The notes below the pieces were generated by a model. The model worked only from the letters and a program-made list of their open reading frames with translations. It was not told where the DNA came from and ran no database searches. From Minisyncoccota bacterium (GTDB taxonomy: Bacteria; Patescibacteriota; Minisyncoccia; Phycocordibacterales; Phycocordibacteraceae): a stretch of DNA of 39,175 nt. The stretch lies in NCBI GenBank assembly GCA_041664865.1, contig JBAYJU010000002.1:1-39175 (forward strand). Reading direction: 5' to 3'. This document shows positions 1 to 39,175 of this stretch, piece after piece (within the stretch, counting starts at the first letter, position 1; each line of letters begins with the position of its first letter). Made by a program: the position numbers and the translations under genes.

Positions 1-914
1 CCGAGCAGCGCGCGATTACCGAAGACGACGTCGGATTCATGATTGCGCCACGCGTAAATGCCGCGAGCCGAATGGGCGAGGCGCGCGATGCGTTCAAGCT
101 CTTCACCACAACCGATGAAGATGAGGCTGACGCACTCGCGAAGAAACTCGAGCGATCAAATCGCCAACGCAAAGCAGAAGCAGGCGCGATTACGCGTGCG
201 GTGCATACGCGATTGAAAGATCGCGAGATACGTAGCGTCATCGCGCTCGGTGATCCTGAGTGGCGACCAGCACTACTCGGTCTAGTGGCTGGAACGATTG
301 CAGACGAATACGAACGGCCGGTTTTCTTGTGGGGTAGGGAAGGCAACATGCGATTGAAAGGATCGATGCGGAGCGGCAGCACAGTTCACGCGCTCGAGCT
401 CATGCGCGCGACCATCGACACATTTGTTGATTTCGGAGGACACGCTGCGGCAGGCGGTTTCACCGTGCGTGATGATGCGGTTTTCTTCCTCGAAGACAAT
501 CTGGTCGCCGCACATGCACGACTCGATGCACCAATCACCGACGATTCACTTACTAAGAGAGCTGATGCGCTAGTTACAGTCGAAGAAGCTACGAGTGCAT
601 TCTTGAAGAAAGTCGAACGTCTCGCCCCTTTTGGTATGGAGAACCCAAAACCAGTGTTTTTACTGCGTGACGTTACAGTGCTAGAGGTTACACGCTTTGG
701 AAAAAGTAATGGACATTTGAAATTGAAGATCGGTTCACTAGAGAAAAATACAACCATCGACGCAGTCATTTTCTTCGTAAAAGGAGCGCTCGCGCGAACA
801 GTAGAGAGTCTCTCGAAGGGAAGTGGAGTTCATGTGCTCGCACACCTCGAGCGCGACACATTCGCTCGTGGCAACCCAGTGCGCCTGCGACTTCTCGATA
901 TCAAGATTGTGTAA
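1..914 (+). CDS. recJ: Single-stranded-DNA exonuclease RecJ, C-terminal part (5' end lies outside the window)
   Basis: The frame is open to the window edge. Codons from nt 3 read EQRAITEDDVGFMIAPRVNAASRMG, matching the RecJ GFxLAPRINAAGR motif. Stop TAA at 912-914. Confidence 0.8.
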   Translation, partial: EQRAITEDDVGFMIAPRVNAASRMGEARDAFKLFTTTDEDEADALAKKLERSNRQRKAEAGAITRAVHTRLKDREIRSVIALGDPEWRPALLGLVAGTIADEYERPVFLWGREGNMRLKGSMRSGSTVHALELMRATIDTFVDFGGHAAAGGFTVRDDAVFFLEDNLVAAHARLDAPITDDSLTKRADALVTVEEATSAFLKKVERLAPFGMENPKPVFLLRDVTVLEVTRFGKSNGHLKLKIGSLEKNTTIDAVIFFVKGALARTVESLSKGSGVHVLAHLERDTFARGNPVRLRLLDIKIV

Positions 915-925
915 TGCGGGTATGG

Positions 926-1020
926 CATGTTGGGACTTACGAAGTCCCATCATCGAAACCTTGCGATACTCTAGAGCTTGGCAAGAATCAAAATGTTAGG
1001 ACTTCGTAAGTCCCCACATG
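926..1020. repeat. Inverted pair of 28-nt units, each with a GGGACTT-ACG-AAGTCCC type hairpin (family 1), separated by 39 nt
   Basis: 926-953 matches the reverse complement of 993-1020 at 25 of 28 positions (hand check). Local hairpins lie at 931-949 (8-bp stem, loop ACG) and 999-1013 (6-bp stem, loop CGT). Confidence 0.85.
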
Positions 1021-1028
1021 AGTTCGTG

Positions 1029-1034
1029 TATACT
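1029..1034 (+). promoter_or_regulatory. -10-like TATACT, 6 nt upstream of the rnhA ATG (leaderless-type arrangement)
   Basis: TATACT at 1029-1034, spacer GCCACC, ATG at 1041. The same layout recurs at many starts in this window. Confidence 0.45.
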
Positions 1035-1040
1035 GCCACC

Positions 1041-1460
1041 ATGCATTTCACAATCCACGCCGATGGCGGCTCAAGAGGGAACCCGGGGCCGGCTGGCTCG
1101 GGTGCGATGATTCGCGACCATCTCGGCAATTCTGTCGCAAGCGTTTCGCAATTCCTAGGAACACGCACAAATAATTTTGCAGAATACGAAGCCGTTATTA
1201 TTGCCCTCGAGACACTGGCGAAACTCATAGGGGTGGAGAATGTGGGCACGACCGACGTGGCAGTGAAGATGGACAGTGAGCTAGTCGTGAAGCAGATGAA
1301 AGGCATCTACAAAGTGAAGCACCCAACAATGAAAGAGCAGTATGCGCGGCTCATGCACGCAGTCGCAGATTTCAAAAATGTTTCCTTCACGCATGTACCT
1401 CGCGCCGAAAACTCAGATGCCGACGCGCTCGCCAACGCCGCAATGGATAGGGGTGCATAA
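1041..1460 (+). CDS. rnhA: Ribonuclease H (RNase HI family)
   Basis: MHFTIHADGGSRGNPGPAGSG, then AEYEA, MDSELV and DADALAN give a DEDD catalytic pattern. The start at 1041 is preferred over 978 because residues 978-1040 are encoded by the palindromic repeat. Confidence 0.75.
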   Translation: MHFTIHADGGSRGNPGPAGSGAMIRDHLGNSVASVSQFLGTRTNNFAEYEAVIIALETLAKLIGVENVGTTDVAVKMDSELVVKQMKGIYKVKHPTMKEQYARLMHAVADFKNVSFTHVPRAENSDADALANAAMDRGA

Positions 1461-1479
1461 TCAGTGATATTATTTCCCC

Positions 1480-1890
1480 ATGGAGACTCCTGTGGTGAAA
1501 ATTGGGGTGAATGTATTTGTGATCAAAGATCATAAAATTCTGTTTGGAAAACGCATAGGCAAAGGTGACGGCACATGGTGCCTACCCGGCGGGCATTTCG
1601 AATTTGGAGAATCCTTGGCGGGTGCTGCTGCGCGCGAACTTGAAGAGGAAACCGGACTCAAGGCGAGCAACCTTGAATTCCTGCAACTCATCAATCAGCC
1701 ACTCGAGGATTGCCATTACGTGCACATAAATTTCTTGGCAAAAGAATGGATTGGGGAACCGATAGTGACGGAGCCAGACAAATTTGCAGAGTGGCGTTGG
1801 TTCAATTTGTCTGCACTTCCAGAAAAAATCTTCGGAGGGCATACACAATTTATTCCTGCCTTTCTACAGAAGGTGCATTTCATAGACTAA
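1480..1890 (+). CDS. NUDIX hydrolase
   Basis: Nudix box GGHFEFGESLAGAAARELEEETGL (GX5EX7REUXEEXGU). Confidence 0.85.
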   Translation: METPVVKIGVNVFVIKDHKILFGKRIGKGDGTWCLPGGHFEFGESLAGAAARELEEETGLKASNLEFLQLINQPLEDCHYVHINFLAKEWIGEPIVTEPDKFAEWRWFNLSALPEKIFGGHTQFIPAFLQKVHFID

Positions 1891-1904
1891 CCATCTAGCG
1901 TTTC

Positions 1905-1967
1905 ATGAACACACTCCTTGCCATCGTCTTGGGTTTCGCGAGTGACACATTTGTGCACACCCAATGA
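1905..1967 (+). pseudogene. Diverged remnant copy of the comEC 5' end (20 codons, then TGA)
   Basis: It encodes MNTLLAIVLGFASDTFVHTQ*, against the comEC start MDILVAIVGGFASGIFLR. The ungapped nucleotide alignment with 2482-2535 matches at 38 of 54 positions by hand, with a core GCCATCGTC...GGTTTCGCGAGTG. Confidence 0.6.
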
Positions 1968-2051
1968 TTGCTTTTATCAAAACTGTTGTGTATAGTATTT
2001 GAACAAACGGCTTCGGCCTGCCGCCCGCTCGAGAGAGCGGGCGGAGAACGT

Positions 2052-2447
2052 TTATATAGAAAAACTTGCTCTCACTACCGACTGCACGAGCTGGTTGAAC
2101 AGCTTCTCATCCATGGTGCAGATCTTATTCTTCAATCGCTTACGGTCAATGAAACGTACTTGCGAGAGCACTGCTACAGCATTTCGGTTTTCTATCTTTC
2201 CAACAGATAAATAATATATTCCCTGTTTCGGTTTGCCGGTAAGCGGCACTATAAGACACGCGTCGAGATTGAATTTCTTAAGAATGACTACTGGGCGCTC
2301 GAAATCCTTCTGACCGCCATCTTGCTCGAAACCAATATTTGCACCAAGAGCGCACCACCACACTTCGCGTTCATGAAACAATGCAGTGCCTTTTGTTTCG
2401 TTGATACGCTCTTTTTCTGAGTGCCACTTCCAGAAATCTTTTTTCAT
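2052..2447 (-). CDS. PemK/MazF-like toxin (orphan; no adjacent antitoxin ORF)
   Basis: 131 aa containing REVWWCALGANIGFEQDGGQKDFERPVVILKKFN ... LSQVRFIDRKRL. I recognise this pattern from PemK/MazF-family toxins with an N-terminal extension. The call is from memory and is not searched. Confidence 0.6.
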   Translation of the reverse strand: MKKDFWKWHSEKERINETKGTALFHEREVWWCALGANIGFEQDGGQKDFERPVVILKKFNLDACLIVPLTGKPKQGIYYLSVGKIENRNAVAVLSQVRFIDRKRLKNKICTMDEKLFNQLVQSVVRASFSI

Positions 2448-2455
2448 TTTTTAGC

Positions 2456-2474
2456 ATTGTAGCACTGCTACTAT
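2456..2474. promoter_or_regulatory. Back-to-back divergent extended -10 elements forming the palindrome GTAGCA-C-TGCTAC
   Basis: Plus strand: TGCTACTAT at 2466-2474, 7-nt spacer, comEC ATG at 2482. Minus strand: TGCTACAAT (plus-strand coordinates 2456-2464), 8-nt spacer, toxin ATG at 2447. Confidence 0.5.
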
Positions 2475-2481
2475 ATGCACA

Positions 2482-4017
2482 ATGGATATACTAGTCGCCA
2501 TCGTCGGAGGTTTCGCGAGTGGTATATTTCTCCGCTCGCTTTTTAATTTCGGGTGGTCGCCGATTGTGTTTGTAGTTTTGATTGCTGGAATTTTTGCTGG
2601 CGCAAGATTTTTTGCGGAGTCGCGCCGAGCGTACTCGCTCGGCGCGGTGTTCTGTATTTTCATCGCGCTCGGCATGATGCGCGCGATGATTGCTGATACT
2701 CCACTTCCCGCGGCATTTGCGGGTGATCTCAAACATCGAGTTTCGTATGAGGGTGTGGTTGTCTCCGACCCTGACGTGCGCGACTCGAACCAGCGTGTTG
2801 AAGTGCGCATTTCCCATGGCGATTGGACCGCCACAATGCTCGTAGTCGCTCCGCGCTCGCCTAGCGTAATGGTCGGCGACACTGTACGCGTGTCTGGCAC
2901 ACTCGCAGTACCAGAACCATTTACAGGCGACACTGGTCGAATATTTCGCTACGACAAATATCTGCAGCGCGATGATGTGCGCTTCATGCTCAATTACGCA
3001 TATCTGCGCGTAACGAAACCTGCGCCATGGTATTCGATTCCAGCAGCTCTTGCGCGCGTGAAGCACTCGTTCCTAAATGGTCTCAACGCGACTCTGCCAG
3101 AACCGTACAGCTCGCTCGCCGGTGGCGTGGTAATAGGAGGGAAGACAGGTCTCGGGAATGAACTCCAAGATGCGTTCGTCCGTAGTGGCCTAGTGCAGAT
3201 CATCGTGCTCTCTGGCTACAACATAATGGTCGTAGCTGAATGGATAATGGCGGCACTCGCGCTCACCCCATTATCGAGACGATGGGGCACTGTTTCTGGA
3301 GCGCTTGCGGTGTTCGCTTTCGTCGGCATCGCGGGCGCATCGTCTACTGCTATTCGGGCTATGCTCATGGCGTTCATCGCGCTCTATGCGCGCGCGACCG
3401 GTCGCACTTACGCAGCGGGTCGCGCACTTCTCGCCGTCGTATTTCTAATGCTCATTTGGAATCCGCTCTATCTCGTATTCGATCCTGGCTTCGGCCTCTC
3501 GGTCGTCGCAACTGCCGGGCTCATCTGGCTAGCTCCGATTATTGAAAGAATTTTGGACTTCGTAAGTCACTCATCAGATGAGGGACTTACGAAGTCCCTA
3601 CATGGGTTTTGGAAAAATGTAGTGGCGACTACATTTGCCGCGCAAATAGCAGTTCTACCACTTTTGCTTTATGACATGGGACTTTTCTCGATTGTTGCCA
3701 TACCGGCAAACATCATTGTTGCGCCACTAGTACCGCTAGCGATGGGACTATCTGCTATCGCAGGATTTGCAGGAATGATATTTGGCACACTCGCGCCAAC
3801 TATAGGGATTGCCCTCGCATTTCCTGCATATCTCGCAAATGCCGCACTCATCGCAATCGCGTGCGGGAGCGCGGCTCTCCCGTTCTCGGCTTTCACGCTT
3901 CCGCCATTTCCATTCTGGCTCGTGCTCGCCGCATACGCGGCACTCATTTATATAGCCGCTTCGAAACGCTTCTCGACTAAAGACCAGTTGATGTTGGCGA
4001 AGAACGCATCAATATAA
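2482..4017 (+). CDS. comEC: ComEC/Rec2-family DNA internalisation channel (membrane domains only)
   Basis: 511 aa and polytopic. It has an N-terminal OB-like region followed by the competence domain (VRSGLVQIIVLSGYNI, AAQIAVLPLL). No C-terminal metallo-beta-lactamase domain is present in this ORF. Confidence 0.8.
   Translation: MDILVAIVGGFASGIFLRSLFNFGWSPIVFVVLIAGIFAGARFFAESRRAYSLGAVFCIFIALGMMRAMIADTPLPAAFAGDLKHRVSYEGVVVSDPDVRDSNQRVEVRISHGDWTATMLVVAPRSPSVMVGDTVRVSGTLAVPEPFTGDTGRIFRYDKYLQRDDVRFMLNYAYLRVTKPAPWYSIPAALARVKHSFLNGLNATLPEPYSSLAGGVVIGGKTGLGNELQDAFVRSGLVQIIVLSGYNIMVVAEWIMAALALTPLSRRWGTVSGALAVFAFVGIAGASSTAIRAMLMAFIALYARATGRTYAAGRALLAVVFLMLIWNPLYLVFDPGFGLSVVATAGLIWLAPIIERILDFVSHSSDEGLTKSLHGFWKNVVATTFAAQIAVLPLLLYDMGLFSIVAIPANIIVAPLVPLAMGLSAIAGFAGMIFGTLAPTIGIALAFPAYLANAALIAIACGSAALPFSAFTLPPFPFWLVLAAYAALIYIAASKRFSTKDQLMLAKNASI
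3555..3597. repeat. Family-1 hairpin-doublet palindrome embedded in frame in comEC
   Basis: GGACTTCGTAAGTCACTCATC-A-GATGAGGGACTTACGAAGTCC is a 43-nt palindrome with one mismatch (3569/3583). It is translated as DFVSHSSDEGLTKS. Confidence 0.85.
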
Positions 4018-4538
4018 TTTTTCTTATCAGCCGGCATATAGTCGACCATGTATGCGTGCTCCCAGAGGTCAAGCACGAGTATTATCGGCAAACCTGCTAG
4101 ATGACCAACTTCATGATTTCCAACGAAAATCGTGTGCAAGGTATTCGAGTTTGAGTCAGCATAAACTACTACCCAACCTATACCACGACTTCCTGCGACT
4201 TCTTTTATATGATCAACAAGACCCTGTTCACCGTACTTTTCATCTGCAGCCGTGGCAAGTGCACTCTTGCCATTTAGAGCTACCGCTCCTACTTCAAACT
4301 GAGCGAAGTAGAGCTCGTGCATACGCATACCATCAAACTCAAAAGCAAATCTGCGGCGCAGTTCTGCAATAACGTAAGCATTACCATCAGAATCTGCTTC
4401 TTTGAGCTCCTGTATCTTCTCCATGATGAGATTCACTTGCTTCACATATCCTTCATACAAACCGAGATGCACATCGACCTGCTTGCCTGAGATACCTTCG
4501 AGAACAGGAAGCTCGAACATTTTCGTCGTGTATGTCAT
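3948..4538 (-). CDS. sod: Fe/Mn-family superoxide dismutase
   Basis: C-terminal DLWEHAYMVDY (DxWEHAYY motif) and a length of 196 aa. The 3' end overlaps the comEC 3' end convergently by 70 nt (3948-4017). Confidence 0.8.
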   Translation of the reverse strand: MTYTTKMFELPVLEGISGKQVDVHLGLYEGYVKQVNLIMEKIQELKEADSDGNAYVIAELRRRFAFEFDGMRMHELYFAQFEVGAVALNGKSALATAADEKYGEQGLVDHIKEVAGSRGIGWVVVYADSNSNTLHTIFVGNHEVGHLAGLPIILVLDLWEHAYMVDYMPADKKNYIDAFFANINWSLVEKRFEAAI

Positions 4539-4546
4539 ACAATAAA

Positions 4547-4987
4547 ATGTATCACATGCGTTTCTGGATTATATTCTTGTGCATACTCATCGCGGCAAAC
4601 ACGCTTATATACCGAGAGATACTCACGCCGAAATCTCTAGAAATGGCCGTGTTTGAAGTAGGGAAGAGCAGTGCGATACTTGTGCGCACACCTAGCGGCA
4701 AGACAATCCTTATCGACACCGGCGCAGACGCGAGCATCCTACGCGCACTCGGGACGGCCCTGCCAGAATGGCAACGAAGCATCAATGCAATTATCCTCAC
4801 GAGCGACAAAGCCGCCCAAACTGGCGGCCTGCAAAGCATCACAAACCGATACCACGTAGCGCACATACTGCGCTTCGGTTCTTCAGATCTGCCATATGGC
4901 ACAAAAATCACACTCGATGCAGACGCAACTATAGAAGTCCTCGCCCCAGAGAGGGTCAAAATCGACCAATTGCCCAGACTTAGATAA
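4547..4987 (+). CDS. Truncated, probably inactive ComEC-type metallo-beta-lactamase-like domain protein with an N-terminal TM helix
   Basis: AVFEVGKSSAILVRTPSGKTILIDTG ... AIILTSDKAAQTGG resembles the ComEC MBL region. The HxHxDH metal motif is replaced by TSDKAAQ. The start is uncertain (4532, 4547 or 4556); 4532 would overlap the sod start. Confidence 0.5.
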   Translation: MYHMRFWIIFLCILIAANTLIYREILTPKSLEMAVFEVGKSSAILVRTPSGKTILIDTGADASILRALGTALPEWQRSINAIILTSDKAAQTGGLQSITNRYHVAHILRFGSSDLPYGTKITLDADATIEVLAPERVKIDQLPRLR

Positions 4988-5222
4988 GCCCCGCCTTCGT
5001 TAGCGCCGAGAAAGCACCGTTCTTCTTGATAGTCTTGAGGCCCTTCATAGACACGTCGACGATGACGGTCTTCTCGAGCTCAGGGACGTAAATACGCCGC
5101 TTCTGTATGTTCGCCTTGCGACGTACCTTGCCGGTAGGGTTGAACTGCGTCGCGCGGACGCGGTTGCTGTACCTCCCGCCTACCTGCGTGCTCTTTCCAG
5201 TGATTTCACAAGTTCGTGCCAT
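4980..5222 (-). CDS. rpmB: 50S ribosomal protein L28
   Basis: MARTCEITGKSTQVGGRYSNRVRATQFNPTGKVRRKANIQKRR. The longer ORF in the track (to 5399) is antisense to the S2P gene. Confidence 0.85.
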   Translation of the reverse strand: MARTCEITGKSTQVGGRYSNRVRATQFNPTGKVRRKANIQKRRIYVPELEKTVIVDVSMKGLKTIKKNGAFSALTKAGLI

Positions 5223-5231
5223 AGTGAGAGC

Positions 5232-5241
5232 ATGGTACCAT
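5232..5241. promoter_or_regulatory. Palindromic ATGGTACCAT between the divergent rpmB and S2P genes (TGGTACCAT extended -10 on either strand)
   Basis: On the minus strand, TGGTACCAT is followed by a 9-nt spacer and the rpmB ATG at 5222. Confidence 0.4.
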
Positions 5242-5261
5242 AGACTACAAAACGAGCAACT

Positions 5262-5894
5262 ATGGCCACCATTCTTTCTTTCGTAATACTCATCTTCTCT
5301 ATTATCGTGCATGAGGTAGCGCATGGCTACGCAGCTGACTCCATGGGCGACCCGACGGCGCGTCTCAACGGCCGCCTCACACTCAACCCTATCCCCCATA
5401 TCGACCTAATGGGCTCGATTATTATCCCCGCACTTCTCGTGTTCACTGGTTCCTCGATACTCTTCGGCTGGGCGAAGCCCGTTCCATATAACCCGTACAA
5501 TCTCAGGAACAGCCGCTGGGGCGAGGCATTCGTCGCAATCGCAGGGTCGGCGACAAACCTCCTACTCGCAATCATCTTCGGACTTATCGTACGCTTCGGA
5601 TCGGCGACCCTGCCACCAGCCGCCATCTCGATTGCCGTGGGCATTACATTCATCAACCTATTCCTAGGCCTCTTCAATCTAATACCATTCCCTCCACTCG
5701 ATGGATTCACCGCACTCCGCAGCGCGCTCCCGTGGCACTTATCATCTGGATTGAGCCGTTTTGAGCAAAATGTTCGCACAGCCGGAGCGCTATCGCTGAT
5801 TCTTTTCCTCATCATCTTCTCATACGTATTCGTCGATCCGTTCTTCAATCTAGTCCTCTGGATATTCAGACTCATTACTGGCACCAGTGTGTAA
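5262..5894 (+). CDS. Site-2 protease family (M50) membrane zinc metalloprotease
   Basis: HEVAHGYAA (HExxH) and NLIPFPPLDG motifs. The protein is polytopic. Confidence 0.85.
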   Translation: MATILSFVILIFSIIVHEVAHGYAADSMGDPTARLNGRLTLNPIPHIDLMGSIIIPALLVFTGSSILFGWAKPVPYNPYNLRNSRWGEAFVAIAGSATNLLLAIIFGLIVRFGSATLPPAAISIAVGITFINLFLGLFNLIPFPPLDGFTALRSALPWHLSSGLSRFEQNVRTAGALSLILFLIIFSYVFVDPFFNLVLWIFRLITGTSV

Positions 5895-5915
5895 AACCCA
5901 TGCGTGCACTACTGC

Positions 5916-5986
5916 TATACCCCAGCACTCAATAATCATGTGAGACTCTGTTATTAATGCTCAGATTTGTTGAGTGCTGGGGTATA
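5916..5986. repeat. Perfect 17-bp inverted repeat (TATACCCCAGCACTCAA / TTGAGTGCTGGGGTATA) with a 37-nt loop
   Basis: Arms lie at 5916-5932 and 5970-5986. The right arm overlaps the TATACT at 5983-5988, which sits 8 nt upstream of the ATG at 5997. Confidence 0.8.
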
Positions 5987-5996
5987 CTAAAGTGGT

Positions 5997-6443
5997 ATGG
6001 AATACCAGGTGCCGCAATTCATTGAAGTCGAAGATAAAATCATCGGGCCATTGACCCTGAGACAGTTCATCTACCTATCAGGCACAAGTGGAATCTGCAT
6101 CATATTCTTCTCATATCTGCCATTGATATTCGCAATCCTGCTCTCATTACCAGTGGCTGGATTCGGAGCGGCGCTCGCATTCTATAAAATAAACGGCAAA
6201 CCATTTATTGAGATTGTCGAAGCTGGTTTTAACTATTACACAGGGAAAAAACTTCTGCTGTGGAAATACACAGAGCTTACCAAGACAGAAGGGCAGGCGG
6301 CTGCAAAAGCCGCAGCAATAGCAGATGCTGCCGCGCGCCCAGTGCGCGGTGCCCCCAAGCTCACACGAGGGAAGCTGTCCGAGCTTGCTTGGTCACTCGA
6401 TGTAAAGCCATCAGGCACTGTCACTACAAGAGCTGACTCATAA
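5997..6443 (+). CDS. PrgI-family (VirB3-like) T4SS membrane protein
   Basis: MEYQVPQFIEVEDKIIGPLTLRQFIYL followed by two TM helices is the typical PrgI-family N-terminus (recognised from memory). Confidence 0.6.
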   Translation: MEYQVPQFIEVEDKIIGPLTLRQFIYLSGTSGICIIFFSYLPLIFAILLSLPVAGFGAALAFYKINGKPFIEIVEAGFNYYTGKKLLLWKYTELTKTEGQAAAKAAAIADAAARPVRGAPKLTRGKLSELAWSLDVKPSGTVTTRADS

Positions 6444-6445
6444 CC

Positions 6446-7081
6446 ATGAACACTACCAACGCAGGAAAGACACAGCAGTTCGTTCCTATCAAAGAGATAC
6501 GAAATGGAATCGTCGTCATGAAAGACGGCAATTATCGCGGCGTCCTTATATGTTCTGCCATCAATTTCGGGCTCAAGTCTGCAGATGAGCAGCACGCGAT
6601 TATCCTCGGATTCCAGAACTTCCTCAATACGATCGATTTCTCGATACAAATAGTCATCAATTCGCGCAAGATGGATCTGCGGCCATACCTCACCTTCCTA
6701 GAGGAGAAAGCTCCTGAACAGAGCTCAGAGCTTATGAGGATTCAGCTGCGCGAATATGTCGAATTCATACGCTCATTTGCCGACCAGACGAATATCATGA
6801 CAAAATCATTCTATATCGTCGTGCCCTACTCACCACGCGCAAGCGCCGCGCGCGCAATCAGCTTCTTGCGGCAAGATAGTGCTGCAACAAAAGACGCTGC
6901 AAATGCTACATCCTTCGAGGAAGATCGCGCACAGCTCGAGCAGCGACTCTCTCTAGTGGCAGCAGGTCTTGCTGGCACGGGTGTACGCGCAGTCCCGCTA
7001 GGCACAGAGGAGACTATCGAGCTGTTCTACCGCTCTTTCAACCCTGGCGAGCTTGAGAATCCTATCCGCTTAGAGGCATGA
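6446..7081 (+). CDS. T4SS-associated protein resembling the non-ATPase N-terminal domain of Gram-positive VirB4/TraE proteins
   Basis: FVPIKEIRNGIVVMKDGNYRGVLICSAINFGLKSADEQHAIILGFQNFLNTIDFSIQIV resembles the N-terminus of Tn916-type VirB4 proteins (from memory). No Walker motifs are present. Confidence 0.4.
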   Translation: MNTTNAGKTQQFVPIKEIRNGIVVMKDGNYRGVLICSAINFGLKSADEQHAIILGFQNFLNTIDFSIQIVINSRKMDLRPYLTFLEEKAPEQSSELMRIQLREYVEFIRSFADQTNIMTKSFYIVVPYSPRASAARAISFLRQDSAATKDAANATSFEEDRAQLEQRLSLVAAGLAGTGVRAVPLGTEETIELFYRSFNPGELENPIRLEA

Positions 7082-7105
7082 TCTCTCTAAATATCTAAAT
7101 CATTT

Positions 7106-8926
7106 ATGTCCTTACTCGACTTCCTAACACACAAGAATCAAGACGCTGTTCCTGAGATAGTGCCTGTCTTGCCGCGAGACATATACAAACAGAGCTCCCT
7201 TGATCTTGTCGACATAATAGCCCCTACAGCTCTCAATATCGGCTCTCGGGAGATTGAGCTCGGAGAGAAATTCGTCCGCACCTTCTACACAGTATCGTAC
7301 CCACGATTCCTTTCTGACAGCTGGTTCTCTCCAATCATCGACCTAGATAAAGTGTTCGACGTCTCCATATTCATACACCCTATAGATACTGAATCCGCAC
7401 TGCGAGGATTCCAGAAGAAGGTAGCCGAGGTGCAGAGCCAGATAAATGAACGCGAATCGAAGGGGCTAGTTCGTGACCCTATGCTTGATACGGCATACCA
7501 AGACCTAGAAGCGCTGCGCGACAATCTGCAACAAGCTCAGGAAAAGCTATTCGATGTCGGTCTATATCTGGCGCTCTACGGCGACACGAAAGAAGACATC
7601 ACCAAGACCGAGGGCGACGTCCGCGGGATACTAGACGCTAAACTCGTATACACAAAGCCTGCTCTATTCCAGCAAGAGCAGGGATTCCGCTCGTGTCTAC
7701 CGCTCGGCACTGACGAGCTTCTGGTTAATTCGAAGCTGAACTCATCACCACTCTCCTCTATATTCCCATTCGTCTCATTCGACCTCACTAGCGATCGCGG
7801 CATCCTGTACGGTATAAATCGCCACAACTCATCGCTCATACTTTTCGACCGTTTCTCACTTGAGAACTACAACTCCGTCGTCTTCGCCAAGTCAGGTTCC
7901 GGCAAAAGCTACGCTACCAAGCTCGAGATTCTTCGTTCGCTTATGTTCGGTACTGATGTCATCGTCATTGATCCAGAGCGCGAATACGAGCAGCTCGCCG
8001 AAGCGACCGGTGGCCGCTCATTCAACATCTCTCTATCCTCGGATAATCACATAAATCCGTTCGACTTGCCGCCCGTGCGCGAAGGGGAGGACCCGAAGGA
8101 CATCTTGCGCTCCAACATCATCTCGCTAGTAGGTCTCTTCCGCATCATGCTCGGAGGCCTGTCGCCAGAAGAAGATGCCATCATCGACCGCGCAGTCAGT
8201 GAGACCTATGCCCTGAAAGACATCGTCGGCGACGCAGACTTCACAGGCGCTGAGCCGCCGCTCCTGTCCGATTTCGAGCAGGTGCTATCTGGTATGGAGG
8301 GAAGCGACTCACTGGTAGAGCGTCTTTCGAAATACACCAGAGGCACATGGGCTGGGTTCATGAATCAACCGACAAACATAGACCTGAAACAGCAATTCGC
8401 AGTCTTCTCAGTGCGAGACATGGAGGACGAGCTCAAGCCGATTGCGATGTATATCATCACGCACTACATATGGAATGAGGTGCGGCACGAGTTGAAGAAG
8501 CGCTTACTGATAATCGATGAGGCGTGGTGGATGATGAAGAGTGAAGATACTGCTTCATTCCTATTTTCTATCGCGAAGCGCGGGCGTAAATACTATCTTG
8601 GAGTCTGCACTATCACGCAAGACGTCGAGGACTTCTTGAAGAGCCCGTATGGCAGGCCGATTCTTACGAACTCATCCATCCAGCTTCTACTGAAGCAATC
8701 ACCAACGACGATTGATGTATTGCAACAAACATTCAACCTCACAGAAGAAGAGAAGTATCTACTACTTGAGGCTGGAGTAGGGGAGGGGCTGTTCTTCGCC
8801 GGTATGAAGCATGTCGCTATAAAAATAGTAGCAAGTTATACCGAGGATCAGATCATCACCTCTGACCCGTCGCAACTCATCGCTATAAAGCAAGAAAAGG
8901 GCCGCCATGCCGCAGAGAAGAAGTAG
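7106..8926 (+). CDS. virB4: VirB4/TraC-like T4SS ATPase
   Basis: Walker A AKSGSGKSY, Walker B LLIIDEAWWM, and the N-terminal RTFYTVSYPRFL motif. Length 606 aa. Confidence 0.8.
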   Translation: MSLLDFLTHKNQDAVPEIVPVLPRDIYKQSSLDLVDIIAPTALNIGSREIELGEKFVRTFYTVSYPRFLSDSWFSPIIDLDKVFDVSIFIHPIDTESALRGFQKKVAEVQSQINERESKGLVRDPMLDTAYQDLEALRDNLQQAQEKLFDVGLYLALYGDTKEDITKTEGDVRGILDAKLVYTKPALFQQEQGFRSCLPLGTDELLVNSKLNSSPLSSIFPFVSFDLTSDRGILYGINRHNSSLILFDRFSLENYNSVVFAKSGSGKSYATKLEILRSLMFGTDVIVIDPEREYEQLAEATGGRSFNISLSSDNHINPFDLPPVREGEDPKDILRSNIISLVGLFRIMLGGLSPEEDAIIDRAVSETYALKDIVGDADFTGAEPPLLSDFEQVLSGMEGSDSLVERLSKYTRGTWAGFMNQPTNIDLKQQFAVFSVRDMEDELKPIAMYIITHYIWNEVRHELKKRLLIIDEAWWMMKSEDTASFLFSIAKRGRKYYLGVCTITQDVEDFLKSPYGRPILTNSSIQLLLKQSPTTIDVLQQTFNLTEEEKYLLLEAGVGEGLFFAGMKHVAIKIVASYTEDQIITSDPSQLIAIKQEKGRHAAEKK

Positions 8927-8945
8927 CCAGAAACCGCCAGAGGCG

Positions 8946-9533
8946 ATGACATGGAGCAAATCCCTGCCCGTCATCATCGTCGCTGGGATCTTCGACCTTG
9001 TGAGGATGTTCTTCGAAATGTTCTGGTTCTTCGGTCCGGCACTCGCCGCTATCTATTGCACAGACAAAGTAAGCGGCATCCTCACGAAAGTAACTCTTGG
9101 CGCACTGGGCACAAAAACTGCCGGGCTTGTGTGTTCATCAGCAGCAATTGCCGGTGGGGCAGCGGCATCAGAAACACTCGTGGCATTTGGCGTAATTATG
9201 GCTATCGCTGTCGGCTTCGCTGGGTTCCTCATCCTTGGTCTGTGGATGCTTATGACAAATGCGCGTATTTTCAAAACAGTTGAGAGTGCTCCGCTTCAAT
9301 TCGTGGCAAGCTTCGGCGTTAGCGAAATACCACTCATTGGGACTATCCCCACGTTCTCCATCGTCCTATGGAAACTCTACAAGTCGCAGATACAGGTCGA
9401 GCAAGAAGCTTTGCAAAAATGGCAAAAAGAGCACGCCCAAGAAATAGCTGGCCAGCGTCGTGAGCGCCAGCAGCAAGCCGCATACCTTATGCAAGCGCGC
9501 ACTGCCGAGCTTGCCCAAGACGATATATACTAG
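8946..9533 (+). CDS. Polytopic membrane protein with a C-terminal charged coiled tail (T4SS cluster member)
   Basis: Several hydrophobic helices. The start at 8946 (MTWSKSL) was chosen to avoid overlapping virB4. Confidence 0.45.
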   Translation: MTWSKSLPVIIVAGIFDLVRMFFEMFWFFGPALAAIYCTDKVSGILTKVTLGALGTKTAGLVCSSAAIAGGAAASETLVAFGVIMAIAVGFAGFLILGLWMLMTNARIFKTVESAPLQFVASFGVSEIPLIGTIPTFSIVLWKLYKSQIQVEQEALQKWQKEHAQEIAGQRRERQQQAAYLMQARTAELAQDDIY

Positions 9534-9537
9534 AGAC

Positions 9538-10536
9538 ATGTCGTATCGCCTCTTCTTTGTCTCATTTCTGTCGCTTATTCTGCTAACTCCTGGCGCGGCT
9601 TCTGCGCAGTCACTCGGCGGATCATTGGGGGACACCGGGCCGTTCTCTGTCTCAATAAGCCCGCAATACCCGATACCAGGCGGGCAAGTGACCCTATCAT
9701 TCCTCTCATCTACGCTCGACCTAACGAACGCCACCATGACTATCCTGGTGGGTGGCAAGCAGACTTATCAGGGAAGCATCCAGCCAATTGCCATCCCTCT
9801 TGGGAAAAATGGCGCTGCAGTCTCCGTCACTGTGAAAATAACCTCTGAAGGAATATCCTATAGCCAATCAGTTGTCATACAGCCCGAAGATGTCTCGCTC
9901 ATAGCAGAGCCACTCTCATCAGCGCCAGTGCTATATCCAGGGAAACCACTGATTCCGCTCGGTGGCAACACGCGAGTAGTTGCGATCGCAAACTTCAAAG
10001 ACGCAGCAGGTAGAACTCTAAGCCCAGCGACACTCTCATATTCCTGGACTGTAGATGACACACAGATTGCAAATTCCTCTGGCATAGGCAAAGCGGCGGT
10101 GATAGTCGCATCACCACTACAGTACAGAGAGCGTACAGTCTCTGTATCTGTGCGAAGCCAGTCCGGCAGTCTTGTGGGCGGGGCATCGCTCTCTCTCAAG
10201 CCAGTAGAGCCATCAGTGCTTATATATGAAAATGACCCACTACTCGGCATTCGATTCGATCACGCTCTGTCGGGCGCATATTCCCTGCGCGGAACTGAGG
10301 CGAGCCTATACGCCGCCCCGTTCTCTCTACCACTCGCCGGTGCACCACTTATCCAATGGTTCTTAAACGGCTCCATGGCACAGACAGGCTCCCTGATAAC
10401 GCTTCGCCCAACTGGGAGCGGGCAGGGGAGTGCCTCACTCTCTCTCATCGCATCGACAGGAGAATCGACGCGCGCGACCACGAATCTTTCACTCTCCTTC
10501 GGAGAGAAACCAAGCACTAACTTCTTCGGCCTATGA
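9538..10536 (+). CDS. Secreted protein, function unknown (T4SS cluster member)
   Basis: Signal peptide MSYRLFFVSFLSLILLTPGAASAQ. TATACT at 9526-9531 lies 6 nt upstream of the ATG. Confidence 0.55.
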   Translation: MSYRLFFVSFLSLILLTPGAASAQSLGGSLGDTGPFSVSISPQYPIPGGQVTLSFLSSTLDLTNATMTILVGGKQTYQGSIQPIAIPLGKNGAAVSVTVKITSEGISYSQSVVIQPEDVSLIAEPLSSAPVLYPGKPLIPLGGNTRVVAIANFKDAAGRTLSPATLSYSWTVDDTQIANSSGIGKAAVIVASPLQYRERTVSVSVRSQSGSLVGGASLSLKPVEPSVLIYENDPLLGIRFDHALSGAYSLRGTEASLYAAPFSLPLAGAPLIQWFLNGSMAQTGSLITLRPTGSGQGSASLSLIASTGESTRATTNLSLSFGEKPSTNFFGL

Positions 10537-11087
10537 AAAAATACTTTCTATTTAGTTTAGGTCTAGTAACGCTTCTCGGGTTCGCGCCGCATGTATTCGC
10601 TGAAGGATTCGTAGCTCTTGCTCCGATTCCAGGCCTTACGCAGGGTGCCACAGCAGACACTGCGGGGCTCGCGAGTTTCTTCAACAATCTATACAAATAT
10701 CTCATAGGCCTGGCTGCCACACTCGCTGTCATACAGATTATCTGGGCAGGAATAGACATGGCGGTGTTCCACAAAGATGCCGTAAGTGAAATCACGAATG
10801 ATAAAGGCAAGATCTACAACGCAATCTTCGGTCTCATTCTCGTCCTATCGCCGGCCCTCGTCTTCTCCATCATCAACCCCAGCATCCTCAACCTCTCCCT
10901 CAACCTCCCGGAGATTAAAACAGCACCTACCGTACCGTCTGATTATGAAAATCCGGCGATTGACCTAACGGGGCAACCAGCACCAGAAGCAACTCCAGCA
11001 CCTTCACCAGTTCAATCAGGAGGATTTGTTGGAAGTGGTCCTGTAGACCCAAACGCAGCACAATCGACTCTTAAGTTAAATTATTAG
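10533..11087 (+). CDS. VirB2/TrbC-like T4SS pilin candidate
   Basis: Signal peptide followed by two hydrophobic helices (LIGLAATLAVIQIIWAGIDM ... IFGLILVLSPALVFSII) and a Pro-rich tail. ATGA overlap with the upstream gene. Confidence 0.5.
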   Translation: MKKYFLFSLGLVTLLGFAPHVFAEGFVALAPIPGLTQGATADTAGLASFFNNLYKYLIGLAATLAVIQIIWAGIDMAVFHKDAVSEITNDKGKIYNAIFGLILVLSPALVFSIINPSILNLSLNLPEIKTAPTVPSDYENPAIDLTGQPAPEATPAPSPVQSGGFVGSGPVDPNAAQSTLKLNY

Positions 11088-11091
11088 ATAT

Positions 11092-12306
11092 ATGCGGCGC
11101 TTTATTACCATCTCTGCAATCGCACTAGTCCTTCTGGGGCTCGGAGTTGGTGCGTACTTCTATTTCTTCACAGGCTCTACGGGCATCACTGTCGCACCAG
11201 TCGGGAGCGTGAGCCTACCAGTGGCTGGGCAGGGTAGTACGGCCACAGGCGACAGTGATGCGTCTAGCGGCTATTCTGCAGACACGGGCGCAACAGGTAC
11301 TCCGGTTGCAGTCTCATCGCGACTAGTGCAGATAAGTGCGGGCCCGGTAGTTCCAGGTGAAGCTGTAGTGGACACGAGACTCGCTACCGCCAGCTCTACC
11401 ACAGAAGTTGAAGTACGTTATATCGAACGCGAGAGCGGAAACGTGTTTTCATACTCACCGAGCACGCGCGCGATAACCAGAATAAACAACAAGACAATCC
11501 CTGGAATTCAGTCGGCCTCATGGCTCCCAGACGGCTCCTCCGCCTTCGTTCGGTATCTTTCAGGGGACAATTTTTCTACAATCAATACTTATGCGCTAGC
11601 AGCGACAAGCTCTAATGGGTTCTTCTTATCTCAAAATCTCTCCGATATCGCTGTGTCCTCTTCTGGAATTCTCTCGCTTTCTTCAGGCGTGAACGGTTCT
11701 GCGGTTTCCATTGCGCATACTGATGGCACACACAGCACGAACCTTTTCACCACACCTATTTCATCGCTCCGTATATCATTCGCTGGGAAGAATCAGTACC
11801 TCATATTCTCGAAACCTTCCGCGAAAATCTCTGGAGTCGCGTTCATTGCAGATGCTGTTGGTAATCTGTCTCGTATCGCCGGGCCGCTCCCTGGCCTAGT
11901 TGCCACCCCAAGCCCGTCAGGGAAGTGGGTGCTCGTGAGCTACATCAATGGCACCACCATGATAATGGCGCTCGTGAACACCGCAACAGGATCCACTTCA
12001 GCACTCCCTGTAGCAACTATTGCTGATAAATGCGTGTGGACTGCAGATGAATCATCTGTTTATTGCGGCATACCAGTCAACGCGCCTACGGCGGCATATC
12101 CTGATGATTGGTACCAGGGTACGGTGTCATTCTCAGATCGCATCTGGAAAATAGACGTAGTCGGGCGCTATGCACAGCTCGCTCTGGATTTCTCTCAGGC
12201 AAACAAGGGCGCTCTCGACGCCACAGCACTCGCTATTGACCCCGCGAACACAACCCTCGTATTCATCAACAAAAATGACAGCTCCCTCTGGAGCTACTCT
12301 CTCTAG
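11092..12306 (+). CDS. Membrane-anchored protein with TolB/PD40-like beta-propeller repeats
   Basis: N-terminal TM helix. Repeated motifs WLPDGSSAFVRY and PSGKWVLVSY. Confidence 0.45.
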   Translation: MRRFITISAIALVLLGLGVGAYFYFFTGSTGITVAPVGSVSLPVAGQGSTATGDSDASSGYSADTGATGTPVAVSSRLVQISAGPVVPGEAVVDTRLATASSTTEVEVRYIERESGNVFSYSPSTRAITRINNKTIPGIQSASWLPDGSSAFVRYLSGDNFSTINTYALAATSSNGFFLSQNLSDIAVSSSGILSLSSGVNGSAVSIAHTDGTHSTNLFTTPISSLRISFAGKNQYLIFSKPSAKISGVAFIADAVGNLSRIAGPLPGLVATPSPSGKWVLVSYINGTTMIMALVNTATGSTSALPVATIADKCVWTADESSVYCGIPVNAPTAAYPDDWYQGTVSFSDRIWKIDVVGRYAQLALDFSQANKGALDATALAIDPANTTLVFINKNDSSLWSYSL

Positions 12307-12308
12307 AG

Positions 12309-12337
12309 TAAGTAAAGATGTCAGACCTCTTTACTTA
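12309..12337. terminator. Hairpin between convergent genes (10-bp stem TAAGTAAAGA/TCTTTACTTA, 9-nt loop)
   Basis: Seen directly. It overlaps the yidC stop codon. Confidence 0.4.
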
Positions 12338-13071
12338 GATTCTAGCTCTACAACTTCTCTAGCGATTACACGGCGCATATGCCATTCTTGTGCCGAACCT
12401 GCAAGATTCGTGGCTATAAAATAGAGCGCGATTGCGCTGGAAGTCGTATATGATATTACCGCGATAAGGAACGGGAATACATATTTCAATTGCATACCGA
12501 TAATGCTCTGGAAGTCGCCCTTCTTTGCTCCCGGAGACGGCTTCATGGTGCCAGAAAGAGCCATGTGTGCTTGGAGGAATTGTGTGGCCCCAGCAAGCAC
12601 GGCCAGGAATATGCTCTTGCCCATCACCGAGATAATTCCTATGAATTCGAGCGATACTGCGTGTGGAACTGGTGTAAATGTGTAGATTCTAGTGATATTT
12701 ACTACTGTAAATGACTCGTCTAGGAAGACCCAATACAGTGCCAGAAGGACAGGGATCTGGATTAAGGCCAATAGGATGCTCGTAAAAGGGTTCACTTCAG
12801 CGGCACGGTAGAGAGCGAGAGTTTCTAGTGCCTCGCGCTCTTTATCGTTTTTATGAGTTTCTTTCAGCTCTTTAATCTTCGGTTCTAGGAGCTTCATCGC
12901 GCGCTGAGTACGCGCCGCTGAGAGAGAGAATGGGAGTAGGATTAGGCGGATTATTATCGTTAGAATGATAACCGCTACACCGACGTCCCCGAACGGCACA
13001 AAAGCAATAAGCGCGACAAGCGCGTTGTATATCGGATTGTAAAAAGCTGTGTTGAAAAGAGACGAGATCAC
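12331..13071 (-). CDS. yidC: YidC/Oxa1-family membrane insertase (short form)
   Basis: Polytopic, 246 aa. It sits in the conserved rpmH-rnpA-yidC order. Confidence 0.8.
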   Translation of the reverse strand: MISSLFNTAFYNPIYNALVALIAFVPFGDVGVAVIILTIIIRLILLPFSLSAARTQRAMKLLEPKIKELKETHKNDKEREALETLALYRAAEVNPFTSILLALIQIPVLLALYWVFLDESFTVVNITRIYTFTPVPHAVSLEFIGIISVMGKSIFLAVLAGATQFLQAHMALSGTMKPSPGAKKGDFQSIIGMQLKYVFPFLIAVISYTTSSAIALYFIATNLAGSAQEWHMRRVIAREVVELESK

Positions 13072-13082
13072 AGAATCGGTGG

Positions 13083-13403
13083 TTATTTGCTAGTAATAGT
13101 AGAAAGAAGGGCACCCAACTCTGTCACTATGTCTTTATAGTTTACACTACTTGTCACTGACCTGGGAAACACGATAAGTGCTGGCGGTAACGATGGAAGA
13201 GTCCGTAACGCCTCAAGCACCTGGCGCTTGAGGCGGTGCCGCCTAGACGAGAGCCGCACTACCTTCTTCGGTATGATTACCGCATATCCCTGCACGTCTT
13301 TTTTGGGGATAACTAGCAAGAAATGCTCTGATGATAGCCTTCGGCCGTATTTCAGAGCAGAGGGGAATTGCGCACGCGAGAGCCGTTCTCTTCTGGAGAA
13401 CAC
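13083..13403 (-). CDS. rnpA: Ribonuclease P protein component
   Basis: Basic 106-aa protein directly downstream of rpmH. Confidence 0.8.
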   Translation of the reverse strand: MFSRRERLSRAQFPSALKYGRRLSSEHFLLVIPKKDVQGYAVIIPKKVVRLSSRRHRLKRQVLEALRTLPSLPPALIVFPRSVTSSVNYKDIVTELGALLSTITSK

Positions 13404-13409
13404 GGGAAA

Positions 13410-13550
13410 TTAGACTGCGAGACTAGCCCGACCCTTGCGGCGACGCTCCTGGAGGATCTTTCTTCCTGATGCTGTCGCAGTACGCGCGAGGAAGCCGTGC
13501 GTCGTGGCGCGCTTCTTCTTCTTCGGTTGATATGTTCGTTTCGTAGCCAT
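13410..13550 (-). CDS. rpmH: 50S ribosomal protein L34 (absent from the ORF track because it is under 60 aa)
   Basis: Hand translation: [46 protein letters not shown]. Confidence 0.9.
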
Positions 13551-13631
13551 GCAGGATGAAAATTAGGTTGTACACATGATACTACCAGGTTTTTCTCGAA
13601 ACGCTAGCGTGCGACCTATTACGAATAAGCG

Positions 13632-13637
13632 TATACT
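13632..13637 (+). promoter_or_regulatory. -10-like TATACT, 11 nt upstream of the dnaA ATG
   Basis: GCGTATACT, 11-nt spacer, ATG at 13649. Confidence 0.4.
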
Positions 13638-13648
13638 CCAGACTACGT

Positions 13649-15001
13649 ATGGACAAAGGAAACACTAAGGAACTTTGGGAACACATACTGACGCAGGTTG
13701 AGTTGTCCGTATCTACTGCAAATTTCAATACATGGTTTCAAAATAGCTTCATAGTGAAGATCGGGGAAGATGGCGTCATATATATCGGAGTACCTAGCCA
13801 ATTCTTCAAGGATTGGTTCTTGAAGAAATTTCATACAACCCTTCTCAAGATCGTGCGCGGTGTCTCGTATGAGTTCCGTAATATCGAATATGTGATTGTA
13901 AAAGACGAGCGGCGCAAGGCGCCGCGAGAAAACAAAGCAAACAAGGGCGCGCTAGAGCTCCCGCTTGAGGAATTTTATATAAACAAGAGTGATAACCTAA
14001 ATCCGCGCTACACATTCGACACATTCGTCATCGGATCGTTCAACAATCTCGCGTATGCGGCAGCTCAGGCCGCGCTCAAGCGCCCAGGTATCACGTATAA
14101 CCCGCTTTTCATATATGGCGACACCGGCCGTGGCAAGACGCACCTTATACAAGCGATAGGCAACCAATTCAAGAAAGAGTACCAGGGACGCAAGGTGTTT
14201 TATCTTACATCTGAGAAGTTCGCTGTCGACTTCTCAGATGCTCTGCAGTCTGGAACGGCTAACCGTTTCAAAGATAAATACAGGCAATACGATCTGCTCA
14301 TCATGGACGATATCCAGTTTCTATCCAAGAAAGACAAGACACAGGAGGAGCTCTTCCACCTATTCAACACACTGCATGACACGAACAAGCAGATTATCTT
14401 CTCGTCTGATCGAGCGCCAGCTTCCATACCAGACATAGCCGAGCGCCTGAAGGGTCGCCTTGCTAGCGGTATGGCGGTCGACATCAGCGAGCCTGACGCT
14501 GAATCTAGGATGGCCATTGTGCAGAAGAAGGCGGCACTGCATGGCGTCATGCTTTCTGATGAGGTTATAGAATATGTCGCGACTACACTTTCGGGCTCTA
14601 TTCGAGAATTAGAGGGTATGGTGAACAGTATCGTCTGTCATGCACAAGTGAAAGGCTCTGCGCCAGATATCGCCGAGGTGCGCCTGTCGCTCAGGTCATT
14701 CACTCGCCCACAGAAGAACGTGTCGGTAAAGAATGTCGTCGACAAAGTCGCTGAATTCTACGGTATCGATGAAGAAAGCATCTATGAGAAGACTCGTAGG
14801 AGGGAAGTGGTGCGACCACGGCAGATAATCATGTATCTCCTGCGCGAAGATTTTAATATCTCATACCCGACCATAGGCACGAAACTAGGTGGACGTGACC
14901 ATACGACAGTTATCCACTCCTGTGAGAAGATAAAGCGTGAAGTACTTGTGGATAGCGACCTTTTAAAGGAGATTCAAAATATCAGGACCCTACTTGTATG
15001 A
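13649..15001 (+). CDS. dnaA: Chromosomal replication initiator DnaA
   Basis: GDTGRGKTHL Walker A, LLIMDDIQFL Walker B, and the C-terminal DNA-binding region KLGGRDHTTVIHS. Confidence 0.95.
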   Translation: MDKGNTKELWEHILTQVELSVSTANFNTWFQNSFIVKIGEDGVIYIGVPSQFFKDWFLKKFHTTLLKIVRGVSYEFRNIEYVIVKDERRKAPRENKANKGALELPLEEFYINKSDNLNPRYTFDTFVIGSFNNLAYAAAQAALKRPGITYNPLFIYGDTGRGKTHLIQAIGNQFKKEYQGRKVFYLTSEKFAVDFSDALQSGTANRFKDKYRQYDLLIMDDIQFLSKKDKTQEELFHLFNTLHDTNKQIIFSSDRAPASIPDIAERLKGRLASGMAVDISEPDAESRMAIVQKKAALHGVMLSDEVIEYVATTLSGSIRELEGMVNSIVCHAQVKGSAPDIAEVRLSLRSFTRPQKNVSVKNVVDKVAEFYGIDEESIYEKTRRREVVRPRQIIMYLLREDFNISYPTIGTKLGGRDHTTVIHSCEKIKREVLVDSDLLKEIQNIRTLLV

Positions 15002-15015
15002 GCCTTATAACGCAC

Positions 15016-15096
15016 TTATCAACAGTTTCTGTTACCAAGAAAGCGAGCGGTATACAATTAGCATATAGCTTTTTCAGACTATCCCCACTATCAACA
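15016..15096 (+). promoter_or_regulatory. DnaA-box-like motifs in the dnaA-dnaN spacer (candidate oriC segment)
   Basis: TTATCAACA at 15016-15024 matches TTATCCACA at 8 of 9 positions. The tandem CTATCCCCA (15079-15087) and CTATCAACA (15088-15096) each match at 7 of 9. Confidence 0.35.
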
Positions 15097-15113
15097 CCCT
15101 TAATAGAAGTCGT

Positions 15114-16214
15114 ATGAATATTTCCATTGAAAAAAAAGAATTCTCAGAAGCTGTGCATATCGTATCCAGATTTGCTGAAAGAAAGAGTGCCACACTACCA
15201 GCTCTCTCTTCAATACTTATAATAGCTGGTGATGAGGGTATAAAACTTAGAGCAACTAACCTTGAAACGGGTATCGACTTCAAGCTTTCAGGGAAGATAA
15301 TTTCTGACGGTGTTGTTGCTATACCTGCGACTATTTTGCAGCAGATTGCTGGTTCTTTCACTCAAGAAGGGAATATTACTCTTGAGCATACTGGAGATAT
15401 TGTAGTTATCACAAGCGGAACAGGTAAAAGCTCGGTGAAGACAGTCCCGTACGATGATTTCCCATCAATACCATTTCCAGAGAACCCAAAGAACAGAATC
15501 GTCATTCCTGGTGTGCTACTTAAAAATCTTTTCACATCTATAGCATCATGCGCATCTGGCTCAACAGTGCGCCCAGAGCTAGCAAGTATATACCTATCGA
15601 TAGAGGGAGGGGTGATGACTGCGGTAGCTACTGATTCATTCCGGCTTGCAGAGAAAAAAGTGCCACTCTCCAATAGTGGAACACAAGGGAAATTCCTTAT
15701 TCCTGCAAAAAATGCTCTAGATATCGCGCAAGCCCTACCTGATGGCGACATAATTATATCGTTCGATGAGCATCAGTGTGCATTTGTAAGTGAGAAAGGG
15801 ATGCTAGTGTCTCGGCTAACTAACGCTACTTATCCGGACTATCGCCAGATAATCCCTAAAGAATCTATCGTCGAGGCGATTGTGTTGCGCAAGGACTTCG
15901 AGATGGCACTCAAGCGCACCACCATATTCTCAGACTCGTTCCAGAAGGTGCGATTGAGTTTTGATCCGAAGAAGAATGTATTCTCATTCTTTGCCAGAAA
16001 TGCAGACATCGGCGAATCTGCGGAGACACTATCGGCGCGCATCGAGGGGAGCGCACTCGAGCTGTCTTTTAATCATCGCTACCTATCAGCAGTACTTAGT
16101 CTCACGTCATCCGAAAGTCTATCTATCACAGCCTCAGGTATCGGCCGCCCACTCATAATCCGTGGCGTAGGGGACACATCGCTTCTCTATTTGGTTTCTC
16201 CGATGAATCAGTAG
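15114..16214 (+). CDS. dnaN: DNA polymerase III beta sliding clamp
   Basis: 366 aa directly downstream of dnaA, with the clamp-like three-domain length. Confidence 0.9.
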   Translation: MNISIEKKEFSEAVHIVSRFAERKSATLPALSSILIIAGDEGIKLRATNLETGIDFKLSGKIISDGVVAIPATILQQIAGSFTQEGNITLEHTGDIVVITSGTGKSSVKTVPYDDFPSIPFPENPKNRIVIPGVLLKNLFTSIASCASGSTVRPELASIYLSIEGGVMTAVATDSFRLAEKKVPLSNSGTQGKFLIPAKNALDIAQALPDGDIIISFDEHQCAFVSEKGMLVSRLTNATYPDYRQIIPKESIVEAIVLRKDFEMALKRTTIFSDSFQKVRLSFDPKKNVFSFFARNADIGESAETLSARIEGSALELSFNHRYLSAVLSLTSSESLSITASGIGRPLIIRGVGDTSLLYLVSPMNQ

Positions 16215-16216
16215 TG

Positions 16217-18394
16217 CTATTGAGAACCAGTAACATGTTCAGAAACAGAAGGGGAAGTATATGACAGTGGCACCATAAGTGGTGGATTGGTGAATAGTCC
16301 AGGGTGTGAGGCGTACCATGACTGGATGCCGTATTCCCAATATGAGAATTGTGGGTCTTGTGCCGGATATGCTGGTGCAGGGCCCTGTGGATTATTCTTA
16401 TTCGTCCAATACAGAAGTGAATGTGGAGTGATATTTCCATTTGCATCTGGAATTTGCCATGTGCCCCGGAGCATTGGTGGCAAAGAAGAGTATATAGGGT
16501 CTGGTTCGCCGAAATAGGCCTTTGGATATTTAGAGAGCGCATATGCCATCGCCTCATGCCACATAGGTGCCGCAATGAATCCGGCGACTGACTTCACCAT
16601 TTTAGAGTTGTCGTTGTTGCCAGACCACACACCAATAGCTATAGACGGAGTGTAGCCGACGACCCATGCGTCGCGAGTGTCGTCAGTCGTACCAGTTTTC
16701 ACTGCGACGTCATAGCCCGGGAAGGAGAGGGGGGAATCTAGTGGATACTCTGGGAGGCGTGCTTGCGCGTCTGATAGCATTGCAGACATGTTACGCGCGA
16801 TGTTTGCTGGTTCTACTTGCGACGGTTGTGGAGTGTATTTTTGTAGAACATTCCCTTGAGCATCTTTTACTTCTAGTATTCCGGTTGGAGGATTCCTCAC
16901 TCCATCATTAGCAAATACAGCATACGCACCCGTGAGGTCTAGCAGGCGCACCTCACCACCTCCGAGCACGATGGTGAGACCATATTGGGCTGCGTTGCCA
17001 AGTGTAGTCAGCCCGAATGATTTGGCTAGGTTGATAGCGTTTGTGATGCCTACTAGATAGAGCGCCTTGATAGCTGGAATGTTGATTGATTGTGCAAGGG
17101 CAGTCTCAAATGTCATGGGGCCACGGAAGTTTCCGTCGTAGTCTGCTGGTGCGTAGCATGGCGGCTCATTGTTGAAATTGTCTGATGGCTTGCATGATGT
17201 AGAGAACTGCGTCGGGGTGTCGAAGACGACAGTATTACGCGTGTAGCCGTTCATGAGCGCTAGGGAGTAGATAAATGGCTTCATGGTGGAGCCCGGCTGT
17301 CTCAGAGCTAGTGTGGCATTGTATTGTCCGTCGATTGCAGTATCGAAGAAGTTTCGTGACCCCACCATCGCTAGAATCTGCCCGGTCGCCGGGTCGATAG
17401 CTACAAGCGCGTCATTTGAGGCCTTAAATTTAGTTTGATTCTCGAGTGCATAGCTATTTAGTATCGACTCGGATTTGACCTGCAGATCAGCGTCAAGAGT
17501 CGTCACAACCTTCATTCCTGTGGTGAGAGCTTGCGTGCCATAAGTGGTCTCAAGCTGGTTGAGGATGTAGAAGACGAAGTGCGGCGCTATTATAGAGTTG
17601 TGCCCGGCTGGGGCAAACGTTACTCTTTCGGTTTTTGCACTCGAATAGGTGGAGTCGCTGATAAAGCCAAGTGTGCGCATTCTTTCTAGCACCAGGTCCT
17701 TACGCGCAGTGAGCTCTGCTTTGTGCGTTCCGTTTGGAGAATAGTAAGATGGCGCTTGGATCATTGCGGCAAGATAAGCCGATTGGGCGAGTGATAGGTC
17801 TTTTGCCGGAATGCCGAAATACGCTTCAGAAGTAGCCTCTATGCCATAGAGTGTTCCACCATACGGAACATTGTTCAAATATGTTTCTAGGATTTGGTCC
17901 TTCGAATACATCTGTTCTAGTTTAATAGCTAGCATCCATTCGTGGATTTTTCGAGTGATACTTTTCTCACTCGTTAGCAGAGTATTCTTGACGACCTGCT
18001 GAGTGATTGTTGATCCGCCCTGTGCGAAGGAGCCTCCGATGGCGTTTGCTATCATTGCGCGAATGAATGATGTGATGCGTATCCCGCCATGCTCATAGAA
18101 ACTCGAGTCCTCGATTGCAATGGTTGCCTGGATAGCATTTGGCGATATCGCTGACAGCGGTATTACATCGCGCTTCGCATCTCGATTGTAATCGTATAGT
18201 AAGACTTGGCCGGTACGGTCATAGATTTTCGTCGATTGATCGACCTGGCGCGATGCAAATGAGCTTATGTCTGGCACCGGGGCAATAGTGATTGCGACAA
18301 TCATCCCTCCGATAGTGATAAATGCTATACCGAATAGGACAAGTGCCAACGATATTGTCGTGGGGTGCGAGATAAATTTTCTAGAGATTTTCAT
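16217..18394 (-). CDS. Bifunctional class A penicillin-binding protein (PBP1A type)
   Basis: Glycosyltransferase motifs EDSSFYEHGGI and GGSTITQQ. Transpeptidase motifs STMKPF and KTGTT. N-terminal TM anchor. Confidence 0.9.
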   Translation of the reverse strand: MKISRKFISHPTTISLALVLFGIAFITIGGMIVAITIAPVPDISSFASRQVDQSTKIYDRTGQVLLYDYNRDAKRDVIPLSAISPNAIQATIAIEDSSFYEHGGIRITSFIRAMIANAIGGSFAQGGSTITQQVVKNTLLTSEKSITRKIHEWMLAIKLEQMYSKDQILETYLNNVPYGGTLYGIEATSEAYFGIPAKDLSLAQSAYLAAMIQAPSYYSPNGTHKAELTARKDLVLERMRTLGFISDSTYSSAKTERVTFAPAGHNSIIAPHFVFYILNQLETTYGTQALTTGMKVVTTLDADLQVKSESILNSYALENQTKFKASNDALVAIDPATGQILAMVGSRNFFDTAIDGQYNATLALRQPGSTMKPFIYSLALMNGYTRNTVVFDTPTQFSTSCKPSDNFNNEPPCYAPADYDGNFRGPMTFETALAQSINIPAIKALYLVGITNAINLAKSFGLTTLGNAAQYGLTIVLGGGEVRLLDLTGAYAVFANDGVRNPPTGILEVKDAQGNVLQKYTPQPSQVEPANIARNMSAMLSDAQARLPEYPLDSPLSFPGYDVAVKTGTTDDTRDAWVVGYTPSIAIGVWSGNNDNSKMVKSVAGFIAAPMWHEAMAYALSKYPKAYFGEPDPIYSSLPPMLRGTWQIPDANGNITPHSLLYWTNKNNPQGPAPAYPAQDPQFSYWEYGIQSWYASHPGLFTNPPLMVPLSYTSPSVSEHVTGSQ

Positions 18395-18401
18395 TGATTA
18401 T

Positions 18402-18410
18402 ATGCTAGCA
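18402..18410 (-). promoter_or_regulatory. Extended -10 TGCTAGCAT, 7 nt upstream of the PBP1A ATG
   Basis: The minus strand reads TGCTAGCAT-ATAATCA-ATG. Confidence 0.4.
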
Positions 18411-18437
18411 CAAAGCGCGCCGGAGGCGCGCTTTGTG
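18409..18437. terminator. GC-rich perfect hairpin (13-bp stem, loop GGA) upstream of the PBP1A promoter
   Basis: CACAAAGCGCGCC-GGA-GGCGCGCTTTGTG. There is no clear U-tract on the minus strand. Confidence 0.35.
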
Positions 18438-18656
18438 TGTTCTTCACTTGTAGTACTTAGAAATCTGTTTCTGGCTCACTGTCCTCTTCGTGGAACCCTT
18501 CTGGTATTTCTTCCTCGCCAATCAATCCCTCGTCAAATTCTTCTTCATCATCCATAGAGATGCATTTGCTACTTATATTAACCCCTTTGTACCGGGGATT
18601 GTTCTATTTGAGCAAAAAGTATCCAGAATGCAAGCTTTTTTGGGAGAGATTGTGGA

Positions 18657-19133
18657 TTAGTGCCGCGATAAGCCGCCAGCAAGAGCAGTTATACCGATGG
18701 CTATCGCATCTAGCTCATCATCTAGACGCTTCTTATCTGGTAGTGTCACGAGTCGCGGGATCATCTGCGAGACTGCCTTTTTGTCTGCACCTCCATATCC
18801 TGTCACTGCTAGTTTGACCTGTTGTGGCGAGCACTCTATTACCGGCAGGGAAGCGATGCCAGCTGCTGCGAGTATTGCACCGCGTGCTTCTGCGACGCCG
18901 AGCGCTGTCTTCTTGTTTATGCTGAAAAAAAGTGTCTCAATTCCTAGCGCATCTGGCTCATATTCATTGATTGCGGATGAAACGGCTTGCGACACACAAG
19001 CAAGGCGTTCCTCAATCATTCCTTGTGGCGGCAGTACACAGTCACTCCATAGTAGTGTTGGTCGTGAAGCATTTCCCTCGACTACAGCGATACCGAGCCT
19101 GTCGTACCCAGGATCAATCGCTAGTATTCTCAT
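18657..19133 (-). CDS. ruvC: Holliday junction resolvase RuvC
   Basis: MRILAIDPGYDRLGIAVVEG. The start at 19133 overlaps the yebC 3' end by 20 nt. Confidence 0.85.
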   Translation of the reverse strand: MRILAIDPGYDRLGIAVVEGNASRPTLLWSDCVLPPQGMIEERLACVSQAVSSAINEYEPDALGIETLFFSINKKTALGVAEARGAILAAAGIASLPVIECSPQQVKLAVTGYGGADKKAVSQMIPRLVTLPDKKRLDDELDAIAIGITALAGGLSRH

Positions 19134-19668
19134 AACCACGCGCGTTTGTGAAAATCTGCTGCACATCTTCGTGTTCGTCGAGTGCCTCTAGAATCGCTGT
19201 AAGTTTCTCCTCATCTTCTCCCTCGATTTCAGTAAGTGGTTCGTTCGGTTTATAAATGTTGCCGACTTTCATAAAAGCCCAACTCGCGGCGCCTGGCGCC
19301 GCGACCTCGACACCCTGCTTCGAGAGCAAGTGTTTTATCTCTGGTGTAGTGCGGTTTTTATTATCAGTGAGTGCATCGATGATTATGGCGCAGCCGCCTG
19401 GGCCATATGCCTCATATACAACCTGCTCGAGATTGTCGAAATCTTTGGAGGTGCCCTTTAGTATTGCGCGCTCAATATTATCTTTGGGCATGTTCTCCGC
19501 CTTAGCGCGCGCTATAGCCACAGAGAGCCCTGGGGCGGTGAGGACACCATTGGCCTTCTTCGCTTCAAGAGTGATAAGGCGCGCATAGCGCGAGAACACG
19601 CGACTTTTCGCGGCATCAGTCACGCCTTTCTTCCGCTTGATTTGTGACCACTTACTGTGCCCAGACAT
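19114..19668 (-). CDS. yebC: YebC/PmpR-family regulator (compact, 184 aa)
   Basis: MSGHSKWSQIKRKKG ... NMPKDNIERAILKG. Confidence 0.85.
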   Translation of the reverse strand: MSGHSKWSQIKRKKGVTDAAKSRVFSRYARLITLEAKKANGVLTAPGLSVAIARAKAENMPKDNIERAILKGTSKDFDNLEQVVYEAYGPGGCAIIIDALTDNKNRTTPEIKHLLSKQGVEVAAPGAASWAFMKVGNIYKPNEPLTEIEGEDEEKLTAILEALDEHEDVQQIFTNARGYENTSD

Positions 19669-19699
19669 ACAAGGATTGTATCAAATAGAAGGCGTTTGG

Positions 19700-19729
19700 A
19701 AAACAAAAAAGGAGCTCCGAAGAGCTCCC
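19700..19729 (-). terminator. Rho-independent terminator after the 19764-20114 ORF
   Basis: The minus strand reads GGGAGCTC-TTCG-GAGCTCC followed by TTTTTTGTTTT. Confidence 0.7.
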
Positions 19730-19763
19730 AAATCAGTTCTCACGAACTGTCACTGTATGGCAT

Positions 19764-20114
19764 CTATCCTACTCGTCCGTCTTGATAAACGAGTAGATGA
19801 TTTTCCCGAATTTCCTTTTCCTCACCCAATCTCTGGGCGAGGGTGTGGGCAGCCATACCGGTTACTCGGAACTCTAGACATACACTATCGTGGATAGACA
19901 GTGTTCCGATAAACACGGGCCTAACCGGAATGGTCACTATCCCAAAGAGAGCTCGTTCTGGCTTCGCGGCGGGGTTTTTATAAAGAACCCCAACACTCCC
20001 CATAGTGACCGTCTCACCAATGATTTTTTCGTCAGACCCATCAGACCCAGCTACGCAATACCCTTTAGTATTGCTAGCTATACAATCCGCCACTTCTTTC
20101 AATGTGTACTGCAT
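19764..20114 (-). CDS. Hypothetical protein (116 aa)
   Basis: The ORF starts MQYTLKEVADC and is preceded by the purine-rich GAAGGGGGGTG 6 nt upstream. It has its own terminator. I recognise no family. Confidence 0.45.
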   Translation of the reverse strand: MQYTLKEVADCIASNTKGYCVAGSDGSDEKIIGETVTMGSVGVLYKNPAAKPERALFGIVTIPVRPVFIGTLSIHDSVCLEFRVTGMAAHTLAQRLGEEKEIRENHLLVYQDGRVG

Positions 20115-20204
20115 TTTGCACCCCCCTTCTTCTATTATGTTTGAACATCTCAAAAAGAGCATCCTCTACTACCTGCATACAGAATAGCACAAAGGCTATC
20201 TGTG

Positions 20205-21191
20205 TCAACTATTTTTACCCAAGTAGGCATGACCTTTGTCGGTGATGATGCGGCCCCGTGGGGAGCGCTCGATGAATCCTAGGCGAAGCAGGTAAGGCTC
20301 ATAGACGCTTTCGATGGTGTCGGGTTCTTCATGGAGTGAGGCCGCGAGGGCGCGTACGCCGGCTGGCCCGCCATGGAAACTTTCTAGGATTGCGGTGAGG
20401 TACCGGCGATCATCTTTCGTTAGGCCGAGCGAGTCGATGCCGAATAGTTTGCACGCCTCGTCGCAAAGCGCGATCGATATGGGGCGCTCATGCACCTCAG
20501 AAAAGTCGCGAACTCGCTTCAATAGGGCGTTCGCGACACGCGGGGTAGCGCGGCTCCGCGCAGCGACACTCTCTATTACGTCATCTGGTGCCTTGAGCCC
20601 TAGTAGCTGTGCGGAACGACGGATGATGTCACGCAGGTCTTCGTCACTATAGAAATCAAGCTGGAATATTCCGCCACCGAAACGCGAGCGAAGAGGGCTC
20701 GACAGTTCTGATACGCGCGTGGTCGCTCCTACGAGTGTGAATGGTGGAAGTGCCAGCTCTACTGTGCGAGCAGATGGCCCCTTGCCGAGTATTATGTCGA
20801 GATGTCCAGATTCGAGCGCTGGGTATAGTAGCTCTTCAATCTTGTGGGAGAGCCGATGTATCTCGTCGATGAAGAGCACAGTATTTGGTTCAAGATTTGT
20901 AAGAATCGCGGCGAGGTCTCCAGCGCGCTCGATAGCTACACCCGATGTGCTCTTGAGCGGCGATTCAAGAGTCGTAGCGACGAGACATGCGAGTGTGGTC
21001 TTGCCGACGCCAGGCGGACCGTAGAAAAGTATATGTTCAGGCATTCCTCCACGCTTCTTTGCGGCGTCGATAGCAATGCGTACGTTCGCTTTTATCTGTT
21101 TCTGACCTACATAGTCGTCCCAGCTGCTTGGGCGGAGAGCCGCATCAAGTACGACAGGGAGTTGTGTGGTGTCGATAGGGGCTCTTGACAT
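20205..21191 (-). CDS. ruvB: Holliday junction branch-migration helicase RuvB
   Basis: GPPGVGKTTLA Walker A, LFIDEIHRL Walker B, and the winged-helix C-terminus. Confidence 0.95.
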   Translation of the reverse strand: MSRAPIDTTQLPVVLDAALRPSSWDDYVGQKQIKANVRIAIDAAKKRGGMPEHILFYGPPGVGKTTLACLVATTLESPLKSTSGVAIERAGDLAAILTNLEPNTVLFIDEIHRLSHKIEELLYPALESGHLDIILGKGPSARTVELALPPFTLVGATTRVSELSSPLRSRFGGGIFQLDFYSDEDLRDIIRRSAQLLGLKAPDDVIESVAARSRATPRVANALLKRVRDFSEVHERPISIALCDEACKLFGIDSLGLTKDDRRYLTAILESFHGGPAGVRALAASLHEEPDTIESVYEPYLLRLGFIERSPRGRIITDKGHAYLGKNS

Positions 21192-21239
21192 AAAAATAGG
21201 GTGGTGCTATATATGCTAGCATAGTTTTTTGATCCTGTT

Positions 21240-21380
21240 CATAATCCTCTAGGCAAGGCTTGACGGCTTCGGGCGTTTCCCCAAGGACTTTCTGGTCCGG
21301 TATTTCGGTACTGGCGCTGGGAATCTCCTCAGGTGCTTCGTCCACCCCGCATTTATGTGGGATTTGCCTTGAGGATTATG
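21240..21380. repeat. 17-bp inverted repeats (16 of 17 match) flanking 107 bp in the pilB-ruvB spacer
   Basis: CATAATCCTCTAGGCAA at 21240-21256 against TTGCCTTGAGGATTATG at 21364-21380. Confidence 0.7.
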
Positions 21381-21398
21381 GACGGGATTTTTTGTTTT

Positions 21399-23069
21399 TC
21401 AGCGTGGTAGGTCTACGGTATCAGCGACTTCGGATATGGAAGTGACACCTGCGAGTGCCTTGAGTATGCCGTCTTGTGCCATGGTGAGGTAGCCTTGGGT
21501 GCTCGCCATTTTTGCGATCTCATTTGCTGGCGGATTGTCGCGCAAGAAGTGTGCGAGTTCGTCGTTCAAGAATATAGCCTCATACAATCCGATGCGACCT
21601 TTGTATCCAGTCTCATCTGCACTCTCGATCATCGGTTCCCACACGGTCTCTATTTTTTCTGGAATCAATGACTTATCAGTGAGCGGTTCAAATACTTTTG
21701 CGATCATCGACTTCTCTTCGTCAGTGAGAGGGCGCTCTTTTTTCTTGTCTGGATCTAGTTTGCGCATTAGGCGTTGAGCCATCGAGACCGTGACTGCTGA
21801 GCCGAATGACTTCGGGTCGGACCCTAGGTCTACTAGACGTGGGAATGTGCCAGCAGCATCATTGGTGTGCAGTGTAGAGAATACGAAGTGGCCGGTGAGC
21901 GCCGCTTCTATTGCGATATTGGCGGTCTCACCATCTCGGATTTCGCCGACCATGATTATGTCTGGGTCTTGGCGAACGATTGAGCGCAGGCCTTCGGCAA
22001 ACGTATATTTCGTTCCCTCGACTTGCGTCTGAACTATGCCCTCGAGGTGGTATTCGACAGGGTCTTCAATCGTGATGATCTTTATCTCTGGCGTGTGGAT
22101 TTCTCGGAGGAATGAATAGAGTGTCGTCGTCTTACCAGATCCTGTAGGGCCTGTGGTGAGGAGCATGCCGTTTGGCCTGCGTATCTCAGTCTCAAGGCGG
22201 GCAAGGAGCTTGGGGTGGATACCGAGCTCTCTATATGAGACTTTTGTAGCTTGAGGATCGAGGATACGCATCACTATGGATTCGCCATAGTTTCCTGGAA
22301 TATAGGAGACACGCATCTCAACTGTGCCAGTAGTGCGTGTGATGCTGAATCGCCCGTCTTGAGCCTGGTTGGTGATATTCAGTTTTATACCAGACAGAAG
22401 TTTGATACGAGAGTTGAGCTGGTGATAGGTCGTAGGATCGAAAACGTATATATCGGTAAGGAGACCATCCACACGGAAACGCAGAAGAGCCGAGTTTTCT
22501 CGTGGCTCGAAATGAATGTCAGATGAGCGGAGTGCAAAAGCTCCTGCGAGGACTAGTTCGAAAATGCGTGATACGCGATTGAGGGAATGTTCAGCCGTCA
22601 CCACGTCCAGCTCTTGTGTGAGGGCGGTACGTGTCGCGCCTCGCTCGGTCAATTTTGAAAGAGTCTCGTCAATGACTGAGAATGTGCCAGCTTTGGACTC
22701 GACGGAAAAAGAAAGCTCTTTGTATAGTGCGAGTGCTCGCTCTAGGCTTTTTTCTGAGATAAGGAATTGCTTTATTTCAAACCCGCGGCTATATAGGTCA
22801 TCAATACATTTCTGGAGTGCGGGGTTGTTTGGATTGTGCACGGCTAGTGAGAGCATCTTGGATACTTTTTCAAAAGCAACGACCTCGGCCGCTCGTGCTG
22901 TTTCTTCGGTTATGAGGCGAAGAGCGTCGCTGTCGATCTGCATGAGCGACAGGTCTACATATGGCATTTTGTATTTCTCGGAGAGAATATGTGCCACATC
23001 CTCTTCTTCACGATCGCGTATCTCAGCAAGCTCGATGTCTGTGCGTTTAGTATCAAATGGAAGGTCCAT
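21399..23069 (-). CDS. pilB: Type IV pilus assembly ATPase (GspE/PilB family)
   Basis: GPTGSGKTTTLY Walker A, IMVGEIRD, and an N-terminal GSPII_E-like domain. Confidence 0.9.
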   Translation of the reverse strand: MDLPFDTKRTDIELAEIRDREEEDVAHILSEKYKMPYVDLSLMQIDSDALRLITEETARAAEVVAFEKVSKMLSLAVHNPNNPALQKCIDDLYSRGFEIKQFLISEKSLERALALYKELSFSVESKAGTFSVIDETLSKLTERGATRTALTQELDVVTAEHSLNRVSRIFELVLAGAFALRSSDIHFEPRENSALLRFRVDGLLTDIYVFDPTTYHQLNSRIKLLSGIKLNITNQAQDGRFSITRTTGTVEMRVSYIPGNYGESIVMRILDPQATKVSYRELGIHPKLLARLETEIRRPNGMLLTTGPTGSGKTTTLYSFLREIHTPEIKIITIEDPVEYHLEGIVQTQVEGTKYTFAEGLRSIVRQDPDIIMVGEIRDGETANIAIEAALTGHFVFSTLHTNDAAGTFPRLVDLGSDPKSFGSAVTVSMAQRLMRKLDPDKKKERPLTDEEKSMIAKVFEPLTDKSLIPEKIETVWEPMIESADETGYKGRIGLYEAIFLNDELAHFLRDNPPANEIAKMASTQGYLTMAQDGILKALAGVTSISEVADTVDLPR

Positions 23070-23196
23070 GCACCATATACTACCACCTGTCGGATAAGGG
23101 AAGGCTACACACTTGACAAGTGCATATTTGTTGCGCTATTCTAATAGAAGGCTAGTTGTTTCAGCGAGGAAATCACTCTCAACTAAGGAGGTCTTC

Positions 23197-23412
23197 ATGA
23201 ATATGCACAGGTTAGTTTTTGCTCTTTTAGCACTCTTTTCTCTGGCGGGTTGCGTTCCCGTGACGTACGTGCCGGTGTATACGACGCAACGACCGGTACG
23301 TGGTGTTTCCGAGACGACAGTATTTGTTGTCTCGGCGCCAGTGTACATTGTGCCTCCTGTGCTATTTTATTGGAGTTCAGGTCGGTGCTGCCAGCCGTGT
23401 TGTCGCCACTAG
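23197..23412 (+). CDS. Small lipoprotein with a Cys-rich C-terminus (71 aa)
   Basis: Shine-Dalgarno AAGGAGG at 23185-23191, 5 nt upstream of the ATG. Lipobox LAGC. The C-terminus is GRCCQPCCRH. A terminator follows. Confidence 0.6.
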   Translation: MNMHRLVFALLALFSLAGCVPVTYVPVYTTQRPVRGVSETTVFVVSAPVYIVPPVLFYWSSGRCCQPCCRH

Positions 23413-23422
23413 GCTGCTACGC

Positions 23423-23462
23423 AATACGCTTGCCCCCTCGGGGACAAGCGTATTCTCTTTTT
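23423..23462 (+). terminator. Rho-independent terminator
   Basis: AATACGCTTG...CAAGCGTATT 10-bp stem with inner CCCC/GGGG pairing, followed by CTCTTTTT. Confidence 0.7.
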
Positions 23463-23485
23463 CGGCGGTACAATTGTCTTCACAT

Positions 23486-23956
23486 ATGGAAACAATTGTA
23501 CGAACACTGGCCGAGCTCGAAACAGAAGCATGCCGCTTCGTGGATGGCCTCGCGCCGAGTCCGCGAGGCGCGACTCTGGTAACACTCTCGGGCGAGCTTG
23601 GGGCTGGGAAGACTGCATTTACCAAGGCTGTAGCAAAAGCTCTTGGGGTTACTGACATGGTTACAAGCCCCACCTTCGTACTCGAGAAGATCTACCAACT
23701 TCCAGAATGTGGACATCCGGTGTCTACAGAAGGACACCGGATGTCCACATTCAAACGGCTGGTGCATATCGATGCGTACCGGCTCGAATCAGGAAAAGAT
23801 CTTGCGACACTCGGTTTCGATGAGCTCATACAAAACTCAGATAATCTAATTATGCTCGAATGGCCAGAAATAGTTGCTGACGCACTTCCTGCTCCGAGTA
23901 TTCGCATTTCTATCGTTGCGAACCCAGACGGCTCTCGTACAATTTCATATGTCTAG
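23486..23956 (+). CDS. tsaE: tRNA t6A biosynthesis ATPase TsaE (YjeE)
   Basis: LSGELGAGKTAFTK P-loop, SPTFVLEKIY and HIDAYRL motifs. It carries a roughly 16-codon palindromic insert. Confidence 0.85.
   Translation: METIVRTLAELETEACRFVDGLAPSPRGATLVTLSGELGAGKTAFTKAVAKALGVTDMVTSPTFVLEKIYQLPECGHPVSTEGHRMSTFKRLVHIDAYRLESGKDLATLGFDELIQNSDNLIMLEWPEIVADALPAPSIRISIVANPDGSRTISYV
23705..23752. repeat. Family-2 palindrome embedded in frame in tsaE
   Basis: GAATGTGGACATCCGGTGTC-TACAGAAG-GACACCGGATGTCCACATTC has perfect 20-bp arms and an 8-nt loop (checked base by base). It is translated as ECGHPVSTEGHRMSTF. Confidence 0.9.
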
Positions 23957-26354
23957 AAAAACAATAAGCAAGAAACGCATAGTGCTTCTCGACAGTCATG
24001 CGATTATCCATCGTGCATATCATGCACTCGAGAAGGCGGAAATGACCGGCCCAGATGGCACACCTACTGGCGCTCTCTATGGACTCACGTCGATGCTCCT
24101 GAAAATCATCACAGACCTCAAGCCGGATTACATCGCTGCGTGCTATGACTTGCCGAAGCCGACAATCCGCCACGAAGCATATGCTGACTACAAGGGCTCG
24201 CGCAAAGCGACCGATGACGCACTCGCTCAGCAACTGCAAGAGTCGCGCAAGGTATTCGAAGCATTTTCCATACCAATGTATGAGCGGGAAGGGTTTGAGG
24301 CTGATGATCTGCTCGGTACAATCGCACACGAATTGCGCGAAGAAGAGGGCGTCGACGTCATCATCGCCTCGGGCGACATGGACACGCTCCAGCTCGTCGA
24401 CGATGAACGCGTCCGCGTGTACACGCTAAAGAAAGGCATTCAAGACACGATTCTATACGACGAGAAGTCGGTCGTAGCACGGTTTGGATTCAAGCCTAAA
24501 CTCATTCCGGATTGGAAGGGTTTGCGTGGCGACCCGTCTGACAATATCAAGGGTATCCCTGGTGTCGGAGAGAAGACCGCGACTGATCTCATAAAGCAGT
24601 TCGGCTCGATAGAAGATATTTACGCGACACTCGAGAAGAAGGGCGAATCCGCTTTCCTTAAAAATGGAGTGAAAGCACGCATGATAGGGCTGCTCAAAGA
24701 GCACGAAGATGAGGCGCGTTTCTCGAAATCGCTGGCGACCATCAGACTAGATGTTCCGATTGCGTTCACGCTCCCGGAACATGCGTGGCGCGAGACGGCC
24801 GATTCCGAGAAAATGCTCGCCATGTGCGACGAGTTCGGTTTCAGGACCCTCAAGGATAGAATCAAGACATTGTTCGGCGCAATGAGTGGTTTCGTAAACC
24901 CATCATCTGATGATGGGTTTACGAAACCACTCATTGAAGAAGAAATAGATGACACACGTTTCAGGGAGGCGCAGGCTATGCTCTGGCTCATTTCGTCGGA
25001 GTTCACGAACCCTTCGCTCGATGATATCCTCGCGTTCGCCAAAGAGCGCACCTTCGAAGTGGCATATGAGAAACTTGAGAAACAGATTGCTGAGCTCGGG
25101 GAAGTGCACGGTGTGTATGACAACATTGAGAAACCGCTCATCCCGGTCATACTCAAGATGGAGGAGCGAGGGGTGCTAATAGACACTGGCGTACTGAGCG
25201 GTCTTGCTGACACATATCGCGCTGAGCTCGAGAGTATCGAGAAAAAGATTTATAAGGAGGCAGGGCACGAGTTCAATGTGAGCTCGCCGAAACAGCTGGG
25301 TGACGTGCTCTTCGACGAGATGAAACTCGTCCCAGATAGGCAGAAGAAGACTGCGGGCGGCGCTCGCTCTACGCGTGAAAGTGAGCTCGAGAAGATTCGC
25401 GACGCTCACCCAATCGTTGCAGACATTCTCGAGTATCGCGAGCTGAAGAAGCTGCTCTCGACTTATATAGACAATCTGCCGGCGCTGCTTGACGCGGGCC
25501 ATCGCCTTCATGCCGAGTTCATCCAGACTGGCACTACTACCGGGCGCATGGCTTCGCAGAATCCGAACTTGCAGAACATACCAATGCGCTCAGAGCGCGG
25601 TCGGGCCATAAGACACGCATTCATTGCGCCTGAAGGATTCACTCTGTTGGCGCTCGACTATTCACAGATAGAGCTACGTCTAGCGGCGATACTCTCTGGT
25701 GATGAAAAGCTTTGTGAGATATTCAAGGGTGGCCGCGATGTTCATACAGAGGTGGCTGCTCAGGTTTTCCATGTCGCGCCTGAAAGTGTAGATGCTGAGA
25801 TGCGCCGCCGCGCGAAGGTAATCAACTTCGGCATCCTGTACGGTATGGGAATCAATGCTCTGCGACAACAGCTGGGCACCACGGCGGCCGAGACGCATGC
25901 TTTTTATGAAAATTATTTCAGTACATTTAAGACGTTGTCAGAATATCTTGAGTCGACCAAGGGTTTCGCGCGGACGCATGGATACACGGAGACGCTCTTC
26001 GGTCGCCGCAGACAATTCCCGGAGATGAAGTCATCATTGCCATACGTGCGCGCACAAGCTGAGCGCATGGCAATCAATGCTCCGATACAGGGCACTGAGG
26101 CCGACGTAATCAAGCTCGCGATGGTGAGTGTCGACAGCATGCTCGAGAGGGAGGGTGCTAGTACAGACGCGTACCTACTGCTTCAAGTTCATGACGAGCT
26201 TGTGTATGAGATACGCGATGGCCGTGTCGCCAGTCTGAGTGCAAAGATAAAAGAAATAATGGAATCCATCTTGTCGCCAGAGCAAACGCATGGTGTTCCA
26301 ATCATAGCCACGATGAAATCCGGCCCGAACTGGGGCGATATGCGTTCGTTATGA
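23949..26354 (+). CDS. polA: DNA polymerase I
   Basis: 5'-nuclease domain followed by the polymerase motifs DYSQIELR, KVINFGILYGMG and QVHDELV. The start ATG at 23949 overlaps the tsaE stop (ATGTCTAG). Confidence 0.95.
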   Translation: MSRKTISKKRIVLLDSHAIIHRAYHALEKAEMTGPDGTPTGALYGLTSMLLKIITDLKPDYIAACYDLPKPTIRHEAYADYKGSRKATDDALAQQLQESRKVFEAFSIPMYEREGFEADDLLGTIAHELREEEGVDVIIASGDMDTLQLVDDERVRVYTLKKGIQDTILYDEKSVVARFGFKPKLIPDWKGLRGDPSDNIKGIPGVGEKTATDLIKQFGSIEDIYATLEKKGESAFLKNGVKARMIGLLKEHEDEARFSKSLATIRLDVPIAFTLPEHAWRETADSEKMLAMCDEFGFRTLKDRIKTLFGAMSGFVNPSSDDGFTKPLIEEEIDDTRFREAQAMLWLISSEFTNPSLDDILAFAKERTFEVAYEKLEKQIAELGEVHGVYDNIEKPLIPVILKMEERGVLIDTGVLSGLADTYRAELESIEKKIYKEAGHEFNVSSPKQLGDVLFDEMKLVPDRQKKTAGGARSTRESELEKIRDAHPIVADILEYRELKKLLSTYIDNLPALLDAGHRLHAEFIQTGTTTGRMASQNPNLQNIPMRSERGRAIRHAFIAPEGFTLLALDYSQIELRLAAILSGDEKLCEIFKGGRDVHTEVAAQVFHVAPESVDAEMRRRAKVINFGILYGMGINALRQQLGTTAAETHAFYENYFSTFKTLSEYLESTKGFARTHGYTETLFGRRRQFPEMKSSLPYVRAQAERMAINAPIQGTEADVIKLAMVSVDSMLEREGASTDAYLLLQVHDELVYEIRDGRVASLSAKIKEIMESILSPEQTHGVPIIATMKSGPNWGDMRSL
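24880..24936. repeat. Family-1 perfect 57-nt palindrome embedded in frame in polA
   Basis: 28-bp arms around the centre at T24908, with no mismatches (checked base by base). It is translated as AMSGFVNPSSDDGFTKPLI. Confidence 0.95.
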
Positions 26355-27076
26355 TTTATCTTTTCCACGGGAGCGATGCCGAGAAGGTTCGCACGAAGGC
26401 GTTCGCTTGGGTTGCGGCTGCGCGGTCTAGGGAGCCGAATCTAGCGTATGTGCGCTTGGCTCGTGAAGAGTTGAGTGATGCTGCGCTTCAAGATGCGGCA
26501 ATGTCTGGAGGGCTCTTCGTTTCGCGCCTGCTAGTGCTCATAGATGATCCGTACCCGCCTACTCATTCGATCTTTGATGAAGAAAGGGTGGACACCGGAT
26601 GTCCACCCCCATATGTTGGACATCCGGTGTCCAACCAAGATGGGCTACTTGGTGAACATGTAGACGCACTCGCGGCTTCTGACAACGCCATCATAATTCT
26701 CGCGCCGAAACTTGCGGCGGTGAAGGCGAAGAGGCTCGTCGCGAAGGCGAAAGTTGAATACAAATTTGATCTGACAACCCAGCGCCGCGAAGCGGCGCGG
26801 GGATTCAACTCAGCACTTGTGAACGCGCTCGCTAATCGCTCACGCGCCCAGCTCTGGCTCGAAGTGAATCGTGCTCTCCGTGCGGGCGACGCGCCCGAAA
26901 TGCTTCACGGTCTCCTTCACTGGAAGGCGCGCGACATTATGGAGAAGGGTAGTCGTGCATGGTCGCCAAAAGAATCGCGAGCGCTCTCGCTCGCACTCAT
27001 CGAGCTCCTACAGTCCTCTCGTCGTGGAGGTCTAGGCTTGGCACTTTCTCTCGAAAGGTTTTCATTGTCGATATAG
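26351..27076 (+). CDS. holA: DNA polymerase III delta subunit-like protein
   Basis: N-terminal IYLFHGSDAEKV is typical of HolA. ATGA overlap with polA. The call is from weak motif recognition plus context. Confidence 0.55.
   Translation: MIYLFHGSDAEKVRTKAFAWVAAARSREPNLAYVRLAREELSDAALQDAAMSGGLFVSRLLVLIDDPYPPTHSIFDEERVDTGCPPPYVGHPVSNQDGLLGEHVDALAASDNAIIILAPKLAAVKAKRLVAKAKVEYKFDLTTQRREAARGFNSALVNALANRSRAQLWLEVNRALRAGDAPEMLHGLLHWKARDIMEKGSRAWSPKESRALSLALIELLQSSRRGGLGLALSLERFSLSI
26586..26635. repeat. Family-2 hairpin doublet embedded in frame in holA
   Basis: Hairpins at 26586-26608 (9-bp stem, loop CCGGA) and 26615-26635 (8-bp stem, loop TCCGG). The cores 26589-26605 and 26617-26633 are exact reverse complements. 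It is translated as VDTGCPPPYVGHPVSN. Confidence 0.9.
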
Positions 27077-27084
27077 TTTTTGTG

Positions 27085-27157
27085 TGCGCCCCCTGGGGGT
27101 CGAACCCAGAACCTCTTCCTTAAAAGGGAATTGCTCTACCAGTTGAGCTAGGGGCGC
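27085..27157 (-). tRNA. tRNA-Lys (anticodon TTT)
   Basis: Hand-folded cloverleaf: acceptor GCGCCCC/GGGGCGC, anticodon loop CTTTTAA, T arm CTGGG-TTCGACC-CCCAG. CCA is not encoded. Confidence 0.85.
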
Positions 27158-27192
27158 GATTTTTATAACGTACCTTTTTTTGTCACTTTTTT

Positions 27193-28152
27193 CTAGTAGC
27201 TAAACGCATCGACTGTTTTGCCGGTCTTGTCGAGGAGCTTCACCACCTCGTGCCTGGTACGCCACATCGAGGTGCTGCGACCTAGATACACGCGCCACGT
27301 ATTGCCATTGAGGTCTGTGTCACTCTGGTGGGCAGAGAGGCATCCGTTGTAGTTGAGATATTTCGTCACGAAGCTTTGACATGCGCTCGTAGCTCCGGCT
27401 GGCGGAGTGAGTGTTACCTGGCAGCGAGAGAGTTTATTCACGAAGTCAATGCATCGCGCATCGCGGATGTAGTATGGGCCATATAGTGATGTGAGCTCAT
27501 CGGCAGGAAGAGGGCAGTTCTGTGGTAGGGCAGGAGAGAATTTCTGAAATGTACTGAAATATCCTATGCACTTGTTCTCACGGAAGGACGCACCGATTGG
27601 TGATTGTCCTGTGTTGATGATTGCTCTCTGGCCAGCCGTGAGCACGATATCCTGCTCGGCATTCACTGTGCCAGAGGTAGGTATCTCAGTGCCCTTTGGT
27701 ATTGCTACGGTGTTGCCAGTCACACTGCTCTGTAACACCCATCCAGATAAGTCGACAGGAACCTCTGCGTCTTGGGTAATACGTATCTCAATTGATTCGT
27801 TCTTTGGGTCACTTGAGCCAGCGTTAGAAATAGAGTGGCTCATCGACACGATTCTGCGGTATGGAGACGCTTCTCCAAAGGCGATACCTCCGACGGGGGC
27901 CGGTGCTGATGTCTCTGGGCCATTCGAGAGGCTTCCGCCGCCGGTGGATGATCCAGGGAGAGACACGTCAGAACTGCCAATACCATATCGAGCACGAGGG
28001 AATGATAGGTATGTGCCGCCACCTAGGACATCTGGTTCTGCGAGTGATGGGCCAGTGAATGCGATTGGGTGTGTAGGGCCGCCTATGGCTATCCATATGA
28101 GGAATATAAAGACGAAAATCCCAATAAAAAACCATGAGTCGTGGAACTCCAT
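27193..28152 (-). CDS. Membrane-anchored lamin-tail-domain (LTD)-like protein with a Cys-containing C-terminal domain
   Basis: N-terminal TM helix. ESIEIRITQDAEVPVDLSGWVLQS resembles the LTD core (from memory). Confidence 0.45.
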   Translation of the reverse strand: MEFHDSWFFIGIFVFIFLIWIAIGGPTHPIAFTGPSLAEPDVLGGGTYLSFPRARYGIGSSDVSLPGSSTGGGSLSNGPETSAPAPVGGIAFGEASPYRRIVSMSHSISNAGSSDPKNESIEIRITQDAEVPVDLSGWVLQSSVTGNTVAIPKGTEIPTSGTVNAEQDIVLTAGQRAIINTGQSPIGASFRENKCIGYFSTFQKFSPALPQNCPLPADELTSLYGPYYIRDARCIDFVNKLSRCQVTLTPPAGATSACQSFVTKYLNYNGCLSAHQSDTDLNGNTWRVYLGRSTSMWRTRHEVVKLLDKTGKTVDAFSY

Positions 28153-28164
28153 ACTTGAATAATA

Positions 28165-29394
28165 TCAAACTTCTGCGTGAAGTCGCTCAAGCTCCTCACG
28201 GATAACCTGTGCATCGCTCCACGGAGTTTTTGATCCGTTAGGTCCCATTATGAATGGGTCGGTGCCTTTTCCAGAAATCAAGACGGCGTCGCCAGGACGC
28301 GCGGCGCGAAGCGCCGCGCGTATTGCTTCACGCCGGTCCATAATTATCTGCGGCGCGCGCCCCATGCCTGCCGCCATCGCGTCGATAATATCTCTCGGGT
28401 CTTCGTCATAAGGGTCTTCGTTGGTGAGGATGACGACGTCGCAAGCTGCGTCTGCGATCTTACCCATCTCTGGCCTCTTCCATGTATCGCGGCCTCCGCC
28501 AGTGTTACCTAGCACGCAGATTTTCCTCTGATTAGGAAATGCGCCATATAGCGCGCTTAGTGAGTCTGGCGTGTGTGCATAGTCGACGATGGCGATGAAA
28601 TCCTGCCCGGCTTCGACGCGTTCGACGCGCCCACTTATGTGTGACAACTCACTGAGAGCTTTGGCAGAGGTCTCGGGCGGTACACCAAATGCTTCCGCGG
28701 TTTTTATTGCAGCGAGGGCATTCAGGATCGTGAACTTTCCGGGGAGTTGAAGCGCGAACCGTGTGCCGCAATACGAAAACGAAACACTTTTTTCATCCAT
28801 ATGAACATCACTGGTGTCAGCAAAAGAAAAAGGGATTTGCATCTCTACGGGTAGGGCTAGGAAGTCGGATCCACGCGTATCGTCTGCGTTTGCGATGATG
28901 CGTCGCGGACGCTTCATCGAATGCGTGAGCGCCTTACCTAGAGCGAATTTCGCCTGGAAATAGTTTTCCATTGATCCGTGTGATTCGATATGCTCTTTCT
29001 GTAGGTTCGTGAAAACAAGAGCGTCGAGATCTAGGAAGAGGTGCCGGTACTGCAAGGCAGCTTCGCTAGAGATTTCCACAACGGCATAGGTACACTTTTT
29101 GGTCAGCGCTTCATAGATGAATTTCTGAATGAAACCACGCCCAGGGAGAGTCATTTTGTAGAGATTTGGTCGTGATTCATTGCCGATGCAGAAGCGGATT
29201 GTCCCAGCGAGAGCTGTCTTGTGTCCTGCTGTCATTAGTATCGTGTACAGCATTTCGGCCACAGAAGATTTGCCTTTTGTTCCGGTTACGCCGATGACTG
29301 TCATATTCCTGGCTGGGAATCGGTACCAGACAGATGAGAATAATGCCCACAAGAAGTGGTATGGGGAGAGGAGTTTTCGCCGTATGTGAATCAT
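28165..29394 (-). CDS. Mur ligase family protein (MurE-like, lacking the N-terminal domain)
   Basis: VIGVTGTKGKSS P-loop plus central and C-terminal Mur ligase regions. TNEDPYDEDP occupies the position of the MurE DNPR motif. Confidence 0.75.
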   Translation of the reverse strand: MIHIRRKLLSPYHFLWALFSSVWYRFPARNMTVIGVTGTKGKSSVAEMLYTILMTAGHKTALAGTIRFCIGNESRPNLYKMTLPGRGFIQKFIYEALTKKCTYAVVEISSEAALQYRHLFLDLDALVFTNLQKEHIESHGSMENYFQAKFALGKALTHSMKRPRRIIANADDTRGSDFLALPVEMQIPFSFADTSDVHMDEKSVSFSYCGTRFALQLPGKFTILNALAAIKTAEAFGVPPETSAKALSELSHISGRVERVEAGQDFIAIVDYAHTPDSLSALYGAFPNQRKICVLGNTGGGRDTWKRPEMGKIADAACDVVILTNEDPYDEDPRDIIDAMAAGMGRAPQIIMDRREAIRAALRAARPGDAVLISGKGTDPFIMGPNGSKTPWSDAQVIREELERLHAEV

Positions 29395-29936
29395 GATCCA
29401 GATGAGAGCGCGGCCTTGAGGCGCAGGTCTTTGCCGACCATACCGTCTGGTATGCCTTGCAGAGCCTTACGCGCTTCGCGCTCGGTGTAGCCGAGTGCTA
29501 CGAGAGTTTCGAACACTTCGCCGTCAGCATCGTCATGCGCGCAAGGGCCGACCTTGTCTGCCAGCTCGACCAGCATTTTTTCGGCGCTCTTTTTTCCGAG
29601 CCCCACGACTTTAGTGAGGTACGTGAGATCGCGTTTGCTTATGGCGCCCTCCAGCGCCTCGCGCGGCGCGCGGCGCAATACCGACAGGGCAGTCTTGGGC
29701 CCCACGCCAGAGACAGAGAGAATGAGCTCGAAGAAGTTGCGATCGGCTACGTTGGCAAATCCATAGAGCTCGAGACCGTCCTGCTTGATTGTGAGGTGTG
29801 TCGCGAGCGTCGCCTCGCTGTCTAATGTGAGCGTCTCGGGCGCACTCATGCGCACCTCGATGCCAAACCCAGCCACCTCGACGACCGCGCTCGTCGGTCC
29901 CACGCCTACCACCCTCCCGCGAATCTGTCGGATCAT
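29391..29936 (-). CDS. ruvA: Holliday junction DNA helicase subunit RuvA
   Basis: MIRQIRGRVVGVGPTSAVVEVAGFGIEV plus HhH motifs. The start at 29936 is preferred because TGCTACCAT lies 6 nt upstream. ATGA overlap with the Mur ligase gene. Confidence 0.85.
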   Translation of the reverse strand: MIRQIRGRVVGVGPTSAVVEVAGFGIEVRMSAPETLTLDSEATLATHLTIKQDGLELYGFANVADRNFFELILSVSGVGPKTALSVLRRAPREALEGAISKRDLTYLTKVVGLGKKSAEKMLVELADKVGPCAHDDADGEVFETLVALGYTEREARKALQGIPDGMVGKDLRLKAALSSGS

Positions 29937-29942
29937 GGACAT

Positions 29943-29951
29943 ATGGTAGCA
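29943..29951 (-). promoter_or_regulatory. Extended -10 TGCTACCAT, 6 nt upstream of the ruvA ATG
   Basis: The minus strand reads TGCTACCAT-ATGTCC-ATG. The same block recurs at 31368-31376. Confidence 0.45.
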
Positions 29952-30081
29952 TCGCCCAGCCGACGTAGTGCTATTGACAATCTATAACTAAAGCGTAGTC
30001 TATGTCTTGGAATGCGGTTCTTCGGTCTAGCGATCAAAAAAGCTTGGCTAAACAATAATTCAGAAATAAGGAGAGATGTCC

Positions 30082-30528
30082 ATGGCACTTCTAGAGAGAG
30101 TTTCCACAATAGTTATCCCCGCCATCCCTCAGTTCGTCGTAGCAGACAAACTGCGCATTGGCGAAACGGTCGACGGAATCAAGATTTGCTGGCTCGGCAA
30201 CAACATCAAGGAACACTTTCTCTCGAAAGTGGAAGTGGGTGTCGCGACTGAAGAATTGGTCACGAACAATCTTCTGCAGAGATCGAAAGACCCGGCAATA
30301 ATCACCTCTCTTGGTGGTGAAGAAAAGGTCGAGGTCAGCTGTGGCCAATTCTGGGAATACTTGAAGACGGCGGACCAGAATTTTTGGTATGTCGCATACA
30401 TCAGAGATACTGATGGCGTTCTATGGGCGGTCGGCGGCCGCTGGGGCGGCGGCGGCTGGCACTTCAATGCCAATCCGCTCGATGACCCGAGCCGCTGGAG
30501 CGATGGTCTTCAGTTCCTTTCCCGCTGA
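30082..30528 (+). CDS. Hypothetical protein (148 aa; Gly/Trp-rich C-terminus GGRWGGGGWHFNANPLDDPSRW)
   Basis: Shine-Dalgarno AAGGAG at 30068-30073, 8 nt upstream of the ATG at 30082 (an alternative ATG lies at 30076). I recognise no family. Confidence 0.55.
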   Translation: MALLERVSTIVIPAIPQFVVADKLRIGETVDGIKICWLGNNIKEHFLSKVEVGVATEELVTNNLLQRSKDPAIITSLGGEEKVEVSCGQFWEYLKTADQNFWYVAYIRDTDGVLWAVGGRWGGGGWHFNANPLDDPSRWSDGLQFLSR

Positions 30529-30620
30529 TTCTTTTCATCTCTGATCTTTTTGTCTCTTGGGCCCTTTGAAACTTTGCAAAGAAATTTGCGAGGTGGAGAA
30601 GGGTCCTTTTGTTTTTGCTA

Positions 30621-31347
30621 GAGTAGCAAGGGTAGCCCTTGCTACTCGTTTTCATCTTCTGGCTTTGTCAGCCAATCAGCGATGTGCGAGACGACGTCTT
30701 TCTTTGAAGAAAAGTAATCGGGGAATTTTGTAGGATCAGTAATAGAGTGTGAATTGTTTAGATAGGCACTGTAGCTACTGTATGGATATGTTTCCACGAA
30801 GCTCATTAAATTGTTCCCGGGGTGAATTTTCTTTTGCCACTCTGGCTCTTTAAGTTTTGCAGGGTTTAGGTGAATATAAGAAAATAGATATTCTAAATAT
30901 CGGTCAGTGTCAGCGTGAGTGCTTCTGAATGGTCCTTGGAAGAGGGAACCGCTGCGCTCGTTCTTGGTATTGAAATACATCGAATATCCTGTTTGGAGCT
31001 TGAGCATGTACTTAGAAACGCCACCTTCAACCAATGGTGTCACTAAAAGATGGAAATGATTTGGCATAAGACAGAATGCACCGATGGCTACCAAGGGTGC
31101 TCCACGATCTCGATTGAAAACATCTTCATATTTTGTTGCCTTGAGTACGTTGCCTATGCGCATTTCTTGTGCGGTGTTAGCCAGATACAGAAGCATCATG
31201 AATCTTCGGTAGTCACTCGACGATGAGAAGATAGTGCGCTTATCTACACCTCTGTTGTAAAGGTGATAGTACTCATTTTCAACAAAGGAAATTTTTCTTT
31301 CCATCCTTCGAATTGTATCACAAGGTAGCAAGGGCTACCCTTGCTAC
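30621..31347 (-). mobile_element. Minimal RAYT unit: HUH transposase gene bounded by exact inverted GTAG hairpins
   Basis: The left hairpin at 30621-30647 has a 12-bp stem and loop TAG. The right hairpin at 31325-31347 has a 10-bp stem and loop CTA. The 23-nt cores are exact reverse complements (GTAGCAAGGG-TAG/CTA-CCCTTGCTAC). Confidence 0.7.
30642..31304 (-). CDS. REP-associated tyrosine transposase (RAYT / IS200-like Y1 HUH transposase)
   Basis: HUH motif LMPNHFHLLV and the catalytic Tyr region YIHLNPAKL. The start MERKISF at 31304 is preferred because the upstream ATG at 31331 lies inside the hairpin. The stop codon lies inside the left hairpin. Confidence 0.75.
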   Translation of the reverse strand: MERKISFVENEYYHLYNRGVDKRTIFSSSSDYRRFMMLLYLANTAQEMRIGNVLKATKYEDVFNRDRGAPLVAIGAFCLMPNHFHLLVTPLVEGGVSKYMLKLQTGYSMYFNTKNERSGSLFQGPFRSTHADTDRYLEYLFSYIHLNPAKLKEPEWQKKIHPGNNLMSFVETYPYSSYSAYLNNSHSITDPTKFPDYFSSKKDVVSHIADWLTKPEDENE

Positions 31348-31367
31348 GGATATCGAATCATGAGTGT

Positions 31368-31376
31368 ATGGTAGCA
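31368..31376 (-). promoter_or_regulatory. Extended -10 TGCTACCAT driving a 5-codon ruvA-like mini-ORF (MIRYP*, 31344-31361) and probably the RAYT gene
   Basis: The minus strand reads TGCTACCAT-ACACTC-ATGATTCGATATCCGTAG. The stop codon lies in the right REP hairpin. Confidence 0.4.
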
Positions 31377-31522
31377 TCGTGCTGGCACCGGCGTGCTATT
31401 TACAAATGAATATATGCATGTACTCTAACGGTAGAGTACAGATCCTTAAGTAAATTGGGCGAACGGAATTGTCCGTTTAGCTCACAAAATACATACACAG
31501 GAATTGGAAAAGGAGGTAGGTC

Positions 31523-32140
31523 ATGTTGAGAAGAATCTTCGTGTTTATTTATGAAGTACTGGCAACGATTGTGGGCGCAGCTGTTCCGGCTGCTGTGGCG
31601 GAAGTGTTTCGCAAGAAATTCCGAGCTTCAGAAGAAGCACAACCACCCACGCCTGCATTTGAGAGAAATGATAAAGGACACATAATAATTTCAGTCTGTA
31701 TTGGAGATCGTGAGATCAAGAGGATCGAGGCAGCAAGACTTCGTGTTGATTGTGATGCGAGATCTTGTTTGAACAACGAGGATTACCAGATGGAGCATCG
31801 TAGGGTTGTTGGACGTGTGTACAGGGTCGCACTTGTACCGGTGAGCAGTGTCTGGTGTGAAGACAGAACACTCTCAAATCTCCAGATGCTTGGAGCGAGG
31901 AGTGGCTGCCAGAAGAGGTCGCACGCTTGGCTGATTCCAAGCATATGCTTATCTATATCGGGCAAGATGATGAGTGAAATGGGGTACGGCCGTATTATCT
32001 CACCCAGCCCCATCACCATTAGTGACAGGTACAGGGGAAATTTAGCTGTGGTGTTGGGTTGCAGCAGCAGTGGACGGCTCCGTGGATATCCTGCCGACAT
32101 CAAATGGCCCGCTGATACAGCGGTCGCCTTTCCAGTTTGA
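31523..32140 (+). CDS. Hypothetical protein (205 aa, N-terminal hydrophobic segment)
   Basis: Shine-Dalgarno AAGGAGG at 31510-31516, 6 nt upstream of the ATG. It has a leader of about 100 nt with two hairpins (31420-31439, 31462-31477) and its own terminator. I recognise no family. Confidence 0.55.
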   Translation: MLRRIFVFIYEVLATIVGAAVPAAVAEVFRKKFRASEEAQPPTPAFERNDKGHIIISVCIGDREIKRIEAARLRVDCDARSCLNNEDYQMEHRRVVGRVYRVALVPVSSVWCEDRTLSNLQMLGARSGCQKRSHAWLIPSICLSISGKMMSEMGYGRIISPSPITISDRYRGNLAVVLGCSSSGRLRGYPADIKWPADTAVAFPV

Positions 32141-32169
32141 ACCATTTTGTGTTGATCTTTTTGCATATA

Positions 32170-32212
32170 GGCTCCGCATTGCTTTATAGCGCGCGGAGCC
32201 TTTCTGTTTTCT
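32170..32212 (+). terminator. Rho-independent terminator
   Basis: GGCTCCGC...GCGGAGCC stem followed by TTTCTGTTTTCTT. Confidence 0.6.
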
Positions 32213-32277
32213 TGCTAGAATATTTCGTGTCGCCGGATTTGCCATAGAAGGGGAGATGGCGTATATATAAGGGACAT

Positions 32278-32544
32278 ATGGCAATAACAAGTTCAGCGAA
32301 GAAAGCGATCCGTGTGGCGGAGAAAAAGCATGTGTTCAACCTGCGCCGTAAGAACGAGCTTCAGGACACGACCAAGTCGATCACCAAGGCGCTTGCCGCC
32401 AAGGATGCTACCGGGGCAGAGAAGCTTCTCCCGGCTGCTTATAAGGCAATCGACAAGGCAGCGAAGCGCGGCGTGATCAAGGCGAATACCGCCAGCCGTA
32501 AGAAGTCTCGTCTTGCATTGGCTATCAAGAAGGCGAAGGCATAA
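32278..32544 (+). CDS. rpsT: 30S ribosomal protein S20
   Basis: MAITSSAKKAIRVAEKK ... AIDKAAKRGVIKANTASRKKSRLA. A TATAAG-type -10 lies 6 nt upstream of the ATG. Confidence 0.9.
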   Translation: MAITSSAKKAIRVAEKKHVFNLRRKNELQDTTKSITKALAAKDATGAEKLLPAAYKAIDKAAKRGVIKANTASRKKSRLALAIKKAKA

Positions 32545-32557
32545 GTGCATATATAAG

Positions 32558-32598
32558 AATCAAAAACGGGCGCCGCGAAGCGGCGCCCGTTTTTGATT
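32558..32598. terminator. Perfect bidirectional rho-independent terminator
   Basis: AATCAAAAACGGGCGCCGC-GAA-GCGGCGCCCGTTTTTGATT has a 19-bp stem. Confidence 0.85.
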
Positions 32599-32621
32599 CT
32601 GAGTCCGTGTATACTATTCCC

Positions 32622-34529
32622 ATGCAAAGCTACATAAGCGCAGGTCTCAAGTCATGGTGGAATGTATTCAAGTTTATTTTGTATTTCTTCTCAATCAAGA
32701 CTCTTTTCAAGACACTTCTTTCTGGCTGGGAACGTGATTCATCAGATGGGCATGAATGGTGGGAGCGCTTGATACTGGGCGCAATTTTTATTGTATTCGG
32801 TTTCATATTCCGCATCGTCGTGATTATTATTGGCCTCATCGCACTGACCCTTTCTATCGTGCTACTACCAGTTTTGCTGATCATTCCCATCCGTTTCTCG
32901 TATGAACGTCTCGTTAGGATCGGTGCAATCGGCAAGTCATGGTCATACGGGCAGTCGCTGACACTGCACCGTTCTGGCATCGCGCTGTATAAAGGGGGCG
33001 ACAAGAAGCTGTATGGGCGTGAAGAGCTGGTTGAGCACATGACCCGCATTCTCTGTAGAGAAGATAAAGACAACTTGCTTATGGTTGGTGCTCCAGGAGC
33101 AGGGAAGAGGACAGTCCTATCTCAATTCGCAAAAGACGTATATCGCGGTCTTGTTCCAGCAAGTCTTCAGAACCGCGAGATGATAGAGATACCTCTATCT
33201 GAAATGCCTGTCACGACCTTGAGGAAGATCTTTGCAGAAGCACAGAAAGCGGGTAACATCATCGTGGTATTTAGCGAGCCGGAGAAATATCCTGGCATGC
33301 TAGAGGAGATAGTTCCGCTACTGAAGGCATATGAGCTGCAGGTAATCGTGATCACGTCACTTGATGGCTATGTGCAGTCATGGAAGGATCGTGAAGACGT
33401 GCTTCGTTATCTCGAGAGAATAGATGTGCTACCTCTTGATGATGCCAAGACGCTCGAGTTTCTCACCGATCATGTGAAGGATAATTACAGGGATGTAAGT
33501 TTTGAGGACGGAGTCTTGGAAGAAATCATCAGGCGCACAAATGAGCTCATACAGACGAAGCTTCAACCAGAGAAATCGCTCGACCTACTAACAGAGCTGG
33601 TCGTTAATGTAAAAAGTGTCACGATCAAAGATGTAGACAGAGTGCTCTCGCAGAAGACCGGCGTACCTCTTGGTGCAATCGAGCGCGATGAGAAGCAAGT
33701 CCTCCTTGCGCTTGAAGACGTGCTCAGCACAGAAATAGTCGGGCAGAAAGAAGCTATACGCGATGTCGCTTCGGCACTTCGGCGCGCACGCACTGGCGTT
33801 GCCAGCAAGGGTAAGCCGGTAGGGTCGTTCCTTTTCCTGGGCCCTACTGGTAGTGGCAAGACGCACACGGCGAGGATGCTTGCGCGGCACTATTTCGGAG
33901 GCGATGGAGTTATGACTAGATTCGATATGTCTGAATTCGCGCTGCCAGTAAGCGAGACTGCATTTGTGGAGCGTCTCGCGCTCGCGATAGAGGAGAACCC
34001 ATTCGGGCTGCTGTTCTTCGACGAGCTTGAGAAGGCAGACAAGATAATCTTGAATACTCTCCTCCAGGTCCTTGATGAGGGGCGTCTCACGACCCGGGTA
34101 GGCCGGACGGTATCATGCAAGAATTCCATCATAATCGCCACGTCTAATGCGGGCACAGCTTTCATCGAGGAGCACCAGGATACTACAAAAGATTCAATCA
34201 CTCATTTTCTAATTGACACACAGCTTTTCAGCCCGGAATTCTTGAATCGCTTCGACGACATCGTCCTTTTCAAACCACTTACGAATGAAGACGCTCACGC
34301 CGTCACTCGGCTTTTACTTGAGGATCTAAACAAGAGGCTTTCACAAGAGCGTGGCGTAACCGTAGAGATCACAGATACCTTGGTACATGGATTGGTAGAT
34401 GCTGGATTTGACCATGCGAACGGCGCTCGTGCTCTTCGCCGTGTTATGCAAGACATTGTAGAAAATAAGGTAGCAGACGCGATACTGCACGATAAGGCAG
34501 CGCCTGGGAGCCGTATCATAATTGGGTAG
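32622..34529 (+). CDS. Membrane-anchored Clp/Hsp100-like double-AAA+ ATPase (first module degenerate)
   Basis: N-terminal hydrophobic helices. D1 has GAPGAGKRT but no Walker B (IIVVFSEPEK). D2 is intact (GPTGSGKTHTA, LLFFDELEKA, sensor GARALRR). The start at 32622 is preferred because TATACT at 32610-32615 lies 6 nt upstream. Confidence 0.75.
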   Translation: MQSYISAGLKSWWNVFKFILYFFSIKTLFKTLLSGWERDSSDGHEWWERLILGAIFIVFGFIFRIVVIIIGLIALTLSIVLLPVLLIIPIRFSYERLVRIGAIGKSWSYGQSLTLHRSGIALYKGGDKKLYGREELVEHMTRILCREDKDNLLMVGAPGAGKRTVLSQFAKDVYRGLVPASLQNREMIEIPLSEMPVTTLRKIFAEAQKAGNIIVVFSEPEKYPGMLEEIVPLLKAYELQVIVITSLDGYVQSWKDREDVLRYLERIDVLPLDDAKTLEFLTDHVKDNYRDVSFEDGVLEEIIRRTNELIQTKLQPEKSLDLLTELVVNVKSVTIKDVDRVLSQKTGVPLGAIERDEKQVLLALEDVLSTEIVGQKEAIRDVASALRRARTGVASKGKPVGSFLFLGPTGSGKTHTARMLARHYFGGDGVMTRFDMSEFALPVSETAFVERLALAIEENPFGLLFFDELEKADKIILNTLLQVLDEGRLTTRVGRTVSCKNSIIIATSNAGTAFIEEHQDTTKDSITHFLIDTQLFSPEFLNRFDDIVLFKPLTNEDAHAVTRLLLEDLNKRLSQERGVTVEITDTLVHGLVDAGFDHANGARALRRVMQDIVENKVADAILHDKAAPGSRIIIG

Positions 34530-34532
34530 TCT

Positions 34533-35096
34533 TTATTTTGGAGACCAAATCTGTTTTGCCCGATCTGGTACTGTGCCAGGAGAGGCTGTGCTGTAACAGC
34601 CAGTATCTGTAGGCCAGACAGCTTCAGAATGCCATAGTTTTAATTCACAACGTTCAGGATTTGATTTATTTTCGAGATTGGTTATAAGGTCATATTTTTG
34701 TCGATCGGATGATACTCCATAGGTATAAGTAAGAGCGCTCCACCACGGAGTATCGCCATACCCCTCAACGATCGTATTTGTCGGATCCCTCTGTGGTTTG
34801 ATGAAGTTTAGAAAGTCCTGGTCGGTGCTCAGCCAGTTTGGTTCAGTGCATTTGCTAGTGGCCCAGTCAGTGCGATACCCACCACAGGAGCTTGATGGGC
34901 GAAATGGAGGGTATGCCCCATGCGTTATGTAATAGAGCTCAAGAGCTACTTGAATCGAATGTAAATCTTCCTGTCTCTTTGCATCGCGCGCTTTCTCGCG
35001 TGCAGTATTAAGGCTTGCAAGCACGATGCTCGACAAGAGTCCGATTATCGATATGACAACAAGAAGCTCTATAAGCGTAAACCCTCGCTGTTTCAT
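34533..35096 (-). CDS. Type IV pilin / pseudopilin
   Basis: Prepilin signature MKQRGFTLIELLVVISIIGLL. Confidence 0.85.
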   Translation of the reverse strand: MKQRGFTLIELLVVISIIGLLSSIVLASLNTAREKARDAKRQEDLHSIQVALELYYITHGAYPPFRPSSSCGGYRTDWATSKCTEPNWLSTDQDFLNFIKPQRDPTNTIVEGYGDTPWWSALTYTYGVSSDRQKYDLITNLENKSNPERCELKLWHSEAVWPTDTGCYSTASPGTVPDRAKQIWSPK

Positions 35097-35413
35097 CGTT
35101 GGAAAAGAGCCGCATCATAGGACTGCGTGCTACGACCGCTCTTTAATATGTCATTTTCTTGGGGCGAAAGCTGACCAACGTCCTGTCTTGGGTACGAAAT
35201 AAATGCGATGATCGACATAATAAACACCAGAACTAATAATACATAATTTGCATGATGTACATCGTTGATTAGTCCATACGAGTAGCGAATGACCAAACGA
35301 TTCAGCAGCGGGATGCTTTCTTTCGCTGATCTTGGCAACTCGTCTTCGTCGGTGAATGTAATTCTTGAACGTTCATCCATAGCATCAATGATGTCCTTAA
35401 TTATAACACTCAA
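35093..35413 (-). CDS. Small membrane protein, unknown function
   Basis: One TM helix (YVLLVLVFIMSIIAFI). ATGA overlap with the pilin gene. Confidence 0.4.
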   Translation of the reverse strand: MSVIIKDIIDAMDERSRITFTDEDELPRSAKESIPLLNRLVIRYSYGLINDVHHANYVLLVLVFIMSIIAFISYPRQDVGQLSPQENDILKSGRSTQSYDAALFQR

Positions 35414-35420
35414 TTGGCGG

Positions 35421-35492
35421 TGCTCTCGGCCGGAATCGAACCGGCATCAGCCCCTTCGGAGGGGGCTATCCTATCCGTTGAACGACGAGAGC
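35421..35492 (-). tRNA. tRNA-Arg (anticodon CCG)
   Basis: Hand-folded: acceptor GCTCTCG/CGAGAGC, anticodon arm GCCCC-CTCCGAA-GGGGC, T arm GCCGG-TTCGATT-CCGGC. Confidence 0.85.
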
Positions 35493-35653
35493 GTTTCTAT
35501 ACCATACTACAAGATGTTCTCGGTGGGACCGCGATTACGCTTATCGGTCATTACATGACCAGTACACCTTGCGGATTTTCTCTTCGCATCAGAATGCTCG
35601 ATAAAATGCTCGCAAGGTCTTCGATTCCCACACGCACGCCTCCCAGGCGTGCT

Positions 35654-35708
35654 CGAGAGCACCAAATGAAAAAACGGCATTATGCCGTTTTTTCATTTGG
35701 TGCTCTCG
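35654..35708. repeat. Perfect 55-nt palindrome that includes the tRNA-Arg(GCG) 3' end and its terminator
   Basis: CGAGAGCACCAAATGAAAAAACGGCAT-T-ATGCCGTTTTTTCATTTGGTGCTCTCG has 27-bp arms (checked base by base). Confidence 0.9.
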
Positions 35709-35772
35709 GTGGGAATCGAACCTACATCGCGACCTCCGCAAGGTCGTGTCCTATCCATTGAACGACGAGAGC
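35698..35772 (-). tRNA. tRNA-Arg (anticodon GCG), CCA encoded
   Basis: Hand-folded: acceptor GCTCTCG/CGAGAGC, anticodon arm CGACC-TTGCGGA-GGTCG, T arm GTAGG-TTCGATT-CCCAC with one A-C mismatch. Confidence 0.8.
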
Positions 35773-35813
35773 GTAGTGAGGAAATGCGACTCGCATCCTC
35801 ACTTGAATGTATA

Positions 35814-36287
35814 TCAGAAACCGAGCCACACCGCCACCAGGTCGGTGAAGGTGTGCGGGTGATCTCCTTCATCGACGTGGTGCAGGAAGTAGGCGTAGAC
35901 CAAGTCTACATCGACACCTGCGAGTGGTACACGCAGGTGAGGCGAGTGCCAGTTCTCTGTCTTGATCGAGAGTATCGGCGGGAATTCGCCCTCGATATCT
36001 TCTAGCACAGAGAATGAGAGCATCTTCTCGAAGGGGTGCAGCTCATCGCCGATCATGAGGCCAGCGTCCGTGAGAGAGAAGTGGTGGAGCACCGGTTGTT
36101 TGGCTGAGTGAAGTGAGATCGTGACGGCCGCGATGATTATAAGGACAGTGAGGAGATAATTGCCGAAGATGATTGCAGCGATAGCGCTCGCAGCCGCTAC
36201 GATGCCGAGTACCCAATACCAATCAGCACTCTTCGGGTTGTGCTCATATTCTCGTCCCTCCCATTCTGCAATGACGTTTTGTGCCAT
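35814..36287 (-). CDS. Membrane protein, unknown function (157 aa)
   Basis: Two TM helices. TGCTATACT (plus-strand coordinates 36294-36302) lies 6 nt upstream of the ATG. Confidence 0.55.
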   Translation of the reverse strand: MAQNVIAEWEGREYEHNPKSADWYWVLGIVAAASAIAAIIFGNYLLTVLIIIAAVTISLHSAKQPVLHHFSLTDAGLMIGDELHPFEKMLSFSVLEDIEGEFPPILSIKTENWHSPHLRVPLAGVDVDLVYAYFLHHVDEGDHPHTFTDLVAVWLGF

Positions 36288-36349
36288 GTGGAAAGTATAG
36301 CATCGCGTGCGCTTATCTTGTGTTGTCTTGTGTAACTAAACTAGTTTTG

Positions 36350-36435
36350 CGGAGGGGGCGAGATTCGAACTCGCGGTACCTTACGGTACGGTTGATTTCA
36401 AGTCAACTGCACTAGACCAACTATGCGACCCCTCC
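36350..36435 (-). tRNA. tRNA-Ser (anticodon TGA)
   Basis: Hand-folded: acceptor GGAGGGG/CCCCTCC, anticodon arm GTTGA-CTTGAAA-TCAAC, a long variable arm, and T arm GCGAG-TTCGAAT-CTCGC. Confidence 0.85.
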
Positions 36436-36443
36436 GAGATTTA

Positions 36444-36731
36444 CTACACCTGCGCTGGTGATGAATCGTGCGCAGGAGTGTGTGGGTGGCGTGATGTGTG
36501 AGAGTATGGAGAAGTTGGGCGGAACCAGATGAGATAGACGATCTCGAGGATGCCTAGGGTGTTGACGATGAGGATTGCGACGAACCACCACGACTGGTTG
36601 CTACGAGCGGCGTGCCAGAGAGCGAATCCTTTTAGGATGATTGTCCAAACCGCCATGACCATGAGAATAGGTAGGAATGCCAGCATGAATTCTGGACCGA
36701 AAGGCGAATATAGTGGTGAAAAGCCGTGCAT
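36444..36731 (-). CDS. DUF5652-like small membrane protein
   Basis: WTIILKGFALWHAARSNQSWWFVAILIVNTLGILEIVYLIWF (family recalled from memory). The start at 36731 is chosen from TATATT 8 nt upstream; 36686 is also possible. Confidence 0.5.
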   Translation of the reverse strand: MHGFSPLYSPFGPEFMLAFLPILMVMAVWTIILKGFALWHAARSNQSWWFVAILIVNTLGILEIVYLIWFRPTSPYSHTSRHPHTPAHDSSPAQV

Positions 36732-36760
36732 ATACGCGCAATATACCATACACTTGGTGT

Positions 36761-37174
36761 ATGCGGTACCTCGGAGTGGATTATGGAAGTTCAAAAATCG
36801 GGCTCGCGCTCTCTGATGAGGCTGGCACGATGGGCTTCCCACATTCGGTCATATCGAACACGCCACGGCTCGTAGATGATCTGTGCGCTCTCGTTGCGAA
36901 AGAGGGCGTCGGCGCGGTGGTAATCGGCGAGTCGCGCACGCTCGCTGGAGGGGAGAACCCGATTGCGAAGGATGCTCGCGCACTCGGCGTGAGGATCGCC
37001 GAGTGCGCGAGCATCCCGGTATTCTACGAATCAGAAGTATTTACAAGCTCTGAGGCGCGCCGTGCTCCGGCTAAAGAGATGAAGACGCGCGCCGCTCCGC
37101 GTCGCGCGAATGTGGACGCCTCGGCTGCTGCACTTATTCTTACGAGTTATTTGTCCCATACGAATCATGAATAA
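36761..37174 (+). CDS. ruvX: Holliday junction resolvase-like / pre-16S rRNA nuclease YqgF (RuvX)
   Basis: MRYLGVDYGSSKIGLALSD. Confidence 0.85.
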   Translation: MRYLGVDYGSSKIGLALSDEAGTMGFPHSVISNTPRLVDDLCALVAKEGVGAVVIGESRTLAGGENPIAKDARALGVRIAECASIPVFYESEVFTSSEARRAPAKEMKTRAAPRRANVDASAAALILTSYLSHTNHE

Positions 37175-37556
37175 ACCAGAGATTTCGATCGACGAGTTCA
37201 GCAAGATAGATGTGCAGATAGGCACAGTGCAGAGCGCCGAGCGCGTGCCTGATACAGACAAGCTCATACGGTTTATGATTGATTTCGGCCCGAAGCCTTC
37301 GCAAACCGAGAGCTCATCAGAAGCCAATGATGTCGGCGAAGAAAGAGATGTGCGCCAGATTGTTTCTGGTATTGCGGCATATGTCGCGGAACCAGAATCG
37401 CTCATCGGTCGCCAGCTTGCGTTTGTTACTAATCTAGCGCCGCGCATGATACGCGGGCTTGAGAGCAATGGTATGCTATTTGCGGTCGGCTCTGGAGAGT
37501 CATTCGCATTCCTCACTCCTGATAGGGCAGTGCCACCAGGAACAAGCGCACACTAG
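37167..37556 (+). CDS. tRNA-binding domain protein (CsaA / MetG C-terminal-like)
   Basis: FSKIDVQIGTVQSAERVPDTDKL ... RQIVSGIAAY ... NLAPRMIRGLESNGML. The start overlaps the ruvX stop (ATGAATAA). Confidence 0.8.
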   Translation: MNKPEISIDEFSKIDVQIGTVQSAERVPDTDKLIRFMIDFGPKPSQTESSSEANDVGEERDVRQIVSGIAAYVAEPESLIGRQLAFVTNLAPRMIRGLESNGMLFAVGSGESFAFLTPDRAVPPGTSAH

Positions 37557-37582
37557 AGATGTGTGTCGCATCGCGTGCACGG

Positions 37583-37588
37583 TATACT
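37583..37588 (+). promoter_or_regulatory. -10-like TATACT, 6 nt upstream of the pilM ATG
   Basis: GGTATACT-GTATGT-ATG (ATG at 37595). Confidence 0.45.
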
Positions 37589-37594
37589 GTATGT

Positions 37595-38692
37595 ATGCCT
37601 ATCGTCTTTAGTGAACGTCTACGCGCTTCCTTAGCGCCACCTCGCTATATGGCGCTCCCACTTTCTGGTATCGATCTTTCTACGAGCGGAGTGAAAGCAG
37701 TCCGTTTATCAGAGAGTCCTCATGGGCTCATACTAGCGAAATACATCGAAGCACGTCTCCAAGCAGGGGCTTTCACTGATGGCGAGATAGTTGATCGTGC
37801 CGCTGTTACAAGGGCGCTGGAGAGTGCCGCAGAGGCCACAGGCATATCTTCTGCAAACGTAGCGCTCCCAGAGTCGAAGTCATATCTATTTGAGACGTCA
37901 GCTCCCGGTTCCAATAAGTTGGAACAACGCATCTCCATCGAACAACGTCTTGACGGGTTCATACCGCTCCCGCCGCAAGAGACGGCCTTCGATTTCGTCG
38001 AAGTGGGGCGCAACGAGAACGGTGATGCTTTGGTAGCTGGAGTGGGTTTCGCGCGCCGCATCGTCGAAGAAACTCTTTCGACATTTGATGAGGCTTGTAT
38101 CAATGTGTGTGCGCTTGAGGGGGAGACATTTGCTTCGGCGCGTGCGCTTCTGCCACATGGCGATGATTCCACGGTGCTCATCATAGATGTCGGCAAGACT
38201 ACGACGAAACTGTCTATCGTCACTCATCGCATTCCACGTTTCGCGACCACTATCAATATTGGTGGACATGCGCTCACTCTCGCAGTCCAGAAATATTTTG
38301 GTGTCACCGAAGAAGAGGCGCGCAGGGTGAAGTCAGAGCGTGGAATAGTACCTACTCCAGGGAACGAAGAGTACCTTGAGGCAATGCTCTCTACCGTTTC
38401 TGCAATCAGAGACGAAATTTCTCGGCATCTTGCATTCTGGCAAGAGCGCGCTGCGCGCGGTGGCGCGCACGAGGCCGTGTCGCGTGCAATCATCGCAGGT
38501 GGTAATGCTTCTGTACGTGGGTTCACAGAGTATCTCGAAAGTTCATTGCAGATCCCGGTTACTACTGGTGATGTATTCACGAATTTTGCCTCGCGCGATA
38601 TATGGGTCCCGACTCTTGATTATTCAGAATCGCTCGCGTATGCGACTGCGATAGGTCTTGCTCTACGCGATCGCATCACCACTTATGCTTGA
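37595..38692 (+). CDS. pilM: Type IV pilus assembly protein PilM (actin-like ATPase fold)
   Basis: GIDLSTSGVKAVRL ... IIDVGKTTTKLSIV ... IAGGNASVRGF. Confidence 0.8.
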   Translation: MPIVFSERLRASLAPPRYMALPLSGIDLSTSGVKAVRLSESPHGLILAKYIEARLQAGAFTDGEIVDRAAVTRALESAAEATGISSANVALPESKSYLFETSAPGSNKLEQRISIEQRLDGFIPLPPQETAFDFVEVGRNENGDALVAGVGFARRIVEETLSTFDEACINVCALEGETFASARALLPHGDDSTVLIIDVGKTTTKLSIVTHRIPRFATTINIGGHALTLAVQKYFGVTEEEARRVKSERGIVPTPGNEEYLEAMLSTVSAIRDEISRHLAFWQERAARGGAHEAVSRAIIAGGNASVRGFTEYLESSLQIPVTTGDVFTNFASRDIWVPTLDYSESLAYATAIGLALRDRITTYA

Positions 38693-39175
38693 TGAACTTA
38701 CAAACCTGCTTCCTGAAGAGCGCCAAGAATCGATAATTCGAGGACAACGTCTTCGTTTCATGGTTGTAGTGGCCTCGATTGTTGCGACCTTCAGCTTTGT
38801 GGCATCTATACTTCTTGTGCCTACATACGTATTCCTTGTTAATAGTGCGCAAACAAAGGAGGAGCGACTTGCAGATGTGACTGCTAAGCTTTCTTCTGCC
38901 GAAGATGTGGCGCTGGCCGCACGCATCACGACTCTTTCAAACTACATGCAAAATCTCATCGAGTTTTCGAGCTATTCATCAGTGAGTAGCGTGTTGCGCT
39001 CGGTGCTTGCCACGCCTCGACCTGGAATCACTATCTCCGGATTCACATACACGGCCCATACTGGTAAAAATCCGGCAATACTCGCGATCTCTGGCTCTGC
39101 TCAGACGCGTGAGGCACTGCGTGGATATCAGCTTGCTCTACAGGGAGCACCATTCGCAATCTCGGCAAATCTGCC
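38685..39175 (+). CDS. pilN: PilN-like pilus assembly protein (3' end outside the window; absent from the ORF track)
   Basis: Hand translation from ATG 38685 stays open to the window end. MLDELTNLLPEERQ (NLLP motif) is followed by one TM helix (FMVVVASIVATFSFVASILLV). It overlaps the pilM stop. Confidence 0.6.
   Translation, partial: MLDELTNLLPEERQESIIRGQRLRFMVVVASIVATFSFVASILLVPTYVFLVNSAQTKEERLADVTAKLSSAEDVALAARITTLSNYMQNLIEFSSYSSVSSVLRSVLATPRPGITISGFTYTAHTGKNPAILAISGSAQTREALRGYQLALQGAPFAISANL

Follow-up and report, generated by a model that had tools for sequence, protein, structure and literature searches.

Two family-2 loci in the window

The window, i.e. the whole 39,175-nt stretch of Minisyncoccota DNA that was analyzed, carries two loci of a short palindromic repeat, hereafter called family 2, with four copies of its core in 39 kb. 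One locus is located within tsaE and the other one within a conserved ORF located downstream of polA:

23486..23956, + strand: tsaE, host gene, 156 aa (Pfam PF02367, 2.7e-28; NCBIfam equivalog)
23705..23752, no strand: 48-nt family-2 doublet (REPIN-like), two inverted 15-nt mini-hairpins making one 20-bp hairpin
23705..23724, + strand: left arm GAATGTGGACATCCGGTGTC, 100% complementary to the right arm
23711..23725, + strand: core copy 1, GGACATCCGGTGTCT, encoding GHPVS
23725..23732, + strand: 8-nt spacer TACAGAAG, as read from the sequence
23733..23752, + strand: right arm GACACCGGATGTCCACATTC, complementary to the left arm at 20/20 positions
23732..23746, + strand: core copy 2, in inverted orientation, GGACACCGGATGTCC, encoding GHRMS
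26351..27076, + strand: host ORF of the second locus, weakly holA-like, conserved, downstream of polA
26586..26636, no strand: second family-2 locus, two adjacent mini-hairpins (cores at 26590-26604 and 26618-26632)

The gene that hosts the first locus, called identically in L001 and L002, encodes a TsaE protein (NCBIfam equivalog T6A_YjeE, 80.4 bits for a cut-off of 60.1) that displays the P-loop, the SPTF and HxDxYR motifs and the TsaE fold according to motif, profile and structure comparisons. The family-2 unit is 15 nt long and reads GGACATCCGGTGTCC in the window, its common form being GGACATC[C/G]GATGTCC. In each arm, it makes a mini-hairpin (GGACAT / CCG / GTGTCC) with a single T.G wobble. 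Since the tsaE element consists of two such units in inverted orientation, it can fold into one 20-bp hairpin, whose predicted RNA energy over the 48 nt is -39.4 kcal/mol for the + strand and -37.7 for the - strand. In the frame of the gene, it is translated as ECGHPVSTEGHRMSTF. The original prediction of a palindrome with perfect 20-bp arms, in frame in tsaE, is thus borne out by the full complementarity of the arms and by the confirmation of the gene by Pfam and NCBIfam. As also noted there, the 15-nt core is free of stop codons whichever frame is read; the 48-mer as a whole is open in five of its six frames, the exception being frame 3 of the minus strand, which contains a TAG.

A perfect inverted repeat of 20 nt is expected by chance about 1e-6 times in 39 kb (estimate), and the four occurrences of the core pattern in the 39-kb window compare to 0.01 expected from shuffles. 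Furthermore, the same 48 nt are found, identical, in two further assemblies (ENA ERZ27249449 and Logan SRR6484324). Taken together, the complementarity of the arms, the excess of cores over chance and the repeated assemblies confirm that the palindrome located within tsaE is real and well beyond chance. The sole argument for an assembly artefact, for example a fold-back chimera, is that assemblers generally handle palindromes poorly. Such an artefact has a negligible probability, since the sequence is identical in these two other assemblies, the frame is intact and related doublets are found at the same tsaE codon position in four other species coming from independent projects.

Searches in Rfam 15 at the gathering score retrieved only tRNAs and RNase P and no match for the hairpin; below this threshold, only chance matches were obtained at the tsaE element itself. 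A Rho-independent terminator was considered and rejected, as the element lies within an ORF and is followed by AAACGGCTGG, without any T run.

The second family-2 locus is also in frame, where it reads VDTGCPPPYVGHPVS, and all its six frames are open. Each of its units has a short palindromic flank (GGGT...ACCC and GTT...AAC). Its host ORF matches the NCBIfam holA model below the cut-off (E 3.8e-5) and has no match in a Pfam search. This ORF is syntenic in L003-L010; the palindrome is absent from the orthologues of L007 and L009, and other palindromic doublets are found at the same site in L003 and L004.

The loop encoded by the tsaE element

Residue-by-residue alignments of the window TsaE with its solved B. 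subtilis (5np9) and T. maritima (6n9a_E) counterparts show a gap of 15-16 residues at the insert. This gap falls between SPTFxLxxxY and hhHxDxYRL, i.e. exactly where the element had been placed (between SPTFVLEKIY and LVHIDAYRL). The window TsaE has 21 residues from EKIY to LVHID (exclusive), compared to six in B. subtilis. The proposal that the 48 nt explain this excess holds when solved TsaE proteins are taken as reference (15-16 residues) but only in part within the lineage, where the excess over the baseline (loops of 9-10 residues) is about 11-12 residues.

The AlphaFold model of the window TsaE (pLDDT 85.6) resembles 1htw, 5np9 and 6n9a_E (TM 0.75-0.79). In this model, the insert joins strands 67-71 and 91-96, i.e. 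the strand that follows SPTF and the strand that runs toward HxDxYR. Residues 72-90 are devoid of secondary structure and have a low confidence, with pLDDT <50 at 77-84. Mapping the insert on the structure, as suggested with the original prediction, therefore places it in an unstructured turn between two strands. According to the model, the tsaE element is read through as a disordered 16-residue surface loop in a permissive beta-hairpin turn. In the TsaBDE complex of T. maritima, the SPTFT motif and Tyr82 touch TsaD at the nucleotide site (PMC6009658). Since they stand at the two bases of the beta-hairpin, the turn that bears the insert would face away from the TsaD interface, and this topology suggests that the loop, at the end of the beta-hairpin, is far from the TsaD contacts.

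A single tsaE codon position occupied by several hairpin families

The TsaE homologues that share 65-75% protein identity with the window protein come from metagenome bins of CPR (the ultra-small Patescibacteria), and their loop lengths at this site vary widely. In syntenic relatives, the order of the locus is pilB, tsaE, polA, holA-like ORF. The DNA of these syntenic loci includes the exact GGACATCCGATGTCC within every orthologue whose loop reads GHPMS, while the outer bases differ from one species to another and are still complementary (AACTT...AAGTT, AAACGT...ACGTTT, CGCAAAG...CTTTGCG). GHPMS and GHRMS, which are reverse complements at the DNA level, correspond to one hairpin in its two orientations. 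In a wider set of loci, hairpin-free relatives have a loop of 9-10 residues and carry mostly chance palindromes of 3-5 nt. Three short loops are exceptions: L186 has a family-1 hairpin with 9-nt arms, and L214 and L217 have AT-rich arms of 6 nt. Loops of at least 11 aa are nearly all encoded by long palindromes at the same codon position. Thus, the alignment of TsaE orthologues agrees with the original prediction: the loop is variable and short in hairpin-free relatives and, as long loops are almost always palindrome-encoded, an ancestral long loop free of palindromic DNA does not emerge from it.

At least five hairpin families occupy this one tsaE codon position across related species:

Family 2, with core GGACATCCGATGTCC
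GGACTTACGAAGTCC-type hairpins, in L186 and L197
ACTTGGAGGTTCGGCCTCCAAGT, in L185
An element with 18-nt arms, in L192
CAGATGTC-G-GACATCTG, in L215

The peptides encoded by the other occupants (GSEAS, GGETA, GLTKS and DENAKA) all come from palindromic DNA. This bears on the proposal that, in this lineage, the loop is adaptive for TsaE as a protein, its DNA palindromy being incidental. The recurrence of the GH[PR]MS motif (19 of the 120 closest TsaE homologues) would fit such a role. However, GHPMS and GHRMS are the two strands of one DNA sequence, the peptides of the other occupants are unrelated, and the loop is predicted to be disordered and, from its topology, probably far from the TsaD contacts; we therefore regard an adaptive loop as extremely improbable.

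Most of the 120 closest homologues have some hairpin-coding sequence at this codon position. An 11-residue loop is found in 34 of them and most of these loops read xLG....KF, which fits ACTTGG-4nt-3nt-4nt-CCAAGT with a variable upper stem (a reading verified on the DNA in some cases and otherwise deduced from the peptide). Short loops occur in about 18 of the 120, with no long palindrome in the ones examined as DNA.

A doublet is present at this position in the window and in its four nearest relatives (L264, L003, L265 and L266), i.e. in all five cases. The five stems are perfect or near-perfect over at least 19 bp, and their cores differ (GGACAT-CCG-ATGTCC, GGACAT-CCG-GTGTCC, GGACAC-CGA-GTGTCC and GGACAC-CAA-GTGTCC). 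In the alignment of these five doublets, 95% of the cells are paired compared to 27-46% when the partner is slid, and seven of the 21 pairs changed on both sides. The T.G wobble of the window represents a step between the T-A pair of the GHPMS form and the C-G pair of the GHxVS form.

Since the site is common to relatives at ~70% identity, the tsaE element is old. The presence of doublets in all five genomes despite their differing cores shows that the doublet itself is old at tsaE and that its halves evolve in concert. From these sequence comparisons, tsaE has been occupied since before the closest relatives split, and the element is not a recent clean insertion of 48 nt. No empty-site polymorphism within a species was found. 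In a neighbour-joining tree of the 120 TsaE proteins, which is poorly resolved for such a short protein, the distribution of family-2 carriers involves 15 parsimony changes compared to a random mean of 18.7. A link with a diversity-generating retroelement, considered since bAvd and an RT are encoded nearby in L004 and L005, was dropped, as none is found near tsaE in the window or in the other loci.

The matching of the two halves has several candidate causes: selection on the hairpin, hairpin-templated correction, or overwriting with the current repeat variant of the genome would all give the observed pattern. Quasi-palindrome mutagenesis is a process in which hairpin-templated correction yields perfect arms that differ between species. 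Template switching or such a correction might even have perfected a small inverted repeat in place, without any mobile element. This scenario accords with arms that are perfectly complementary in each species while their sequences differ between species, and with baseline loops that already contain palindromes of 4-5 nt. However, it leaves unexplained the identical 15-nt core found at unrelated loci, in distant CPR classes and beside transposase genes (see below), and an origin in place is therefore highly improbable. Nevertheless, quasi-palindrome correction could be what keeps the halves matched after the arrival of the element.

The tsaE hairpin could also be a nucleic-acid structure selected for mRNA processing, for mRNA stability or for translation pausing of the tsaE-polA-holA-like string. 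Its likeness to repeats found elsewhere would then result from co-option, which makes this proposal compatible with the arrival of a mobile repeat. A perfect 20-bp RNA duplex is predicted to be a plausible RNase III substrate, the predicted RNA stabilities range from -38 to -47 kcal/mol, and the core is nucleotide-identical in orthologues that share only 65-75% protein identity. Furthermore, the site carries hairpin-coding sequence in most of the 120 closest homologues, and stems of at least 19 bp were kept in five relatives through seven compensatory pair changes. On the other hand, short loops are found in about 18 of these homologues, without any long palindrome in those checked as DNA, the site is held by several unrelated hairpin sequences, and the core is not confined to tsaE, since it also occurs in unrelated genes, between genes and beside transposase genes. 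A selected RNA structure as the primary explanation is thus possible but rather doubtful.

Distribution of the family-2 core

The 17-mer TGGACATCCGRTGTCCA was searched in 185,579 species (one genome each), the counts given here being those of the matches listed. At least 119 stretches contain it. According to the record titles of the 119 listed, about 88 belong to CPR, 14 to MAGs simply named 'bacterium' and 17 to other phyla. The CPR matches were found in Saccharibacteria, Paceibacterota/Parcubacteria, Minisyncoccia, Moran-, Nomura-, Kaiser- and Giovannonibacteria as well as in Falkow-, Niyogi-, Ryan-, Taylor- and Nealsonbacteria. Several of the 14 'bacterium' MAGs carry a CPR-type tsaE or transposase gene. 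In most of the non-CPR matches, the palindrome does not extend past the T/A demanded by the search pattern and these matches therefore look like chance. The exceptions, L172 and L129, with flanks of 12 and 3 nt, respectively, may be CPR contigs that were mis-binned. In CPR matches, the median number of further complementary bases is 4-5 per side and, among the matches listed, the core always lies within a longer hairpin. Overall, the core GGACATC[C/G]GATGTCC is massively enriched in CPR and common to many of its classes.

Among the matches listed, the outer stem is fixed inside a genome and differs between genomes. Genome-specific stems include ATGAT (three times in L183 and three times in L168), TCTTT (three times in L147) and ATATAT (six loci of UBA2100). 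Still among the matches listed, the number of family-2 loci per genome reaches at least six in the UBA2100 MAG, at least five in JACOYO01 and at least four in LBYO01; the complete 640-kb genome CP179888.1 contains two exact 17-mers. Doublets occur at roughly 17 of the 119 listed genome loci. A scan of viral contigs with the 15-mer retrieved 54 single matches, among which L062 was inspected, a number judged to be about chance level. No conserved base, target or guide motif was found outside the stem in the flanks of the listed matches, and no paper of the indexed literature contains the core sequence. A relationship with TIGR-Tas was set aside, as there is no tandem array at family-2 loci.

Using a crude criterion (core located within an ORF of at least 100 aa and at least 15 nt from its ends, some of these ORFs probably not being genes), 72 of 136 cores are within ORFs; for random positions of these loci, the proportion is 84% (p = 6e-18). 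Therefore, the family-2 core is under-represented in coding DNA, although by no means absent from it. The ORF-borne cores are found in all three phases and in both orientations, and cores are also present in intergenic DNA. This is in line with the expectation that a stop-free core could enter genes in any phase and orientation, and the proposed tabulation of cores by coding status and phase thus extends the family to other genes, in every phase, and to intergenic DNA. The peptides encoded by the core within ORFs are GHPMS (n = 18), GHRMS (n = 10), WTSDV (n = 25), DIRCP (n = 11) and DIGCP (n = 8). The in-frame palindromes encountered here are located in polA, the holA-like ORF, ruvX, comEC and tsaE; among these palindromes, only the copies of tsaE and of the holA-like ORF belong to family 2.

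Association with RAYT-like Y1/HUH transposase genes

The window also includes a transposase gene and two hairpins bordering it:

30621..30647, no strand: GTAG-tagged hairpin GAGTAGCAAGGG-TAG-CCCTTGCTACTC, just downstream of the RAYT-like gene
30645..31304, - strand: RAYT-like Y1/HUH transposase gene, 220 aa (Pfam Y1_Tnp, 28.9 bits for a cut-off of 23)
31325..31347, no strand: GTAG-tagged hairpin GTAGCAAGGG-CTA-CCCTTGCTAC, just upstream of the RAYT-like gene

The encoded protein matches NCBIfam REP_Tyr_transpos below the cut-off (E 6.8e-9), and the gene shows 40% identity with that of L147 (tblastn, E 1e-44). Foldseek comparison of its AlphaFold model (pLDDT 78.8) gives as top PDB match 4er8_A (E 1.4e-5, TM 0.67 on target), i.e. 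the E. coli TnpA-REP bound to a REP hairpin. This structure outranks the transposases of IS608 and ISDra2, the IS-transposase matches of the model being 2a6m, 2xma and 2vjv (E ~6e-4 to 1e-3). When searched against PDB sequences, the protein retrieved nothing with phmmer, and a 13-sequence profile weakly matched 2xm3 (E 0.035) and 4er8 (E 0.58). The flanks of this gene carry a hairpin that does not belong to family 2, GTAGCAAGGG-nnn-CCCTTGCTAC, with the classical GTAG tag of REPs. No further copy of it was found elsewhere in the 39 kb, and no transposase gene of the window is flanked by family-2 hairpins.

In other CPR genomes, family 2 itself surrounds such genes. All five clusters of 3-4 cores within ~1 kb (L118, L145, L147, L168 and L183) enclose a Y1_Tnp gene. 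The enclosed genes encode proteins of 216-238 aa with the motifs YHxxNRG, NHYHLL (HUH motif), GYxxYFN..R.G.L and YIHLNP. These five proteins match Pfam Y1_Tnp (E 3e-4 to 6e-9), and their sole NCBIfam match is REP_Tyr_transpos, below the cut-off; the transposase homologues score 22-44 bits against this RAYT model, whose cut-off is 80. A RAYT-like gene was detected by tblastn in 15 of the 119 listed loci. Among the loci listed, the core lies at most ~40 nt from a RAYT-like gene in at least 11:

L088, L096, L118, L123, L138 and L145
L147, L168, L174, L179 and L183

Cores are also found in frame inside RAYT-like genes, at two fixed positions. L145 carries two RAYT-like genes, and a distinct hairpin family is found around and inside each of them. 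The transposase family includes at least 7659 homologues at E <= 1e-10, those that are named being called 'transposase' in CPR bins. The residues H83-x-H85 and Y143, the latter being part of YIHLNP, do not vary among 41-49 sequences, and this conservation suggests that Y143 is the catalytic Tyr. From their sequences and from the modelled fold, these CPR proteins appear as Y1/HUH homologues that are closest to REP-associated tyrosine transposases (RAYTs).

Comparison with known systems

REPs, their doublets (REPINs), RAYT/TnpA-REP transposases and 'REPtrons' have been described in Proteobacteria (PMC3733652, PMC5581495, PMC3116915, PMC8266576). In-frame REPs are documented, many of them within replication and repair genes (PMC3733652). 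Family 2 shares many features with these systems: (i) short imperfect palindromes of 20-40 nt repeated at unrelated loci; (ii) inverted doublets that fold into a longer hairpin, with 20-bp arms for the tsaE element; (iii) G.T wobbles in the stems and genome-specific variants; (iv) copies that flank a gene encoding a Y1/HUH transposase homologue, in other CPR genomes for family 2; and (v) a mostly intergenic location with some copies in frame, notably in replication/repair genes. The CPR proteins also resemble RAYTs by the HUH motif, the Tyr and a TnpA-REP-like fold in the model.

However, several differences should be emphasized. The GTAG or CGTC tetranucleotide that marks the 5' foot of canonical REP hairpins is absent from family 2. 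One and the same 15-nt core spans several CPR classes, whereas REPs are species-specific, and the copies seem few (units to tens per genome) compared to hundreds for REPs. The CPR proteins are longer (about 220-240 aa, while E. coli TnpA-REP has 165 aa), divergent and below the NCBIfam RAYT cut-off. Lastly, CPR hairpins are often in frame inside the gene of the transposase itself, and orthologous sites of housekeeping genes are occupied in many species by different families. Family 2 is thus probably a REP/REPIN-like element found in a new phylum rather than a canonical REP.

The Rickettsia palindromic elements (RPE), reportedly described by Ogata et al. in 2000 as 'selfish DNA in protein-coding genes', are a further parallel for the translated copies. 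RPE-1 elements are ~100-150 nt long. Like the tsaE element, RPEs are in-frame palindromes translated within essential genes of host-dependent bacteria with reduced genomes. Like the tsaE and holA-like copies, they occupy surface sites tolerated by the fold, and orthologues without insert exist. In this comparison of descriptions, they differ by the greater length of RPE-1, by the host phylum, by the link of family 2 with transposase genes and by the sharing of one site by several hairpin families across species. RPE-4 and RPE-6 have been equated with REPs (PMC3733652).

The CPR system also resembles IS200/IS605 elements by the fold of the transposase (TnpA of IS608 and ISDra2) and, by analogy, possibly by sub-terminal hairpins recognized as single-stranded DNA. 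In contrast to the latter, family-2 copies are not the ends of a larger IS, and the best structural match is TnpA-REP. A non-systematic inspection revealed no tnpB adjoining the transposase genes that were examined. IS200/IS605 elements are mobile segments delimited by different left-end and right-end hairpins and inserted 3' of a fixed tetra- or pentanucleotide. An IS200/IS605 or MITE derivative was rejected, since each family-2 copy is an isolated hairpin or doublet, 23-50 nt long, without any conserved flanking target. PARCELs (palindromic amphipathic repeat coding elements) are longer coding units, repeated in tandem, from which amphipathic modules of surface proteins derive. As far as their description in Mollicutes goes (PMC2996958), they share with the tsaE element the translation of DNA palindromes in frame, but the tsaE case is a single short hairpin or doublet in a housekeeping enzyme.

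A probable REPIN-like doublet translated in TsaE

Altogether, we favor, with a probability of about 0.7, the interpretation that the tsaE palindrome is a REPIN-like doublet of a CPR-wide repeat family, translated as a disordered loop of TsaE. By analogy with the action of TnpA-REP on REPs, a RAYT-like transposase would recognize the family-2 hairpin on single-stranded DNA and would spread or maintain its copies. Copies that arrive in genes would persist only if they keep the frame, do not add any stop and encode a loop tolerated by the protein. In tsaE, the halves would then be kept complementary through compensatory changes, by selection on the hairpin or by a homogenizing process.

Beyond this interpretation, we tentatively suggest that one tsaE codon position, and similarly the holA-like site, may be a long-lived landing pad for several families of REP-like hairpins, which would evolve by compensatory change, with a perfect match between the halves of each doublet in all species, and would have been co-opted as a nucleic-acid signal. 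Such a signal could conceivably serve to control the tsaE-polA-holA-like genes through RNase III or ribosome pausing, or as a recognition site for the radiation-wide RAYT-like protein. The hairpins borne by the genes of this protein family would hint at an autoregulation. Equally speculative is the idea that a 15-bp word found across CPR classes marks an undescribed, possibly domesticated, partnership between a transposase and a hairpin in reduced genomes.

CPR genomes are tiny and streamlined, and they are generally thought to be poor in repetitive DNA. Two RAYT surveys do not mention CPR, and a literature search combining RAYT and CPR retrieved no relevant paper. If our interpretation is true, the REP/RAYT partnership reaches well past the phyla studied so far, and a CPR-wide hairpin family associated with at least 7659 RAYT-like homologues provides a new handle on the dynamics of CPR genomes. 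TsaE, PolA, the holA-like protein, ComEC and RuvX offer a clear natural example of essential enzymes that tolerate translated palindromes, and the successive T-A, T.G and C-G states are all preserved among the species compared. As regards annotation, the family would account for odd low-complexity loops of CPR proteins (GHPMS, WTSDV and DIGCP) and would explain the frequent contig breaks at such palindromes.

Palindromes within coding sequences

Three in-gene palindromes of the window and two palindromic doublets of related loci are listed below:

Palindromic elements located inside genes
24880-24936, window: palindrome in the polA linker, in frame, MSGFVNPSSDDGFTKPLI; perfect 28-nt arms, 1-nt centre
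36970-37016, window: palindrome inside ruvX, KDARALGVRIAECASIP; perfect, 20-nt arms
3555-3597, window: family-1 doublet, GGACTTCGTAAGTC-ACTCATC-A-GATGAGG-GACTTACGAAGTCC; host gene ComEC-like, doublet in frame and read as DFVSHSSDEGLTKS
5638-5678, L003: palindromic doublet in the holA-like ORF orthologue; 20-nt arms
10199-10241, L004: palindromic doublet in the holA-like ORF orthologue; 21-nt arms

The polA palindrome consists of GGTTTCGTAAACC-type units flanking a CATC-N-GATG centre; this linker site is free of any palindrome in four orthologues (L003, L004, L007 and L009, loci from related genomes that are syntenic around tsaE). In the holA-like ORF downstream of polA, L003 and L004 carry palindromic doublets that differ from the window element (26586-26636) at a site identical to its own; the common centre of the doublets, CATC-N-GATG, is also that of the family-2 core. 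The ruvX region carrying the palindrome has the same length as in its L003 orthologue; the palindrome overlies coding sequence of conserved length and is not an insertion. The host of the family-1 doublet was identified as ComEC-like by a Pfam Competence match (1.5e-38).

In one of the related genomes, a diversity-generating-retroelement-like pair, bAvd and RVT_1 (L004 14916-16320; L005 13939-15343), and a relB/yafQ toxin-antitoxin pair are located near tsaE. Gene calling splits the Mur ligase gene of L009 (16008-17297) in two, but leaves it whole in L010, which is nearly identical. Close to the split gene, at 14105-14938, is an ORF of LAGLIDADG-like type. Among the viral-contig matches, L062 (IMG/VR) is the only one with two copies, GGGACATCCGGTGTCCCGG being present there as a direct tandem pair (2425-2460).

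Intergenic elements and RAYT-like genes

Elements of the window located outside these genes
926-1020: family-1 unit GGGACTTACGAAGTCCC and, after a gap of 39 nt, a second unit that is its inverse
30621-30647 and 31325-31347: GTAG-tagged hairpins, GTAGCAAGGG-nnn-CCCTTGCTAC, bracketing the RAYT-like gene 30645-31304 (-)
32556-32600: long perfect intergenic hairpin, 21-nt arms, A/T runs
35654-35708: long perfect intergenic hairpin, 27-nt arms, A/T runs

The family-1 pair, which has a RecJ-like ORF on one side and an RNase H-like gene on the other, can fold jointly into a hairpin of ~95 nt. The two long hairpins look terminator-like; the one at 35654-35708 extends over the end of tRNA-Arg(gcg) (35698-35772).

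The RAYT-like gene and its GTAG-tagged hairpins, of which the window contains no additional copy, constitute a REPtron-like unit. RAYT-like genes of other CPR genomes (L118 5489-6212; L145 700-1900; L147 2414-3160; L183 1555-2305) harbor hairpins in frame, belonging to the same family as those of the gene's flanks and found at two fixed positions, 5′ of the HUH motif and 3′ of the YIxLN motif. At the first of these positions, 'DIxxP' is visible in the consensus of the RAYT-like family.

Follow-up and report, generated by a model that had tools for sequence, protein, structure and literature searches.

The window analyzed here is a 39,175-nt stretch of contig JBAYJU010000002.1 from a Minisyncoccota bacterium. 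The genes and hairpin elements within it that concern us are collected in Table 1. Four of the five hairpin doublets in the window lie inside genes, and one of them is the perfect palindrome in polA, the gene for DNA polymerase I.

Table 1 Hairpin elements of the window and the genes that carry or adjoin them
Feature	Position	Strand	Remarks
Family A REP unit, CATGTTGGGACTT-ACG-AAGTCCCATCAT	926..953	.	Intergenic, recJ / rnhA
Family A REP unit, inverted orientation	993..1020	.	53 nt core-to-core from the unit at 926..953
comEC	2482..4017	+	Host of family A doublet
Family A REP doublet (GGACTT-CGT-AAGTCa ... CAG ... GGGACTT-ACG-AAGTCCC)	3555..3597	.	In frame in comEC
tsaE	23486..23956	+	Host of family C doublet; start inferred by alignment with L002 and L004
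Family C doublet (GTGGACA-TCCGG-TGTC / GACA-CCGGA-TGTCCAC, spacer TACAGAAG)	23705..23752	.	In frame in tsaE
polA (801 aa)	23949..26354	+	Doublet encodes aa 311-329, the disordered tether between 5'-nuclease and polymerase core
Family B REP doublet (REPIN-like)	24880..24936	.	In frame in polA
HolA-like ORF	26351..27076	+	Host of family C doublet; weak match to DNA pol III delta N-terminus
Family C doublet	26586..26636	.	In frame in HolA-like ORF
Family D hairpin GAGTAGCAAGGG-TAG-CCCTTGCTACTC	30621..30647	.	3' end of RAYT gene
RAYT-like HUH/Y1 transposase gene, 220 aa	30642..31304	-	Motifs NHFHLL and YIHLNP
Family D hairpin GTAGCAAGGG-CTA-CCCTTGCTAC	31325..31347	.	21 nt upstream of RAYT start

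The polA element reads CAATGAGTGGTTTCGTAAACCCATCATC-T-GATGATGGGTTTACGAAACCACTCATTG. Its 28-nt arms are 100% complementary about a single-nucleotide centre and the polA frame runs through it, exactly as an earlier reading of the sequence alone had described. The element consists of two 25-nt units, ATGAGTGGTTT-CGT-AAACCCATCAT and its exact reverse complement, which are joined head to head through CTG and together encode the peptide (A)MSGFVNPSSDDGFTKPLI in the ORF context ...FGAMSGFVNPSSDDGFTKPLIEEE.... Chance can be ruled out as the origin of this palindrome because perfect 28-nt arms are expected about 5e-13 times in 39 kb. Perfect hairpins with stems of at least 8 bp number 20 in the window as a whole versus 4.25 in shuffled sequences. 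Folded as RNA, the polA element has a predicted energy of -47.9 kcal/mol (z = -14); for the DNA form the value is -31.6 kcal/mol. A search of Rfam matched no family to any of the palindromes and returned four tRNAs only.

Within the protein, the element falls between the 5'-3' exonuclease domains, whose Pfam matches end near amino acid 308, and the DNA_pol_A domain (amino acids 441–822; numbering of the 826-aa ORF). In the structure model of PolA, palindrome-encoded residues 312–329 have pLDDT values below 50 and appear as a coil that separates helices 299–315 and 335–348. This tether is hypervariable and of similar length across all 120 relatives examined; the family B peptide is found at the linker only in the window's lineage among these 120 homologues. 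The closest relatives, at about 80% identity, have linkers as long as that of the window, and no pair of empty and filled sites was found for PolA. The doublet thus replaces linker sequence and does not lengthen the protein, and given the similar linker length of the 120 relatives the initial view of the polA element as a net insertion has to be abandoned. The doublet appears to have taken over a flexible tether, of the type sensitive to proteases, that connects the polymerase core to the 5'-nuclease. Because the sequence of the linker is unconstrained, the enzyme would be expected to work normally with the doublet in place, and the element is probably neutral. Translation likely proceeds through the element, in which case the read-through product would include a peptide such as TLFGAMSGFVNPSSDDGFTKPLIEEEIDDTR. 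The polA element is better regarded as selfish or commensal DNA than as a feature of polA itself.

Comparison with other genomes assigns the two arms to a dispersed repeat. Family B is a 25-nt hairpin repeat with the consensus ATGATGGGTTT-ACG-AAACCCATCAT, and the sole difference between this consensus and the polA arms is a TG>GT swap, which both arms carry in mirror image. Family A, with the consensus (C)ATGTGGGACTT-ACG-AAGTCCCACAT(G), includes the comEC and recJ/rnhA copies. Both families are dispersed across many Kaiserbacteria/Paceibacteria genomes. The full family B hairpin ATGATGGGTTTACGAAACCCATCAT is present in about 30 of the 57 metagenome hits to GATGGGTTTACGAAACC, while the family A core GGGACTTACGAAGTCCC occurs at 86 loci in species-representative genomes, 77 of them in Patescibacteria-type contexts. 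Single MAGs contain 5–10 exact copies of the family A 17-mer (JALHPE01, JBAYHD01, MFMU01, CAINVT01, and JBBTSD01). The window holds four family A units; within the 39 kb examined, the polA doublet is the only family B element of this genome, and no other contigs of the same genome were among the returns of the metagenome scan. Head-to-head CGT/ACG doublets with 12–15 nt between cores are found in at least 12 places, namely comEC and polA of the window, L035, L041, L055, L056 (two), L066, L070, L100, L126, and L146. L055, L070, L089, and L146 share the CTG or CAG centre of the polA and comEC doublets. We conclude that the polA palindrome is probably a REPIN-type element composed of two family B REP hairpins arranged head to head.

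The outer stems of the hairpins covary between genomes. Pair 5:25 is GC in 41 copies and UA in 37, and pair 6:24 is UA in 43, GC in 19, AU in 8, and CG in 7. The covariation score of 0.27 compares with 0.096 after shuffling, and none of 500 shuffles scored as high. Together with the different reading frames used at the same loop (see below), this covariation upholds the proposal that the hairpins are conserved as nucleic-acid structure, not as peptide. None of families A, B, and C carries GTAG or CGTC; the feet of their hairpins are ATG(T/A)TG or vary from genome to genome. The polA type (GGGTTT-ACG-AAACCC) and the comEC type (GGGACTT-ACG-AAGTCCC) are sister families, each of which is accompanied by its own RAYT copies in other genomes. 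The sequence-only reading had treated the polA and comEC elements as one family; their common layout and relative frame stand, whereas the notion of a single family drifting within this genome does not.

The remaining elements of the window clarify how such doublets sit in proteins. The comEC doublet was found where predicted, with 21-nt arms that contain one mismatch, and its reading frame relative to the element matches that of the polA doublet (LDFVSHSSDEGLTKSL versus SGFVNPSSDDGFTKPL). ComEC orthologues are modally 499 amino acids long and display the empty site LSF-IKN-AFWKN, relative to which the window protein has a net gain of 12 amino acids. In relatives, several families of palindromic elements have this loop as an insertion hot spot. 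The doublet in tsaE adds 11–12 amino acids relative to orthologues, and that in the HolA-like ORF adds 10 relative to L002 and 23 relative to L004. The GGACA-YCSGR-TGTCC doublets reported in tsaE and holA are present, whereas the identity of the second gene as holA is weak, the match to TIGR01128 reaching 23 bits and covering the N-terminal 70 amino acids. Likewise, the idea of lineage-specific insertions holds cleanly for ComEC, TsaE, and the HolA-like protein, all at variable loops, and fails for PolA, where linker sequence was replaced. The arrangement of two family A units between recJ and rnhA recurs in the syntenic spacer of a relative (L091). At the protein level, one ComEC homologue (P0136) has a peptide that resembles the one encoded by the comEC doublet.

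Outside the window, the repeats are found mainly in coding DNA. In our census, 67 of 96 family A units (~70%) lie in ORFs of at least 100 amino acids and 41 of 96 in ORFs of at least 250 amino acids; the stop-containing frame was excluded from this census by construction, so that its absence is not evidence of translation. The host ORFs of at least 250 amino acids carry housekeeping domains confirmed by Pfam, and the hosts of family A include PheT (6), class I aaRS (4), Mur ligases (4), TGT, TsaD, UvrC, LigA, AlaRS, and others. Units are depleted from ORFs when compared with random positions (70% observed versus 90%, p = 1e-7), as would be expected if insertions were mildly harmful. One loop of PheT contains the unit in four genomes, in four combinations of frame and orientation, and is empty in a fifth; overall, the family A unit is read in five different frames or orientations. 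At the orthologous sites of ComEC, PheT, TsaE, and PolA, some species carry an element and others lack it. Alignments of orthologues show these sites to be hypervariable or prone to indels, and the ORFs stay open across the elements. The repeats and RAYTs of these bacteria are mostly inside genes, many of them essential, and the claim that REP- or REPIN-like doublets lie in frame in housekeeping genes of a RAYT-bearing genome extends well beyond the window.

The presence of a RAYT gene in the window was also confirmed; the gene encodes a Y1/RAYT-like protein. Its flanking hairpins constitute a separate family, D (GTAGCAAGGG-NNN-CCCTTGCTAC), which starts with GTAG. The window-type RAYT together with two GTAGCAAGGG hairpins was found in four different neighborhoods (the window, L151, L152, and L153). 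No family A- or B-type RAYT is present in the 39 kb of the window. Because the resident gene is flanked by this third type of hairpin, its product is unlikely to be what mobilizes the polA element, and we rejected it as the cognate enzyme.

Linkage of families A and B to RAYT genes is seen in other genomes. At each of 13 fetched loci, an HUH/Y1 gene of 212–234 amino acids lies beside family A or B units; at 11 of these 13 RAYT loci, units were detected that flank the gene on one side or both, or a single unit that lies within it in frame, or a combination of the two. Family A units accompany RAYT genes at L018, L022, L029, L045, L052, L085, L087, and others, and family B units of the polA type do so at L092 and L142. 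The unit internal to the RAYT gene occupies a fixed position and is read as DFVSP, GLRKS, GLRNP, or GFGNP. Among the RAYT-like proteins, the HUH (NH[FY]HLL) and tyrosine (Y[IL]HLN) motifs are invariant. All match Pfam Y1_Tnp (22–29 bits) and, as their sole NCBIfam match, REP_Tyr_transpos, at 27–37 bits and thus below the curated cut-off of 80. Direct sequence searches of the PDB with the RAYTs gave no match, and a profile of 12 RAYT sequences retrieved from the PDB only 4er8, at a nonsignificant E value of 0.55; for this reason we turned to a fold search. With an AF2 model of the RAYT-like protein of the window (pLDDT 86), the top Foldseek match was 4er8_A (E = 1.2e-6, TM 0.70). This structure is E. 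coli TnpA-REP bound to a REP hairpin, and it ranked above the structures of IS608 and ISDra2 TnpA.

We considered whether the hairpins might instead be functional elements selected by the host, acting in translation pausing at domain boundaries, in mRNA stability or attenuation, or as binding sites of a conserved protein, with linkage to RAYT genes being incidental. Several observations are in keeping with such a role: many genera have the identical 17-nt core, with covariation confined to the outer stems, the recJ-rnhA doublet is conserved between the window and L091 at ~70% nucleotide identity, the polA element sits at a domain boundary and forms a very stable RNA hairpin, and RAYT genes carry the unit at a fixed position. 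However, the specificity of a transposase explains conservation of the core equally well. The host genes and the positions within them are heterogeneous, orthologous sites are often empty, the polA copy is confined to this lineage among 120 homologues, and the repeats are depleted, not enriched, in ORFs. We therefore regard a host function as unlikely.

Also improbable is that a replication error with fold-back template switching made the polA palindrome locally, overwriting one side of the linker, and that no mobile element was involved. The perfection of the arms, both of which depart from the family consensus by the same TG>GT swap, and the preserved length of the PolA linker would fit such an event. 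RuvX in the window provides an apparent example, in that it contains a unique 20+7+20 palindrome without a change in length, the left arm of which matches orthologous DNA at 13 of 20 positions while the right arm does not, the signature of such an event. Yet each polA arm matches, at 23 of 25 positions, a hairpin repeat that is present on dozens of unrelated contigs and flanks RAYT genes, and other genes and genomes show the same head-to-head arrangement around a 3-nt CTG/CAG spacer. Template switching could at most have duplicated one pre-existing REP unit. These consensus arms and the recurring geometry of the doublets led us to reject a purely in-situ origin.

Selection for a conserved peptide motif, such as GLTKS or GFTKP, with palindromy of the DNA as a by-product, has next to no likelihood. 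The GL(T/R)KS frames are over-represented in long ORFs (27 of 41 copies), and the polA and comEC copies share a frame; against this, five frames or orientations are in use for one and the same DNA unit, differing even within the one PheT loop and within RAYT, which is the ground on which we rejected the motif. About 30% of copies are intergenic, and the stem covaries at the level of DNA. The same peptide encoded by nonpalindromic DNA, which would have spoken for selection on the protein, was found in none of 120 PolA or 120 ComEC homologues. Finally, fold-back chimeras can yield perfect palindromes, but an assembly or sequencing artefact is vanishingly improbable and was rejected, since 4861 bp that include the palindrome are 100% identical in a contig independently assembled from a different JGI sample (L001, 3300037810), the polA ORF is open and in frame through the element, and MAGs of numerous unrelated projects contain the same repeat families.

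These considerations return us to the RAYT-linked REPIN and to a model for its spread. REP units would fold into hairpins in single-stranded DNA, and an HUH/Y1 RAYT acting in trans would most likely recognize, cut, and rejoin them, spreading them through the genome. Genomes in the host group are about 1 Mb in size with a coding density of roughly 90%. Surviving insertions may thus be limited to short intergenic spacers and to tolerant surface loops and linkers, and copies that keep the frame would therefore persist within genes, provided that the frame is open and the single stop-containing frame is avoided. Such copies would be translated as short hydrophilic passenger peptides.

More tentatively, gene loops and linkers may be the main long-term habitat of RAYT-REPINs in Patescibacteria, with the hairpins maintained at the DNA level by RAYT-dependent turnover or homogenization and not by chance survival. 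Maintenance of this kind would account for the genome-specific stem variants seen at the same orthologous loop. The in-frame REP at a fixed position in RAYT genes suggests self-recognition or autoregulation through a hairpin in the gene or its mRNA.

Textbooks class REPs and REPINs as "extragenic" elements, and palindromes read in frame within coding sequence are, to our knowledge, regarded as a curiosity of Rickettsia that lacks a known transposase. The two phenomena meet here, in RAYT-linked hairpin repeats that lie mostly inside genes of the ultra-small genomes of the Candidate Phyla Radiation (CPR), where they occupy loops of essential enzymes, the same ones in different species, as well as the transposase gene itself. 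The system offers a tractable case for studying how selfish DNA persists where noncoding space is nearly absent, how new peptide segments enter conserved proteins, and how RAYTs recognize their substrates. In practical terms, the hairpins appear to break assemblies, as judged from the many RAYT homologues on contigs of 1–2 kb, and they inflate the apparent number of "lineage-specific inserts" in CPR proteins.

Four known systems invite comparison. Template-switch (quasipalindrome-correcting) mutation can likewise produce perfect inverted repeats within genes while leaving their length as it was, as apparently in RuvX, but it fails to explain a consensus repeat common to many loci and genomes. 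Transposases of the IS200/IS605 group (IS608 and ISDra2 TnpA) belong to the same HUH/Y1 superfamily and act on hairpins in single-stranded DNA, and the occurrence of the window RAYT with its GTAGCAAGGG hairpins in differing neighborhoods across genomes is reminiscent of them. In contrast to these insertion sequences, the repeats in polA, comEC, and other genes come as units of 25 nt, and no transposase lies between these.

Rickettsia palindromic elements (RPEs) measure ~100–150 bp and are not known outside Rickettsia and its relatives; we know of no dedicated transposase tied to them. They were reportedly described by Ogata et al. in 2000 and 2002. Like the elements studied here, RPEs are palindromic repeats that lie in frame in housekeeping and other genes, at surface loops or linkers, apparently compatible with protein function, in reduced genomes with little intergenic space. 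Our elements differ in their size (25-nt units and doublets of 43–57 nt), their Patescibacteria host, and their unrelated sequence, and in that several families exist that are physically linked to RAYT genes.

The remaining comparison is with REPIN/RAYT systems. REPINs are defined as inverted doublets of REPs with preferred spacing (Bertels & Rainey 2011, PMC3116915), and classical REPs and REPINs are extragenic by definition and have been described mainly in proteobacteria (PMC3116915). The repeats reported here are likewise short hairpins present in many copies per genome, their doublets fold into one long hairpin, and in other genomes families A and B flank a single HUH/Y1 gene; moreover, the enzyme of the window folds most like TnpA-REP. 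They depart from the classical systems in several respects. About 70% of family A units reside in frame in ORFs, many of them in essential hosts, and are thus not extragenic. The doublets are tighter, with a 3-nt spacer and a total length of 57 nt in polA, as opposed to spacings of 71–110 bp in Pseudomonas fluorescens SBW25 (PMC3116915). The 5' GTAG/CGTC tag that typifies classical REPs is missing from families A and B. The transposase-like proteins are longer (~220 amino acids) and score below the curated RAYT cut-off, and the RAYT genes associated with families A and B hold a REP unit within their own coding sequence.

The perfect 57-nt palindrome in polA that the sequence-only reading had described as read through in frame was confirmed in both arms and centre. 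With the 5'-3' exonuclease domains on one side and DNA_pol_A on the other, it reads in frame as (A)MSGFVNPSSDDGFTKPLI. Each arm is a 25-nt hairpin, ATGAGTGGTTT-CGT-AAACCCATCAT, and a CTG joins the arms head to head. The computed folding energy of the segment is -47.9 kcal/mol (z = -14) for the RNA and -31.6 kcal/mol for the DNA. A metagenome scan with the query GATGGGTTTACGAAACC yielded 57 loci, about 30 of which bear the full hairpin of this family, ATGATGGGTTT-ACG-AAACCCATCAT (family B). The polA arms depart from the consensus solely by a TG>GT swap that is mirrored in both arms. This shared private variant, together with the perfect symmetry, indicates either that the two arms originated or moved together, as one doublet, or that one of them is a copy of the other.

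Local template switching may have had a part in the symmetry of the polA arms, but it does not explain the family consensus. A mutation of that kind apparently made the unique perfect 20+7+20 palindrome in ruvX (window 36970-37016), replacing conserved codons (IAKDARALGVRIAECAS against IAKYAKALGSLITEHTG) with no length change relative to the orthologue in L004, a relative; the palindrome's left arm resembles the orthologous DNA (13/20) and its right arm does not. Chance does not account for the polA palindrome, given an expectation of ~5e-13 for a perfect 28-nt arm pair in 39 kb and the presence in the window of 20 perfect hairpins with stems of at least 8 bp versus 4.25 in shuffles. An assembly artefact is excluded by L001, a contig from another, independent JGI sample that is 100% identical to the window over 4861 bp including the palindrome.

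The polA and comEC doublets had been assigned to one hairpin family. Both exist and share a relative frame, but they belong to two sister families, B and A. Family A has the consensus (C)ATGTGGGACTT-ACG-AAGTCCCACAT(G) and includes two intergenic recJ-rnhA units whose arrangement, with 53 nt between cores, matches that in the syntenic spacer of locus L091 (~70% DNA identity). When one genome of each species was scanned for the core GGGACTTACGAAGTCCC, 86 loci emerged, 77 of them in Patescibacteria-type contexts, with individual MAGs holding 5-10 exact copies. The 17-nt core is invariant across genomes, and the next four stem pairs vary in concert (outer stems ATGTG/CACAT, GATATC/GATATC, TCTAG/CTAGA, AGTGG/CCACT and TCTTG/CAAGA). 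Over 89 distinct units, which within one genome share descent and hence are not independent events, stem covariation scored 0.27, compared with 0.096 in shuffles (0 of 500 reached 0.27) and at most 0.15 in a slid-partner control. The several distinct stem types between genomes are informative despite this kinship. Head-to-head doublets with 12-15 nt between cores recur at many loci, and CTG/CAG centres of the polA/comEC kind also occur in L055, L070, L089 and L146. None of the hairpins is represented by an Rfam family.

Coordinates of hairpin units and transposase genes (window positions unless a locus is named)
Feature	Location	Remarks
Family A unit	926-953	intergenic, recJ-rnhA
Family A unit	993-1020	intergenic, recJ-rnhA
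Family A doublet	3555-3597	in comEC; same relative frame as polA doublet
Family C doublet	23705-23752	in tsaE; GGACA-YCSGR-TGTCC
polA ORF	23949-26354	801 aa; hosts family B doublet
Family B doublet	24880-24936	perfect palindrome; 28-nt arms around single T
Family C doublet	26586-26636	in HolA-like ORF downstream of polA; GGACA-YCSGR-TGTCC
Y1-transposase (RAYT-like) gene	30642-31304 (-)	
RAYT-like gene	L018:1965-2639	internal genome-specific REP, flanking copies
RAYT-like gene	L022:3689-4345	as L018
RAYT-like gene	L029:3419-4075	as L018
RAYT-like gene	L052:6984-7679	as L018
RAYT-like gene	L085:5588-6283	as L018
RAYT-like gene	L087:1134-1832	as L018
RAYT-like gene	L092:508-1344	as L018
RAYT-like gene	L142:677-1381	as L018

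Family A units are mildly depleted from genes, yet mostly intragenic: in Patescibacteria loci, 67 of 96 lie in ORFs of at least 100 aa (41 in ORFs of at least 250 aa), against 90% of random positions in the same loci (Fisher p = 1.3e-7). Pfam hosts among the long ORFs are PheT (6), class I tRNA synthetases (4) and Mur ligases (4), followed by TGT, TsaD, PIF1 helicases, UvrC, AlaRS, PurH, LigA, ATP synthase gamma and GluRS. One PheT surface loop (aa ~77-90) carries a unit in L036, L076, L078 and L083, with genome-specific outer stems and four frame/orientation combinations in the four genomes; in L034 this loop is empty and the unit sits in another. It is the DNA that recurs at this loop, and not the peptide. 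The pattern of occupancy suggests either a hot spot or turnover in place. GL(T/R)KS frames predominate (27 of 41 units); the absence of the stop-containing frame proves nothing, since the census left it out by construction.

The second family noted from sequence, with a GGACA core (family C), is present in tsaE and in the ORF that follows polA; the name holA for the latter is backed by a weak N-terminal match only. In-frame family C copies are also present in L068, where the host is a class I synthetase and the spacer is almost that of the tsaE doublet, and in L085, where the host is an ORF of 818 aa.

Doublets are present or absent at orthologous loops and occupy a disordered linker. Judged by alignment, the ComEC, TsaE and HolA-like copies are insertions, as had been proposed. 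The majority of 120 ComEC homologues are 499 aa long and read ...LSF-IKN-AFWKN... where the window protein has 12 more residues; TsaE is 11-12 aa longer than the proteins of the relatives L002 and L004, and the HolA-like protein is longer by 10 and 23 aa, respectively. One ComEC relative has a doublet-like peptide at the insertion loop, and about one third of the homologues have other inserts there. Those in the comEC genes of two relatives (L149:1001-2635 and L150:1001-2596) are in-frame elements of 90-100 nt, bounded by terminal inverted repeats of 15-21 nt (GGGCAAGACTTTTTCGGAGAG...CTCTCCGAAAAAGTCTTGCCC), that encode, for example, FRRVxQVQRHP..GLSETLS or KIFESYLPSA.FPSGKAERSQKS.

The polA element, also put forward as an insert, stands as an in-frame hairpin doublet, but comparison with 120 homologues shows that it replaces a linker, with no net insertion. 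The hypervariable linker that it occupies (RIKTLFG ... EEIDDTRF) is similar in length throughout, and the family B peptide is confined to the window's lineage. PolA homologues that share 75-81% identity with the window protein belong to MAGs with the labels Paceibacterota, Minisyncoccota and Kaiserbacteria, and L002 and L004 keep the tsaE-polA-HolA-like gene order. The linker of L002 contains no palindrome; that of L004 and 11 others encodes ...PTSxVGAPTESVG... from two unrelated small hairpins. In an AF2 model, PolA residues 312-329 form a coil of pLDDT < 50 between helices 299-315 and 335-348 that coincides exactly with the palindrome-encoded residues. This stretch corresponds to the flexible, protease-sensitive tether between the 5'-nuclease and the Klenow-like part of Pol I.

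The window contains further palindromes. A perfect 27+1+27 palindrome (35654-35708; ...AAAAAACGGCAT-T-ATGCCGTTTTTT...), whose right arm overlaps the 3' end of tRNA-Arg(gcg) (35698-35772, minus strand), looks like an unusually long bidirectional terminator. A perfect 21+3+21 palindrome flanked by A/T runs (32556-32600; AAAAACGGGCGCCGC-GAA-GCGGCGCCCGTTTTT), also terminator-like, separates a small ORF from a ClpB-like AAA gene. Additional perfect hairpins with 8-11-bp, mostly GC-rich stems (2621-2646, 3615-3636, 19284-19304, 23547-23569 and 28297-28321) lie in comEC, a yebC-like gene, tsaE and a Mur ligase gene; at least two of them (23547 and 3615) encode orthologue-conserved residues and so are not insertions. 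Two perfect 18+1+18 palindromes with GAAGTC-N-GACTTC centres, in frame in a DNA glycosylase gene of a relative (L151:36-72 and 168-204), appear to represent another coding family. A type IV secretion-like cluster (5997-12306; PrgI-like, VirB4/TraG-like ATPase, TrbC/VirB2-type pilin) lies beside housekeeping genes.

At 13 fetched loci, repeat matches adjoin an ORF of 212-234 aa. These ORFs all share the motifs NHYHLLL (HUH) and Y(I/L)HLN (catalytic Tyr) and are RAYT-like, RAYTs being the tyrosine transposases associated with REP hairpins. These proteins match Pfam Y1_Tnp; their only NCBIfam match, REP_Tyr_transpos, falls below its curated cut-off. In 11 of the 13, units of the genome's own repeat variant were detected beside the gene (on one side or on both), within it, or in both positions. 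Family B units occur at such genes in L092 and L142 and within that of L122. Most of the genes contain one in-frame unit, in a fixed loop leading from the N-terminal strand/helix to the HUH motif; its reading frame varies from genome to genome, giving DFVSP, GLRKS, GLRNP or GFGNP.

The RAYT gene noticed near the window's elements is a genuine RAYT-like gene, but its cognate hairpin differs. Its product, 31-35% identical to the RAYT-like proteins of relatives, belongs to a family of thousands annotated merely as 'transposase', and the gene has no internal REP copy. The best fold match of its AF2 model (pLDDT 86) is 4er8_A, the complex of E. coli TnpA-REP with a REP hairpin (E = 1.2e-6, TM 0.70); the IS608 and ISDra2 transposases rank lower. 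Its flanks carry a hairpin unlike the polA and comEC types, GTAGCAAGGG-NNN-CCCTTGCTAC (family D), which also bounds homologues in three other genomes and three different neighbourhoods. It is therefore unlikely that this enzyme mobilises the polA or comEC elements. Many homologues lie on contigs of only 1-2 kb, which fits nearby repeats breaking metagenome assemblies. The gene sits in a variable block (30076-35413; unknown ORFs, a ClpB-like AAA+ protein, pilin-like genes, tRNA-Arg) that separates or surrounds ruvA and a small ORF (32278-32544; putatively rpsS20-like by position only) and is absent from the corresponding place in L004 (14791-15232).

The hairpins constitute a dispersed repeat family with doublet architecture, stem covariation and linkage to RAYT genes in other genomes. 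The interpretation of REP-like, in-frame doublets in housekeeping genes holds in essentials, with the three corrections given above. We consider it likely that the elements are REPIN-like, mobilised by RAYTs and translated as passengers. A RAYT would copy units by acting on single-stranded hairpins; in a genome with ~90% coding sequence, survival would be limited to copies that keep the frame, contain no stop and lie in tolerant loops, and translation would turn these into passenger peptides. We presume the polA copy to be neutral or nearly so.

Rickettsia palindromic elements are likewise in-frame coding palindromes in a reduced genome; the present system differs from them in size, sequence and its associated transposase. 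It shares with REPIN/RAYT systems, as defined previously (PMC3116915), the repeat, the doublet and the enzyme. It differs in that the repeats are mostly intragenic and that a GTAG tag is found in family D only. The system is thus a variant of the REPIN/RAYT kind, one that may have been described earlier for Patescibacteria.
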